A stretch of DNA of 63,916 nucleotides, counting the filler, from Folioceros fuciformis (lineage: Eukaryota): the NCBI GenBank assembly GCA_049999805.1. It is 15 parts of 15 records of this genome, joined end to end, with 100 filler letters (N's around TTAATTAATTAA, not from the genome) between each part and the next. Parts side by side here need not be neighbours in the genome. Positions count along the whole stretch, not along the records: positions 17,498 to 21,534 come from JBNGIO010003199.1; 14 more parts are not named here. One strand, written 5' to 3'. This document shows positions 1 through 63,916 of the stretch, in pieces. The notes under the pieces were generated by a model. It worked only from the letters and a program-made list of their open reading frames with translations, ran no database searches and was not told the DNA's origin. Each line of letters opens with the position of its first letter. Within the stretch, counting starts at the first letter, position 1. Made by a program: the position numbers and the translations under genes.

Positions 1-751
1 GCAACGTCTGGTAGGATCGCAAGCCGCGTGTTGCCGGCTGTACAGTGCCTGGTAGGATCGCAGGCAGCGTGTTGCCGGCTGTACAGTGTCTGGTAGGATC
101 ACGGGCAGCGTGTTGCCGGTTGTATAGTATTTGGTAGGATCACAAGGTGTAATGACCAGGGTGTAGGGGCTTGCCCCTAGCTCTTGATTGTAAAGGATGT
201 GTCTTTCTCTCGACCTATCCACTCATGTTCCTTGCTCGGACAAGTGTTGTAGGCCGGCCATGTTTCATGGCGTCTGGTAAGGTTGTAGGGGGGAGATATC
301 CAAGAGGGGAGTGTGTTCTCTTCTTCCTTTTGTTTGGGGTTAGTCTACTGACTCTTGCCGGGTAGGAGGAGTCAATAGGGAAGTGTAGAAGGTAGTGGTG
401 TCATTGTTAGTTACTGGTGTTGGTGCTGGAGTGAGAGAGTGAGTGAAGTGTGTGAGGGAAGTCGCAGATCTGAGAGGTTAGAGTCGTTGTAGTGACTGGA
501 GTGAGTTTGTGGGCACAGAGAGGTGCAGCTGACAGCTGGACAGCGAGGCCTGTTCTACGCCTGATCGGAGCTGGAGGGGAGCCCTCGAATCCATCATCGA
601 GTCGATCAAGTCCGACCCTCCGTCCACAGCAGCAAGGAACCCCATCGCTCCTTCGTGGGAACGAAACCCAATGTCTCAACGACAGTGGGATAAGTGTGGC
701 CACTAAAGGTGGAACCCGTTGGCAATCAGTGCCCGGGGTTTCGCCTCCACA
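1..751 (+). mobile_element. 3' part of an Athila/OTA-like Gypsy LTR (family L1), ending ...GCCTCCACA
   Basis: 458-751 is near-identical to 61086-61381 and both stop at CCACA. Contains CCTTCGTGGGAACGAAACCC, resembling the conserved Athila-type U5 motif. Confidence 0.55.
7..146. repeat. 41-bp tandem repeat, about 3.3 copies
   Basis: GGTAGGATC recurs at 10, 51, 92 and 133. Confidence 0.9.
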
Positions 752-1680
752 TGGAGCGATCAGGACAGCCTTGCTGATCGGCTGGCCAGGGTCTGGCAGG
801 AAGGCAGATGAGGGCGGTGGCGGCTGGCTGGATCCAAGGTCCGAGGGCCTCCCGGCAGGACCTAGCCAGCCTGCTTCGTCAGGACGGCTAGGCGGCCAAC
901 AGCAACAGGGCGTCTGACTAGGTGGATCGTGTGCTAGCAGCCGTCCGACAAACGGCCTGGAGCAGGACCGGAGCGAAGATGGGCGCCGGCTGTAGGGGGC
1001 TAGTTCGGCTGGGCGACTTGGCTGGTCACGGCTGGGCATAGTGACCTGGCTGGCCCGTGAGCAGCCAAGGTCAGGCTATCTAGGAGCCGAACTGACCCAG
1101 AGGAGCAAACCGGGACGAAGGCAGGCAGCCGCCGCAAGCAGGCAGATCCGAATAGGCTGCCTGGCAGGAGCTGGAGGGCAGAAGTTGACTAGGGACAGTC
1201 GGATCCCAAAGGCAGGCAGTCGGCTGGAGCTGGCGGCTATTCGGGTTGGATCCAGATGGAAGGCCAGCTAGGGGCCTCTAGCCAGATAGCCGGGTAGGCA
1301 GATTGAAGTGGATCCATCCAGCTGGGCAGGTGGCTTGGTCGGGGCAAGGCAGCAACGGATCCGACCAGGCCAGGCAGGCCAGGGCGGATCAAGCAGGATG
1401 TTGCTGCTGGGGGCTGGGCCACCAAGCGGAAGGAGGCCGGTTGCGTGGGGGAAATTTGCGTGCCCACCGCACCTGCCATATGGCGGCTGCGTGGGGGAAA
1501 TCTGCGAGCCCACCGCACCTGCCATATGGCGGCTGCGTGGGGGAAATCTGCGTGTGGAAATCTGCCATATGGCAGGTGCTGGCCGGATTGGCTGCAGGCG
1601 GTGGGCAGCAATGCGGAGACTCCTGCTGCTTGTGGTGGCCTGGAGTAGCAGTCCGGACTGATTCGGGCATGGCAGGGTGT
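752..1680. repeat. GC-rich, G-skewed low-complexity tract (GGCTGG/CCAG/GGATCC motifs), TE-internal
   Basis: Same composition as 9300-11076 and 57002-58047. No recognisable protein in any frame. Confidence 0.6.
1443..1576. repeat. 46-bp tandem repeat x3 with palindromic core GCCATATGGC
   Basis: GCGTGGGGGAAAT at 1443, 1489 and 1535. Confidence 0.85.
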
Positions 1681-1682
1681 CA

Positions 1683-1908
1683 AAGCTAGATCTTCCGATG
1701 TGAGTGCGAATTGCGTTGGGGAGCACACTGGGGATTGCGTACCTACACCATGAGGCAAGCCCGCCGGTTTTCCACAAAGCCATCAAGGCTAAAAACATCC
1801 GGCTGGATGGAAAGCGGAATGCTAAGGTTGCGGATTTCGGGCAGTCAAAGCTGGGCCGATGTGGAGCAAGAGGGGTTGAGTCCTGGGCATGGGTCGACAG
1901 TGGTGAAG
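1683..1908 (+). pseudogene. Captured fragment of an LRR-VIII-1-like receptor kinase (subdomains VIa-VII and activation loop)
   Basis: [56 protein letters not shown], then a frameshift to [20 protein letters not shown] is degraded and there is an internal stop. Confidence 0.85.
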
Positions 1909-2027
1909 ATCTTGAAGAAGCATGATAACTAGACTGGGGGTGTCCTTTGCATGTCTTATATCCAGACTGTCCTGCACCAGCCTTCTACACGACGAAGCTA
2001 TGGCCTCAGCTGGTGAAAGACTGTAAG
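1900..2027 (+). pseudogene. Captured fragment of an SPX-domain protein (C-terminal helices)
   Basis: [39 protein letters not shown] matches the SPX consensus LVKILKKYDKRTG..RLPFIQKVLQQPFYTTDLL.KLVKEC. Confidence 0.75.
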
Positions 2028-2397
2028 GGGACTTGTTTGACTTCTTTTCTATGCCACCCATTTTCCAGCAATAGCCACTGTGGAAGTCCTCCTATTTGAC
2101 GAGGGAGTAAACAGTGTGGGCTCTGTAAAGCTCCGGGAATGATGTCGAGCGGACGGATGCTTCTGAGGAGGTTGAGGAGGTTCGAAGCCATGAGCGCGAG
2201 CAATGGGCAGCTGGTGGCACATCCCTCCCCGAAGTAGCATGGCTTGCCGCTGGCTCTTGCTAAACATCCTAGAGGATCTCCAAAGGTTGCAGCCAGTCTC
2301 AGGATCCATTTCCAGTTCAAGAGGGTTACGGTGACCTGGACAAGGGTCGGGGGCACAGGCTGCCAGAAGAATGCATGCGGACGAAGCCGAGGGACTG

Positions 2398-2922
2398 TGT
2401 GGGGTTAAATATGGTACCCGGCGGTATCGCGAGGTCCACACAAGCCCTCTATGTCGTTGTAGCTCTGGGATTCAATCCCAAGGGAATGATTTGTGTTAAA
2501 CTACACAGGTTAGCTTCTAAAGTCAATTAACACCTAAAGCTCGACTGACCCACACACACACGTCCAGTGCTCGGACCTTACCAAGCCTCCTTAGTTCTCC
2601 CACCAGATTACCCCTCAACCACCCAGTCGCCCCAGGGACTACCGCCCCCTGGACTATGCTTGGTTGCCCACCGGGCTACCCTCCGTCCCCCAATGGACTA
2701 CTACCGTCACTCCTTGGACTACCTCCGTCGCCTTTCGGGCGACGGTCGCCTGATGGTCTACCGCTCGTGGGTCCCACTCTCTCTCCCTCTCTCAGTTCCC
2801 TCTCTCTAGGGTTTTCTCTCCCTAGGGTTTCCTCTCTCCCACCGGGTCGTTCCTACCCGACTGATTACCTCCTGTCCGCGCATCCTCTTTTGCACTTCCC
2901 TTCCTTGGTTCACCACAAAACC
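2398..2922 (-). mobile_element. Truncated Athila/OTA-like LTR (family L2)
   Basis: Starts TGTGGGGTTAAATATGGTACC on +. Homologous to 62960-63419 and 63838-63916. Confidence 0.6.
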
Positions 2923-3987
2923 TGTGGTCCACCACTCCTCCTCCTTCTCTGGTTGCTGAGGACAGCCACAGGCCCCCGTTCTACCCAGCGATGGGCCTCC
3001 TCTTCCATTAGTTCCTCCAGAACTGCCTCCGCATAGCAATGGGGCAGTCCTGTCACCCACCAGCTGTAGTGGTAGAGTCCCAGGCGCGTCCTCAACTGTA
3101 GGCCGTAGCCCCGCGTCCCTCCTGTGCCCATACGTACATACAGAAACAGCTTCAGAACCCTGGCCCCTTCTACATACAGGCCTGGCACATAGGAGGCCTC
3201 CTCCTCATATTGCAGCACAATCCGACCTTCCGTCATAACAGAGGTGCTTACCCCATCCTCCCTTGGGCTACCTCGGGTTGCCTGCTCCCCCTCCTGCTGG
3301 GGTACCTGAAGGTTCTCTGCCTGCCCAGCTGTTGCCTCCTCCGGCTCTGTCCTCCTGGTAGGGGTCACCCTCCTGGAGCGCCTAGGGGCAGGCGCCCCTA
3401 CTGCTTCCTCCTTCATTTCCAAGGTTGGTTCTTTAGCTATCCTAGGCCTTGCTGGGCCACCGGTAGCCTCGTCGACTACTCGACTACCAGTAGTCCCGTG
3501 GACTATCAGGCTACCGGTAGTACCCTCAACTACTGTTCCCCTGGTTCGGCTACCGGTAGCCCCTTCTGCTACCGGGGTTGCCGACTGACTCGGACGCCCA
3601 GCCTTGCCCTTCCCCTTCACTCTCTCTCTGGCCTCATCCCACTCCCGCTTGTATCTGTCAGCCAACTTCTGAGCCTGCTCCACAGCGGCTATCTCCATCT
3701 TTTGTGCCCTGGCCATTTCCTGTTGCATCTCCAGGTTAGTCTCGTGAGCCTCCCTCACCTTAGCTAGCAGGGTCTCCTGTTGCTCTTTCAGCGCCTGCAC
3801 TTCAGCCCTTGCCTCGTGCGCCTCTTCCTCGGCTTGAGCCTTCTCCCTGTCCAGGACCCGCTGCTTCTCCTCTAGCAGTTGCCGCGCCGTCTCCGATTCC
3901 GCCAGTTGCCTCCTTGCTTCAGCCTCTCGCTCATGAGCCTTCTCCTCCTTTCCCCGAGCCTCGGCCTCTCGCTCCGCTTGTACACTT
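2923..3987 (-). mobile_element. Gypsy-associated extra ORF (E/A/R/K coiled coil, S/T/G repeats, C-terminal globular part), truncated at both ends
   Basis: Frame is open from 3987 to 2923 (track ORF 2910-3800). A degenerate homolog lies at 44697-45135. Confidence 0.5.
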
Positions 3988-6900
3988 TGTGACTAAAATG
4001 GAGAGTGCGCATAGATTCATAGCGTAGAGCTTAGTACATTGCAAGATAGCGGCGGCATACAAGGTCTAAGGTGCTAGATAAGCACCGGTCTGATGGCGTG
4101 TAACCGCCACAACCGTTCCTAACCAAACACCTAACCTGCGGTCTAACTAAAGTTCAAAGTCGTAAAATAATCTAACCTATTTACCCCTTCGTGGGGTATT
4201 AGGGTTTGCCCAACACCCCCACTTGACAAGAACTTAACCAAAAAAAACGTAGCCCTAACTCCTCCTCTTCGATTTATTCCTCGCCGCCGCTTGTCGAGAT
4301 GTTGACCGCCAGGTTACTGCCGCTGCTCATTCTGATCTCCAACCTTGTCCTATTTGCCCTTGTGTTTGGAGCAGAGAAAGCAGCTGCCTGTCGGCCACCA
4401 TCGTCATGTCTACACGCTCACTTGCAGAGGTGCGAACTGGCACCTGCAACTTTCTTGTGATCCCTGTAGCCACGCATCCTAATCTTGGGCTCGTGTTTGT
4501 GTTTTGCAGTTCCAGACTTGCAGACTGACTCGACAGACTGACCAGGTGTGTTCTGGACTCAGCTTTCTAACCTAGCCTGCATAAAGTTCTTGACTGCAAT
4601 TATGATATTATTTCTAATCTACGCATGTGCCTAGTCTTCATATACCAAGCCCAGGTGCCGACAGTGCTTCATGTGGGGCTCCGCCGCCAGGGCCTTTGTG
4701 AGAACATCAGCCGGATTTTCCGACGTGCTGATGTAGTGCAGCTGAATTTCTCCTCGTGCCACCACTTCTCTGATGAAGTGATGATGCACTTCAATGTGCT
4801 TAGCCCTGGGATGGAAGACAGGGTTGTTAGCAAGCGCAATTGCGCCTTGGTTGTCACAGAACAGGTTCGGTTCCTCCATCTGTGGCTCTCCCACATCTTC
4901 CAAACATCTACGATCCCACACTACATCCTTGGCAGCAACGGTAAGCGTTTTATATTCAGCTTTAGTGCTCGATAAACATATGTTCTCGTTCTTCTTACAT
5001 GACCACGAAATTGGGCCACCTGCAAGCAGGAACACGTAAGCCGCCACTGATTTTCTACTGTATGGGTCTGCTGCCCAGTCACTATCACAGAAGCCTTCTA
5101 GTTGCATATTATTTGTCTCACACCTCCTGTATGTGATGCAGAAGTCGGCTGTATGCTTGAGATAACGCATCATGCGCTTTACCTGGGTCCAGTGGTCTCT
5201 ACCATATGCTGCCAGGAATTGGGAAAGAAGATGGATTGGGAATGCAATATCTACCCGAGTTAAACAGGTCAGGTAAATTAGTGTTCCCACTGCTGCTTTG
5301 TACAGGACTGAAGCCATTTCTTGCATCTCCTTAGAACTGCTGGCTGCTTGCTCTTTTGACAGCTTGACACCGGACGCTAAGGGTGTATAAGACCCATGTG
5401 CCTCAGCCAGGTTAAACATGACCAACATATCATTTATGTATTTCTTTTGTGTCAGCTGCAGGGTTCGTATCTTTCTGTTCCGAATGATCTCGACACCCAA
5501 AAACCACTTCAATGGACCAATATTAGTCATCTCAAACTCAGATTTCAACAGTTTCTTCACTGTAGGAAGCAGGTTTGTCTGTCCAGGGGTGTAAGCGATG
5601 ATCAAATCATCCACATACACGAGCAACAGAATGTAAGCTCCCTTCCGCCTCAGTATGTACAGGTTGCCATCCACATTGCCCTTGACAAACCCGCACCTCA
5701 TAAGAAATGTTTCTAACCTTGTGTGCCACGCACATGGGCTTTGTTTCAGGCCATACAAAGTTTTATGGAGTTTACAGACAAGATGCTCACTACCTCTCTT
5801 GACGTACCTTTCAGGCTGTGCCATATATATCTCTTCGTCCAAGTTTCCGCTCAAGAATGCCATGCGAACGTCCATCTGTTCCAGGTCCAAGTCCTCATGT
5901 GCAGCTACTGCCAAGACCAAACGGAGGGTAGGGAACTTCACCACTGGAGCGAAGGTTTCAAAGTAGTTCTCGCCCTCTCTCTGTGAAAACCCTCTTACTA
6001 CAAGCCTTGCTTTGTGTCGCTCAATGCTTCCGTCTACATTATACTTGGTCTTAAAGACCCTTACTGATAGTTTTTCTGCCCTTCGATAGTTCTTGCAAGG
6101 TCCAGGTACCGTTCTTGATAAGGGAACTATACTCATTCTCAACCGCCTTTTTCCAGGAGGCTCCATCGTGTCCACCGTAGGCTTCTTGCATAGTGGCAGG
6201 GTTAGATGAATTTGTATTTGCTGCTGCGATAGCATAGACTTGTGTAGCTGTAAGCGTGTTATCCAGACGGCCTGACTGGACTGTTACCAACAAGGACTGA
6301 AGGGCTAGTGGAGTCTCATCTTCATCAGCTGACGTGTCCACGCTGTCACCATCATTGTCCCCCACTGGAGGTACAGTCACCACCGTCCCTGTGGCGAAGT
6401 CTGTATGACTGTGCCGGCCCATCCACTGTTCAGACTGATAGGGAACAGGTGGAGCTCGGGTCCTTCCTGACCTCCGTGGCATTACGATAGGTGCTGCAGG
6501 TACTTCCGCTTCCGGGACAGATTCTCCCACAAATGCGTCACCTCCTGAATAATCATCTAACACTTGCTCAGGTACATACGCTCCCTCGTCAGCCAACGCA
6601 TCCTCATTGAGGTCAAACGAGGCCTCCTCGTCATGAGTCATGCCATGCTCCGACTGGTCAAACACAGCAGGTTCTAATGCCGATTCTGGTGCTGCTGCAG
6701 GTATTGCTATTGTATCCTCCCCTTGAGCATGAGGAGCAGGCATACCTGATGATGGCTCCAGCAGAGAGGCTTCATCAAATACCACACTGCGAGCATACTC
6801 CACTTGTTTAGTAAGTGGATCAAAAAGTTTGTACGCCTTGATCCCGTCAGTGTAGCCAATGAACACTCGTTTCATTGCTCGATCCGATAGTTTAGCATGT

Positions 6901-8993
6901 TGCCTCTTCTACTTAGGGACGTGGGCATAGGCGGGGGACCCAAACACTCGAAGGTGCTGAATGGAAGGCACCTTGCCACACCAGAGTTCATGCGGGGTCC
7001 GTCCCTGCATAGCACTCAAAGGAAGTCGATTATGAAGGTATGTTGTTGTGCTTACGGCCTCACCCCAATAGGCCAGAGGCAATTTTGCCTGTTTTAACAG
7101 TGCTCTTGTGATGTCTTGTGCAGATCTGTTCCAGCGCTTAGCAACCCCATTTTGTGACGAACTGTAGGGAACAGTAAATTGCCTTGCAATCCCAAGAGAT
7201 TGACAATGTGCATTAAAGGCATCGGAGTCGAACTCCCCTCCATTATCAGTACGAAGGCACAAGATTTTGACTCCCAACTGCCTTTCAACCAACGCCTGGT
7301 AATGTTTAAAACTGTCAAATGCCTCACTTTTGTTCCGTAGCACATAGACATGTGCATACCTGCTGTAATCGTCGATGAACGACAGGAAATACTTGCCTCC
7401 ACCGAAAGACTCCTTGGACACTGGACCACAGAGGTCAGCATGAACCAGTTGCAGTAGTCCTGTAGCACGAGTGCCCCCACCTTTTGGGAATGCTGTAACG
7501 TGATGCTTCGCATATGTGCAGGCCTCACAAAAAGGGAGTTTTCTCAAATTCTTGGGCAACCCATCAGCATACAGGTCAGTCTTCTCCATAGCAGAGAGCT
7601 TTGTGGCATTAGGATGTTCTAATTGCATATGCCAGATGTGCGTTACTCCTGCACTGTCTACTGCTGGACTGATTCCAGCTACCTGTGCAGATGGTATTTG
7701 CACACTTCGTGCATCCAATAGGAACAGGTCGTTCACTAGCCTTCCAACTGCCAGAGTCTTTCCTGACCGACTTACAGTGCACATTCCCCGTTTGAAGACT
7801 ACTTCAACGAAAACATCCTTTGTGATCTGATGCACGGACAGCAGGTTCTTTGTGATAAAGGGCACATGTAGGACTCCAGAAAGTGTAAGGGTAGCTCCAC
7901 TTTTGAGAGTTAGAGTAACCTCCCCTACTCCCTTTATCTCCAGTTGGCTATTGTCGCCCAGAAGGACCTTCTGTTCCGTAGTGTCTGGTATATAGTTGGT
8001 GAAAGCTGACCTGTCACAGCAGATATGGGACATAGCCCCTGAGTCTATGTACCAGCTGCCTTCGCATGCACTGGAAGCACTCAGGCAGACTGTAAGGGCC
8101 TGGTGGGCAAAGCGATGTCTTTGGAGCTTGCCAGGTTCGATGCAACACTCCAACGATGGTGCAACTCTCAGAGATTCCTGCCTAGGAGGAGAACAAACCA
8201 CCAGGACTGAGGGCAACGTTTTCTCCTTCTTGGCCACAGAGTGCACCTCAGGTAATGGGACTCGCCTCGGTTCCCCGTTTTTCTTCTTCCTGCAGTCTCT
8301 TTCCCAATGATTGGGAAGTCCGCACCAATTGCAATTTCCGACTCTTTTCTTAGCTCCTGACCCTTCACCAGGTCCACTAGAGGCTGTCCAGTTGCTCTTG
8401 ATGGCTGGCTTGCTGCCTTGTGGCAGTCCAGGTCTATGTGGCCCCTTGGGCCTAGCTGTGAAGAGTGCCTGATTTCTTGGAGGTTTAGCAGTATGTCTCG
8501 TCATCTCCTCCTGGAGGAGGGCTCCCACAAGCTCATTAAACTCAAGTGCAAGCACCTGATTTTCATCTATATTCACTACCAGGGCCAACTGTCTGGCCAT
8601 GCGCAGCATAGCATTTTGACTGGACACGAAGTGTGAGTAACTAGGGGGTAAGGCTGCCAGGAACCTCACACATGCATCTTGTTCATTTATCCGTGCTCTA
8701 GTCTGCTCTAATTTCAGTCTTGCATGTCTGAACTGTGTTACAAACTGATCAATAGGCTCACCTTCCCGCATCTTGAGTGAGTGAAATTTTGTTTGCGCAG
8801 CCATCCTGGTCATCATGTCCTTTGCATGGTAGACCATGGCCAGGTGGTCCCACATTTCTTTTGACGTCTTTGCATCTATGACACTCAGGGCCATTTGCTC
8901 ACTTAAGCCAATGCAGATAATTCCTTGTGCTCTCTCATCCAGCTAGTCCCAACAAAGTTGTTCAGGTGATGTGGATCTGAAGCTGAGGATATC
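3988..8993 (-). mobile_element. Ty1/Copia element A: degenerate gag-pol, PPT and 3' LTR (about 3988-4215). The 5' end is interrupted at 8994.
   Basis: CNWCGLPNHWERDC knuckle, YIDSG protease, LRTDNGGEF integrase, LYGLKQ/YVDDL RT and CDSDWA..CDN..ADVLTK RNase H in ORFs 6909-8894, 6051-6875 and 4631-6235. PPT AAGTGGGGG precedes TGTTGG. Confidence 0.95.
4299..4460 (+). other. Small antisense ORF (53 aa, hydrophobic N-terminus) or spliced antisense transcript in the 3' region of Copia A
   Basis: MLTARLLPLLILISNLVLFALVFGAEKAAACRPPSSC...*. Candidate GT-AG introns at 4313-4374 and 4430-4509 (CCTAAT branch, TGTTTTGCAG acceptor). Confidence 0.3.
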
Positions 8994-11076
8994 TGTGGAG
9001 TCCATATGGGCAACAGCCCCCCTGGAAAACGGAAGAGTTTGTTTTTTTTGGGTTTTTGATTGAATTTCGTAGAGGATTGGTTAGGAGACTAAGTTAGATT
9101 AGAGATAGATTAACGGGAAGTCGATAGGGTCTCAGAGGGAAGTCTGGCAGGTAGGTCACGGGTCTGGGTCCCCATTGGCTAGAGTGTCTAGATGAGTGTA
9201 GGATCCTAGGACTGTGCGTGCGAAGGGCGAGACGGGGCTCTCGGGTAAGGATGGGGATGACGGATGGCCCTTACTCCTAGTTCACCGGCAAGACAAGGCT
9301 CACGAGAGCACAGGTGGCTGGGCCACACAGGCCGTCGGCAGGTCTGGCAGGGTGGCTCCCTGGCTGGATATGGGGGTCGGCCAAGGGCTCTGGCCAGTTG
9401 GCCTGGGCAAGCCGTGGTGCTAGCGGGCCGAGGCCAGGCTGAGGTCCCGGCGGGATCTAGTGGACAAGCGGCTAGCTCGGCAGCAACCTGCTGCTAGGAA
9501 CCAGGCGAGCAGGCGGGAGCTGGTGGGCAGCTTGGTGCGCAGTGGGATCAGCTGGTCTACAGCCAGCTTGGTTGGCCGATTCTGTAGCGAGCTTGTTTGG
9601 CCGATCCGGGAGGCGGGCCGGTCGGCTAGTTGGGCAGGCCGGGGTGGCCTGGGTGTGCGGGTCACTAAGGCAGGGCATGCCGAGGAGGTGGGCTGCCTGA
9701 GCGACTCAGGACCGGAGCTGGATCCGCAACTGTAGCAGGCTAGGGTACCGTCGGGCTGGTAGATGGATCTGGTCAGGGCGGGTTTGCTGGCTGGTAGGGG
9801 CTGGCTGGCTGGTCATGGGTGCTAGGCAGCCAGGCTTGCGGGCTGCCGGCAAGCGGAGGAGGCAGCCAGGCCAGGTAGGGGGCTGGTCGGTCAGCGGTGG
9901 GCTGACGGCGGAGAAGCCAGGCGGCTGCTGCGTGACCAGTTGGCCTGACCGGCTGGTTGCGTTTGGAGGCAGCCGGGCGGGCCAGGCTCAGATCCAGGCG
10001 GCTGCTGCGGAGAGGTCAGCCAGGCCGGGCCATGGCAGCCGGGCAAGTGGTTGAGCCGCGGGGCCCTGTGGTCTGTTGGTCGAGACGGAGTCAGGCAGGT
10101 GGCTGGCCCAGTAGCGGCCAGCTGCTGAGGAGCCACCAGGCCTTGCAGGCGCCCTGGCAAGGGCTGGCCAGTAGAGACCGGCTGTTGAGTAGCAGCCGGG
10201 CGACCCAGCAGAGCAGGCAGTGGGGAGAGGCAGCCTGCGGGCTGGGTCCAGCGGGCGGACCAAATCTAGGCAGGCAGTGGCAGATCTGGCTAGCTAGCCA
10301 GGGCTGGATCAGGAGGCTGGCAGGTGACTCAGGCAGATGCTGGCCGATCGCCAGACAGCCCAGTCTAGCCAACAGCCGGCGCAGTCTGACTTGCTGAAGA
10401 GGATCCATGCCGGGGGGGAGATCTGCTGCCGGGAGGCGGCGGCTGAAGAGCTTAGCCAGCAGCCATCCCGGCCCGGCCGTAGGCATGCTTGGCCAGCCAG
10501 GACAGCCCAAATGGTTAACAGGCGAGTCTGAGGAGGCCAAGGCCGGCACTAGGAAACCCGCCAGGCGGGGCGTGGTTGGCCTGGCTGTTGTGAGGGTCGG
10601 CTAGGCAGGAGCGGCGCTGGATCCCCCCGGCCTGACTAGCCGATCTAGGGCCAGCCAGGCGGGCTGTAAGCAGGTAGCTGGGTAGGCTAGATCGGTGGCT
10701 GCAGGCGGCTTGCAGGGGTTGGCAGGCGGCCTGGCAGATGGTCGGATCGCCAGGCAGCCAGGCGGCTGCTTGATGGCTAGCGGCTGGCTGGAGGAGATCC
10801 TCGCGGCAGGGCGAGGAGCAGGGGGCGCTGCCAGAGCAGGTACCCGGCTGGCGGTTGGCTCAACGGGATTTTGGGGGGGCTAGTGGCCTGGCCAGATTTG
10901 TGAGGACGAAAGGCTGGTGTGCGGCCTCTGGGCGAGCTGGTTGAAGCCGGGTCCAGGCCAGGAGGGCGGGGTAGAGACCAGATTGGTGAGCTCCAGGAGC
11001 TGGCTGGGATCAAGGGAGGCCGAGGAATGGGCAGCCAGGCCGACTGGCTGGACCGTGGCCAGTCGGCGGGCTAGCT
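8994..11076 (+). mobile_element. Repeat element with terminus TGTGGAGTCCATATG and a long GC-rich interior (probable large-LTR start), inserted in Copia A gag
   Basis: Abrupt break in gag at 8993/8994. The first ~130 bp resemble the reverse complement of 58148-58282. Confidence 0.55.
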
Positions 11077-11176
11077 NNNNNNNNNNNNNNNNNNNNNNNN
11101 NNNNNNNNNNNNNNNNNNNNTTAATTAATTAANNNNNNNNNNNNNNNNNNNNNNNNNNNNNNNNNNNNNNNNNNNN
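11077..11176. other. Artificial contig linker (44N-TTAATTAATTAA-44N). 13 more start at 14450, 17398, 21535, 26053, 33845, 46454, 48475, 54118, 55250, 56902, 58048, 59822 and 60986.
   Basis: Identical 100-nt structure with stop codons in all six frames. Confidence 0.99.
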
Positions 11177-12605
11177 TGAGCAAGGTGAGTCCACATATCG
11201 TGGGAAGTCTTTGCATGACCTACTTGTATCACCATTTGCTCCGAAAGTCCACTGATGATAAGGTCTTGTGCCTTCTCGTCCCTGACATCCCAGGAAGTTC
11301 GAAGGTGTGCTTCAAATCTTTTGGTGGGTCTGGGAAGTCTTCCATTGACTATTTCCCAGAGGTCTCATTGTCGCAAGGCTCCTTTCATCCGTATAGCCCA
11401 AACATAATAATTCTTTCCATTGAACCTATCCTTCTCTTTAAAGCTATCACTATAATGATTAATCAAGGTATGATTAGAACTCCCAGAAGGATCCATCATG
11501 GGTCTATTTGGTGACGCTGAAATTTCTTCTTCAATATTAGACACTCCAGCCATAGAAGGTGATTTAGAGGACTAAGCTTTGACGGTACAGCTTTTCATCT
11601 TCTCTATTGCGAGCTCGAAACTCCTCCCTTGTACGGTAACTTGCATTAGGAGATGATGACCTACTTGAAAATTCCTGCACATCTTTGAACTTAGAGAGAA
11701 TGGATACCTTTGTCCTAAGTTTTGTTAATTTTCTCTTGAGATCAAGATGTTGGATTGTTAGATAAGATAATTCTCTATCTAGGTCATCAAGTTTGTGAGT
11801 TTCTATGTTTAGGCCTTGCAGACAAGAAAATTTAGGAGTGTTAGTACCAGCTCTCAAATTGGGAATATGTTGGATGGCTAGTTCTAAGGCTTTAATATGG
11901 ATTGGGCCAAATACTTCTAGCAAATCACGTCTAGCTACTTTAATCAACTTCCCTTGATCTGGTCTAGAAACTAGGATAGATGCAATGAAGTTAGCTATGC
12001 AAGAAGATATTTCAACTATCTCTCCTGCTATAATATGTGAACTTCCATCATTGCTTCTAGTATTCTTGATCCTAACTTGTTTTTGCTGTCTTGCAATCTC
12101 TTTTCTTAATTCTAGGCCTCCTCCTTTTAAAAGAAATCAAATCCATAAAGAGGGGATGAAGAATTAGTGCATAGAAGCATTATTAGAAAAGAGATATTCA
12201 CATGAGAAGAAAGCATGAAGGAGCAACAATTTTAGAAGAAGCACAATCCATCTAGCTAAGTGCTAGATTGGAAAAATGCCTCCTAGATGCGCTCCTTATA
12301 TGCTTGAAGCTGCACTTGCATAATGTAGAGCAAGAAGCTGCACTTGCATAATGTAGAGCAAGAAGCTCTGATACCATGATGAAAATCTAGCCTTGCTCTT
12401 AGATGCAAATCCCAGAATGTAATTGAATTATAATGAAGTAAAGTACAAGCCTTTATATAGGCTAGGTGGTTGAGGTGGTTGGGCGGTTACAACTATAAGT
12501 AGTTGTAACCGAAAGTGGTTGTAACCATAAGTAGTTGTAACCGTAAGTGGTTGAAACTACTAACTACCTAGAATAACTACTAAGTAACTACATTATATTT
12601 TAGCA
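11177..12605 (-). mobile_element. 5' end of Copia element B: LTR about 12377-12605, tRNA-iMet PBS 12365-12376, leader with extra ORF, gag start 11553
   Basis: TGGTATCAGAGC on the minus strand. gag begins KEKDRFNGKNYYVWAIRMKGAL. LTR has TG...CA ends and a TATA-like CCTATATAAAG. Confidence 0.85.
11564..12147 (-). other. Extra sense ORF upstream of gag in Copia B (about 190 codons, probable frameshift near the ATG)
   Basis: Track ORF 11564-11947 stays open for about 65 more codons upstream. Coiled-coil-like LDDLDRELSYLTIQHLDLKRKLTKLRTK. Confidence 0.4.
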
Positions 12606-12627
12606 TCTAAAATGGCCCTAATGAATA

Positions 12628-13686
12628 GTGCCCTATACTACCTATATTTTATCACGCAGGACTGCTATCAAGTGCAAGTGGGTACTCAAAACCAAGTACC
12701 AAGAGGTCGAGCCTCATATACGCTATAAAGCAAGGTTAGTGGCCAAGGGCTATAGTCAGAAAGAGGGAGTTGACTATCAAGGCGATCAAGTTTACTCTCG
12801 TGTGGTCAAAGCAGCCTCTATAAGGATGCTCCTGGCTTTATGTGCTGAACTTATCCTAGACATCTATCAATTGGACATATGCACAACATTCCTCTATGGT
12901 CACCTAGAGGAAGAAATTTATATGGACCAACCTGAGGACTATGAGGACATGTGAGATAACCCCAAAAGGTGTGTAAACTCCTTCGTTCCATTTATGGGCT
13001 CAAACAAAGCCCTCGACTATGGTACAAGCAAATTGACACACATACCTCACGAAGATTTGCTTTCTGCAAAGTGAAGCAAATACCAATCTCTATGTACTGC
13101 TAAAAGACAACTCACTCGTTTTGATAGCATTGTATGTGGATGATCTAGTAATCCCAGGGAACAATGTGAAGCTGGTTAATCAGATCAAGGCTAATCTTAG
13201 TAAGGAGTTTGAAATGAAAGACCTTGGTTAGGTTAAATATATTTTAGAAATGCATGTACATAAAGATAGGTCCACTAGGGCTATCTATCTCCATCAAGGT
13301 AGAGATGTAGCACGGATGTTTAAGAGGTTAAATCTAGAGAATGCACAAGCAGCGGCCACCCCTGGTGTTGTTGGTGTTAAGCTCTCCTCTTTGTCTTGTC
13401 CACAATCTAATGAAGAGAAGAAGAAAATGGAGAGTGTGCCATATCGTATGGCAGTTAGTAGTCTCATGTTCTTAAGTACTAGACTTGGCCAGATGTTTCT
13501 AACGCTATCGATGCAGTGGCACAACTCTCTAAGAACCTAGGGAGGGATCATTGGGTTGCAGTCAAAAGAATAGTGTGATACCTAAAGGGTACTCCCAACT
13601 ATGGTCTTTGTTATAAGCCTAGTGGCAAATGCACTCTACATTGAACTTGCTATGTAGACGCAAATTGGGCCTCCGATGCAGATACA
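12628..13686 (+). mobile_element. Degenerate Copia RT remnant (element C), broken just after the RNase H DANWA motif
   Basis: CKWVLKTK, YKARLVAKGYSQ, IYGLKQ and LYVDDL motifs with many stops and frameshifts. Confidence 0.9.
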
Positions 13687-14556
13687 GTCGCTACCCAAGT
13701 CCAAACATTGCTTCCATAGAGAAGGACTTAGACTAGTAGATTGTAGTAGTCATATCACACAAGATAATTTCCTGACATGGTAAGGCTTATAGTGACTACT
13801 CCGTCATGAGCGAGGTTAGCTACATAGACCTAAAGTCTTGCTTCTCCTCTAGTCATGTTGGGTGCACTTCTGCTTGAGTGGCTGTCAACGATAGACTCAG
13901 CATCAAGAGGTGCAACTGGAAGATGTGATAGCCGAGTTGAAGATGGTAGACTTCAGTGATAATTTTTCTTTAGCATTGATCTCCTTCTAGTTTGGAGCTC
14001 TCAGAATTGGTACATGTCTGAGAGAGAGAGTTAGAAGGTAGACATACAATGTTGGTTCTATAACATTCGAGTTAGTTAGCTAAGATTAATTTCTACTTAG
14101 TTAGTTAAAAGGCTAGTGAAAGGTCACACCCCTTGGTCCAAGGTCTATAAAAGACAATATTTATACTATAAAAAGATAATTGAAAAAAGGTTTAGTTGCA
14201 AAACACGCTTCCACATGTAATTTCTAACTGAATCCTGCAAGTTAGATTGTCTACCTTCTTAGCAGTTCTACTTCTCCTTACACGAATAATAGTATAGACA
14301 AGTGAAATTTGGTGAAGCAATATTGACATAATAGACCTACCATACGTGTGGGTATGGTTGACTCGTAAATTTATCACCAAAGACCAAGGAAAACCAAATT
14401 GAATTAAAAGACACAAAAGAAAAAGAAAAAGAAAAAGAAAAAGAAAAAGNNNNNNNNNNNNNNNNNNNNNNNNNNNNNNNNNNNNNNNNNNNNTTAATTA
14501 ATTAANNNNNNNNNNNNNNNNNNNNNNNNNNNNNNNNNNNNNNNNNNNNCACAAAT

Positions 14557-17397
14557 TGTCCTTGGCCTATGACCAAGAGCAAGGCTACAAGAAGGGCTGG
14601 GTCTGCCTATGTGACGGATCTGATTGCTAGAAGCAGATCACAAGAGAGTAGCAACAAAAAAATGAACTGTGTATTACAATACCTAAAAAGAGATTACATA
14701 TAGCATGAGTTTTGGGTGGTAGTTATAACTGCCCATTAAACCTAATTTAATTAAACTTAAACTATGAACCGGTAACCCAATGAACTGAATACCCGACTAA
14801 TGGTATTTCTAACACTCCCACTCATTGGGTATACCAACTAGAATTAAGTGATATTAAAAACTATCAACTACCACATGTACGCCTCTCAAAACTACGAACG
14901 GGAAGTACCCTCGCTCCGCCAGTCTTCAACTGGATTTACGTCTTCACAGTCGGGAGCTTCGCGCATCCGTTCCACCAGCGCTCAGGTCTGTCAGCTCAGC
15001 CTTGTCGCACCTAACACGGCCGGAAGAACAGTTGCCGCCTCGATCACCTTATCTGATACTGATGACCTTCTCAGTGCCAAGGAGGAGCCAGGAAACAACA
15101 CTGCGTTGAGCCAGATGATGAGGACTCCTGGCGCCATCGACCTGTGTAACTGCAGAGCTTCAAATCCTCCATGCTGTACAGCTCACCCTGACACAATACA
15201 GAGATGGCGTGCCAAGGAAGGAGAGGAGTTCTATCAAATGACACAACACTGGAGAGAAGTCACAAGAGGTCAGCCTTCTGAAGCAGAAACTGAGGCTGGC
15301 AAAGAAGAAGCTCTCCTCCCCAGACGACCTAGATGGGAAGCTGAAGATGATAACGAGATGGGGAGCGACAAGGTTGTCGTGCCTGCAGACTTCATCCCTA
15401 AGAAGCTTGCACTCCCGACAGGCGACTTGAAGAAGAGAAGGCACTTGATCTCTAACGGGAATGGGGCTGACACCCCTCTCACCCCTAAAACTATGTGTGC
15501 ACCTCTACTGGAATCCACATGGTGCAATAGAGGTGGTTCAGATGGGGCGGACATGGCAACAATTTCATATCATTCTACGGTAAGGGTCTTTTGCTAGCTC
15601 TTCTGACGGTCTCCCACTGTTGTTGTGGTTGGAAGAAATGCTGATGTCACAACCCAAACTACGTGCTGTCATGTTTCTAAAGTGTCCAAGGATAAGCTGT
15701 ACGAGAAGGCCGGGATGAACTGGTACCGGTCCTCTGACAATGAGGGAACAGACAGTAGCGCTTCTTTGATGACCATGTCACTGCTCCACCAGCTAACAAG
15801 AAAGAGTAAGCAGACACAGACTTTCTGGTATCGGAATCTGCTGCCCAGTCAGCGTCACAGTATCCTACCAAGGTGAGTGAGTCACTACCGCTGATCTGAC
15901 TATTGTACGCAATCCCATGGTTGCTAGTGCCCTTAAGGTACCTAAGGATACGCTTAGCTGCAGACCAGTGAGGACGACCTGGATCCTTGAGGAACTGAGA
16001 AACTGTACTGACAGCAAAAGCTACATCAGGCCTAGTATGATTAGAACAGAAAATCAAGGACCCTACAGCTTGAGGGTAAGGTACTAGAGACATCTCCTCT
16101 TGCTCACTGTCTGAATGTGGGGACTGCGATTTACTCAACTTACAACCAGCTTCTAGAGGGGTAAGTGCTGGCTTCGCTTCTGTAAGCTTGTACTTAAACA
16201 GCATGTCAAATATGTATTTTTCCTGATGAATAGGAAGAATAACTGAATAACAGAATAACTGTCTCGCAGAAGTTGAGTACCAAGACAGTAAGAGAGCTCA
16301 CCAATGTCAACCATGTCGAAGCGACCAGATAAGAGGGCTTTTACCTTTGTAATTCCTGCTAGGTCTGTGCCCATGAGAATACAGTCATCGACATAGAGGG
16401 CTAAAATAACATAACCCGTTTCATGTTGCAGAAGATACACATTGGTGTCAGCCGAGCTTTTTTGGAAACAAAGCTCGAGTAGGAACTCGTTGATGCGGTA
16501 GTACCAAGCTCGTGGGCTCTGTTTCAACCCATAGATTGTCTTGAGCAATTTGCAGACCCAGTCCTCCTTGCCTCGTAGTTCATACCCTTCAGGCTGCTGC
16601 ATAAATATCTCTTCTAACTTACCATGAAGAAAGGTTGTCTTAACATCCATCTGATGTATATACAGCTTGAAATGGGCAGACATGGCGAAGAGAACCCTCA
16701 GAGACTGAGCCTTGACCACCGGAGAGAAAGTGTCATGATAGTCCAACCCAGCTACTTGAGAGAAGCCCCTAGCAACTAAACGTGCTTTATACCGGGAAAT
16801 GCTGCCATCAACCTTATATTTCAGCTTGAAGACCCACTTCGAGGTGACAATCTTCCTCCCCTGAGGCGGAGGGCAGACTTCCCAGGTATGATTTTGAATA
16901 AGAGAATCATATTCAGATTGAATGGCTGCCTCCCATTGTTTAGCTGCAGGTCCACTAAGGGCTTCCTTGTATGATTGTGGTTCGTGACCAGGGTTGATTG
17001 TAAGATGAGCGTCAGCCTTCCTAAAATCCTCAGAACTATAAGGAGGTTCAACCCAATGAGAGGGAGGCCGATGTACACGAGCAGACCTACGAAGAGGTGG
17101 AGGGACAGGGGCCTGTTCACGTTCAGGTAAAATTGGAGGATCATGGTCTAAATCGCTATCATGATCGGAGTCAGAGGCAGGTGGGGGATCATCTTGATCA
17201 GAATCAACTAAACGTGCATCTGGCACTGGTACAGGTTGAGGGACAGCTACAGCTGGCACAGGAGGAACAACAGGAGGTACAAGCTGAACTGGAGGTTCGT
17301 TCAACGCAGTAGGAAAAGAAGCATCAAAGACTGGAAAATGTGACTCCTCTAGCTCTTCAAGAACAGCATCATCAACATCGTCAGGTTCAGGCACCTC
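14557..17397 (-). mobile_element. 3' half of Copia element D: RT, truncated RNase H, 3' region, PPT and 3' LTR (about 14557-14814)
   Basis: ORFs 16153-17394 and 15677-16204 (YKARLVARGFSQ, LYVDD, YCDADWA). PPT GAGTGGGAG precedes TGTTAG. Confidence 0.92.
14848..15597 (+). CDS. Antisense ORF in the 3' region of Copia D, unknown function
   Basis: 249-codon open frame with a CNC..CC..H cluster and charged C-terminal half. Candidate intron 14986-15074 and GTAAGG donor at 15580. Confidence 0.4.
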   Translation: MILKTINYHMYASQNYEREVPSLRQSSTGFTSSQSGASRIRSTSAQVCQLSLVAPNTAGRTVAASITLSDTDDLLSAKEEPGNNTALSQMMRTPGAIDLCNCRASNPPCCTAHPDTIQRWRAKEGEEFYQMTQHWREVTRGQPSEAETEAGKEEALLPRRPRWEAEDDNEMGSDKVVVPADFIPKKLALPTGDLKKRRHLISNGNGADTPLTPKTMCAPLLESTWCNRGGSDGADMATISYHSTVRVFC

Positions 17398-17497
17398 NNN
17401 NNNNNNNNNNNNNNNNNNNNNNNNNNNNNNNNNNNNNNNNNTTAATTAATTAANNNNNNNNNNNNNNNNNNNNNNNNNNNNNNNNNNNNNNNNNNNN

Positions 17498-19499
17498 CTT
17501 GGGGTTCAGATCCTAAGGATACGAGAGGAAGGCCTGATTATTGTTCACCAACACAAGTACATCAACGACATTCTTCGGAAATTCAAACTTGATGAGGCTA
17601 GGCCTGTTACCACTCCCTATTTTACAGGGGTCAAGCTTACCAGTTTACACTGCCCGCAGACTCCAGAAGAGGTCCAGGATATGCTCGATGTACCCTACAG
17701 GCACGCTATAGGTAGCTTAATTTTTGTTGCTAACTGGACCAGGCCAGATATTCAGTACTCCGTTAGTACAGTATCGCAGTTCTTGGAGAAACCTAGCAGG
17801 GCACACTGGACAGTAGTTAAGAGGATTTTTAGGTACCTAAAGGGTACCCATACATATGGACTTTTCTACAGAAGGACTGGGCAAGGGAAACTTACACTTT
17901 TTGGTTTTACGGATGCTGATTGGGCATCAGACAGCGATTCCAGGAAAAGCCTTTCGACTTATTGTTTCCTGCTCTCATCCTCAGCCGTGAATTGGTCTTG
18001 CAAAAAGCAGTCCTCAATAGCCCTGTCATCAACAGAAGCAGAGTATAAATCCCTAACTGATGCTTCAAAGGAAGCCGAATGGGAAAGAACTTTTCTGCAT
18101 GACTTAGGGCAAACTCAGCAAGCACCTACCTCAATTCTCTGTGATAATATGTCTGCACTTGCCCTCGTAGCCAATCCCAGGTTCCACGCGCGCACTAAGC
18201 ACATTGAAATTCAGCACCACCACATCAGAGATGTTGTGGAGCGTGGAGCTGTGAAGGTTGGTTACATAGGCACAGAGGACAACGTGGCAGATGTGTTAAC
18301 AAAGGGTTTGGTGAAGTACAAACACTATAAGCATCTGTCAGGCTTGGGCCTGGCTGACTATTCTATGCACATGGACAGGCAGTGACTTATCTGTGTAGGT
18401 TGGGGTGGGAACCCGGAGGTTCCCTAGGTGTTATTGAGTGGTGCCTTCGACATCTTTGCAGACACATATAACTGCACATGCCCCACGCACACACAATTAG
18501 GTCAGATGCGGCGTCAGTCCATGAGGAAACAGAGGGAGCAACAATGTTGTGTTGCACTAAGGATGAAGCTTACCTTAGTACTTAATCTTCCTGCAGTACG
18601 GTGCCCCCTACAAAGATGGCTTCACATCCTGCTCTTCGTCATCAACTGGCGCAGGCCCTTCTCCAGCAGCAAGGATGTGCTCCAGCTCCCTGATCCTGTC
18701 GGTAGCTAAACGCAGCTGTGCGACTAGGGCAGGCAGCGCAAGCTCCGAGAAGCGGAAGTCAGGTTGCTGGGGTGCGGGTCCCTCTTCTCGAGGTGCCTGG
18801 GCTGTCCCTGGAACAGGTCCAGGGTTGATTGGGCAGCTGTTCATGAACTGTGCAAGCTCCTCCAATGACCCACATCTGAGCCATCGCAGTTTTCCTTGGA
18901 TCTCCTGCTCTCCCGATGCTGTGCTCGGCGACGGCTGTGCCCTATTTCTCCGTGGCGTCTTCTCCGAGGCAACATAGCCCTTGCCACTGCGCGTCTGCAT
19001 CTCTGTAAGGCGATGGCGGGCGTGGAAGTTAAGCTTGATCGTAGCCAGGTAGGCGAGGGAGATGTTGGCGGCGGCAAACGCTTGCGCGAGGACGTAGTCC
19101 GTCGTTTGCGTAAAGGGTTTTACGCTTGGGTTTGGGTTACGCCGTTCTGTGTGGAGGGATCCTGTTCCGTGATGGGTTTGAATACACGTGTCGTCGTGGA
19201 AATGCACGTTAAATGCCTAAAGTTGCTTTAGAGGGAGTGTTGGAAATAAAGCCAACATTAGGATAAAGAACTTAGGGTTTCATTAAGTAAACCGTTTCAG
19301 AGTTTAGTATTTAAACAACATACACATACAATTTTGTATTCAATTTATTGTTTTGTATCAAGTTTTGTTGTTCCAAACTACTCTCCATAAATTCTCATCG
19401 CGGAATTCTGGAACCCTTAACTGCGAAGAACGCGTTCGCGGAGGTCAATCTGGCGAAGTTGGTGGATAAGCGCATCGTCTGGGTTTTACGGAGTTCACA
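17498..19499 (+). mobile_element. 3' end of Copia element E: RT/RNase H, 3' region, PPT and LTR (about 19238-19499), inserted in a Gypsy protease
   Basis: ORF to 18385 with FTDADWA, STEAEY, CDN and ADVLTK. AGAGGGAG precedes TGTTGG and the LTR ends TTCACA. Confidence 0.92.
18608..19000 (-). CDS. Antisense gene in Copia E (130 aa, MQTRSGK..., C-terminal coiled coil) with predicted UTR introns
   Basis: Acceptor CCTTACAG lies 2 nt before the ATG. 3' UTR intron 18573-18472 has AAG|GTAAGC, CCTAAT and GTGCAG. Confidence 0.5.
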   Translation of the reverse strand: MQTRSGKGYVASEKTPRRNRAQPSPSTASGEQEIQGKLRWLRCGSLEELAQFMNSCPINPGPVPGTAQAPREEGPAPQQPDFRFSELALPALVAQLRLATDRIRELEHILAAGEGPAPVDDEEQDVKPSL

Positions 19500-21534
19500 C
19501 CGGCCCGAGTTTATCTACGCATGGCTGATCAAACCAAGAGGAAACCCTTGGGAGTACTTCGGAATGTGCCAACAGTGATTGGAGGAGTCACCTTCTATCT
19601 GATCTACATCGTTATGCGACCTGTGTCTGATTTGGGGTATAAGGTTCTCCTAGGAAGGCCATGGCTGTATGGCACCACTTGTGTCTTCGATTTCGGGAGG
19701 CAAGGCGTCACCTTTACAACTCGACAAGCAGGGGCCAAGGGGACCGCTTTCGTCTCCTGGAGCAGAGCGCCCTACGGAGGGGAGATTGAACCGCCCACAG
19801 CAGGTTAGACTTCCAGAGGAACAGGCGACAGCTCCTTGGGGGCATATCAAGGGCTCTACGCGGAGGAGAGACACGTTGACAACCCGCGGTGCTATCGGGT
19901 GGATGCGATCGTGGAGGATAGATCGGAGGAGGGCCCGCCTCCGCTCGCAGAAACACCCATCGCCTGGAAGGAGTCCCCCGGGGAGGAAGACGAGGGTCGG
20001 AGGGAAGGCTCGGCTTTTTGGAAGGGGTGAGCTTTTGATCAGGATTTTCCCGAGTGGGAATCTAGGACAAGTGTAGGCAGCAGTCCCGAGGGGGTCTATG
20101 TCGACCCCGATGCGGTGGAAGAAATGGAACTTGAGCCTGGTAAGAGTGTCAAAGTGTCCAAACATTTGCTGCCCGAGGAGCGAGGGGGACTGAAGGCCCT
20201 CCTACAGGAATACATTGATGTATTCAAGTTCAAAGTAACCGATATGAGTGGAATGCCAGAAGAGTTGGGAATTCATCGTATCGACCTAAAGGAAGGAAGC
20301 ACTCCGGTGAGGGTGAAGCAATATCGGTTGAATCCCAAGTATTTGATGGTGGTGAAAGAGCAACTGGACCCAGTATCTGGAGGCGGGAGTAATTTACCTT
20401 GTCTGCACCAATGATTGGGTGCCTCCCATCGTGGTAGTGCCCAAGAAATAGCCAGCGAAGGTCAGGGTCTGCTAGGACTTCCGTAAACTGAATAAGGCCA
20501 CCAAGAAGGATCACCACCCTTTGCCCTTCTTGGACAGCATGCTGGATACCGTCACGGGCCACGAGATGTACAGCTTCCTGGACGAGTATTCTGGCTACAA
20601 TCAGATTTCTCTGCGAAAAGAAGATTAGGAGAAGACCACCTTCACAACGGATTGGGGAACCTTTGCGTACTCTAAGCTTCCTTTCGGTCTCTGCAATGCC
20701 CCTGCGACCTTTCAGAGAGTGGTGAATACCATTTTCAAGGACTTGCTCCAAAAGATCATGGAAGTCTTCTTAGATCACTTTTGCGTATTTGGGAAGCGGG
20801 AACTGCACTTGGATCACCTACGCAAGTGTCTGTAGAGGTGCCGGGAAACAAATCTCAAGCTCCACCCTGGCAAGTGTTACTTCGGGATGACGGAAGGCAT
20901 CCTGCTGGCTCATCGAGTGTCAGCACGGGGACTACAGGTGGACCACGAGAAGGTCAAAGTAATCGCTGAGATGGACGCCCCACAAAACGTGAGACAGGTG
21001 CACTCCTTTGTCGGTTTGGTAGGGTACTACCGCCGCTTCGTCTGCAACTTTGCCAAGAAGGCTGCTCCTCTTACCCAGCTCACCAAGAAAGACGGCCCTT
21101 TCCAGTGGACCGCTAAGAGGGAGGCAGCATTCCAACAATTGAAGGCAGGCCTGGTTCGGGCACCAACGCTATAACCTCCGAATTGGGAGAAGACGTTCCA
21201 TGTGGACGTGGATGTGTCTGCTTACGCCATTGGCGCTGTTCTCAGCCAGCGGGACACACAGAGTCGCGACCATCCCATCTTTTACGCTGGCAGGCAACTG
21301 ACTAATGCAGAACAGAATTATTCAACGACCGAAAGAGAAGCGTTGGGCATCATCTATGCCTGCAAGAAATTTTGACATTACCTCTTGGCGTGCAAGGTAG
21401 TGTTCCATGTGGATCACTTTGCATTGAAATACCTGGTCAACAAGCCGGACCTTTCGGGAAGAATCGCCAAGTGGGTCCTACTCCTCTAGGAATACGACTT
21501 CGAAGTGGAAACTCGAGCGGGGAAGAAACATGTC
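19500..21534 (+). mobile_element. Degenerate Ty3/Gypsy pol (non-chromovirus, Athila/OTA-like): protease tail, RT, RNase H
   Basis: VLLGRPWL; KDHHPLPFLD..YSFLDEYSGYNQI; PFGLCNAPATFQR; NYSTTEREALG; SGRIAKWVLLL*EYDFEV. Confidence 0.92.
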
Positions 21535-21634
21535 NNNNNNNNNNNNNNNNNNNNNNNNNNNNNNNNNNNNNNNNNNNNTTAATTAATTAANNNNNNNNNN
21601 NNNNNNNNNNNNNNNNNNNNNNNNNNNNNNNNNN

Positions 21635-22141
21635 AGAAGGGAATGGAGGAGGAAGGGAGAAAGGGAGAAAGGGAGAAAGGGGAAGGGGGATGGGGGCGGC
21701 CGCAACCCCTGCCTCTAGCCCTAGCTAGGGCACAGCCTCCATGACCGTTCAGGCCAGCCAGGCAATCAGCCAGCCTGACATCAGACCCTGACCCCTGACA
21801 TTGACATACCCCACATATTCATGTTCCTATGTTCAGACCATTATTTTGTTATTATTTAATCATTTAATATTATATACCTTTAATTAATATTAAACTAATC
21901 ACCAGACCTAGACTCAAACTTTCCCAACCCTATGGCCTGGTACCAGACCTGGACCCACTTTAATAACCAAACCAACTATTTCCTAGTCAATTAACCTAAT
22001 TAGCACAAAGAAAAATAGGAAAAATGACCAGAAAATAAAGAAAAATTGGGAAAAAGAAGTAGAAAAAGAAAACCAAACCATACCACTATTAACCCTTTTT
22101 CAACCAAAACAAACTACTACCCCAAACTTTGGAGGTTCACA
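21635..22141 (-). mobile_element. Probable LTR terminus of another element, inserted in the Copia F leader
   Basis: Minus strand starts TGTGAACCTCC, then T-rich sequence and GGCTGG motifs, similar in layout to the 8994 element. Confidence 0.35.
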
Positions 22142-25100
22142 GCGATTTTCTATGCTACTCCTTCACGAGGTAGCACAATCCATGTGTTCTCTCACTCCCA
22201 AGATCTGAGCGTTGCTATCTGGTGGATTGCTATCAGCACATGAATCTGGTCGAAGCTCGTCTGGAGAATGTTTACAGCACAACACCAAGTTATCAGCTAT
22301 GCCTAGTCTTAGGAAGCTACAACGCCTTGCACGCAAAGCTAGCAGGCAGCAAGAATTGAGAGTGTGGCAGCAAAGAAGGGACGAGGAGTACCTCCAAACA
22401 CTCGCTCCTAATCGCTGGCAACAAGTTTGGAACAAGGTCTGCATAATTCTTGAATTGATGGCAACTAATGTCCTCAATGGATACCCTGCTCTGGATGGCT
22501 ATGATTGGAGCAATATCGATGTTTCTAACCTAGTTTGACAAACATGTTGCTTCCTTCGAGCAACAAGACCTTCTATCTTTGCTTTCCAACTTTAGCATAT
22601 GCTGTGTATGTAAGTTTGCGTAAACACCTAAATGCTCTCTTCTTGGGAGCCCCTGCACATGAACAACCGTGCATTGTGCATCAGTATGCAATGCACATAC
22701 TATACAAGATAGAATATGAGTACAGCGTCCACCACACACACCTGCTGGAGGTTACCTTACAGCGCTGCAGTCACCAGCATTAGCCCTATTCCTACAAAGC
22801 CACATATAAACCTGTTCAACAGTAGAAGGGACAACTATGGCGGGCCAGGTCCCAGCGACTCAGCAGTCACCAATTCTGAACATTGCCAAGGAGGACAAGT
22901 TCGATGGTGAGAACTTCCATGTATGGAAGCTGCGCATGGAGGAAGTTCTGAAGTCGCGCAAACTCTGGGGCCATGTCCAAGGCATAGGCACACCTCCGGT
23001 GTCTATACCTAAACCTCCTCCTGGTTTAGCAACTGAAGACATAGCCAAGTGGGAGGAAGCAAACCAGCAGGCAAAGTCCCTGTTGCACTTTAGCGTCAAG
23101 AGTACGCATATTGGGATTTTCCAGGGTGCTGGAGAAATTGCAGTTGACTGGTGGACGCAGGTTAAGCTGGTTTATGATTCCAAAGATTTGATGCTGCAGA
23201 CTCTAGTCCTCAAGAGATTCTTAGGACTCAAGATGACAGAGACTGACAGTGTTGATAAACACATTCTGGAGTTCCGAAACTGGAGAGGAAAAATGGTTTC
23301 GGCAGGCTTTAACCTGGAGGAAGAACTTTTGGCAGTCATTCTCTTAACCACACTCCCCAAAACCTGGTCAGGGGTTGTACAGGGTCTGCAAGACGTTCAA
23401 ACAATCATAGTTAACCGGGTAATAGCAACCATGCTTACTGAAGAGTCTAGGAGGAAGATGGCAAGTACCTCATTACATCCTTCAAGTGACAAAGCACTAT
23501 ATGCTAACAAACCTTTCAGGGGACACGGACGAGGTCGTCCCTTTACGAGAGGAGTTCGTGGTGGTCGAGGTGGCCGTGGTGGCACCAGGCCCCAACAATT
23601 TGGAGGCAGTTCAAGGCCAAGGCCTCCATGTGGTCATTGCGGAATGGCAAACCATACATGGGAAACCTGCCGTAAAAGGTTAGCTGGAGAAGGTGGTCAG
23701 TCATCAGGCCACCTGGCTGTTACTATGCACAAGTACAGCCGTGCATTTGTCACACATATCAAGAAGGAGCAGCAGGAGGACTCATCTGAGTCATCGACAC
23801 GTACCTTTTGCAACATTGTCACCTGCTTTGCAAATTAGCCATCACACGCTTGGTACATAGACAGTGGGGCCTCACAGCACATGACCCCTCACAAAGCTTA
23901 CTTTATTGCACTGGATGGAAGCACCCCTGCAGAATTTGTGTGCTTAGAAAACAACACGACACATTAGATTATGGGTCAAGGGACCATTCAACTTGACCTG
24001 GAGCCGGATCAACATCTCAAGATCCCCAATGTTCTTTATGTTCCAGGTTTGACCAAAAATCTGGTTTCAGTTCGGAAAATAGATGAGTCTGGCTGCTATG
24101 CATGCTTTGGAGGCGGAAGATGTGTTGTTGAAACAGTTGATGGTACACTCCTTGCAACTAGGCACCTGCAAAGTGATGACCTCTATCACTTAGACATCAA
24201 GAAGGAGCAGGAGCAGGCAAACTCAGCCTCTACGCATGCCCACTATGTAAGGCCTTCACTGACTTACCTGTGGCACCTACGTCTAGGCCACATGAACTTC
24301 CAGAAGTTGGTAAAAATGTACAAGGAGAAGATGGTAGATGGTGTGGTCTTGGATCACTTGGACGACTTTGGAGCATGCGAGGCATGCATTCTTGGGAAGC
24401 ACAAACGTGCTCCATTGACACAGCCACATGAGCCAGTGAAGTGTTAGGACTCGTGCATAGTGACCTCTGTGGCCCATTGCCTAAGCCACTTAGCGGTAGA
24501 GAGTATTTTCTTACCTTCATAGATGACTTCACCAGATTTTGCGTTGTCTATCTCCTGAAGCACAAGTCAGAGACGTTTGGATGCTTTCAGGAATACAGGG
24601 CATGGGCAGAGAGGCAGACTGGCCATGGGCTGAAGAACCTTCGTTCGGACAATGGCGGAGAATATCTATCTGCAGAATTCACAGCTTACTGCACCACACA
24701 TGGCATAGGACGTCAGTTAACAAATGCACGCACCCCCCAACAAAATGGGGTCGCGGAGAATAAGAACCAGGCCTTGGAGACCTCTGGTTCAAGCATGCTA
24801 TAGTATGCTAAGTTGCCCAAATGTTACTGGGCCGAAGCCATCTCCTATGCAGTGTACATTCAGAATCGAATACCGCATCGATCTGTTAGAGGGAAGACCC
24901 CTTACGAGCTGTGGGCTGGGAGGAAGCCTAACCTATCTCACCTTCGAGTGTTTGGCTCCACAGTATATGCCCAAGTTCACAAGGACCTTTGTAGGAAGTT
25001 TGATCCCAAGTCTTCACCACATATCTTCGTTGGATTTATTGAAGGCATTAAGGGATACAAAATTTTGAACAAAAGAACTCTGCAAGTCACTCACTCGCGT

Positions 25101-25570
25101 GACGTCATATTTGTTGAGGGTGTGGAGTCTGCTTAGCAAGTGGGAGCTCCTGTTCCAGACAGCTCCAGCTTGGAGGACAACTTGTCAGAAGATGGGGGCG
25201 ATTTCTTAGTTGGCCAGTTGCCGGTTCCCTTACCTGCAGCACCTGTGGTCCATGCACCGACTATACCTGCAGTAGGACCTGTCCCAACAGCGCACCCACA
25301 GTCTCCAGCTATATTCACACCCTTGCAGACACCTGGCCGGGCTGTGAGCAACAAAGACTTGAATGACACCCCTTCACATCATGTCTCTTTCAACTTGGAC
25401 GAAGATTTACAGGTTGCTACCACTCCTAGTCCTATCCACTCGAGGATGAGAGCCAAGCATGCACACTTAGCTCCATGCCAATCTGGCAGGCATACAAGGC
25501 CACCTGAATACTATGTTTCTGAGGACTATCGGCATCCGAAGTCCCACCTAACATACTGCCTAGCAGCTAC
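22142..25570 (+). mobile_element. Copia element F: leader with extra ORF (about 22299-22783), gag 22837-23838, protease, integrase; cut by an LTR insertion
   Basis: KFDGENFHVWK, CGHCGMANHTWETC, WYIDSGA, VHSDLCGP and LRSDNGGEY, with stops and frameshifts. Confidence 0.92.
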
Positions 25571-26052
25571 TATAGGATTATTAAAGCCCAATGTGCTTAG
25601 ACTAATGTGTTTAGTCTAAGATTAGTGTCTAGTTAAGTATCATTAGTTTAGATTAGCTTAAGCTAATCTGTAGGAAGCTTCTTGTGCAGCTTCTTGTGCG
25701 CTTCTTGTAAAGCTTCCTAGGGAGCTCTTCTAGAGGGTATAAATACCCCCTTGAGCTCCCTTGCATATTGAGACCTTTTGTGACTTCTCTTTCTCCTCTC
25801 CTCCTTGCCTCCTCCTCTCCTCTCTTTCACCATGCTCCTCTAGCGATCCTTTAAGTGGTATCATAGCCAGGTTGCGGAGCAAGATGGTGATGTCCGTGGG
25901 TGATGCGGGTAGACACTCAAGGCTATGAGGTGCGAGGGTCTCCAACCCCACCGTGCAAGCAGTGGCAGTACGGAGCAAGAGTGATCTTGGGCTCTGTGCA
26001 ACGTATGGGGAGCTTCAAGATCGCTAGGAACACCAAGAGCGCCTATGCGTAG
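25571..26052 (+). mobile_element. 5' LTR (25571-25853), PBS (25856-25868) and leader of Copia family X
   Basis: LTR matches 44408-44696 and the reverse complement of 36343-36634. PBS TGGTATCATAGCC. Confidence 0.88.
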
Positions 26053-26152
26053 NNNNNNNNNNNNNNNNNNNNNNNNNNNNNNNNNNNNNNNNNNNNTTAA
26101 TTAATTAANNNNNNNNNNNNNNNNNNNNNNNNNNNNNNNNNNNNNNNNNNNN

Positions 26153-26362
26153 CACAGGAAGCTATGCAAGAAGCTTCCTAAAGATTAGCTTAAGCTAATG
26201 ATACTTAATTAAACACTAATCTTAGACTAATTACATTAGTCTAATTAAACTTATCACACTAATTTAATTAGACTAATCACATTAGTTTAATTAGACTAAT
26301 CACATTAGTTTAATTAGACTAATCACATTAGTCTAAGCACATTGGGCTTTAATAACCCTACA
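26153..26362 (-). mobile_element. Partial family X LTR with an internal 23-bp tandem expansion
   Basis: Ends ...GGGCTTTAATAACCCTACA. TTAATTAGACTAATCACATTAGT is repeated. Confidence 0.8.
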
Positions 26363-26830
26363 GTATATCCATTCGACGTCAAAAGACAGCCCTCCGCCTC
26401 CTCTGGACAGTGGCTGGCATCCCCCGAAGGTCAGATTTACGGTTTGGTGCCTCTTTCAAGCTTGTTTGACTAATGCAAATCGCTACGATGGGTTGTTAGT
26501 AGCAGCGGGGGAGAAAACATGCAAGTTGTGCAACAGTGGGGCGCCTCACAAAAGCCAACAAATGTTCTTCCAATGCAAGTTTGTGCGAGAGGTGGAGGCT
26601 TGGATGCAACGACTCTTTCCTTTGGCAAATCTGGTGCTCACCGAGCAGTATGCCCTCTTCGGTCTAGATAAAACTTTTGGGGGGCCACATCAATTGTGGG
26701 GTCTCGTGTGGAGTTCATGCATCTTATGCCTTTGGTGCAACTGGATATTAGCTGTTTACGGTGGCAGGTCTTCAATGTTTGCCAAGGCAGTATTGTGGCG
26801 CATATAGGAATAAGTGTTACTGGCTACAGG
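26363..26830 (+). mobile_element. L1-like LINE ORF2 3' remnant (zf-RVT-like)
   Basis: CKLC...MFFQC zinc-knuckle spacing followed by LW..W..CILCLW. Confidence 0.5.
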
Positions 26831-27529
26831 AAATCTCCAAGTAACTTCTCCCGGAGGCTTAAACAGAAGGATTGAAAGGGTGCTGGATTTCTGCAATCGG
26901 GGCGTGATGGTAGGTAGGTGGATTCACAAATGATCATGAGGGAGATCGTTAGGGAGTCAACAGGTCCCCTCTCATCTGCCATGAGTTTGAGCAACATAAG
27001 CTTCCAAGGTTTTCCCCTCAAAGTTAGCTCACATTGGTCTGCAGGTGAAGATTTCCAAGTCTAAGGTTTGGTCCTCTTTAGGGGTTTGTCTCCTATCATC
27101 TTTCTTAGTGGTGAAATTGCTTCCTTGTAGGGCCTTTAGGTATTGGAGTCTCAATAGAGCCTCTAACCTTTGTTCAAGGCTTCGTGTTGTTCGTAGCCTT
27201 TGAGAAGGACATGACTCTTGTAGACAAACAACCTTTTAGAGACCCCAAGATAGTTTTACATCCTCTCCTCATGTTTTCCATGTAGGGATACATCTAAATG
27301 AGTACCTCTAAATATAATTATTATGCTAAAGATTGTCAAATAAGGTTAGCATACTTAAAATAGGGAAAATTTTTCACAAGCTCATAAGGTCATGAGTAGG
27401 AATAAAATGTCTTCATTGTTTCTATTATTGAGGATGTTGAAGAATGCTCATGTAAGCAGAACAAGAATTTTTATCTTACCGCTAACGCTCTCAACATTTC
27501 ACCTACAAAATGGTCCTACATCTTAGCTT

Positions 27530-27750
27530 GTACAACACTACCACTTCGACATAAGGTGGTGGTAGGTGACCAGGTGTCTCGGGAGATTGAAGGGAAAGGC
27601 ATTATGAAGGTTCATCTTCCTAGTAACAGGTGTCTCGGGAGATTGAAGGGAAAGGCATTATGAAGGTTCATCTTCCTAGTAATTCTTCCATCACCAACAT
27701 CCAAAATCTGCACTACGTGCCTAAGCTTGCTAGGAATCTTCTTTCCTTGT
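27530..27750 (+). mobile_element. Copia protease remnant with a ~56-bp tandem duplication
   Basis: VVVGDQVSREIEGKGIMKVHLPS...LHYVPKLARNLLS. Confidence 0.6.
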
Positions 27751-28222
27751 AAGAATCTCACGTCTTCACAACGGAATCTTATTCAATTCCAAAGAATGCT
27801 GTATTCAAAAAATATATGTTTTCAAAGAGTTTAATCACTATATAATATATATCAGGGCTGCAATGGGCACACCTTGAATGGCAAATAGCCATGGGAGGTT
27901 TCGTTTTCGACGTCTAATTTCCGTTTCTGACTTACCTACGTACATATTTCCTAATTCTTGATTCGTTCCAATCCAGTTTTGGCTGTGTGTGGGTTCCCAC
28001 TTTCCCCTAGTTTTCAGGCTGACATCGCTCAATTCCCGGCTCCGTTGATACGGCTGCGGGGCTACCGTCTATAATTGCTCATCAACCTGTAACAGCCCTA
28101 GTTCAGAGATTTCGCGAGCATGCTACGACCAATCTGGGACCATGAAGTTGAATAGCTGCCAGCAACCCAGCTCGACATTTTAGTGTAGGAAGAGCAGGGC
28201 AAGGGTTTCAGCTGTGGTTGAA

Positions 28223-30181
28223 ATGACGCCAATCGTCAGGCGGGCTGTGCAGCAGCAAGGAATTCAGACGCAGGTGCTCCATTGGCCCGCAACTGCACGC
28301 ACTAATGCTGTGTCCTCGGATTTGAGCATCGCTGTATGGAGACAGAAACTCCCCGTGGCTGTGTCATCTTTGCCCCATGATTTGCTCTTTCTGCAAGTTC
28401 GCAGACCTTGGTTGGGTGCATCTCTCAGATTACAGCCATCCACGGCTTGGAACTGTGGGTTTGTACGGGGATTCTACATGCGGAACATTTCTCAGCTTGT
28501 GTCGCCGGCCAATGGCAGGAGGGCTTTTCTCGTGGATACTTTAGCACTGGTATACTTGCTTAACCTCGGTGCTGTGCAATTTGGGCGATTTTTACCCGTG
28601 ATATTATTACCTTCACGTTCTATCAGCAGATTGCCATGCTGTCTTATGCTGCATCCTGCCTCTTCACTTGGATGCACCGTCATTGCTTGCGCTTTAATGG
28701 TTGAAAGCGCTGAAGCAAAGATAGGAAATGGTGACCCGGTTCGGGTTCATCGTCCCATTTCCAGCGGGATACTTGTCAGCCGAGTACTTCGGCTTGGCCG
28801 CTTCTCCGACTTTCTGGCTTATCTGATATAGGTCTTCTCCTCTTGTTCAGCGGTGTTTTTGCTACCCCTTCATTGAGCTCCCAGTCAAGAGCGTTCCATG
28901 TCGTTGCCACTGCGTTCAGTTCTTATGCCTGATTAGCTTTCATGTCGTCAGTGAATTTTTCATTGTATCTGTTGACCCTTTCCTCTGCGTTGCTTGGCCT
29001 GTTGTAATAGGGAACCCATAGTACTACTTGTTGCTTGGCAGGTGCGGAGGCTGGAAGCACAAGGTCTGACAGCTAAGCAGGCTGAAGCTATAACGGCAGT
29101 TATAACAGAAGTACTGAATGACAGCTTGGAGAACGTTGCACAGTCGTTCACGTCCAAGTCTGAGATGCAGAGAGTAAGTTCTGTGTAGGAAAGTTCCCAT
29201 CTTGAGGTTTAGTTGGTCCTGACTCGTTGGGAAGTAAATTGTGGCCAGTCTTGCGGATTTTGACCTTCGCAATCATGTATTCTTTTCTTCAGCACAACTA
29301 ATACTCTGCCTTGCTCTGTACAGAGTGAAATGATGCAGGAAGCTGCTCTCTCAAAATATAAGGGAGAAATGCAAAGCTCCCAGGTAGTGTCATGAAGGAA
29401 GTTGCTTTGAGATCTCTGAACGTCACAGCGCATTTCATTGATGATTTCACTGATAGCGTCCCTACAATATGATAGGAGCATCATTTCGCTACTCAACAGA
29501 GGGAAACAGAAAGGCTACGCACAGATATAGACAAAATGCGAAGTGAACTCAGGTCAGCGGGTTGATCAAGTACAGGACAATGTATGTGTATGTTGCCAGT
29601 GGATCAATGATTTGCTGAAACTTCTCCGTGTTGGCAGGTACGAAATAGATAAAGTCACTGCTGGCCAACGCTTGGATCTGAACTTGGAAAGAGGGTAAAT
29701 ACTTTGTTCCTTTTACCAAGTTTCAGTCGGAAGTTGTGTCGAAGCTTGGGTGGCCATGTTTTGAGGTCATTTTGTGGATGTTTGTAGCCGCTTGAGGGAG
29801 GAACTAGCTACTCAAAGTGCTGAAACTTCCAACCTTACGAATAAGCTGGACAGGGTGAGGAATCAGGAGCCTGTCATGTAGTTATTCTCTCGTTCCATCT
29901 GTATGGGAGTTTTTACGTAAAGGTCTCTGTTTCCAGGAGATCCATACGCTCAAAACCCAGCTGGAGGCTGCTAAGTATGACGTAATCAAGTACTGCATAG
30001 GTAGGGAGCCTGGTTGTTGGATTCACGTGTGGTCTTCTGTGTCTTGCCAATGGTGCTCTCTGGCAAGTGAGTTTATCCTTCACTACTGCAACTAACTCAA
30101 TACCACTATTCGTGTCCAAATACAGGGAGTATTGTGTCTGTCACAGCCGTAGGCCTTGGTCTACTGCGTATTATCATGTGA
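28223..30181 (+). CDS. FMP32/CCDC90/MCUR1-like (DUF1640) mitochondrial coiled-coil protein, about 279 aa. Exons 28223-28549, 29042-29173, 29324-29383, 29476-29552, 29638-29694, 29788-29854, 29937-30000, 30126-30181.
   Basis: All introns are GT-AG and phases join to 840 nt. RAFLVDTLALVRRLEAQG..QAEAIT, RYEIDKVTAGQRLDLNLERG, KYDVIKYCIG and a C-terminal TM. An extra in-frame intron in exon 1 (28274-28435) is possible. Confidence 0.92.
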
Positions 30182-30917
30182 GCGCACTGGTCGGGGTTTT
30201 CGCAATGTGCGTACCAACTCCTAGTGGGACGCCGGGCTAGGTGGTTTGTCTACAGGCGATTGGTCTGAACTCGAAGAAACGTCAAACTCTTTGACAAAAC
30301 TGTTCCCCACACTCCTTTTCCTGGGTGTACCTTATTTCAACGGTAATAATCATGGTCATTACTGCCGAGCATTGATGTCTAACCCGACTTCTCTCAGAAT
30401 TCGGAATGCCAGAAACAATTCATTGCGTCCATGTCTCACGACCTTTCCTTTCGGCTTCGTTTTCGTCAGGAGATCTTCGCATGTAGGCTTGGATGTTGCG
30501 CCTGGAAGGTTCTAATTGTGCGAGAAATGATTGCTGCTGTGGACATGTTTATTTGTACAACGATGCCTCTAACATAGTCATGTTTGGTATGCCATAGGAT
30601 GGCCGTCTTCATAGTAAAACGAGTTCCGATTGCTCTGAATATGGATTGCGTCATGCAAGGAAAACGAGGCCGGAAAAGATATTAAAAGACTATAGGCATA
30701 CTGTTTGTACATACATTCGTACGTAGCCCATGTGAGCCTTGTCTGACTACCGACGCTAGAGACCCATCGCGCCTTGAAGCATGCAAGCAAGTGCTTACGC
30801 AGCTGCTCTGAGCGGTGCTCCAGCGAGTATTGCAATACATTTGTCACTCGGACGGATCGTGTGGAACAGGCAGGGAGATGACAAGCTGAGGTTGTAAGAT
30901 TCGCATCAGCGCGTCTG

Positions 30918-32231
30918 ATGGTGGAAGCTGTGGCGCTCTTGTGTAAGCGCACGGGGATGGCTTGGGTCCAGCGCCTGCTTTGGAGCCTGCGGGGTCAGGC
31001 ATGCACAGGTGGGTTGGCAGCAGCCCGACAAGAGCACCTTCTGGGCCTTAGAGTTGTTGCATCTGCCACGGTTCTGGACTGCAGTAGCCAGGGACTGCGG
31101 GGGATCTTGCCAATGGCTGATACCCTTGCCTCTGGATGGAGTGCTTTGGCCGTTGCCAAGTGGAGGATATCAACAGCGGGGAATACTGTTTCGCGACAAA
31201 TGCACAGGGGCTATGCCACCGGTAGGGAAGGCGCCGGGCAGCGGTTGCAGTACGAGTTCCAGGTGCTGCAGCACCAACAGCGACCTGGGTTCAGGATTAG
31301 GACCGTGCCTTACAGCACGGAGTCGTTCCAGCAGGGCTGGGCAGACAAGTGGAAATCCTTCCGGCAGAGTGTCCAGGACGCTGCGCTCTCCAAAGGGGCA
31401 GCATCGGGGACGGGACTTCGCAAGGCGAATGTGGCCACACAGAAGATCTTGAAGGAGACTGCCTTCGTGCCTGGTGCCGCTTTGAGGAGCTCCGTGTCTC
31501 GGTACAGGGAGGCTGCCCAGCTTCAAATAGAGGCGTTTTGGAAAAGGAATTATCTGGTTGTGGTCGGGGTAGCCGCCGTGGTGTTGTGTCTCCTTTTGTG
31601 GAGGATCATGTTTGGGGTCGCCAGCACTTTTGTGGGGCTATCCGAGGGCATGGCCAAGTTTGGATTTCTGGCCCTGGCAGCAGCTTTTGTGGCGTTTTCT
31701 GGTTTGATTGTCCGGGCAAGATATACAATAAATCCAGATGCAGTTTACAGGACAGCCATTCGTAAGCTTAACTCATCTGCTGCGCTGTTGGAAGTCCTTG
31801 GTGCTCCACTCACTGGGACTGACGTGCGAGCTTACGTGATGTCGGGGGGAGGACTAAAGCTGAAGAGTTTCAAACCACGCCTAACAGGGAAACGTTGTTT
31901 CCTGATATTTCCGGTAAAGGGTTCTGAAAGGAGGGGATTGGTTAGTGTGGAGGCTAAGAAGAAGAAAGGTCAGTACGAGTTCAAGCTGCTGGCTGTGGAC
32001 ATTCCAACTGCAGGAGTTGACCAGCGGATTTTCTTAATTGGTGATGAGAGTGAGTATAAAGTCGGCGGTGGACTTATCTCCGAGCTCAGAGAGCCGATAT
32101 TGAAGGCCATGGAGGCACAGAAGGAGTTTGACGATGAAGACGAAAGAGAAGCTGAAGAAGAGGAACGGTTGGAGCTCCTCCAGGCGGAGAAAGATGCAAA
32201 GGAGCAGCTGAAGAAACAGATTGACGCTTGA
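30918..32231 (+). CDS. At2g40800-like mitochondrial inner-membrane protein (Tim21-annotated family), intronless, 437 aa
   Basis: Presequence-like N-terminus, two TM helices, YTINPD.VYR, GAPLTGTDVRAYVMSGGG, KRCFLIFPVKGSERRGLVSVE and an acidic tail. The start codon could be 30957. Confidence 0.88.
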   Translation: MVEAVALLCKRTGMAWVQRLLWSLRGQACTGGLAAARQEHLLGLRVVASATVLDCSSQGLRGILPMADTLASGWSALAVAKWRISTAGNTVSRQMHRGYATGREGAGQRLQYEFQVLQHQQRPGFRIRTVPYSTESFQQGWADKWKSFRQSVQDAALSKGAASGTGLRKANVATQKILKETAFVPGAALRSSVSRYREAAQLQIEAFWKRNYLVVVGVAAVVLCLLLWRIMFGVASTFVGLSEGMAKFGFLALAAAFVAFSGLIVRARYTINPDAVYRTAIRKLNSSAALLEVLGAPLTGTDVRAYVMSGGGLKLKSFKPRLTGKRCFLIFPVKGSERRGLVSVEAKKKKGQYEFKLLAVDIPTAGVDQRIFLIGDESEYKVGGGLISELREPILKAMEAQKEFDDEDEREAEEEERLELLQAEKDAKEQLKKQIDA

Positions 32232-33234
32232 ACGAGAAGGAGACCAGGGGTTTCTAGATTTGTAGTTGCACCTCGTCGGATCACTCCATAAAAGGTTTGT
32301 TGGAAGCAAGGTATACGTTTTCTGTTTGCACCTACCTGCATTTGGCCGGGTCACCTATAAGAGGTTTGGTGCAAGCCAGGGTATTCGTTTCGTAGTTTCA
32401 CTTTTCCTGCATTTGGCAGGTCACTCCCTAAGAGGTTTCGTGCTCAGACATCTGCTACTTACAACTCTTAAGCCGCCAAGCTTTTATCACGCACATACAC
32501 GTGGATATGATGAACGCTGTCGGGGTTTGCTGCATGAGGGTTCGAGAAAATGCTCCCGCTGAATTGTGCCTCCCATCCTGGGGCGGAAGAATTACCTTGC
32601 ATCTTCTTTTAACCACCGTCCTGTAGGCACCGTGGTGTAGAAAAGTGCAGTGAATTCCCTCTGTCGGGTTGACGTGCACGCGAAAATATGGAGCAAATGT
32701 ATGACAGTCGATATCCAGTAAGGGTGGTTCGCGTGCTCACTTTATTTGCCGAAAACCAGGCTCGGTTCACATGCTAACAGTCGAATTTGAATTGACTTTG
32801 AACATTAACATTTTCAATCTGGCGAGTCATTCTTGAATTTTTCTGATATAATGATATATGTATGTTCCGGAAACAAGCTTGTGAAGCGCTACTTACATTG
32901 CGAAAACGAAAACAAGCCTGTGAAGTGCTACTTACATTGCGAAAACGAACCCGTCCATCTTGTGCCAAGTTGCAGGACAATTCTTAAAAAAGAAAAAGTA
33001 CCAATCAGAGAGGTTGTAGAGCAATTCTTGAGAAAGAAAAAGTACTCACCTCCGTGATGAGTAGGAAGGAGCCCACCGTATCACGGACGGATCTCCGTTA
33101 GCTTCTCTTTCTTGTCAGTCCGGGATTTTCGTAATGGGTCCATGTTTTCCATTCCTATGCCCGCCATCTATCTTGAGTTCGTATGATGCGTGGCATTTTT
33201 TTGGTTGGTGTCTTATATGCCAAGTGGGCTTTAT

Positions 33235-33455
33235 ATTTTTATAGATGTGGAGTGATAGTTTTTCGATTCACAATTTTGTAGGCACCACTCTGCGCGTCTC
33301 TCTGTTCACATGCTGCGCCTCCTCATACTTGTTGTGCTTTGTATTTTTTATAGATGTGGAGTGATAGTTTTCCGATTCACAATTTTTGTAGGCATTACTC
33401 TGCGCGTCTCCTTGTTCACAGGCTACGCCTCCTGATACTTGTTGAGCTCTATATA
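33235..33455. repeat. About 110-bp tandem duplication
   Basis: TTTTTATAGATGTGGAGTGATAGTTTT...TGTTCACA occurs twice. Confidence 0.8.
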
Positions 33456-33944
33456 CTTGCTGCTCCATAGCTCTTTGGTGCTACGCCACATGGATCTAAT
33501 TTGCCACAATGGATAGCTTGCACTTGTTTTCAGTGCTATAATGCTTGTGCCTGCCATCCCAAGAGTTCGGAATCAGAAGTGTATTTATTGAACCACGGAG
33601 AGCACATTTGCCTTGATTGCAGCTTATGAGGGCGTCTATGTGAATCACTTGCACAAGGGCAACCTTGGGGGACACCATTGGGAGGCTGTTTGTGACGAGT
33701 TAAAGCCCTTACGGACAAAGTTTATTGTTAGGGTTACTTGCTTACTTGCTGGTTATTTATATTAGGGCTAAATATGTGAAGGGTTGCTTAGTCGAAAAGG
33801 TGCATGGCAACAAACACTTAAAGTGACATTTTGTACCATTGTTTNNNNNNNNNNNNNNNNNNNNNNNNNNNNNNNNNNNNNNNNNNNNTTAATTAATTAA
33901 NNNNNNNNNNNNNNNNNNNNNNNNNNNNNNNNNNNNNNNNNNNN

Positions 33945-36634
33945 GTACAAGTGGAGGAACTTGTTCCTGCACATCACGGCGTTCAACCTGCACGGGACGG
34001 TCAAATCCATCTTCTTGAAACACCACCCGTTGCACCTCCATAGTTGGAGTAGGCTTCTTGTGCATCTTGGTCTCATTAAAGAACATGTCATTGCTGCGAA
34101 CAATCCTCTTTGCCTCTGGATCTCACAGACGGTATCCCATCTCACCAGATTCACCATAGCCAAGAAAAATACATTTTCTTGACTTAGGAGCCAACTTGTC
34201 CCGAAACTCCTTTGGAACATGGTACTATGCCTCGGAGCCAAACACTCGTAGATGCTTGTATGACAGCTTCTTTCCAGACCACATCTCCTCTGGAACTTGC
34301 TCATCCACAGCCCTATTAGGAGATCTGTTAATGAGATGCACTGCAGTAACCACCCTAACCGACTATGCCACAAGGAAAGACTTGGCTGTTCCGTTACATA
34401 AATCACATGATCCTTGACAATGGTTACCTGAAGTGAGTACAAAGTGCCACACTTCAATCCACGAGCTAACACAAGAGAACCTTGAGAGATCTTCCAAGAA
34501 CGGTCTCCAAACCAACAGTGGTAGCCAGCGTCATCTAGCTGCCCTGCACTAATCATGCTTTTGGTCACCTTCGGAACATGCCTAACACCTTCAGTATGAA
34601 TGAAGATCCATAGTCGAACTTCAGCTGCACATCACCAGCACCTGCAATCTCGCATGCATAGTTATTTCCAAGCCAAACACAGCCTTTCCTAGTAGCATCA
34701 TAAGTGCTAAACCACTCCCTATGCGAAGTAACATGGAAAGATGCTCCAGAGTCAATTATCCAATCAGAGAATAAGTGACTCTCCAATGTTGTTAGTTGCG
34801 CAAAATCGAAGGAAGAAGAGGTAAGAACATCTTCATCATCAACAGAGTTCACCTCGTCACGCTTAACACTCGGACTTGCCTTGTTGTCGCTCTACTTCTT
34901 CTCCTTGCCTGTGTCCTTCTTAAAGTTCTCGCAGTCCCTTTTGATGTGTCCCTTCTTGTGACAATGGTAACACTCAACATTGTTACAACTACGAGATTTG
35001 CTATGGGAAAGACTTCGCTCCTTGTACTTCCCCTTTGAAGTGGACCTTCCTCTCACCATAGGGCATTGGAACCTTTCGAAGGTTCCATATTCTTCTTGTT
35101 TACCTCCTCTGTTAACAGGTTACCTTCTACATTTACAACGGTAAGACCACTAGCAGGAGCGGAATTACTCAGAGTTGTACGAAAGGTGTCCCTACTCTCT
35201 AGTAATGTGACCAACAGAAACATAGCTCTCACGGAATCTGGGAACAAGATACCTTAAGATGAGAGCTGGTTGAAAATGGTATGGAACTTGTTCAGATGAT
35301 CGGACATCCTCGTGCCTTCCTTCATCTTCAATTCCACTAGTTGTTTCAACCAGTACACCTAAGAAGCCGCACTTTGCTTCTCATACAGGTCACACAACTT
35401 CTGCCATAGCTCGTAACTTGTGGTCTTGTCTTTCACGTTGAAGTAGACCGACTTCGACATTGTTAGCATGATGGTAGACCTAGCAAGCTCATCTAGATCC
35501 TGCCACTCATCCTGAGTCATGCTAATGGGTTTCACTCCTAGCAACTTGATGGGCTTGATCTGCTTCTTCTATACTACAACCTTATACACTTGTTCTTTCC
35601 AATACGCGAAGTTAGTACCATCTAACTTTTCGATATTGAACATGACGTTTTCTGAGGACGTCATGATTCAAAATCGATGCAAATCAAGCAAAAGGCTAGT
35701 TAGAAAACGGTCGAATTATAATGTAGATTTTGTTACCCTCAATCTCGTTCCAAACGATTGTCCACAATTTTGGCCTCGGTCGCTCACAACTCGAATGTCT
35801 GCCGTCGTCCGATCAAGATCCTGACTTTCGCGGCCGGGATCAGTTCGGTGCCCGCGCCCTCGCCCACGGCGTCCGTGCTGCTCAAGCGTCTGCTCGCCGT
35901 GCTCACCACTCCCCCGCTTCGGCGCCCCTTGCCGGGGCCTAGTGCCCTTGGCCCATGGCAGGTGACCAGGGCGCCTTGGCTAGCGTCCCCCCCGGGCCTT
36001 GGCGCCCCTGAACGGGGCGGCGAGGGGGTCCTAGCGCCCTGGCCGCACTCCTTAACGGGGACTGCCTGAGCCCGCCTGGCGCCTCGCGGGATGGCTGTGC
36101 CTGCACCAGCAGGCTGGCAGCGCCTGCAGCCGGGATCGTCCATCTCCCGGCACTCCACGGCTTGGGCGCCCCGGGGCCTCGTGTGGCCCCGCTCCTGGGG
36201 CACACCCCGGGCTCCCACTTCACTCCGATATTACCCCGCTCCTGGGACACACCCCGGGCTCCCACTTCACTTTGATGTTGCCTTCATTCCGAAGCCTTGT
36301 GCACCATCACCTTTGCTCCATAACCTTGGCTCTGATACCACTTGAATGATCGTTCTAGGAGCTACATGGTGAAGGAGGAGAGGAGGAGAGGCAAGGAGGA
36401 GGAGAAAGGAGAGGTCACACTCTCATACAAAGTCTCAATAGCAAGGGAGCTCAAGGGGGTATTTATACCCTCTAGAAAAGCTCCCTATGAAGCTTCACAA
36501 GAAGCGCACAGGAAGTTGCCCAAGAAGCTTCCTACAGATTAGCTTAAGCTAATCTAAACTAATGGTACTTAAGTAGACACTAATCTTAGACTAAACACAT
36601 TAGTCTAAGCACATTGGGCTTTAATAACCCTTCA
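33945..36634 (-). mobile_element. Copia family X copy G (TNT1/Tork-like): 5' LTR 36343-36634, PBS 36328-36340, gag from 35664, integrase core deleted near 34350
   Basis: TGGTATCAGAGCC; WIIDSGASFH; SLWHSRLG is joined directly to late integrase. Confidence 0.92.
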
Positions 36635-39600
36635 TTTCGTACAACTCTGAGTAATTCCGCTCCTCCCAGTGGTCTCACCATTGTAAACATAGAAGGTAGC
36701 CTGTTAATAGAAGAGGTGAACAGGAAGAATATGGAACCTTCGAAAGGTTCCAATGCCCTCATGGTGAGAGGAAGGTCCACTTCAAAGGAGAAGTACAAGG
36801 AGCGAAGTCTTTCTCGTAGCAAATCTTGTAGTCATAACAATGTTGACTGTTACCATTGTCACAAGTATTTTCTATGATTGAAAAAGAGATGGAAAGTCCC
36901 ATCTACTCCAAAGATTGGAGGAACAACCCCATTAGGGCCAAAGGCAAAAAGAGGTACTCTCCCCTGCGAATATCATTTTCAAAAACTACCTACTGCTCCC
37001 AAAATGTCATGATGTGGAATAACAAAAGGCCTACCTACCACCGATGCCGAAGAAGCCGCTTGACCTGCACTTGTTGCTATTCTAAAAATTGCATTGGCCA
37101 ATGCTCGTTGCAAAGCAATGGATACACGTTGTCGAAAGAAGGCCACCACAGAGGAGAGACGGGGAACACCATTCCTATTGCTCTGATAAACCTTGGCGCA
37201 CTCCTTGATAAACCTTGAAAAGTCCTTGCCCATAGCTCCATGAGTCTCAAGAGCAAGGGGGATGAAAGTATGCCCGTCTTGCAAAGGAGAATACTTATGG
37301 ACTTTGGCACTTGCACAACCCTCTGCTGCCCAACCAGGGGGGTTGATGATGATGTGCTCACAAATCGAATCCCTAGAGGGATCTGTAACAACCACATCAG
37401 CAACACAAACCTATTCTCCCCTAGTGAAGAAAAGGTCGGCTCTAAGTGAAACCCCATTACGCAAAGTATATGGACGCTCCCTATACGGAAGAAACCCACA
37501 CTCCCTAGCCATTGAGAACATGACATCTTGAACTGCATCGTGAGTGGCAATACGGTGTCCCCCAACAGGACAACGTGCCAAATGGGACCCTGTATCAACA
37601 ATGGCAACCCAACAACTGCATGTAGAGAGAGAAAAAGCCAAGGGGTGGGCCAAACCTAAGCGAAATCTCAAAAGTTGCTGGTGCGATTCGAAACGCCTGC
37701 ATGCAAGGTCGAGCTAAAAGCCAAGAGCCCGCTCCTTTACCTGAACAAGATCGAATACGAGCTCGAGAAGACCTAGGGATGGATGAGTCTAAAAGAAGGG
37801 CTCTTAATGCTTGGCCATATTGCTTTTCTAGGAGGGAGGCTTGGAGACCCTTCAACCCTTCCCTAGAAAAGGAGGTGAAAGGAGGTAGAGCCTCACGAGC
37901 CTCCAAAGGTAGAGAATCCCTCGCTTGCCTAAGAGATACCTGTAAAGAGAAAACGCCCTCCTCAACACTTGAAATAAAACTTTCAAGAACAAGGGAATCT
38001 TGTAGCAAAAAATGAGAGGCCAAAATTGGAGTTGAGAGGGCCTAGCTGCCGAGAAAGGCAGTTGGGGCAGAGGCCTCCATGGCCAAAAGACCAACCCCTC
38101 CAAAGGTGATTGGCAAAGAAGCCTGCTTCCGAGCCAAATCACCGACAGCACACTCGAAGGTGCCCGGACCTACGATGTTCCCAAGAGCCTGCATAACTTG
38201 ATTGTCAAACTTCCTGAGACTTGATAAGAAAAATGGAGAAGGTGCAACAGTTCTAGTGAGGTAACCTGGTTGCCGTGCAAAACAAGAAGAAAGGATACCA
38301 AACGCAATCTGAGGATCACCGATTTGTGAGAGGTCCATGATATGAGCCAAATCTTCATCCAATGCTTCATCCACAAACCCATGAACAAAATCAGGAGGTC
38401 CCACAGGCACACCCAAGACTCGAAGTCTCCACGAGGGGGTGATATCCCCCCTTAAATATTGAAGGGGGGAAGTGATGCTTGAAGGGGACCAAACCCTGCA
38501 TTTAGATAGCTTGACCTGCAACCCAACCTTGGAGAGCTCTGATGAGAAGAAATCAAATGTTGCTTTGACTGTGACTCCTTGCCCAAGAATATGAGTGTCA
38601 TCAGCCACGGAAGGGAAAAGGCATTCCTGAAATGCTAAGGCAATAAGTAGAGGACAACGCACGAAAATGCGCCATCGCAAAAAGAGCACCCCCTAGCGGA
38701 TCCCCTTGCCTTGTGCCTGTTGCTGAATCAAAAACTGAGACCCCCTCAATAGTCGGGCCGTGTTGGTAGTAGAGCTTGGATGGCGAGTCATAGAAGGAGC
38801 GAACAAAAGGGATAAGACTTGCTAATTGACCTCCTGCACTCTTGAGCTCTGAGAAGATGGCGACCCTAGAGACGGTGTTGAAAGCATTCTCAATATCAAC
38901 CTGCAAAGCTACCCAGTGAGGATGTAACTCAAGGGTAGCTTGGATGCCGAGAGCGGCATATTCACACCCACCTGGGGTAGCAATCCCAAATTGGTGGGGT
39001 GCAAGATGCGCTTGGAAGTACTCCTGAAGTTGAATTGCGATACTTCGGCTGATAAGGCGCAGCAATAGGGCGCACTCCTGAGGTGGGCTTTTTCAATGCA
39101 AGTAGCCTACCAGCCGCCAAAACTTGAGAGATTCGATTGGGAACTTCGCCCCTGGCCACAGTAGCTGCTAGTGTATAAAGCTCCGAAAAACCACTTGAGG
39201 GATTCTCAACAGAAAAAAAATCTCAAAAATGGTCATAAACTGTGCTAGACAAACCCCCTGCCGAAAGTCGTGGCGCACAAGAGAGTGCATGCCCAAAAAC
39301 AACCCTATCCAAGCAAAAAGGCTCCTCGACCGTGTGGTCAAGAAGATCTTGTGGTATATGTCATGAGGTTATGGATGAAGGGCACGAAGTGCAGCAATGA
39401 TGTCCTCAGTTGTAGGTGCAGCCAGCTCTGGGCGCAATGCACTAGCAGCCCGAGCATATTCACCATCCCTGCCCAACATGAGACACCGCTTGAGACGCGT
39501 TTAAATGGGTCATGGCACACCTTGTCAACCTTAGCTAACTCCAATCAAGATTTTGCTGCTAGTAAGTCCTCCTCCTGAAGAGCTTGCCAATCTCCGGATC

Positions 39601-40184
39601 GAAAACGGCGAAGTCGAGAGGCCACCTCCCTATGACCTGACGGACCACCCCTAGAGCGCCGAAGGCACCATCTAGGCAGGAAAAGGAACAAAATCCAAGC
39701 ACCCTCATCCCTCGGGTCCCAAGTAGGCGATCCAAGGGAAGATGATAAGTAAGGCGAATATCATCATGTAGGCGCCTAGGGAGATGTCGGAAGAGGCGAG
39801 GACATGGAAAACGAGCATGGAAAAGAGCCAACAAGTGATCAGATTGCCCTCAAAGCCACAACCAAGCCTCCGGGGACGACCCCAGAGGATTTGTTAGAAG
39901 AGGATTGGCACCTGGTTCGAAGGAAGAAGCAAGTCGCACTTGTGGCACCCAAATGGTCCTATCGAAGTCCTTATGCTTGTGACCAATATGGCATTTCACC
40001 CCCTTGACCCTAGAGCAAAGTTGAGAACACACTAGGCAAGGGGTGTTCTTGATAGGTAAAGGCTGGGTGTCACACACCATGTGATAGAGGCGTGTAGAAA
40101 GTCTTGTAAAATGATCAAAACCAAACAATTGTACTCCTCATTGTAACCCATAACCCATGCCCTTCATAAGCTCCACTCTGAGCC

Positions 40185-40640
40185 GCTCAACCCTAGACCC
40201 ATTTTGCTCCACAATGTTTATAAAACCCTAAACCCACTTTTCTCCATCGTGTCACTAAACCCTAAACCTGTTCAGCTCTGCCATGTCACTAAACCCTAAA
40301 CCCATTTTTGCTCCATAATACTGATAAAAACCCTAATCCATTTTTCTCCACCTTGTCGCTACACCCTAAACCCACTCCACTCTGCCATGCGGCTAAACCC
40401 TAAACCTATTCTGCTCCATCATGTCGCTAAACCCTAAACCTATTTTTCTCCGCAATGCCCATAAACCCTACATCCATTCTCCCCCGCCATGCCCTAAATC
40501 CATTATGCTACTGCCATGCTTGTAAACTGTAAACCTTGTTGCTCTGCCATGCCACTAAACCCTAATCTCATTCTGCTATTCCATTTTACTAAACACCAAA
40601 CTCATTCCGCTTTGCCCTGCTACTAAATCCTAAACCTTAC
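40185..40640. repeat. Degenerate ~33-35-bp array containing plant telomere-like AAACCCTAAACCC
   Basis: About 12 AAACCCTA-like cores at regular spacing within the CRE 5' region. Confidence 0.85.
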
Positions 40641-40864
40641 TTGCTTGCTCCACCATATCGGTATACCATTTTTCGGTACCTTCCTCACCTGAACACAAAC
40701 ACACAAACAAAGCCCTAATGAACATGGTCTTGCCCTACATCACTTTTCATCGTCCAAACTCTTCCCCCAAAGAGCACTTCTTAGAAACCCTAGGCCCATA
40801 CCCCTAAAGAGCACCTCTTAGAAACCCTAGGCCCATAGCCGCACAATGGCATAGCAAAGTTGCA

Positions 40865-41077
40865 TACACCTATGCCATGCCACCACCCTACGCTCCACAT
40901 TCATCACCACCGCTCTACTCTCCATCACACCCATGCCATACCACCACCCTACGCTCCACGTTCATCACCACCGCACTACTCTCCATCACCACTGCCCTAC
41001 TCTCCATCACCACTGCCGTACGCTCACCATCACCGTATCACACCACTGCCCTACGCTCACCATCGCCGTATCACCGA
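40865..41077. repeat. About 21-bp CACCACTGCCCTAC(T/G)CTC-type tandem array at the CRE 5' end
   Basis: Repeated CACCAC..CCCTAC.CTC units. Confidence 0.8.
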
Positions 41078-44000
41078 TGACCTTTCAAATTATCAAACAC
41101 AAGAACTATGAACTTGTAGACTATTGTCACAAAAGGGGTCACATCAGAAGGGACTGCGAGAAGTTCAAGAAGGACAAAGGAAAGGAGAAGAAGCAGAGCG
41201 ACAACAAGGCAAGTCTGAAGATCAAGCATGACGAGGTGAATTCTGTTGATGATGAAGATGTTCTTAACTCTTCTTCCTTCGATTCTGCTCAATTGACAGC
41301 CGTGGATAGTCACTTATTCTCTAATTGGTTAATTGACTCTAGAGCATCTTTCCATGTTACTCCGCATAGGGAGTGGTTTAGCACCCATGATGCTACTAGG
41401 AAAGGATGTGTTCGGCTTGGAAATAACTACGCATGCGAGATTGCAGGCGTTGGTGATGTGCAGCTGAAGTTCGACAACGGATCTTCATTCATACTCAAGG
41501 ATGTTAGGCATGTTCCAAAGTTGACAAAAAGCATGATTAGCGTAGGGCAGTTGGATGACGCTAGCTACCACTATTGGTTTGGGGATAATTCTTGGAAGAT
41601 CTCTAAAGGTTCTCTTGTGTTAGCTCGTGGATTGAAGTGTGGCACTTTGTACTCACTTCAGGTAACCACTGTCAAGGATCATGTGATTTGTGTAACAGAA
41701 TAGCCAAGTGTTCCCTTGTGGCATTGTCGGTTAGGACATATGTCTCAAAAAGGAATGAAGATCTTATCTCGTTTTGGTTACGTCCCTGTTTTTGACTTCT
41801 GTGATTTCTCCGTGTGCAAGCACTATTTGTATGGGAAACAGACGAAATCACTACATGGAGCAAGAGGTAAACACAAAAGTAAACCTCTTGAATTGGTTCA
41901 CAGTGACGTTTGTGGACCTATGCCCACTGTATCATTAGGCGGTGCATCCTATTTTGTCACTTTCATAGATGATTTCTCACGCAAGGTGTGGGTTTATCCT
42001 TTGAGGAAAAAGAATGATGTTCTGACAGTGTTTCAGAAATTTGTCACCCTTATAGAGAATTAGTTTGGCCTCCGATTAAAGTGTTTGAGGACAGACAATG
42101 GGGGAGAGTACGTGTTGAAGGCTTTCCAGTCATTCTGTGATTCCAAGGGAATCAAGAGAGAATTGAATGCCCGGTATACTCCTCCCCACAATGGTGTGGC
42201 TGAACGGATGAACAAGGCCATCCAAGAGAGGATGCGTAGTTTGTTATCAAACCGTGGATTGCCTAACGGATTTTGGGCAGAAGTAGTGTCTACTGCAGTT
42301 CATCTTATTAACAGATCTTCTAATAAGACTGTGGATGAGCAGGTTCCAGAGGAGATGTGGTCTGGAAAGAAGCCGTCATACACGCATCTACAAGTGTTTG
42401 GCTGCGAGGCATACTACCAAATTCTGAAGCAGTTTCGGGACAAGTTGGCACCCAAGTCCAAGAAACGTATTTTTCTTGGCTATGGTGAATCTGGTGAGAT
42501 GGGATACCGTCTATGGGATCCAGAGGCCAAGAGGGTTGTTCGCAGCAATTACGTGTTCTTCAATGAGACCAAGATGCACAAGAAGCCTACTCCAACTATG
42601 GAGGTGCGATAGGTGGTCTTCCAAGAAGATGGACTTGACCGTCAGGGGCAGGTTGAACGTCGTGATGTGCAGAAACCCGCTTCTCCACTTGTAGAAGAGA
42701 GAGTGCAACCAGCTCCAGTCGAGGAGCCAGTGCTTCGTAGGTCAGGAAGGATTTCACGTCCTCTTGACAAGTATGTTGCATCTCTTGATTATGTCATGTT
42801 AACGGATTGTGGGGAGCTCTCTTGTTACCAAGAGGCCATGTCAATAACTGACAAGGACAAGTGGGAGAAGGCGATGCAGTCGCAGATGGATTCGCTCCAT
42901 AAGAACCAAACTTGGGAGTTGGTTCAGTTGCCTAGACGTAAGACGGCATTGCCATGCAAATGGGTGTATAAGATGAAGGACATACCCCATTATGGCAAAG
43001 CCAAGTACAAGGCACGATTGGTTGCTAAGGGTTTTAAGCAACTGCAAGGTATTAACTTTGATGAGATTTTCTCACGAGTTGTCAAAATGACCACCTTGCG
43101 ATGTTATCTGGCTCTGGTTGAGAGGAATGACATGGAACTTGTCTAGATGGATGTGAAGTCGGCATTTTTGCATGGTGATCTCCAGGAAGAGGTATACATA
43201 CAGCAACCAAAGGGTTTTATTGAGAAGGGCAAAGAGAATCTGGTGTGCAGGGTAAAGAAGAGCCTTTATGGTTTGAAACAAGCACCCAGGGAGTGGTATT
43301 ACAAGTCCCACTCATTTATGGTTTCTCAAAGCTATAAACAAAGTGATGAGGATTATTGCCTCTATACGAAGCAAGCTAAGGATGGAAGCTTGCTCATTTT
43401 GGTCCTCTATGTGGATGATATGCTAATTGCTGGGAATAGGAGTGATGAGATTTCAGCGTTAAAGTCAAAGTTGAATGCTCGCTTTGACATGATAGACTTG
43501 GGAGAGGCAAGCCATATTCTTGGCATGTGTATTCGTCGAGACAGACATAAGCATTTGCTTTACTTGTCTCAGACTGAGTACATTAATAGGGTGCTTCAAC
43601 GTTTCAACATGGAGAAGGGGAAGGTATTGAGTACTCCGTTGCCTCCATATGTGAAACTTTCAAGCAAGGATTGCCCAAGTTCTACAGAGGACAAAGTTGA
43701 TGGAGAAGGTTCTATACTCATCAGCTGTAGGGAGTTTGATGTATGCAATGATTGCTACACGTCCTGACATTGCCTTTGCAGTGGGAGTGGTTAGCAGGTT
43801 TATGTCAAACCCTGGCAGGAAGCATTGGGAGGCAGTGAAAGGAGTTATGAGGTACTTAAATGGTACAAAAGCTTTGTGCATATGTTTTGGTAGTGAAGAT
43901 GCATTTGTTGTGGGATATATGGATGTTGATTATGCAGGGGATATGGATAAAAGGAGGTCCACATCAGGTTATGTCTTCATGAGCACTGGAGGGGCAGTCT

Positions 44001-44696
44001 CATGGCGATCTCGTTTGCAATCGTGCATAACGCTATCTACCATAGAGGCTGAGTATGTTGCAGCGACTGAGGCTTGCAAGGAAGCCATGTGGCTTGCTCG
44101 TTTAGTGGGAGAGTTGTGGATCAAGGTTGAGCTGCCAATGTTGCATTGTGATAGCCAAAGTGCTATCCAATTGGTGAAGAATCTAGTGTTTCATGCGAAG
44201 ACCAAACATGTGGAAGTGAAGTATCACTTCATTCGAGAGGTGTTGGAAGGCAAGAGGGTACAGCTTGTCAAAGTTCACACTAGTCAAAACCCTGCAGATA
44301 TTCTTACCAAGGGGCTCTCTACGGAGCAATTCGCACAAGCTCGGACACTCATGGGCATGAGGTAGACCACTCTCCTATGAAGGTAAATTGAGCTTTAAAT
44401 GGGAGGTTGTAGGGTCATTAAAGCCCAATGTGCTTAGACTATTGTGTTTAGTCTAAGATTAGTGTCTAGTTAAGTATCATTTGTTTAGATTAGCTTAAGC
44501 TAATCTGTAGGAAGCTTCTTGCGCAGCTTCCTGTGCGCTTCTTGTGAAGCTTCCTTGGGAGCTCTTCTAGAGGGTATAAATACCCCTTTGAGCTCCCTTG
44601 CAATTGAGACACTGAGAGTGTGAGACCTCTCTTTCTCCTCTCCTCCTTGCTTCCTCCTCTCCTCTTTCACCATGTGGCTCCTTTAGCGATCCTTCA

Positions 44697-45135
44697 CACT
44701 TTAGTTCCTCCTTCCGCTACGGTGCTTGATTCCACCACCTCGGTTCCTTCTTCGACAACTATGGCTGACTCCACAAGGGGGGCTGTTTCAACCACCTCGT
44801 TAGCTTATCCCATGCTCTTCTTTGGTCGATGTGTCTCTCCCTTAACCTTGGCCCTAGCCTTATCCCTCTCCCACTCATACCTCTCTACTAGCTTCTTAAA
44901 TTCTCGAGTGGTGCTACCGACTCTTGGGCCTGTGAAATCTCATTCTAGAGCTCCTTGATTGTGGCATGAGCCTCCTTCACTTGTATCACCAAGGCTTCCT
45001 GTTGAGTGGCCATAATCTTCAGCTCCTCTCATGCCTTGCTCAATGAATTCCTGAACTCCCGCTTGTGGTCTTCTTCTGCCTTTTTTCCACCTTCGACTTC
45101 TTCTAATTTCTCCTTGAGCAGTTTCTCTTTGTTGC
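44697..45135 (-). pseudogene. Degenerate homolog of the 2923-3987 TE extra ORF
   Basis: TQQEALVIQVKEAHATIKEL..ERYEWERDKARAKVKG aligns with EQQETLLAKVREAHETNLEM..DRYKREWDEARERVKG. Confidence 0.6.
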
Positions 45136-46130
45136 CCCTGTATACTAAGCTAGGTGAGGGCTATGGCAACCTGGTTGAGGATGTCCGCCTGGGTCTAGGT
45201 CATGTGTTGTTCTGTGCCGCTAAACATCGCACTCATGCATAGTTCATTAGTTAACAATACTCACAACACACCACATTACACACATATTAAACATCGCATG
45301 ATGGTGTTGCAGCTCTATAAAGAGTAAAGCGTTTGCTTCCTTTAGACACCACAAAATCTCCTCCACCTACATCCACATTCACAGAGCTGTAGCTTGGCTT
45401 CTCAAATCCTCGATCAGGTCACTTGATCTTGCACACTACGCACATGCACACCTCAACCGAATTTCTAACAAGAGAATACACTCAAGAGAAAGCTTATTTC
45501 ACGAAAAGAAAGAGAATACAAGCTTACAACTGCAGAGAACACCGCTAAGCTAGGCTTTTATGCTTGCTCCGTGAGACCTACTGTAGCCGCATCCACACAT
45601 CTAGTTGTGTATTTATCTCGTTGATTGTATATTATATTATATTTTTAAATTGTCTTAACTAAATAATTATTAATTACTACTAATGCGATTGATTAGCATC
45701 ACTTAATTATTAACGAATTACTATTTGCATGCATCTAAACGACAACACCCGATCATGCTTGATAGGTGAATGAGCTTGGCTTGAATTGAAAAAAGTGGTT
45801 GAATCTAGCTTCATCTATAATAGCAACAACACCTTTGTACAAAAGCAAAAACTCCTTGACATGAGGCTTGATGTGGTAGGCACTGTGCTACAATCCATAC
45901 CACAAGCTTGGAGGGATTCTATTGTAGGAGGCAAGAAGGACTATGCAACCATTCAATCCAAGGATTGTTGCTTGAAGCTCTAAATTCGTGACCTCCAGTT
46001 GTCTTGTCGGATTACTAAATTGGACATAGCCCAAGTCATATCACCCAAATCTGGAAGGTGCTGTGATCTCCAACCATTAGTAACTAGTGCAGCTATAACA
46101 GGGACCAAGAATGGCATTATAAGATGCTTA

Positions 46131-46453
46131 CATAGCTCGGTGCCCTTATGCCTTCACGGACGTGAAAAGAAAGATCCTCATATCTCAAAAACCTGCTATT
46201 CCGACTGACATAGCTCAGTGCCCTTATGCCTTCACGGACGGGAAAAGAAAGATCCTCACATCTCAAAAACCTGCTATTTCGGTTGACCTACTATGAGACC
46301 GGCATGAGGACCTACTTTGAGACCCTACTATGAGACCGGCATGAGGACCTACTTTGAGACCCTACTATAAGACCGGCATGAGGACCTACTTTGAGACCCT
46401 ACTATAAGACCGGCATGAGGACCTACTATGAGACCGGCATGAGGACCTACTAT
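46131..46453. repeat. 78-bp duplication followed by a 37-bp tandem array running into a gap
   Basis: CATAGCTC.GTGCCCTTATG occurs twice. CCTACTAT.AGACCGGCATGAGGACCTACTTTGAGAC occurs three or more times. Confidence 0.9.
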
Positions 46454-46553
46454 NNNNNNNNNNNNNNNNNNNNNNNNNNNNNNNNNNNNNNNNNNNNTTA
46501 ATTAATTAANNNNNNNNNNNNNNNNNNNNNNNNNNNNNNNNNNNNNNNNNNNN

Positions 46554-48474
46554 TCGTCAGGCTGAACACCGGCAGCTAACATCTCCTCAAAACAAGCTAG
46601 AGCCTTGCGACCTTCATCACAAGCACCATACCCAGCGATCAGGGCATTCCATGTCACCAAATCTTTAGCGGCCATCCTGTCAAAAACCTGGCGTGCATCT
46701 TCCAGCTCACCACATTTTGCATACATGTCCACCAGGCAGTTTCCCACCACTACATTGTCCACCAGTTCTCTCTTGACAATCTGTGAGTGAAGCTCTCTGC
46801 CCTTCTGCAAGGAACCAGTGCTTCCACACGCCTTCAGAAGGCAAGCAAAAGTAACATCATTAGCCAAAACGAGGCCAGCCTCCTCCATTTGTCCATGCAC
46901 AACAAGCGCCTCTTCGCCGAATCCTTGCTGTTCATACCCAGCAATCAGAGCTGTCCATGTAACCACATTCTTTGTGTTCATGCTGTCAAAAACCTGGCGG
47001 GCATATTCCACCTCCCCACATTTTGCATACATGTCCACCAGGCAGGTTCCCACCACTACATCATCCAGCACACCTCTGCTGACAATCTGTGAGTGGAGCT
47101 CCCTGCCCTTCTGCAAGGCACCAGTGCTTCCACACGCCTTCAGAAGGCAAGCAAAAGTAACATCATTTGCCAAAACGCAACCTGCCTCCTCCATCTGTCC
47201 ATACACAACAAGCGCCTCTTCGCCGAGTCCTTGCTGTGAATACCCACCGATCATGGCTGTCCAAGTCACCACATCCTTCGAGGCCATGCTGTCGAAAACC
47301 TGGCGGGCATATTCCAGCTCACCACATTTTGCATACATGTCCACCAGGCAGTTTCCCACCACTATATTATCCAGCAGTTCTCTCTTGCCAATCTGAGAGT
47401 GAAGCTCCCTGCCCTTCCGCAAGGCACCAGTGCTTCCACACGCCTTCAGCAGGCAAGCAAAAGTAACATCATTAGCCAAAACGAGGCCTGCCTCCTCCAT
47501 CTGTCCATACACAACAAGCGCCTCTTCGCCGAGTCCTTGCTGTGCATATCCAGCAATCAGGGCCGTCCATGTCACCACATCCTTCGAGGCCATGCTCTCA
47601 AAAACCTGGCGTGCAGATGCCAGGTCACCACATTTTGCATACATGTCCACCAGGCAGGTTCCCACCACTATATCATCCAGCAGACCTCTGTGCACAATCT
47701 GTGAGTGAAGCTCCCTGCCCTTCTGCAAGGCACCAGTGCTTGCACACGCCTTCAGAAGGCACGCAAAAGTAACATTATTCGCAGAAATGAGGCCTGCTTC
47801 CTCCATCTGCCCATACACAACAAGCGCCTCTTGGCCGAGTCCTTGCTGTGCATACCCAGCGATCATGGCTGTCCATGTCACCACATCCTTTGAGGCCATG
47901 CCGTCGAAAACCTGGCGAGCACCTTCCAGCTCACCACATTTTGCATACATGTCCACCAGGCAGTTTCCCACCACTATATTATCCAGCAGTTCTCTCTTGA
48001 CAACCTGTGAGTGAAGCTCCCTGCCCTTCTGCAAGGCACCAGTGCTTCCACACGCCTTCAGAAGGCAAGCAAAAGTAACACAGTCAGCCAATACGACGCC
48101 TGCCTGCTCCATCTGTCCATACACAACAAGTGCCTCTTCGCCGAGTCCTTGTTGTGCATACCCAGCGATCAGGGAATTCCATGTCACCACATTCTTCGTG
48201 TCCATGCTATCAAAAACCTGGCGTGCATCTTTCATTCGCCCACATTTTGCATACATGTCCACCAAGCAGCTGTTAACAAACAAGTCAGTACGGAAGCCAC
48301 TGCGCAACACGTCGCGGTGCACTGTTCTGCCAGATTCTAAGTCGACAGCAAATGCACAAGCTTGAACGGCGGCTACAAAGACATAACCATCCGCCTTCAC
48401 TTCTGACCTACGCATTTCATGGTACAGTTGTATGGCCTCCTTCGGCTTACCGTGCTTAGCATGTGCAGAGATTA
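46554..48474 (-). CDS. PLS-class PPR protein (probable organellar RNA-editing factor), partial at both ends
   Basis: Stop-free frame with about six P-L-S triplets (VVTWxAxIAGY / VTFACLLKAC / CLVDMYAKCG) ending in a P2-like motif. Confidence 0.95.
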
Positions 48475-48620
48475 NNNNNNNNNNNNNNNNNNNNNNNNNN
48501 NNNNNNNNNNNNNNNNNNTTAATTAATTAANNNNNNNNNNNNNNNNNNNNNNNNNNNNNNNNNNNNNNNNNNNNTCACAAGCGATCTGCCAGATTGAATA
48601 GATCTGCAAACGACAGAAAC

Positions 48621-49088
48621 ATGCGTCAGTCTATTCCTATAGCAAACGACGAAGACGCCAGCCCTATTCACACACCTGCTGATCTAAGACGAGAAGAAGA
48701 TCAAGAGATTGCAACCTTGTTCCCTGAAATCCTTGATGTATACAGAGTATTGAGTGACCGTCTGACCAGAACGGAGGAAATCCTGCTTAGGCTAATCGCC
48801 AGACAGGGTTTGAACTCAGTACATATGCACGTGGACCTCACAGACAGGCTTGAATCCTTCTTCACAGATACCAACGGACGTTTGGAGTTGCTGTCTCGAG
48901 ACCTGAATTATTTGCTGGAAGTTGTATGCAGCCAGAATCGCCGTGACACAACAATCTCTATTGTTCAACCTCACGTAGCATTGTATCTTCCGACTTTGGT
49001 TCCCGCTCGAGACAGATTAGATGCTGAAAAAGTGACCAACTTCGCAGCAACAGAGGTCAACAGCAAGCTCAGATCTGAATCGCCGTGA
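48621..49088 (+). CDS. Extra sense ORF upstream of gag in Copia I (155 aa, leucine-rich helical)
   Basis: Intact ATG-to-TGA frame, 248 nt before the gag ATG. Confidence 0.45.
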   Translation: MRQSIPIANDEDASPIHTPADLRREEDQEIATLFPEILDVYRVLSDRLTRTEEILLRLIARQGLNSVHMHVDLTDRLESFFTDTNGRLELLSRDLNYLLEVVCSQNRRDTTISIVQPHVALYLPTLVPARDRLDAEKVTNFAATEVNSKLRSESP

Positions 49089-49336
49089 CTTGCGACGTTT
49101 CAGCAGGAAAGGGAAGCCTGTCCCGTGACACCTGCACCAACGGTCATGCACCCTTACGGTTAGGGTACATCGTTTCATACTTACAAGTTTTTTTTAATGG
49201 GCTACTTACCTGTTTTTTTAGTTTGCCGTATAACGTTCGGCATGACGTTTCGTGCACCCCTCAAGTAGTCCTTTTTCCGCATGCTCGTTTCAGATTGTTG
49301 TTGCCTCAGTCTCAGAATCCTGCAGGCTAGACATAA

Positions 49337-52300
49337 ATGGATACTAGTCCACCTCCTCCACCACTTCCTCCTGGCTCATACAATCCTATCTTTACGTCTG
49401 ATCTGAAAGAGAAAGATAGATTCACAGGTCAGAGGTATGAAGTGTGGAAAGTACGCATGAAATCGACATTGCTAGCTAGAGGAGTTTGGGGCATTGTAGA
49501 TGGCTCAATACCTGAGCCTGACCCAAACAAAACAAAAGGAGAACAAGACAAATGGGCACATGCAAACAGCATTTCCATTGCCCTCCTTGTTGGTGGTCTG
49601 TCTGAGGATCTCATCCCTCAAATTGAGTTCCTGACAAAAGCCAGTGAGATCTGGAAGCAGTTGGAGAACCAATACCAGGTCAACAATGTCCTTACACTCT
49701 GTACCCTCAGAATGGAATTCTATGGACTAAGAATGCGGGAAGGAGACAAGGTGCTTGCTCACACCAGCAAGTTCAGACATCTCCGAGCACAACTTACCTC
49801 CATGGGTACTGTAATGGACGAAGTTGATGCTGTAGCCCAACTATTAGCCAGTCTCCCACCTAGCTATCAATCTTTTGTATCCGCCAACAATGTTCCCATC
49901 AGACAAGCAAAGGCTGCTGGTGCTGCTGGGAAATCCTCCTCACTCACCTTAGATGAGGTCATTGGTGCACTCTTCCACAAAGAGCAGAGTAGACACCTGT
50001 CAGGGTCTGGACGTTCCAAAGCTGACAGGGTGCTCACTGCTTTCCGTGGTCGAGGTGGTCAAAGAGGAAAACAGCGGATGCAACAGCCTTTTCAAGGCAG
50101 TCGATTTGACGGTCCCCGACATGATGCAGGTTCAACCTCCACAGCCAAGAAAACAGGAAACTGTAATTGGTGTGGTCACCCTGGTCACTGGGCACGGGAC
50201 TGTAGAAAGAAGAAAGCCGGCGAGCCACAGAAGGCCTCCCGTTCTGCTGCAAGTGCCACCATGAAAGAAAAACCTGGTGACACCACAAAGCCAGTGGTTA
50301 AAATCCTAACAGTTTGCCTTTCTTCCCTTACAGGTGATAAGGCAGCATGGTACTTGGATTCTGGGGCCACAGCACATATATGTAGAGATGAGTCTCTCTT
50401 TGAGTCTCTCACCCACTCTTCTAATATAGATAGAGTTTATTTGGGTGATGAGCAGAATACCACTAGCCTGCAGATACAAGGACAGGGGTCCTGCACATTC
50501 AGGCTACATGATGGTTCCCTGCTCACCTTGACAGATGTTCTCTATGTCCCTAAAATGGCAAAGAACCTCTTGTCCTTAAGCAAACTCCTACAACTCAGAC
50601 GTTTCAAGCTTACTGCTCATGACGACTTTTGCTGTTTCTCCAGAGTGACCTCACCTTCGATATGTGTTTTCAAGGCCTTACCAGAACATGATTTGTATCG
50701 TCTGGATTTCACCTGCTTGCCATACAGCAGAAACACGGCTTATGCAACAAGTGTCGGAAACCTTACGGCACAACAGCAGTCTATTTTATGGCATGCCCGG
50801 CTTGGCCATCTTAATCGCAAGACCCTGGCATCCATACATAAAAACGACTGTTACAGAGAGCCGTTGCCTACCTGCCTCAAGGAGCTTCCATTATGTGAGC
50901 CATGTGCTCTCGCAAAGCAGAAGGAGTTGCCGTTCCCTGCTGGCCCCGCACATAGGTCCACGCAATCCCTTGAACTTGTCCATGGTGATATTTCTGGCCG
51001 CCTTCAGGTTTCTTCACTTGGGGGGGCAGACTATTATTTCACCATCACTGATGACTATACCAGACTCACATGGACATTCCCCATGAAAAGGAAAAATGAG
51101 ACCTTCCCCATCTTCCAAGACTGGTTGGTTACAGTTCAGCGCCAGACCGGGTGCTTGTTAAAAATCTTTCGATCTGACAATGGCACCGAGTTCGTGAATC
51201 AGTCGTTCACAAACCTATTTTCAGAACACGGCATCATTCATCAATTAATAGTGCCGTATACCCAGCAACAGAATGGCGTTGCAGAACGTAAAAACCAGAC
51301 TTTAATGGGAATGACAAGAGCAATGTTATTGTGGTCAGGTTTACCATCACCTTATTGGGCAGAAGCTGTCGTGACAGCTACTTACATTCTGAACAGATTG
51401 CCCACAAGTTCTCTTGCTGCCAAGACTCCATATGAACTCTTCTGGAAGAGGAAACCAAGTCTTCTCCATCTCAGGGTTTTTGGCTCTAAGGCCTACGCAT
51501 ATATCCCTGTAGAGAAGAGACGCAAGTTAGATGACAGGTCAAGAAGGCTCATCTTTGTGGGTTACAGCGAAACTGTGAAGGCTTACAAGTTGATAGACCC
51601 CACAACTCTGCAACCTACTCTTGCGAGAAGCGTCACTTTTATGGAATCCTTACAGTCTGCCTCACTTACTGCAGAGTCTGTTGAGCAACATGTAGTTCCA
51701 GAGGACGTGACCAGCAATGAGGCACCCACAGGCTTACATTCCTTGTATCCCATGGATGTGGATGGCACAGTCCCTGCTGTGACAGTTGGTGATGCACAGG
51801 CAGATGCTGTTCCTCCCATTGCCGATCTGGATGTCAATCCAAATGGAACTCCAGCAGTTGCTGATGATGTTGCTAGTGATCACTTAGAAGAGCGTCCAGC
51901 ACTTACAGCAGACGATGAGTTAGTCCTAGACCCAGATCCAATGGGTTATCATGCTGCAGGCATGGATCAAGGTAATTTAGAGGAAGATGAAAATCCTTTT
52001 ATCCCGGAAGATGACTTACTTGCAGATGATGACTATCTTATGCCTGCCGCTGTTGAACCAACTTCACCTGTAGCTTTGGCACCTCCAGAAGATGATGGAC
52101 CACGTAGGTCAACCCGCTACAGGCCTCCACCTTTGGAATGGAATGAACCACGTTATCAGTCTGTTGACTTTCGCCACTCTGCAGGAGCTGTAACTTCTCC
52201 TCCACCTGTCCCACCAGAACCTGCTAACCTCACTGAAGCTTTCACAGGTCCTGACAAGGACAAATGGAAATTCGCCGTGGATGATGAGTACAACAGCCTA

Positions 52301-53437
52301 ATGAAAAATGGGACATGGAAGTTAGTCCCCAGACCAACTAACAGGAAGGCCATTACGTGTAAATGGGTCTTCAAGCATAAATTAAATGCAGATGGGAAGA
52401 TAGCCAGATATAAAGCACGACTTTGTGCTCGAGGATTCGCGCAAGTTGCAGGTCTCGACTATCAGGAGACATTCTCTCCTGTTGTTCGTGCCCAATCTCT
52501 TCGGTTACTCTTTGCCTTAGCAGCTGAATACGACCTTGAACTGCAGCAGATGGATGTATGCACTGCTTTTCTCCATGGCATTCTAGAAGAAGAACTGTAT
52601 ATGGAGCAGCCCGAAGGCTATGTTGATCCTGCACATCCGGAGCATGTGTGCCTGTTAATAAAATGCCTTTATGGCTTGAAGCAAAGTGCAGAGCGTTGGT
52701 ACAAGCGCTGTGACAAGGCACTAAAAGGACTTGGCTTTCGTCAGTGTGCAGCAGACTCAAATGTTTATGTGTTACAAAGAGGGGCAACTTACGTGATTCT
52801 TGCTCTCTACGTAGACGACGTCATTCTCGCTGCAAATGATATTGTCCTGCTGGCACAAGTGAAAGGCATGTTACAACAAACTTTTGAAATGACCGACAGT
52901 GGGGATCTTCTATTCTGCCTTGGCATACAAGTGTTGAGGGTCCGTTCAGAGGGACTATTGATAATCCATCAACACAAGTATATAGCAGAAATTCTACACA
53001 AGTTTAACATGGGCCAAGCACATTCAGCTACCACACCAGGTGCTGTGGGTGCTAAGCTAACAAGGTATGAATGTGCTACGACTGAAGCTGATCAACAGGA
53101 CATGCGTGATATTCCATATCGTCATGCTGTTGGAAGCTTAATCTTTGTTAGTAACCGAACAAGACCTGATATCCAGCACTCCGTAAGCACTGTTTCACAA
53201 TTCTTAGAACACCCAGGCCGTGCCCACTGGACGGCAGTGAAAAGAATATTTCGATACTTGAAAGGGACTCATCATATAGGCCTTTGCTATAGGAGCAGTG
53301 GTACTAGACACTTATCTCTTCAAGGATTCACCGACGCAGACTGGGCTTCAGACAGCGACTCCCGAAAAAGCCTCTCTACATACGCTTTCCTCCTGTCCCA
53401 AGTACTTCAAACCAAAGTGAGAGAGACTTACGGGTGA
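49337..53437 (+). CDS. Copia gag-pol polyprotein, 1366 aa, RNase H truncated
   Basis: CNWCGHPGHWARDC, WYLDSGA, HxxxxH..CxxC, RSDNGTEF, LYVDD and FTDADWA. Lacks STEAEY, CDN and ADxxTK. Confidence 0.95.
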   Translation: MDTSPPPPPLPPGSYNPIFTSDLKEKDRFTGQRYEVWKVRMKSTLLARGVWGIVDGSIPEPDPNKTKGEQDKWAHANSISIALLVGGLSEDLIPQIEFLTKASEIWKQLENQYQVNNVLTLCTLRMEFYGLRMREGDKVLAHTSKFRHLRAQLTSMGTVMDEVDAVAQLLASLPPSYQSFVSANNVPIRQAKAAGAAGKSSSLTLDEVIGALFHKEQSRHLSGSGRSKADRVLTAFRGRGGQRGKQRMQQPFQGSRFDGPRHDAGSTSTAKKTGNCNWCGHPGHWARDCRKKKAGEPQKASRSAASATMKEKPGDTTKPVVKILTVCLSSLTGDKAAWYLDSGATAHICRDESLFESLTHSSNIDRVYLGDEQNTTSLQIQGQGSCTFRLHDGSLLTLTDVLYVPKMAKNLLSLSKLLQLRRFKLTAHDDFCCFSRVTSPSICVFKALPEHDLYRLDFTCLPYSRNTAYATSVGNLTAQQQSILWHARLGHLNRKTLASIHKNDCYREPLPTCLKELPLCEPCALAKQKELPFPAGPAHRSTQSLELVHGDISGRLQVSSLGGADYYFTITDDYTRLTWTFPMKRKNETFPIFQDWLVTVQRQTGCLLKIFRSDNGTEFVNQSFTNLFSEHGIIHQLIVPYTQQQNGVAERKNQTLMGMTRAMLLWSGLPSPYWAEAVVTATYILNRLPTSSLAAKTPYELFWKRKPSLLHLRVFGSKAYAYIPVEKRRKLDDRSRRLIFVGYSETVKAYKLIDPTTLQPTLARSVTFMESLQSASLTAESVEQHVVPEDVTSNEAPTGLHSLYPMDVDGTVPAVTVGDAQADAVPPIADLDVNPNGTPAVADDVASDHLEERPALTADDELVLDPDPMGYHAAGMDQGNLEEDENPFIPEDDLLADDDYLMPAAVEPTSPVALAPPEDDGPRRSTRYRPPPLEWNEPRYQSVDFRHSAGAVTSPPPVPPEPANLTEAFTGPDKDKWKFAVDDEYNSLMKNGTWKLVPRPTNRKAITCKWVFKHKLNADGKIARYKARLCARGFAQVAGLDYQETFSPVVRAQSLRLLFALAAEYDLELQQMDVCTAFLHGILEEELYMEQPEGYVDPAHPEHVCLLIKCLYGLKQSAERWYKRCDKALKGLGFRQCAADSNVYVLQRGATYVILALYVDDVILAANDIVLLAQVKGMLQQTFEMTDSGDLLFCLGIQVLRVRSEGLLIIHQHKYIAEILHKFNMGQAHSATTPGAVGAKLTRYECATTEADQQDMRDIPYRHAVGSLIFVSNRTRPDIQHSVSTVSQFLEHPGRAHWTAVKRIFRYLKGTHHIGLCYRSSGTRHLSLQGFTDADWASDSDSRKSLSTYAFLLSQVLQTKVRETYG

Positions 53438-53593
53438 GGACCACGTCCTCGGATGTTGTTGTTAATCCTGTTTGTTCTCCAGTCTCTACCGACACCTGGA
53501 GTTAGGGGACAGGGAGGGTTAGACAGTAACACCAAATTCCGGCAGCAGGTGGATGAAGCTCCACGTTTTCTAACTGACCTGGATGTTGGAATA

Positions 53594-53929
53594 TCACCGC
53601 TCTCTCTCCCGCCTTTCTTTGAGCAGCTGAAGCAGCTTCTCTGCTTCGTGAAGTGGCTTGAGCAAGCTGGAGTTCTCACCTACATCTGCTGGCAAACCGC
53701 CTTCCCCTTCCATTTTCACTGGCCTGCTCCAGCACAGCTTCACATCAAGTGCAATCCTCCAACCACCAAGTGTCACACTCGAGCCCAGGACATGGCGTTC
53801 ATCCCACTCGTCAGCCTTCGGAGGCATAGGGCGCGGCGGCTGTTTCTTCTGCCTCCCTCCCTCTTTCTTGCTCTGCTCATGCACGGGGCTTGCGGCCTCT
53901 TTCCTTCCCGCTTCACGCCCGGGAGCCAT
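53594..53929 (-). CDS. Antisense gene in Copia I (111 aa, MAPGREAGRK..., basic N-terminus, C-terminal coiled coil) with predicted UTR introns
   Basis: CACCATGG start context. Introns 54073-53943 (GTAAGC..ATTCTCAG) and 53578-53496 (CAG|GTCAGT..CTAAC..TCCAG), plus donor GTAAGT at 53431. Confidence 0.5.
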   Translation of the reverse strand: MAPGREAGRKEAASPVHEQSKKEGGRQKKQPPRPMPPKADEWDERHVLGSSVTLGGWRIALDVKLCWSRPVKMEGEGGLPADVGENSSLLKPLHEAEKLLQLLKERRERER

Positions 53930-54217
53930 GGTGATCAGCAGACTGAGAATATGCACGCAAGTGTACACGACTGTGATGAAGGCAGCGTAAGCTGTCGCGA
54001 TATTCATAGCCATCCTGCCAGCTCAGGCGCACAGGGGCGCACTTGATTGTAGTTGTTGGGCGTAATCGCTTACGTCCCTCAACTTTCCGCTGCGCGCTCC
54101 TTGTGACTGTCCTTTGGNNNNNNNNNNNNNNNNNNNNNNNNNNNNNNNNNNNNNNNNNNNNTTAATTAATTAANNNNNNNNNNNNNNNNNNNNNNNNNNN
54201 NNNNNNNNNNNNNNNNN

Positions 54218-54308
54218 AAAGATGGGATGGCTTTGATTGGCATGCTGTAAAGATGGGATGGCTTTGATTGGCATGCTGTAAAGATGGGATGGCTTCGATT
54301 GGCATGTT
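54218..54308. repeat. 31-bp tandem repeat x3
   Basis: AAAGATGGGATGGCTTTGATTGGCATGCTGT. Confidence 0.9.
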
Positions 54309-55349
54309 GCTAAGAAATGCCGTTGCGGATATAGGAAAACAACCCGAGCATAGTAGAGTAGTGAAGGCTAAGTAGAGTAGAACCACTAGGTAGAGAGTCA
54401 ACCACTTGCAAAAACAAGGGATCCCATAGAGAGTAGGTCACAAATGTGAACCTAGTTTAAATGAATCACAAATGCAATGTGGTAGAGCATTGCAAAGGGG
54501 AGCGAAGGGCCATTACCAGTCCTCTATACAAGTTGTCCCATCTTTCCACAAGATGCAAGGCGATGTATGCCCGAAGAGGCCTGGGGACATGCTCGCAATC
54601 AGGACAAGGGCACCATATTTTTGGGATGCATGCGTTCTGAGTAGGAGCAAACATGGCTAGATTGAAGCGAAAATGTTGAAAGCCCAGCGCATTTGGAGGA
54701 TTCTCGTATGCTCAGGAGCGTTCCCGCCAACACTAGGCAAGTACGCTTGGAAGTGAGGTGTTTAGCTTTAGGTGGAGGTTATGCTCCGACGGAGTTACAC
54801 TCCAATGGGGTTACACCCCAAAATGGGGATACATGCTTGCATTCCTGCAGGATGTCACTCACAGTGGGCAAACACACACGCACGATCAAGCAAGGCGAAT
54901 TTCAGTGGGTGCCTCAGCATTGTGGTGTCTGGACGAGCGGGAGGATGGATGTGCCAGCATCCTCGGAGTATGATTCATTCCCGAGCTACATTGGCCATTT
55001 TGGTGGGGGAGAAGTGGTAGTGCAGAAGATGGAGTGCAAACAATGCCAAATGCAACTGAAGGTGAGTCCTCGGAGCAGGCCTGCTTGCATAGGCTCATTG
55101 AGATCAAGAAAGACCTCCACATGAGGAGGAATGGGGTCAAGCCAGTGTGGACTTGGAACTAGATAGCCCCGTTGATGAGTGGAGACTATGTGGTTGTTCC
55201 GACGTACGAGTTCAGGTCGACAGAGTTCCCAGCAGTGTGGATGAGGGGCNNNNNNNNNNNNNNNNNNNNNNNNNNNNNNNNNNNNNNNNNNNNTTAATTA
55301 ATTAANNNNNNNNNNNNNNNNNNNNNNNNNNNNNNNNNNNNNNNNNNNN

Positions 55350-56901
55350 CTCTAGAACCTCATAGCTAAGTTGTTTCCTATGCTCAAGAACCTCTTACAC
55401 ATCTTCGATGCATCAAGAAGGTTAGGTCCATTTATTTTAAAAAGACTATGAAAAATCCATCCATCCGTAATGAGGGAGATAAATCTTGATTAGACACTAG
55501 GGCTACCCCTAACCCTAATGGTGACCAATAGTAGCTAAAATATCAATGTCCAAGCTAGTAAGGAGAAAGAGTCTTCCCTACCAGTAGAGTCCTATGTCCT
55601 CCGAGCTAGTAAGGAGAAAGAGTCTTCACTACCACTAGAGTCCTAGGTCCTAGGTCCTGGCACCGTGCAAGGTCTAACTACCACTAGAGTCTCCTAGGAA
55701 GCTTCCAATCTTAGGACCTAAGAAGCTTTACAAGAAGCGCATCGGAAGCTGTGCAAGAAGCGCATCGGAAGCTGTGCAAGAAGCGCATCGGAAGCTGTGT
55801 AAGAAGCGCATCGGAAGTTGCGCAAGAAGCTTCCAAGTAGTTAGCTTAAGCTAATCTAAACTAATGGTACTTAACTAGACACTAATCTTACACTAAACAC
55901 ATTAGTCTAAGCACATTTGACTTTATTAACCCTATAAAAAGTCCAAAACATGGGACACCATGCTTAACCGTGGAGAAAAATCTAAAACGTCATGTTGGAG
56001 TGACTTCGTTTATGTAGAACCAGCCAACCGGGCAGGTGGATGGATGGGTGCATGAGTTACAATGCTTGAGCATGGAGAAAAGTCTAAAATGTTAGGCTAG
56101 AGTGATTTCTTCTATGAAGAAGCAGCCAACCTATGTACAGACAAGAAGAGGGAGGGGCTGGTGGGAGGAGGAAGAAGCAAAAGAAGGAGAAAAAATAAGT
56201 GTCCTCCTTATGCTTGTTGTTGCCTTAGTTGTCAATATGACATAACTCCTTTGGTCATGCACACCCTAGTCGAAGTCCTCTCTAGAACCTCATAGCTAAG
56301 TTGTTTCCTATGCTCAAGAACCTCTTGCACATCTTCGATGCATCAAGAAGGTTAGGTCCATTTATTTTAAAAAGACTATGAAAAATCCATCCATCCGTAA
56401 TGAGGGAGATAAATCTTGATTAGACACTAGGGCTACCCCTAACCCTAATGGCGACCAATAGTAGCTAAAATATCAGTGTCCAAGCTAGTAAGGAGAAAGA
56501 GTCTTCACTACCAGTAGAGTCCTATGTCCTCCGAGCTAGTAAGGAGAAAGAGTCTTCACTACCACTAGAGTCTTAGGTCCTCCGAGCTAGTAAGGAGAAA
56601 GAGTCTTCACTACCACTAGAGTCCTAGGTCCTCCGAGCTAGTAAGGAGAAAGAGTCTTCACTACCACTAGAGTCCTAGGTCCTAGGTCCTGGCACCGTGC
56701 AAGGTCTAACTACCACTAGAGTCTCCTAGGAAGCTTCCAATCTTAGGACCTAAGAAGCTTTACAAGAAGCGCATCGGGAGCTGTGCAAGAAGCGTATCGG
56801 AAGCTGTGCAAGAAGCGCATCGGAAGCTGTGTAAGAAGCGCATCGGAAGTTGCACAAGAAGCTTCCAAGTAATTAGCTTAAGCTAATCTAAACTAATGGT
56901 A
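55350..56901. repeat. 930-bp tandem duplication containing a family X LTR-derived segment and 51-bp and 23-bp subrepeats
   Basis: CTCTAGAACCTCATAGC at 55350 and 56280. The 51-bp unit occurs x2 versus x4 and CAAGAAGCGCATCGGAAGCTGTG occurs x4. Confidence 0.9.
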
Positions 56902-57001
56902 NNNNNNNNNNNNNNNNNNNNNNNNNNNNNNNNNNNNNNNNNNNNTTAATTAATTAANNNNNNNNNNNNNNNNNNNNNNNNNNNNNNNNNNNNNNNNNNN
57001 N

Positions 57002-58047
57002 CCCCACAGCAGTGGAGGTAGGCCAAATGGGGGTAGGGCGCTCAATGGCCTGTGGCAGGTTGCCGGGGTAGTTTATGACAAGCCGGTGGCCAGTTGGTGG
57101 TCTAGCGGGCTGCTAAGGAGCCTAGCCCGTAGCCCAGCGTCTTAGACAGCCACCAACATCAGCTGCGCCAGGCAGCCAGGCTGGGTAGGCTGGCTGGCTG
57201 GCCGGATCTAGAAGCCGGCAGGTGGCAGCCGAATCCAGGCTAGGTAGGCGGCCGTCTGGTGTCGGGGCGGCCGGGCTGGTCGGCAAGGCAGGGTGTAGGT
57301 GGGCGCTGCCAGAGTGAGGCCACTGCATGGCGGCTGGCGATTGGCTAGGTGGGGAGGGCGTACTGGCTGGCAAACGAAGCCAGACGGTTGGTTGGGATCG
57401 GATCCCGAAGCCAGGCAGCGGCCTGGCTGGCTGTCCTAGCCAGGCAGTCGCCCGGCCTGTTGGCAGCCGGGGCGAATCCAGGTTGGTCGGGCTGGTAGGT
57501 GGATCTAGCTGGGCAGCCAGGCAGCCGCCTGGCCGGGGCGGATCCGGGTAGCCAGGCCGACTAGCTGGACCCTGGCCAGTCGGCGACCTGGTTGAATCGG
57601 GGCCCAAGCCACCAGTCTGTAAGGGGCGAGTTTGCCCGGGACGGCTGCGGCTGGTCGTGGAGGCAGCCGGGCAGGCCAGGCTCAGAGCCAGGATGGGCCG
57701 GATCTTGGCCGGTAGGGCGAGCCAAGGCATGGCAAGCCAGGGCAGGCCTGAAGTAGGCCATGTCGGCGCAGGCTGGGAGCTGGATTGAGGCCCGGCGGGA
57801 TCCAGCTGGTTGGCCGGGGTGGATCTGAGCCAGGCCGGAGCCATGAGGAGGCCGAGGGCCGGTTGGTTGGTTGGCTGGCTGCTGAGGAGCCTAGCCAGCA
57901 GCCCAGCCCGGCCCGGCTCAGCAGCAGGCAACCCAGCAAGCAGGCCGCCTGGCCAGGTCCAGGAGGGCAGGCCTGAAGTAGGCCATGTCGGCGCAGGCTA
58001 GGAGCTGGATTGAGGCCCGGCGGGATCCAGCTGGTTGGCCGGGGTGG
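57002..58047. repeat. GC-rich, G-skewed tract like 9300-11076, with an internal 84-bp duplication (57739 / 57964)
   Basis: Composition and shared motifs. Confidence 0.65.
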
Positions 58048-58147
58048 NNNNNNNNNNNNNNNNNNNNNNNNNNNNNNNNNNNNNNNNNNNNTTAATTAAT
58101 TAANNNNNNNNNNNNNNNNNNNNNNNNNNNNNNNNNNNNNNNNNNNN

Positions 58148-58282
58148 GTCTCGCCTCACCATTAATCTAGCTACTAATCTAACCTAATCTTTTAACCATT
58201 TCACCACAGGGTTCACTTAGAGATTCCCAAAAAGAGAAATCCTACCATTTTCCAAGGACCTATTCAGCATGTGGAGTCCACA
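58148..58282 (-). mobile_element. Terminus related to the 8994 element, in inverted orientation, abutting Copia J
   Basis: Minus strand TGTGGACTCCACATG..CCTTGGAAAATGG..TTAGATTAG versus TGTGGAGTCCATATG..CCTGGAAAACGG..TTAGATTAG. Confidence 0.55.
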
Positions 58283-59821
58283 CACATGTAACAGATCTTC
58301 ATGTACCTGATGTTCGACTAGACCCACAGAGTTGTTCAAAGGCTTTGTCAGGACCTGATGCTGAAGACTGGAGAGTCTCTATTGATGATGAGTACAGCTC
58401 TTTGATGAAGAACAACACATGGGAACTTGTAGATCTTCCCCCTAGACGTAAGCCAATTACCTGCAAATTACCTGCAAATGGGTTTTTCAAACCAAGCTTA
58501 AAGCTGATGGAACTATATCTAGATATAAGAGCAGACTTGTAGCCAGGGGATTCTCACAGATTCCAGGAGTAGATTTTGGAGATACATTCTCACTTGTGGT
58601 CAAGCCATATGTTCGAATCTTGCTTGCCCTAGCCACTGAGTTCAATCTGGAGCTTCATCAAATGGATGTTTGTACCGCCTTTATGCATGGAGAGCTTGAC
58701 GAGGCCCTGTTTATGGTTCAACCTAAAGGGTTTGTTAGTCAGAAGTGGCCTCATAAAGTTTGTAAACTGTTGAAGACAATTTATGGCCTAAAACAGAGTC
58801 CGAGAGCATGGTACAAACGTATCAGAAAGTTCCTGATTCAGTCTCATTTCCTACAATCCTCAGCAGACACAAATGTTTTTTACTTAGCTGGCTCAGGCTC
58901 GTTGGTGATTCCGGCTTTGTACGTTGATGATGCCATTCTCCTCAGTAATAGTGTGTCTCAGCTCAATACTATTAAGGCTCTTCAGGGCAGTGAATTTGAG
59001 AAGACGAATCAAGGCCCTCTACAGTTCTGCTTGGGCATACAGATTCTAAGAAACAGACAGAATGGTACCATAGTTCTTCATCAAACTAAATACCTAAAGG
59101 AGATCTTAAAGCATTTTTACCTTGATGAATCTCGGCCAATGTCTACTCCCTTTGTTGTTGGTGAAAAACTCACTGCAGATCAATCCCCAAAGTCTGCAGA
59201 GGAGGAAATGGACATGGTCTCTGTCCCTTATGCAGAGGTAGTTGGGTGCCTGATCTTCTTGGCTAACTGGACTAGGCCTAACATTAGCTTCTCAGTTAGT
59301 GTAGTAGCCCAGTTCTTGAAGACTCTTGGTAGAGCTCACTGGTCTACAGTAAAGCGGATCTATCGCTACCTTAAAGGCACCATCAACCTTGGCTTGCATT
59401 ATACAGCTAGTGGTAAAAAGGAGTGTGTTCTTACAGTTTTGGCGGACGCCGATTGGGCTTCGGATTCAGACTCCAGGAAAAGTCTCTCTGCTTATGTCTA
59501 CTTCATATCCTCTAGCACTGTCAACCGGTCCTGCAAAAAGCAATCCTCCCTTGCCCTTTCATCTACTTAAGCTGAGTTCAAGGCTTTGACAGACGCATGT
59601 AAGGAGATTGAGTGGGAAAGACAGTTCCTAGAATAGCCCAGTTCTTGAAGACTCTTGGTAGAGCTCACTGGTCTGCAGTAAAGCGGATCTATCGCTACCT
59701 TAAAGGCACCATCAACCTTGGCTTGCATTATACAGCTAGTGATAAAAAGGAGTGTGTTCTTACAGTTTTGGCGAACGCCGATTGGGCTTCGGATTCAGAC
59801 TCCAGGAAAAGTCTCTCTGCT
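58283..59821 (+). mobile_element. Degenerate Copia RT/RNase H (element J), with 59305-59492 duplicated at 59634-59821
   Basis: KNNTWELV, IYGLKQSPRAWY, LYVDD and ADADWA. Confidence 0.92.
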
Positions 59822-60819
59822 NNNNNNNNNNNNNNNNNNNNNNNNNNNNNNNNNNNNNNNNNNNNTTAATTAATTAANNNNNNNNNNNNNNNNNNNNNNN
59901 NNNNNNNNNNNNNNNNNNNNNACCTTCAGGAGCCCACATTCACGAGCTGCCCTGCCCCGCATACCTGTACGTTCCGTCTGCAGTACCCCACACATGGTGA
60001 CACAATCACACACCTCACTCTCCAACCACACTGCTATCTCAAGGGAAGACATGGAAACTCGAGGGAAGACATGGAAATTCTCGGCTTCTCCTTCCCGGAC
60101 TGACAGCCCACTGTGTCTCTACTCCCCAACTGGCATGATCTGAGGTAGCCAATCCGACTGCCTTCCATAGCTACTTATGCATACATGGGTATCCGGGACA
60201 CGATTCTTAGCATCACGATTTCTCACCCGCTTCACTTATTGCTCTCCGTGCTACACATCTCCCAAGCCGAAGCTTCCCTCACGCCCCACGGTATCCACAT
60301 CCGGCGCCCGGCATCCTTTTCAAAGTCAGTACACCGCGCGGCTCGCCTGCCACGCACTTGGCCTCCATTATTACTCACATTCTCATTACACTCACTCAAA
60401 ATCAATCTCAAAATCACATAACAACACATATTGCATTCATCGCAGCCGTATTCATCTTTTCATACATATATTTCCTTATCAATTACTAAATACAATAGCA
60501 AATTTAGATAAGATACAAGCTATTCCTATAAATATAGCTTAAAAATCATAAAAATATATAATATATCAAATACAAAAATATTTAGTAGCAGAACAAAGAA
60601 GAGTTTGTGACATGAACTAAATACTTTGATTTGATCATTGTGGAGAATTCTATGGAATACCCATGCGGACAGGGATTCATGTTTTTTTTTGGAATACATA
60701 TTTTATACGCAAATATACTATGGCATCTGAGAAATATTCCTCTACTCAACTTCACCACATCATCCAACCGTACGTAGGTGTATAATTTTTTTTTTAAATA
60801 CCTATAATCTCTTTGTGGA

Positions 60820-60985
60820 CCGAAAGGGATACAATGTTTTTCTTCATTTCGCTTCATACAGAGTGTCTTTAAAGGCCGAAACGGACACAACGTTTTTCTT
60901 CATTTCGCTTCATACAGAGTGTCTTTAAAGGCCGGAAGGGACACAACGTTTTTCTTCATTTCGCTTCATACAGAGTGTCTTTAAA
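60820..60985. repeat. 56-bp tandem repeat x3 running into a gap
   Basis: TCTTCATTTCGCTTCATACAGAGTG at 60841, 60897 and 60953. Confidence 0.9.
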
Positions 60986-61085
60986 NNNNNNNNNNNNNNN
61001 NNNNNNNNNNNNNNNNNNNNNNNNNNNNNTTAATTAATTAANNNNNNNNNNNNNNNNNNNNNNNNNNNNNNNNNNNNNNNNNNNN

Positions 61086-61381
61086 GAAGTCGCAGATCTA
61101 AGAGGTTAGGGTCGTTGTAGTGACTGGAGTGAGTTTGTGGGCACCAAGAGAGGTGCAGCTGACCGCTGGACAGCGAGGCCTGTCCTATGCCTGATCGGAG
61201 CTGGAGGGGAGCCCTCGAATCCATCATCGAGTCGATCAAGTCCGACCCTCCATCCATAGCAGCAAGGAACCCCATCTCTCCTTCGTGGGAACGAAACCCA
61301 ATGTCTCAACGACAGTGGGATAAGTGTGGCCATTAAAGGTGGAACCTGTCGGCAATCAGTGCCCGGGGTTTTGCCTCCACA
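61086..61381 (+). mobile_element. Family L1 LTR 3' end
   Basis: Near-identical to 458-751. Confidence 0.65.
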
Positions 61382-62959
61382 GGAACTCCGGCGGGTAGTG
61401 GAATCGAGCGGCCAAGCAACGGGAAACCCTAAGTAGGGACCAAGAGAGTCAGCATGTAATTCCATAGAGGAGCGCAACCGCAGTGGAGTCGGGGAGCAAA
61501 AGTGGCGGACGGGACGCGGGTTGAAGGCAAGCAACCGGAGCAAAGGGGTGGCCGAGCACGGCGGCTCCTGAGTAGGGTAGGGACAGCGCAGGCGGCGATC
61601 AACCTAGGGAAGGCGTGGCGCCAGTGAAACGACAGAGGAAGGCTGATGGAGGAAACGGCTGCAGAGCTGGTGCCGACGGATGCGACCAAGAACATGGAGC
61701 AGGTTCCTATGCCCTTGATGGAGGTCGCTTTCTGGCTGAACATGGACCACTGGAGGGCCAGAGCCGAAGAGCAGTTAGAGGAGCTAGGCCTCCGGTTCAT
61801 GGCCCAACGATGGAACCATGTGGCACCCGCCTTGGTGCAGGAGTGTGCACACCGACTAAGGAATTAGACAAAGGGGGAAGCCCGAGGATTGGAACGCTAG
61901 GCTGGTCCAGACAGTGTATGGGCGCAGCTAGGAGAAAGCTGGGGAGCTGGTGATCGAGTCCCTAAGAAAACACAGCACCATGGCAGCAGCAGCGGCACTG
62001 TTCAAGGCGAGGATAGGAAGAGAAGCCAACAGTTGGTTGGCACGAGAGATGGCGACCGCTAAATTCATGGGGGTTGGCCAGGTGGCTCTTGTGTTTCTTG
62101 CAAAACAGGAAACAAGATTACCTGTCCGACCACATGCTACTGTTCTTGCATGAGGTGGTCAAAGGGAGCAGGATTGACTAGGGGAAGATCATTTATGATC
62201 GACTGAACGAGGAGAGGCATAACCTAACCTCCCCCACTCCCCGTCCGTCACTGATCTCACCTTTCCTAGTGCATTTATATTGTCATGATAATAGTCTGCC
62301 AAAGATAGAGGTCGTTACCTCCTTGCACATGTGGAAGCCAGTCAAGGACGTCAAGTGGAAGCCGGGGGAGCCAAAGGAGGAAGCCAAATCCAGCAGCTGG
62401 GAGTCAGGGGCCATGGGGAGCTTAGAGGAAGAAACGACAGCCAATAGGAAGAGGAAAGTAGGGGCTAGGCGGAAGACCCCCGCCAAGAAAAGGAAGGTCA
62501 GTGGCCACGCCACCAAATTGCGGGAGATTCGGCGCTGCAGGAGGTCACCCAAAAGGTAGGTGACAAGCCGTTGAATGTACCTCAGAAAACAGTGCCAAGA
62601 GAGGGAGCAAGCTCAGCTGAGGTCACAGGTTAGTTAGGGCAATCTCAGGAGGAAGAACCCTTCTTGGGGTGGGAAGAGATTTTCAGGAACATCCCTTTGG
62701 TGGCTAAGCTATAGGAGGATCTGGCCAAAGTACGCATGTTGTTGGGAAGGTAGATTCCGGATAGGAGGATGACTACCGAAGGCGCATCCCAGCAAATGGA
62801 TTTACTAGGCCTAACTATGGCTATGGTTCGGGCATAGGCGGATATGCTAGACCAAGCTGCACAAGCGCTGACTTGGTTGAGCATGCAAGGGCAAAAGGAA
62901 GAGGAGACATAGGCTAAGCTGTCTAAGGTTGAAGCAAGCCACAACAACTGGAGGAGGTT
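61382..62959 (+). pseudogene. Decayed Gypsy-associated extra ORF (plant-mobile-domain-like, NLS-like basic tract)
   Basis: Fragments LEELGLRFMAQRW, ID*GKIIYDRL..SLISPFLVHLY and RKRKVGARRKTPAKKRKV, with stops and frameshifts. Confidence 0.45.
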
Positions 62960-63916
62960 TGTGGGATTAAAATATGGTACCCGGGGGTACTGCGAGGTCC
63001 ACACAAGCCCTCTATGTCGTTGTAGCTCTGGGATTCGATCCCAAGGGAATGATTTGTGTTAAACTACACAAGTTAGCTTTTAAAGTCAATTAACACCTAA
63101 AGCTCAACTGACCCACATACACACATTCCGTGCTCGGACCTTACCAAGCCCCTTACTTCTACCACCAGACATCCCCACAACCACCCGGTCGTCCCAGGGA
63201 CTACCTCCCTGAACTACTCTTGGTTGCCCACCGGGCTACCCTCCGTTCCCCAATGGACTACTACCGTCGTCCTTCGGGCTACCGCTCGTGGGTCCCACTC
63301 TCTCTCTCTCTTCCTCTATTCTCTCTCTCTCTAGAGTTTTCTCTCTCCGAGTCGTTCCTACCCAACTGTTTCCGCACATCCCCTTTTGCGCTTCCCTTCC
63401 TTGGCTCACCACAAAACCGCCTCACACACCTTAGGAACAAACGCGCACACACATGAACAGCAGCAATCTGCCGGACGCCTTCCACCCGCGTGATCTCACA
63501 CCTTAGATACACCCTCTGCGGTCTCAATTCAACTTCTTCACAGCCTCTCCAGTCTCATCGCGATCAGTCACACATACACACCACGTCTCGTTGCACACAT
63601 TACTCGCCTCGCCTCCAGGGTTTCCCTCGCTTTGCTCTCTCTTACTCCACTCACCAGTCTTCTGTATACATTCTGCCCGTCTCAGCAGTCGTCAATTCAC
63701 TTCCACTCCGCTTCACTTCCTGCTCCACTCCTTCTGGCGTCCTTTTTGCATTCGCTCTTACCCACTACTCGGTCACTCGCGCCATCACGACGCTGCTGTC
63801 TAGTCCCGCCCTACTGCCGATCTAGCCCCTAGCCCCCTGTGGGATTAAAATATGGTACCCAGGGGTACCGCGAGGTCCACACAAGCCCTCTATGTCGTTG
63901 TAGCTCTGGGATTCGA
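62960..63916 (-). mobile_element. Family L2 LTR (62960-63837) with a second copy starting at 63838
   Basis: TGTGGGATTAAAATATGGTACCC at 62960 and 63838. Homologous to 2398-2922. Confidence 0.7.

Follow-up and report, generated by a model that had tools for sequence, protein, structure and literature searches.

To our knowledge, most of the antisense accessory genes on record belong to large Ty3/gypsy (Tat/Retand) elements or to a small number of retroviruses. In some plant LTR retrotransposons, antisense ORFs are known between pol and the 3' LTR, and the one in maize Grande has its own promoter and a nuclear product (available sections of PMC7264820 and PMC11963269). These genes, termed aORF-3R (Grande gene23, RIRE2 and Retand; Ty3/gypsy Tat/Retand), resemble the ORF that we describe here, in the element Copia E, in their place between pol and the 3' LTR and in their opposite orientation; most of their products, like that of the Copia E ORF, have no similarity to known proteins (same sections). 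The aORF-3R elements, however, are Ty3/gypsy, with a POL-3'LTR distance of 2.9-6.6 kb and ORFs mostly longer than 600 bp, whereas Copia E is Ty1/copia, with a distance of 0.84 kb and an ORF of 390 bp. In addition, the TRP28 domain (PF04195), reported in the available text for 97% of Retand clusters, has no match in the Copia E ORF, and the available text of PMC11963269 does not use the word 'intron', whereas we propose an antisense intron for Copia E.

A second parallel is HBZ of HTLV-1, which, like the Copia E ORF, lies antisense at the 3' end of a reverse-transcribing element. A leucine-zipper-type helix forms the end of the HBZ protein, and one form of the HBZ transcript is spliced. HBZ, however, comes from a vertebrate retrovirus and contains a bZIP domain, whereas the Copia E ORF has neither a bZIP nor another Pfam match and no sequence relation to it. 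Transcription of HBZ is reported to be driven from the 3' LTR (PMC7264820, in part). Within Ty1/copia, to which Copia E belongs, antisense transcription is reported for apple Mdoryco1-1, Arabidopsis AtRE1 and yeast Ty1 (PMC7264820, in part), and an idea of copy-number control is mentioned (PMC11624286, in part). As described in these sections, however, they are promoters or RNAs, and not protein-coding genes that are spliced, conserved and located in the spacer that separates pol from the polypurine tract (PPT). In the literature searched, the main text of the survey PMC6317226 included, no plant Copia element is described as carrying an antisense gene that is spliced and codes for a protein. 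Copia E may carry such a gene: an accessory gene in antisense, restricted to its lineage and with an intron at the 3' end, which would be a Copia variant of the plant Ty3/gypsy antisense ORFs; on this reading, which is drawn from sequence, we are evenly divided.

Copia E is the 3' internal region of a Ty1/copia LTR retrotransposon in the window (the whole 63,916-nucleotide stretch of Folioceros fuciformis DNA that was analysed). The element is 5'-truncated, as its contig begins at 17498, with the 5' LTR beyond the contig. The 3' end of its pol (17498-18385, plus strand) is an open frame of 295 codons that covers the end of RT and a complete RNase H and stops with TGA at 18383-18385. Its match to the C-terminal part of RVT_2 (Pfam) was weak; it aligned over its full length with the other Copia pols of the window at 47-69% identity (tblastn), and Copia polyproteins from the databases aligned with it, the nearest being 60% identical. 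The spacer that follows (18386-19229, 844 nt) leads to the PPT agagggag (19230-19237, plus strand), directly before the LTR, which starts with TGTTGG at 19238. This 3' LTR (19238-19397, plus strand) is complete (160 bp, TG..CA), AT-rich, and contains TATTTAAA at 19308-19315. A contig from run X3 follows the LTR to 19398 and continues with GGTATCAGAGC, the Copia primer-binding-site motif (tRNA-Met type) that is also present in the other Copia copies of the window; this places the end of the Copia E LTR (..CTCA) at 19397. These landmarks, namely the pol TGA, the PPT, the start of the LTR and the primer-binding-site junction in X3, confirm the earlier note's placement of the region inside the element, bounded by the pol stop and the PPT. 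A gypsy-type protease frame 3' of the LTR (ORF 19470-19805, by our own reading) indicates that this Copia E copy is itself inserted within a gypsy element.

The spacer has a GC content of 0.55, against 0.46 for pol and 0.28 for the LTR. Neither blastn nor tblastn found anything similar to it elsewhere in the window, it had no Rfam match, and it contains no tandem repeat, the sole tandem array found being in the LTR (19332-19369). A Pfam search of 24 frame pieces from three Copia spacers of the window, including this one, returned two rows only, both at chance level (E ~0.09).

On the strand opposite to pol, between the pol stop at 18385 and the PPT at 19230, lies an ORF of 130 codons plus stop (18608-19000, minus strand), running from an ATG at 19000 to a TAG at 18610-18608. 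This is the ORF of the earlier note, all of whose listed motifs were found at the positions given there. The same frame stays open upstream for another 72 codons without an ATG (19001-19216, minus strand), a stretch that may be a 5' untranslated part or a decayed N-terminal part. An apparent depletion of upstream ATGs was rejected as evidence for a 5' UTR: the 255 nt contain none, yet neither do 39% of shuffles. From stop to stop the frame measures 202 codons, a length matched by 0.85% of 2000 dinucleotide shuffles; the 130-codon ATG ORF, matched by 6.2% of them, is modestly long for chance. It could be, although we think it rather unlikely, that the spacer is plain non-coding sequence of the 3' internal region, which belongs to the 3' part of the genomic RNA and serves only to carry the PPT, and that the ORF and the splice-like motifs arose by chance in a GC-rich stretch and were picked by eye. 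The length of the ATG ORF, unremarkable on its own, is consistent with such a spacer, as are several other frames open for 93-132 codons; the rarity of the 202-codon frame argues against it.

Frames were also scored for codon usage. Nine ORFs of the window, 5094 codons in all, served to train the codon model, with Copia E pol outside the training set. The frame of the antisense ORF reached 0.142 bits per codon, compared with 0.129 for pol, and the remaining five frames across the ORF were all negative (-0.12 to -0.32). Of 977 chance ORFs of at least 90 codons, no more than 0.41% scored as high, a result that speaks against a non-coding spacer. The coding-like signal, however, is confined to the C-terminal half (18820-18640), whereas the N-terminal half scores about 0, which would fit a non-coding spacer. 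The upstream 72-codon frame is not coding-like (-0.013 bits per codon). By codon position, the GC content of the ORF runs GC1 0.67 > GC3 0.59 > GC2 0.51, and the PPR gene of the window is alike. A gene on the sense strand of the spacer was also considered and rejected, the plus-strand frames scoring negative or near zero in the codon model.

Splice sites were scored with a crude consensus matrix untrained on F. fuciformis. The near-consensus 5' splice site AAG|GTAAGC (18565-18576, minus strand, with its G at 18573) lies 35 nt past the ORF stop and is the sole donor scoring at least 5 on the minus strand of the spacer. A donor of this strength occurred anywhere in the region in 3.3% of 1000 shuffles, and about 0.010 such donors are expected per 80 nt. 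The earlier note had joined this donor to a 102-nt intron (18472-18573, minus strand). Its donor does exceed chance, but the acceptor GTGCAG ending at 18472 is weak, with CTGAC branch-like motifs about 30 nt upstream (counted on the sequence), and the score of the pair was matched by 43.6% of shuffles. The best donor/acceptor pair of the strand would instead define a 183-nt intron (18391-18573, minus strand) with the acceptor CCTACACAG at 18391; its score of 14.0 was reached by 1.6% of shuffles, and the next exon would run antisense across the pol stop. The motif CAG|ATAAGT at 18391/18390, previously taken for a near-donor, is better read as an acceptor than as a donor: its acceptor score is among the top two of the minus strand. 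A further intron had been proposed in the 5' UTR (19003-19123, minus strand). Its elements are present: the good acceptor CCTTACAG ends at 19003, 2 nt before the ATG, CTTAAC lies at 19033-19028, and GT dinucleotides occur at 19140 and 19123. Both donors, however, are weak (2.7 and 0.2), a better pair was found in 99.8% of shuffles, and the intron is absent in the related element C3 (see below).

The chance level of the 5' intron and the weakness of the 18472 acceptor would suit a non-coding spacer. That the donor is the strongest single motif would suit another explanation, to which we give a slim chance: an antisense transcript that is spliced but acts as RNA, through pairing with the genomic RNA, siRNA production or a limit on copy number, roles proposed for antisense RNAs of other retroelements, with the ORF incidental or weakly translated. 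Either candidate intron takes the transcript toward the pol stop or, with the 18391 acceptor, across it, and among Copia elements antisense promoters in Mdoryco1-1 and AtRE1 are described and a dsRNA role is raised (available section of PMC7264820).

We compared Copia E with two other Copia fragments of the window, C3 (copy 14550-17397) and I (copy 48575-54117), whose pols are 53-69% identical to that of Copia E. Both are RNase H-truncated forms, which may be true families or joins made in the assembly. In C3, where pol is on the minus strand, an antisense ORF of 240 codons (14875-15597, plus strand) fills the pol-PPT spacer and has the donor ACG|GTAAGG at 15580 (plus strand); none of 2000 shuffles reached this length, and the codon p was 0.047. 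Element I has an antisense ORF of 139 codons 3' of its pol (53594-54013, minus strand; length reached by 3.5% of shuffles, codon p 0.007), and beside it a candidate 83-nt intron with the donor CAG|GTCAGT at 53578 and a strong acceptor at 53496 (minus strand). The best donor of the region lies 16-17 nt from the ORF stop in both C3 and I, compared with 35 nt in E. Combined by Fisher's method over the three elements, the p values were 1.2e-4 for length, 1.4e-4 for codons and 0.009 for donor position; they are somewhat optimistic, because the choice of the three cases goes back in part to the earlier note, which selected them by eye. The recurrence of an ORF with a stop-near donor in two further, unalignable Copia spacers (combined p 1e-4 to 9e-3) argues against a non-coding spacer, as does the GC content of the E, C3 and I spacers, each of which is GC-richer than its own pol and LTR. 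The long open frames and codon bias of the three lineages likewise speak against a role as RNA alone, which has no need for them. In E and I the donor comes after the stop, in C3 before it, which means that the three do not have their intron at one common coding position.

Little is shared at the level of sequence. E and C3 have the PPT/LTR junction GGGAGTGTTRGAAATA in common, and their proteins show a weak collinear similarity (BLASTP E 0.03; Smith-Waterman score 48, which 0.4-2% of shuffles attain). The only long predicted helix of the C3 protein (residues 106-130; pLDDT <50, very low confidence) falls on the segment aligned with the E helices. Similarity between the E and I proteins was at chance (z 0.3-1.1), as was that between the upstream open frame of E and the N-terminus of the C3 protein, and a nucleotide alignment of E, C3 and I around the donor gave no convincing conservation. 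The earlier note had matched the layout of E to that of element I with proteins that cannot be aligned; an ORF beside pol with a stop-near donor is indeed found in both, and the proteins are alike only at chance level. Its wider proposal of a conserved gene structure with a fast-evolving protein gains statistical support from E, C3 and I, but neither the 5' UTR intron nor the C-terminal helix of E is present in C3. A protein barely alignable between lineages, so fast is its evolution, would also fit an antisense transcript acting as RNA.

AlphaFold, run on the single sequence, predicted helices at residues 26-40, 46-55 and 88-111 of the 130-residue protein, with the remainder low-confidence or disordered and a mean pLDDT of 58 (low confidence); the model of the C3 protein was of low confidence as well. 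Helix 88-111 reached a pLDDT of ~80-85 in this model and carries a clean heptad over ~3.5 turns, the a/d positions reading SLLLAILLG. The C-terminal coiled coil claimed earlier corresponds to this one predicted helix, which the C3 protein does not share. The language-model recognition value was low (1680), and the best ESM Atlas score, 0.84, was under the meaningful level. A word-indexed search of 5.8 billion proteins found no homologue of the ORF, and an exhaustive HMMER search of 1.84 billion representatives gave one marginal, low-complexity match (E 5.8e-4). The ORF had no match in genome_contigs, and two acidic matches of 16-17 residues in viral_contigs were dismissed. Pfam at E up to 0.1 assigned the 202-residue frame to no family, TRP28 included, and it gave none for the ORFs of C3 and I either; the database search likewise returned no homologue of the C3 ORF. 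These blanks carry less weight because the closest database pol is just 60% identical, that is, the Copia E family is unrepresented.

The missing homologue and domain, together with the low fold confidence, are what a non-coding spacer would give. The missing homologue and domain also count against a capture origin, in which the spacer would be a piece of a host gene with its intron, taken up in reverse by transduction and now decaying. The GC content and codon usage, which resemble host-type coding sequence, and the intron-like segment would agree with such an event, and host-sequence capture has been discussed as a source of additional ORFs (PMC7264820, in the available section). However, no similar protein was found in the 5.8 billion or 1.84 billion sequences, no frame has a Pfam match, and a single capture leaves unexplained why three lineages have different ORFs in the same place and orientation. 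We regard capture as very improbable.

DNA reads and distant loci were searched for further copies. Near-identical contig pieces from two DNA runs span 18809-19245 gap-free. A copy from run X2, ~81-83% identical, covers 18674-19112 gap-free; its sole length difference (94 vs 91 letters) keeps the frame. Among the differences listed, three are substitutions in the ORF, two of them at third positions and synonymous (by our own codon reading) and the third changing Gln to Glu. In a diverged copy, which makes up roughly half of the depth in run X1 and one third of that in X2, the ORF has lost 1 nt at 18890, and a frameshift in one copy is compatible with a non-coding spacer. Close Copia relatives with DNA context were not found in viral_contigs. 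The 64 Copia loci from metagenome_contigs, all at most 53% identical (at most 47% for matches longer than 35 residues), are too distant for testing conservation of the ORF; 51 of them reach the C-terminus of pol and 41 have 850 bp downstream, several being near-duplicates, and none of the 41 has a comparable antisense ORF. The one antisense ATG ORF of at least 130 codons among these 41, in L038, was set aside as belonging to a neighbouring TIR-domain host gene.

If Copia E does carry an antisense accessory gene, we infer that its expression would proceed as follows. The mRNA would start in the 3' LTR or just inside it, and translation from the ATG at 19000 would give a 130-residue, mostly disordered protein whose C-terminal helix is leucine-zipper-like and preceded by two short ones, and which has a small patch of basic residues (PRRNR). 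Directly past the stop codon, an intron would be removed from the donor at 18573 to the acceptor at 18472 or 18391, and the transcript would end where it overlaps the 3' end of pol. Replication of the element goes through the sense RNA, so that an intron which can be spliced only from the antisense strand would be copied faithfully with it. By analogy with Grande, RIRE2, Retand and retroviral HBZ, the product would regulate the expression or replication of the element itself, and the transcript could in addition pair with the genomic RNA.

There is also a broader version of this proposal, which we consider less likely than not. In a group of plant-type Ty1/copia elements, with pols 50-70% identical to one another, each element would keep a fast-evolving, intron-bearing antisense gene in its pol-PPT spacer, the ORFs having become nearly unrecognisable while the donor stayed fixed beside the stop; such genes would be the Copia counterpart of the Retand/Grande genes and of HBZ. 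If the ORF is due to chance, the region is an ordinary Copia 3' spacer. A compact, spliced antisense gene, if it does recur in Copia lineages, would mean that the second major superfamily of plant retrotransposons has evolved or maintained this layout, and a 130-residue protein in a 0.8-kb module would offer a small, tractable system for studying what antisense genes do. It would also be a warning to annotators that genes may hide in the "non-coding" 3' regions of Copia elements.

The Copia copy E, 5′-truncated and lying in contig 17498–21534, carries the 3′ end of pol on the plus strand: a 295-codon frame, which takes in the last part of RT and all of RNase H, runs from the contig start to a TGA at 18383–18385. 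An 844-nt spacer (18386–19229) leads to a plus-strand PPT, agagggag (19230–19237), which confirms the claim of an earlier note that the region is internal to the element, with the pol stop and the PPT as its limits. The adjoining LTR (19238–19397; 160 bp) is AT-rich, has TG..CA ends and begins with TGTTGG. Its extent was set by a contig from X3, a public DNA run of the same organism, since this contig matches the LTR up to 19398 and there leaves E into GGTATCAGAGC, the Copia primer-binding-site motif, which is also present beside other Copias of the window. Ty3/gypsy protease- and RT-like frames occupy the plus strand of 19398–21534 from about 19440, as read from ORFs. With the ORF at 19470–19805, after the LTR, read as a gypsy protease frame, E would sit inside a Ty3/gypsy element into which it had inserted. 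The pol of E is 47–69% identical to the window's other Copia pols; in the database, the closest relative reaches 60% identity and all others 50% or less.

Every motif claimed in the earlier note was found where it had been placed. The antisense ORF of E (minus strand; ATG at 19000, TAG at 18610–18608; 130 codons) lies in a frame that is open for 202 codons from stop to stop. As the null for ORF length we used 2000 dinucleotide shuffles of 18385–19237; in these, the longest frame between stops had a mean of 116±27 codons and attained 202 in 0.85%, while the longest ATG ORF had at least 130 codons in 6.2%. Codon usage was scored with a model built from nine secure window ORFs (5094 codons), E pol being left out. 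The E ORF scored 0.142 bits per codon, close to E pol (0.129 in frame, about −0.4 out of frame), and the remaining five frames of its region scored −0.12 to −0.32. The same 0.142 was attained by 0.41% of 977 chance ORFs (at least 90 codons with an ATG, from 3000 shuffles; −0.009±0.052). GC content by codon position (0.67/0.51/0.59) follows the order seen in the PPR gene at 46627–48269 (minus strand; 674 codons made of 306-nt tandem units, mutual identity 85–91%). The coding-like signal is confined to the C-terminal half (18820–18640, 0.13–0.38), with near-zero scores in the N-terminal half and in the 72 codons that stay open ahead of the ATG; a zipper-like C-terminal helix is predicted at residues 88–111 (a/d positions SLLLAILLG). 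A chance ORF inside a non-coding spacer is the serious rival to a coding reading, and we regard it as rather unlikely. Of the 123 window frames that are open for at least 100 codons, those scoring above about 0.1 mainly match TE or PPR genes (Pfam or tblastn). A 449-codon plus-strand ORF at 30882–32228 also scores high (0.208) and has weak TIM21/Coa1-type matches; it is possibly a cellular gene.

Splice sites were scored with a crude matrix, a generic plant consensus that was not trained on this organism. By this matrix AAG|GTAAGC at 18573 (10.3) is the sole donor scoring at least 5 on the minus strand of the spacer, and a donor as good appeared in 3.3% of 1000 shuffles. The earlier note had joined it to GTGCAG, ending at 18472, as a 102-nt intron; the donor holds, while the acceptor is weak and the pair score was matched in 43.6% of shuffles. 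The 5′ UTR intron that had been proposed fared worse: its GT donors at 19140 and 19123 are weak (2.7 and 0.2), and a pair better than that with its acceptor side (CTTAAC at 19033–19028, CCTTACAG ending at 19003) arose in 99.8% of shuffles. The acceptor at 19003 is itself good, and could conceivably pair with an LTR donor, ATT|GTATGT at 19329 (5.4). The presumed near-donor, CAG|ATAAGT at 18391/18390, is no donor; instead, CCTACACAG| at 18391 is the joint-best acceptor on the strand. The best pair unites this acceptor with donor 18573 in a 183-nt intron, attained by 1.6% of shuffles.

The window comprises 15 separate contigs joined end to end by N44-TTAATTAATTAA-N44 linkers (11077–11176, 14450–14549, 17398–17497, 21535–21634 and ten more) and is not a single locus; features are not readable across the joins. 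The contigs are rich in Ty1/copia and Ty3/gypsy fragments, with one PPR gene, and look like parts of a repeat-rich plant-type genome. A 188-nt Copia RNase H segment occurs twice at one contig end (59305–59492 and 59634–59821; 98% identical, 329 nt apart), perhaps through tandem duplication, perhaps as an artefact of assembly.

No relatives of the E spacer or E protein were detectable elsewhere in the window. Two further Copia fragments have a layout like that of E: C3 (contig 14550–17397) and I (contig 48575–54117). C3 has pol on the minus strand and the junction gagtgggag|TGTTAGAAATA; its PPT/LTR motif is common to E, and the two LTRs are partly alignable. Its antisense ORF (14875–15597; 240 codons) nearly fills an 859-nt spacer, a length attained in 0 of 2000 shuffles, and has a codon score (0.088) attained by 4.7% of 362 chance ORFs. 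The antisense ORF of I (54013–53594; 139 codons) lies directly 3′ of pol; its length was attained in 3.5% of 2000 shuffles and its codon score (0.151) by 0.68% of 591 chance ORFs. Over E, C3 and I together, length gives a combined p of 1.2e-4 and codon score one of 1.4e-4. In all three, the region's top-scoring donor adjoins the ORF stop: 35 nt after it in E, 16 nt after it in I (CAG|GTCAGT at 53578) and 17 nt before the ORF end in C3 (ACG|GTAAGG at 15580). Fisher's p for donor position is 0.009 against a uniform-position null, slightly conservative as 19 nt was entered for I. All of these p values are optimistic because E and I had been chosen by eye. A strong acceptor of I lies at 53496, 83 nt beyond its donor, with CTAAC motifs upstream.

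The pattern is present in three of the six window Copia fragments that show the region after pol. The others are a degenerate, AT-rich copy (13283–13686), a copy ending at 44362 with almost no spacer, and the copy of contig 1, which has a long sense ORF instead. That ORF (2913–3992, minus strand, 360 codons) lies downstream of, and on the same strand as, a Copia pol ending near 4634; it is Glu/Ala/Arg/Lys-rich, coiled coil in appearance, and its codon score (0.228) is among the window's highest. It has no Pfam family and LTR boundaries were not found for its element, to which it may belong as an additional ORF in sense orientation. In three Copia copies, the similarity to RNase H breaks off immediately past the DADWA motif, at points that fall within 30 residues of one another, and the C-terminal half is absent (53398 in I, about 15758 in C3, 13686 in the copy at 11177–14449). 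The antisense donor is 181 nt from this break in I and 178 nt in C3, and in E a similar 188 nt separates the donor from the pol stop. The copies with breaks could be deletion derivatives or products of assembly joins.

At the protein level, I is no more similar to E or to C3 than expected by chance (z 0.3–1.1). Smith–Waterman alignment of E residues 19–115 with C3 93–197 scores 48, a value attained by 0.4–2% of shuffles (whole or block), with controls of reversed sequence scoring 28; BLASTP finds 22% identity over 64 residues at an E value of 0.03. The sole long predicted helix of C3 (106–130, pLDDT below 50) overlies the segment aligned to E helices 26–40 and 46–55; a counterpart of the zipper-like helix of E was not seen in the predicted C3 structure. 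The similarity of E and C3 weakly hints at common descent.

A word-indexed search of a 5.8-billion set returned no homologues of the E ORF, an exhaustive search of 1.84 billion representatives gave a single marginal low-complexity match, and genome_contigs and viral_contigs yielded no real match. No homologues of the C3 ORF were found, and no frame in the three spacers matched a Pfam family; TRP28, the domain found in Retand antisense proteins, was among those without a match. Because the nearest database pol is only 60% identical, such blank results tell little about how well the ORFs are conserved inside their family. None of the 64 metagenome loci retrieved with pol exceeded 53% identity (47% where the match was longer than 35 residues), and a true antisense ORF of E's size occurred in 0 of 41 testable loci, so that Copia elements in general do not share the layout. 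One candidate, L038 505–1140 (minus strand), was rejected: it is a TIR-domain ORF (Pfam E 1.9e-29) set head to tail against the Copia pol end, where it mimics an antisense ORF belonging to the element. DNA runs of the same organism contain several diverged copies of the E spacer. Near-identical pieces are gap-free across 18809–19245. One copy, about 81–83% identical, is gap-free over 18674–18888 and 18980–19112, with 94 letters versus 91 between these blocks, so that the frame is kept; another has a 1-nt deletion at 18890. Among the differences listed, two of three substitutions inside the E ORF are third-position changes, both read as synonymous.

Passages of PMC7264820 describe known antisense ORFs as mostly without known homologues and of unknown function, give the Grande antisense ORF its own promoter, and list antisense promoters for the Copia elements Mdoryco1-1 and AtRE1. 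In the openly accessible main texts covered, we met no plant Copia described as carrying an antisense protein-coding gene that is spliced, and look-ups of terms in PMC6317226 likewise gave none. The observation of the earlier note is real. The E ORF and the donor after it beat chance, and the pattern returns in two other lineages. To the most likely reading we give about an even chance: an accessory gene on the antisense strand, specific to the lineage and bearing a 3′ intron, which would be a Copia version of a kind already known. In E it would be transcribed, spliced and translated, and would have a function.

Follow-up and report, generated by a model that had tools for sequence, protein, structure and literature searches.

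Does a Copia retrotransposon of Folioceros fuciformis carry a spliced protein-coding gene on its antisense strand, between pol and the 3' LTR? This question is raised by the end of one record (JBNGIO010003205.1, positions 48575-54117) of the assembly GCA_049999805.1, where a sequence-only reading had described an apparently multi-intron antisense gene downstream of pol. We analyzed the locus within a window of 63,916 nucleotides, a stretch of 15 short records joined via N linkers; all positions refer to this window. The DNA sequencing runs X1 and X2 are from one sample, and both cover the record with near-identical contigs; coverage by run X4 (RNA by guess) amounts to one 40-nt piece in gag. 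On 48575-54117, run X3 shows C>T at 462 places and G>A at 591, a pattern resembling that of a base-converted methylation library, from which the methylation state of the element could be derived. The record stops early on both sides, and none of the Ty1/Copia ends (LTRs, PBS, PPT, target-site duplication) were found inside it. The features of the locus are as follows:

49337-53437, plus strand: Copia gag-pol ORF, 1366 aa, with Pfam RVT_2, rve, Retrotran_gag_2 and Pol_BBD; homology ends at aa 1354
53398-53402: break in RNase H, marked by the end of X1 contig 6, the start of X2 contig 14 and fading DNA likeness
53403-54117: 715-nt segment, likely the family's pol-to-3' LTR spacer, from the run contigs; PPT and LTR absent inside the record
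53594-54013, minus strand: antisense ORF, 139 aa from ATG 54013 (111 aa from ATG 53929), with a hydrophobic N-terminal helix, a basic middle and a C-terminal helix
53496-53578, minus strand: putative 83-nt intron (CAG/GTCAGT donor, CTAAC at 53522, CCAG acceptor), 15 nt past the ORF stop
53943-54073, minus strand: doubtful 131-nt "intron 1" of the earlier reading, with an open frame inside and the branch word absent
53426-53431, minus strand: GTAAGT donor-like word, 29 nt from the break; partner acceptor absent in the segment

The domain order of the gag-pol ORF is that of Copia (gag, zinc knuckle, protease, integrase, RT), followed by only the first ~25 RNase H codons, and the last 12 codons are supplied by the abutting segment. 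The nearest listed proteins are 53-54% identical. The homology ended at aa 1353-1354 in 84 of the 119 aligned proteins and at aa 1347-1357 in 111 of them; a narrow RNase H motif was present within the next 130 aa in 62 of the 119. The RNase H remainder (135 aa) of the nearest relative, located in record 17498, matched records 1, 33945 and 58148, and had no match in record 48575-54117 at E<=10. Together with the end of homology, this indicates that ~125-135 RNase H codons are missing, and the studied copy is non-autonomous. At the DNA level, similarity with the nearest relative tapers off at ~53398. Contig matches on the Copia side reach 53402, and those on the segment side begin at 53401, leaving 2 nt common to both sides, an overlap that would fit microhomology or removal via cryptic splicing. 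Thus, the segment does lie 3' of the ORF, as described earlier, but the pol in question is incomplete, being broken ~25 codons into RNase H. It should be noted that four Copia records of the window are broken at or shortly after the RNase H start (~53402, ~15763, ~13690 and ~59570), the breaks thereby clustering in this part of pol.

Whether the segment belongs to the element was approached through the run contigs. In X1, contig 6 stops at 53402, and the following contig starts at 53413. In X2, contig 14 (1065 nt) is aligned to 53401-54117, preceded by 308 letters and followed by 40 that lie outside this match; hence, the segment also occurs with different upstream DNA. None of the listed X1 and X2 contigs spans the join at 53402, and no link between the segment and an intact RNase H was seen in their aligned parts. 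Past 54117, the run contigs extend 23 and 40 nt. The depth of the segment was 41.4 in X1 and 27.9 in X2, compared to 34.2-53.8 and 23.9-37.1, respectively, for the Copia body. The single-copy depth was assumed to be that of hand-picked, low-depth diverged contigs (~11.4 in X1, 12 values; ~8.3 in X2, 10 values), which corresponds to 2.9-4.7 copies of the body and 3.3-3.6 copies of the segment. The window copy differed from the run contigs at 22 of 4924 and 25 of 4839 nt in the body (0.45-0.52%), and at 3 of 705 and 4 of 717 nt in the segment (0.43-0.56%). The similarity of segment and body in both copy number and divergence favours a single element, internally deleted in the window copy, and an X1 contig graph that stops at the break, combined with an X2 contig that has other DNA upstream, is the pattern expected from a deletion in one copy. 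Diverged contigs (at least 82% alike) added depth of +28 and +24 over the C-terminal half of the antisense ORF, and no depth over the integrase-RT linker or the 5' spacer. Because RNase H is cut off, we infer the link between segment and element instead of reading through it; on these data, the segment is quite probably the pol-to-3' LTR spacer of the studied Copia family.

Alternatively, the segment could derive from a different low-copy repeat, or be an LTR of some other element, that an insertion or a recombination event brought against RNase H. The 308 unaligned letters before 53401 in X2 contig 14, the coverage of the segment by diverged contigs, the absence of PPT and LTR in the record and the common occurrence of nested elements in the window (Gypsy-like and LINE RT pieces) are all compatible with such an origin, which is nevertheless improbable: the copy number and age of the segment are those of the body, two sister elements have the same layout (see below), and the segment has no match to other records or LTRs of the window. 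An assembly chimera at 53402 might be suspected from the shortness of the records and from the lack of listed contigs across the join; however, an X1 contig (X1 is possibly the source sample) ends exactly at the join, as expected for a read fork, and a second clade member, in record 14550, is likewise broken in RNase H yet has a spacer and a PPT/LTR-like start, so a chimera is highly unlikely.

Turning to the antisense strand of the segment, the minus-strand motifs named in the earlier reading are where it had placed them (GTAAGC at 54073, ATTCTCAG ending at 53943, GTAAGT at 53431). Its 111-aa ORF is also present, with CACCATGG containing ATG 53929 and the stop codon TGA at 53596-53594, but the frame is open for 28 codons further, giving 139 aa. 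The ATG at 54013 is the first one of the segment and has the A-3/G+4 context, as does ATG 53929. A closed antisense ATG-ORF of at least 139 aa appeared in 6 of 1000 shuffles of the segment, and one of at least 111 aa in 30 of 1000. The 139-aa product contains 22 K+R and 18 D+E, with a KD19 of 2.06, and its hydrophobic helix lies in the 28 residues upstream of ATG 53929. The AlphaFold single-sequence model of this product has helices at 5-29 and 118-138 (mean pLDDT 53, pTM 0.27) and is too weak for a fold search. The codon log-odds of the 139-aa frame was 0.12 with window-CDS training, which exceeds each of the 41 null frames and coincides with the median of 40 coding chunks; with host-gene training alone, it was 0.017, above 40 of the 41 nulls and below all 10 coding chunks. 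The single listed contig difference inside the ORF is synonymous, and in one of the diverged contigs the ORF lacks one base, at 53637. Overall, we lean towards the antisense frame being a protein-coding gene.

No homologues of the 139-aa ORF were detected with Pfam (E<=5), by word search, or by HMMER over 1.84 billion proteins, and the Atlas search gave no usable match. The Atlas recognition of this ORF was 1650, below the value of 2300 reached by 91 of 100 known proteins, a score that is undecisive on whether the protein is real. One candidate, P0121 (E 2e-7), was rejected as a homologue: it is a repeat protein of 534 aa, and its score is the sum of six weak repeats, the best of 30 bits. Rfam returned 0 matches at E<=0.1. 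A metagenome scan for Copia yielded 56 loci, all distant (30-63% over the best segment), and neither the 715-nt segment nor the antisense ORFs of the clade had a match in them.

The 83-nt consensus intron reported after the stop does exist as a GT..AG pattern (53578-53496) with a CTAAC branch; it is putative and host-like in form. Its donor scored 4.1, compared to 0.4-3.9 for seven host donors of the window (a generic plant matrix was used). Host introns of the window are 82-150 nt long, with one of 492 nt, and include a CAG/GTCAGC donor; they are the seven GT-AG introns of a CCDC90-like gene (28324-30181), the eight exons of which join into one open frame. This gene forms a tandem pair on the plus strand with an intronless 449-codon frame (30882-32231) that has weak Coa1/TIM21 matches, and a PPR array with a period of 306 nt (102 aa) is found at 46554-48474 (minus strand); this array and the CCDC90-like gene mark the host as a land plant. 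The full pattern of the 83-nt intron occurred in 31 of 500 shuffles under a first rule and in 27-45 of 1000 under a second one (~3-6%). Use of this intron falls just short of an even chance in our estimate.

The other proposed introns fared differently. The 131-nt "intron 1" is read through by the 139-aa frame and contains no CTRAY branch word, and its donor is not common to the run contigs: the near-identical X1 and X2 contigs have another letter at 54070 at full depth, which lowers the donor score from 0.5 to -2.7, below the host range. The word GTRAG was found 24 times on the antisense strand and three times on the sense strand of gag-pol (4066 nt), versus three and three times in the 715-nt segment. 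Since donor-like words are equally dense on the antisense strand of gag-pol, the description of the gene as multi-intron could not be sustained, and only the 83-nt intron is well formed. It should be noted that the intron rule was altered after looking at the data: the first rule caught the 83-nt intron, missed a 102-nt stretch in the nearest relative and caught a different one in record 1. With the second, post hoc rule (record 14550 left out), the antisense pattern was found in three of three spacers and the sense pattern in none of the three, against a background in the real window of 0.16-0.30 per kb, which is above that of shuffles. Intron-like patterns are also present in gag-pol, antisense versus sense, in the proportions of 5 to 0 in record 1 and 2 to 0 in record 48575. 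Antisense splice-like signals occur upstream of gag as well: a perfect CAG/GTAAGT donor is located at 49209 (minus strand), and three Copia records have CAG/GTGTGT intron-like stretches, at 48675-48604 (minus), 22741-22653 (minus) and 4546-4634 (plus). An antisense transcript might, judging from these upstream signals, run through the whole Copia element.

To place the element among its relatives, we used a tree of 70 rows built from the RT end and the RNase H start, with record 11177 left out as too short. The studied Copia belongs to a clade of 8 rows (99/92) that includes records 17498, 58148, 14550 and 1, as well as P0042, P0044 and the long-branched P0079; the Copia of record 33945, which has a spacer of ~50 nt, is outside this clade. 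The sequence of record 58148 ends in RNase H, which leaves three clade relatives with a readable 3' end; the LTR starts of these relatives are PPT+TGTT motifs only, the second LTR being absent. Their features are as follows:

18608-19000, minus strand: antisense ORF of record 17498, 130 aa, between the intact pol stop at 18385 and the PPT-like AGAGGGAG plus TGTTGG (19230-19243)
18472-18573, minus strand: intron-like stretch of record 17498, 102 nt (AAG/GTAAGC..CTAAT..TGCAG), 34 nt past the stop of the 130-aa ORF
14875-15597, plus strand: antisense ORF of record 14550, 240 aa, 61 nt inside the PPT-like AATGAGTGGGAG plus TGTTAG; LTR-like start at 14814
4216-4630, plus strand: spacer of record 1, 415 nt, its Copia being on the minus strand; antisense intron-like stretches; longest antisense ATG-ORF 53 aa

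The nearest relative, in record 17498, has an intact pol and a spacer of 852 nt. The Copia of record 14550 is on the minus strand, and its RNase H is also broken early (~15763), with the spacer and the PPT/LTR-like start kept. The antisense ORF length was reached by 36 of 1000 shuffles for record 17498, by none of 1000 for record 14550 and by 172 of 1000 for record 1; thus, the ORF length is beyond shuffles in three of the four clade spacers (joint 0/1000), and the antisense frames of these spacers always outscore their own shadows in codon score. Antisense ATG-ORFs of at least 110 aa were found in two of the three independent relatives versus 2 of 26 background strands of the window (~0.02 by simple arithmetic). 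Among unrelated Copia loci, 1 of 41 (tblastn-located, from the 56) has such an antisense ATG-ORF, although this set is a weak control because it is AT-rich (GC 0.29-0.50) and redundant. No likeness was detected among the antisense ORFs of the clade (best E 0.14), and none of the 75 word-search candidates scored for the 130-aa ORF of record 17498. An A-NI--AY-A-I likeness between the 139-aa ORF and the frame of record 17498 was discarded, as it was reached by 228 of 2000 local and 148 of 2000 global shuffles (59 of 300 for DNA). The earlier suggestion of an antisense accessory gene on the 3' side of this Copia lineage thus agrees with the match of depth and divergence to the body, the coding-like codon use and the layout in two sister elements, but it had missed the cut in RNase H.

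Several other frames and repeats were observed around these elements. A 360-codon coiled-coil-like frame (2913-3992, minus strand) lies immediately past the LTR-like start of the Copia in record 1; it has the highest coding score tested and no Pfam match, and nearby DNA recurs in record 61086-63916. A Gypsy-like RT piece, recognised by eye, lies past the LTR-like start of record 17498 (19653-20769). Record 33945 contains a LINE-like RT (RVT_1; 38045-39092) and, upstream of its gag-pol, a 34-nt tandem array with telomere-like TAAACCCTAAACC words (40202-40640). Upstream of gag in the studied Copia, a plus-strand frame of at least 170 codons (48576-49088) is open from the first base of the record, with a codon score of 0.09-0.11, no Pfam match and Atlas matches only under 0.8. 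Its ATG at 48621 is not common to the run contigs, and a run contig over this frame reaches into gag and 449 nt further upstream; the frame is a possible 5' extra ORF of the family.

Accepting the segment as a Copia spacer leaves the status of the frame to be weighed. It is unlikely, if less so than the other alternatives, that the ORF is no protein gene at all, the spacer being either just purine-rich or the source of a non-coding antisense RNA, spliced or not, that keeps the element in check, as in Ty1 and micropia. The lack of homologues and of likeness among the ORFs of the clade, the low Atlas recognition (for what this undecisive score is worth), and the intron-like patterns and the donor at 49209 on the antisense side of gag-pol would suit a non-coding strand; conversely, ORF lengths exceeding those of shuffles and antisense frames that score above their shadows argue for coding. 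The real gene might instead be the sense frame of 197 aa (ATG 53453), env-like as in SIRE, given that this length was reached in 1 of 1000 shuffles and that the frame has hydrophobic stretches. However, it is the exact in-register shadow of the minus-strand ORF and scores as non-coding (-0.01; -0.24 with host training), it has no Pfam match, and the longest sense frames of the relatives are 100, 94 and 26 aa, which makes a sense gene exceedingly unlikely. Capture of a piece of an intron-bearing host gene has the host-like 83-nt intron in its favour; it is very improbable, considering that no search found a homologue, whereas the host genes of the window match Pfam, and that the codon score fits Copia training better than host training.

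On balance, we somewhat favour the explanation that the segment is the family spacer, brought against a cut RNase H by an internal deletion in one copy, and that the frame is an accessory gene of the aORF-3R type (defined below). In this scenario, Pol II would transcribe the antisense strand of the spacer from a promoter located on the 3' LTR side. After scanning, translation would begin at ATG 54013 and yield a small protein, evolving fast, in which a hydrophobic helix is followed by a basic stretch (nuclear or nucleic-acid-binding) and a C-terminal helix. Splicing of the 83-nt intron, 15 nt past the stop, could proceed without triggering nonsense-mediated decay, for which a 50-nt rule holds. 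By analogy with gene23 of Grande, the product may regulate the element's own cycle, and the antisense transcript could act as antisense RNA to pol as well. An anti-silencing role of the predicted product is very doubtful. It is also rather unlikely, as a broader proposal, that an unlabelled plant Copia clade has a spliced antisense accessory gene as a lineage trait, with a family-specific arms-race product (e.g., a silencing antagonist) and an optional intron 1 that switches between a membrane-anchored 139-aa form and a soluble 111-aa form.

Among the elements with which this locus can be compared, AtRE1 is a Copia. Antisense additional ORFs between pol and the 3' LTR (aORF-3R) are exemplified, in the available text of the sources, by the Gypsy elements maize Grande (gene23), rice RIRE2, Silene Retand, PvRetro13 and fungal Boty (PMC7264820, PMC11963269); the gene23 product is nuclear (PMC7264820), and antisense ORFs are present in all Retand clusters (PMC11963269). 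The present case resembles them in being antisense to gag-pol, in its position (inferred in the studied copy), in the lack of a database homologue, in the basic helical product and in a presumed antisense promoter of its own. It differs from them, Retand/Tat included, in that the host element has the Copia order, not that of Gypsy, the spacer is below 1 kb versus 2.9-6.6 kb in Retand, and the ORFs are of 130-240 aa; Transposase_28 or a plant mobile domain is absent (no Pfam match of the ORF at E<=5), the putative intron is past the stop, and no conservation between families was detected.

In the accessible part of REXdb, antisense extra ORFs of at least 250 codons on the 3' side (eORF-3'R) are given for 86% of Retand, 60% of Ogre and 1% of SIRE elements; none is given there for Bryco, Lyco, Osser, Ale, Ivana and Tork, a statement that does not extend to Bianca and Ikeros, and Copia cases may stand in the per-element file (PMC6317226). 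Because only ORFs of at least 250 codons were counted, antisense ORFs of 130-240 aa would be missed. The env-like eORF-3'F of SIRE is similar in that a Copia has an extra ORF past pol and that the ORFs are highly divergent between families (19 unrelated groups of SIRE eORFs are distinguished); however, the SIRE ORFs are sense (74% of elements, 1% antisense), whereas the coding-like frame here is antisense (PMC6317226, as far as its available text goes). The longest sense frame here is a shadow of 197-202 aa, compared to the at least 250 codons of the SIRE env-like ORF.

The antisense promoters of AtRE1 and Mdoryco1-1 and the non-coding antisense RNAs of micropia and Ty1 have in common with this locus antisense transcription from the 3' side of an LTR element, a feature that is predicted here; they differ in that the portions of the sources at hand describe no antisense protein (PMC7264820, PMC12786077), and attention to antisense and spliced transcripts has been called for (PMC7264820). 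No description of a spliced antisense protein gene in a plant Copia was found in the literature searched, the scope of which excluded subscription papers. Antisense accessory ORFs have been treated as a trait of Gypsy (Retand, Ogre, Athila), with almost none in Copia in the REXdb table as available. The overall case for a Copia antisense gene is circumstantial. If it is true, short antisense genes are a recurring feature of different LTR superfamilies; this would point to a general regulatory need, and the ORFs described here would be compact candidates for learning what aORF-3R proteins do. Antisense accessory genes are known from Gypsy and rarely reported in Copia, and the layout found here has precedent.
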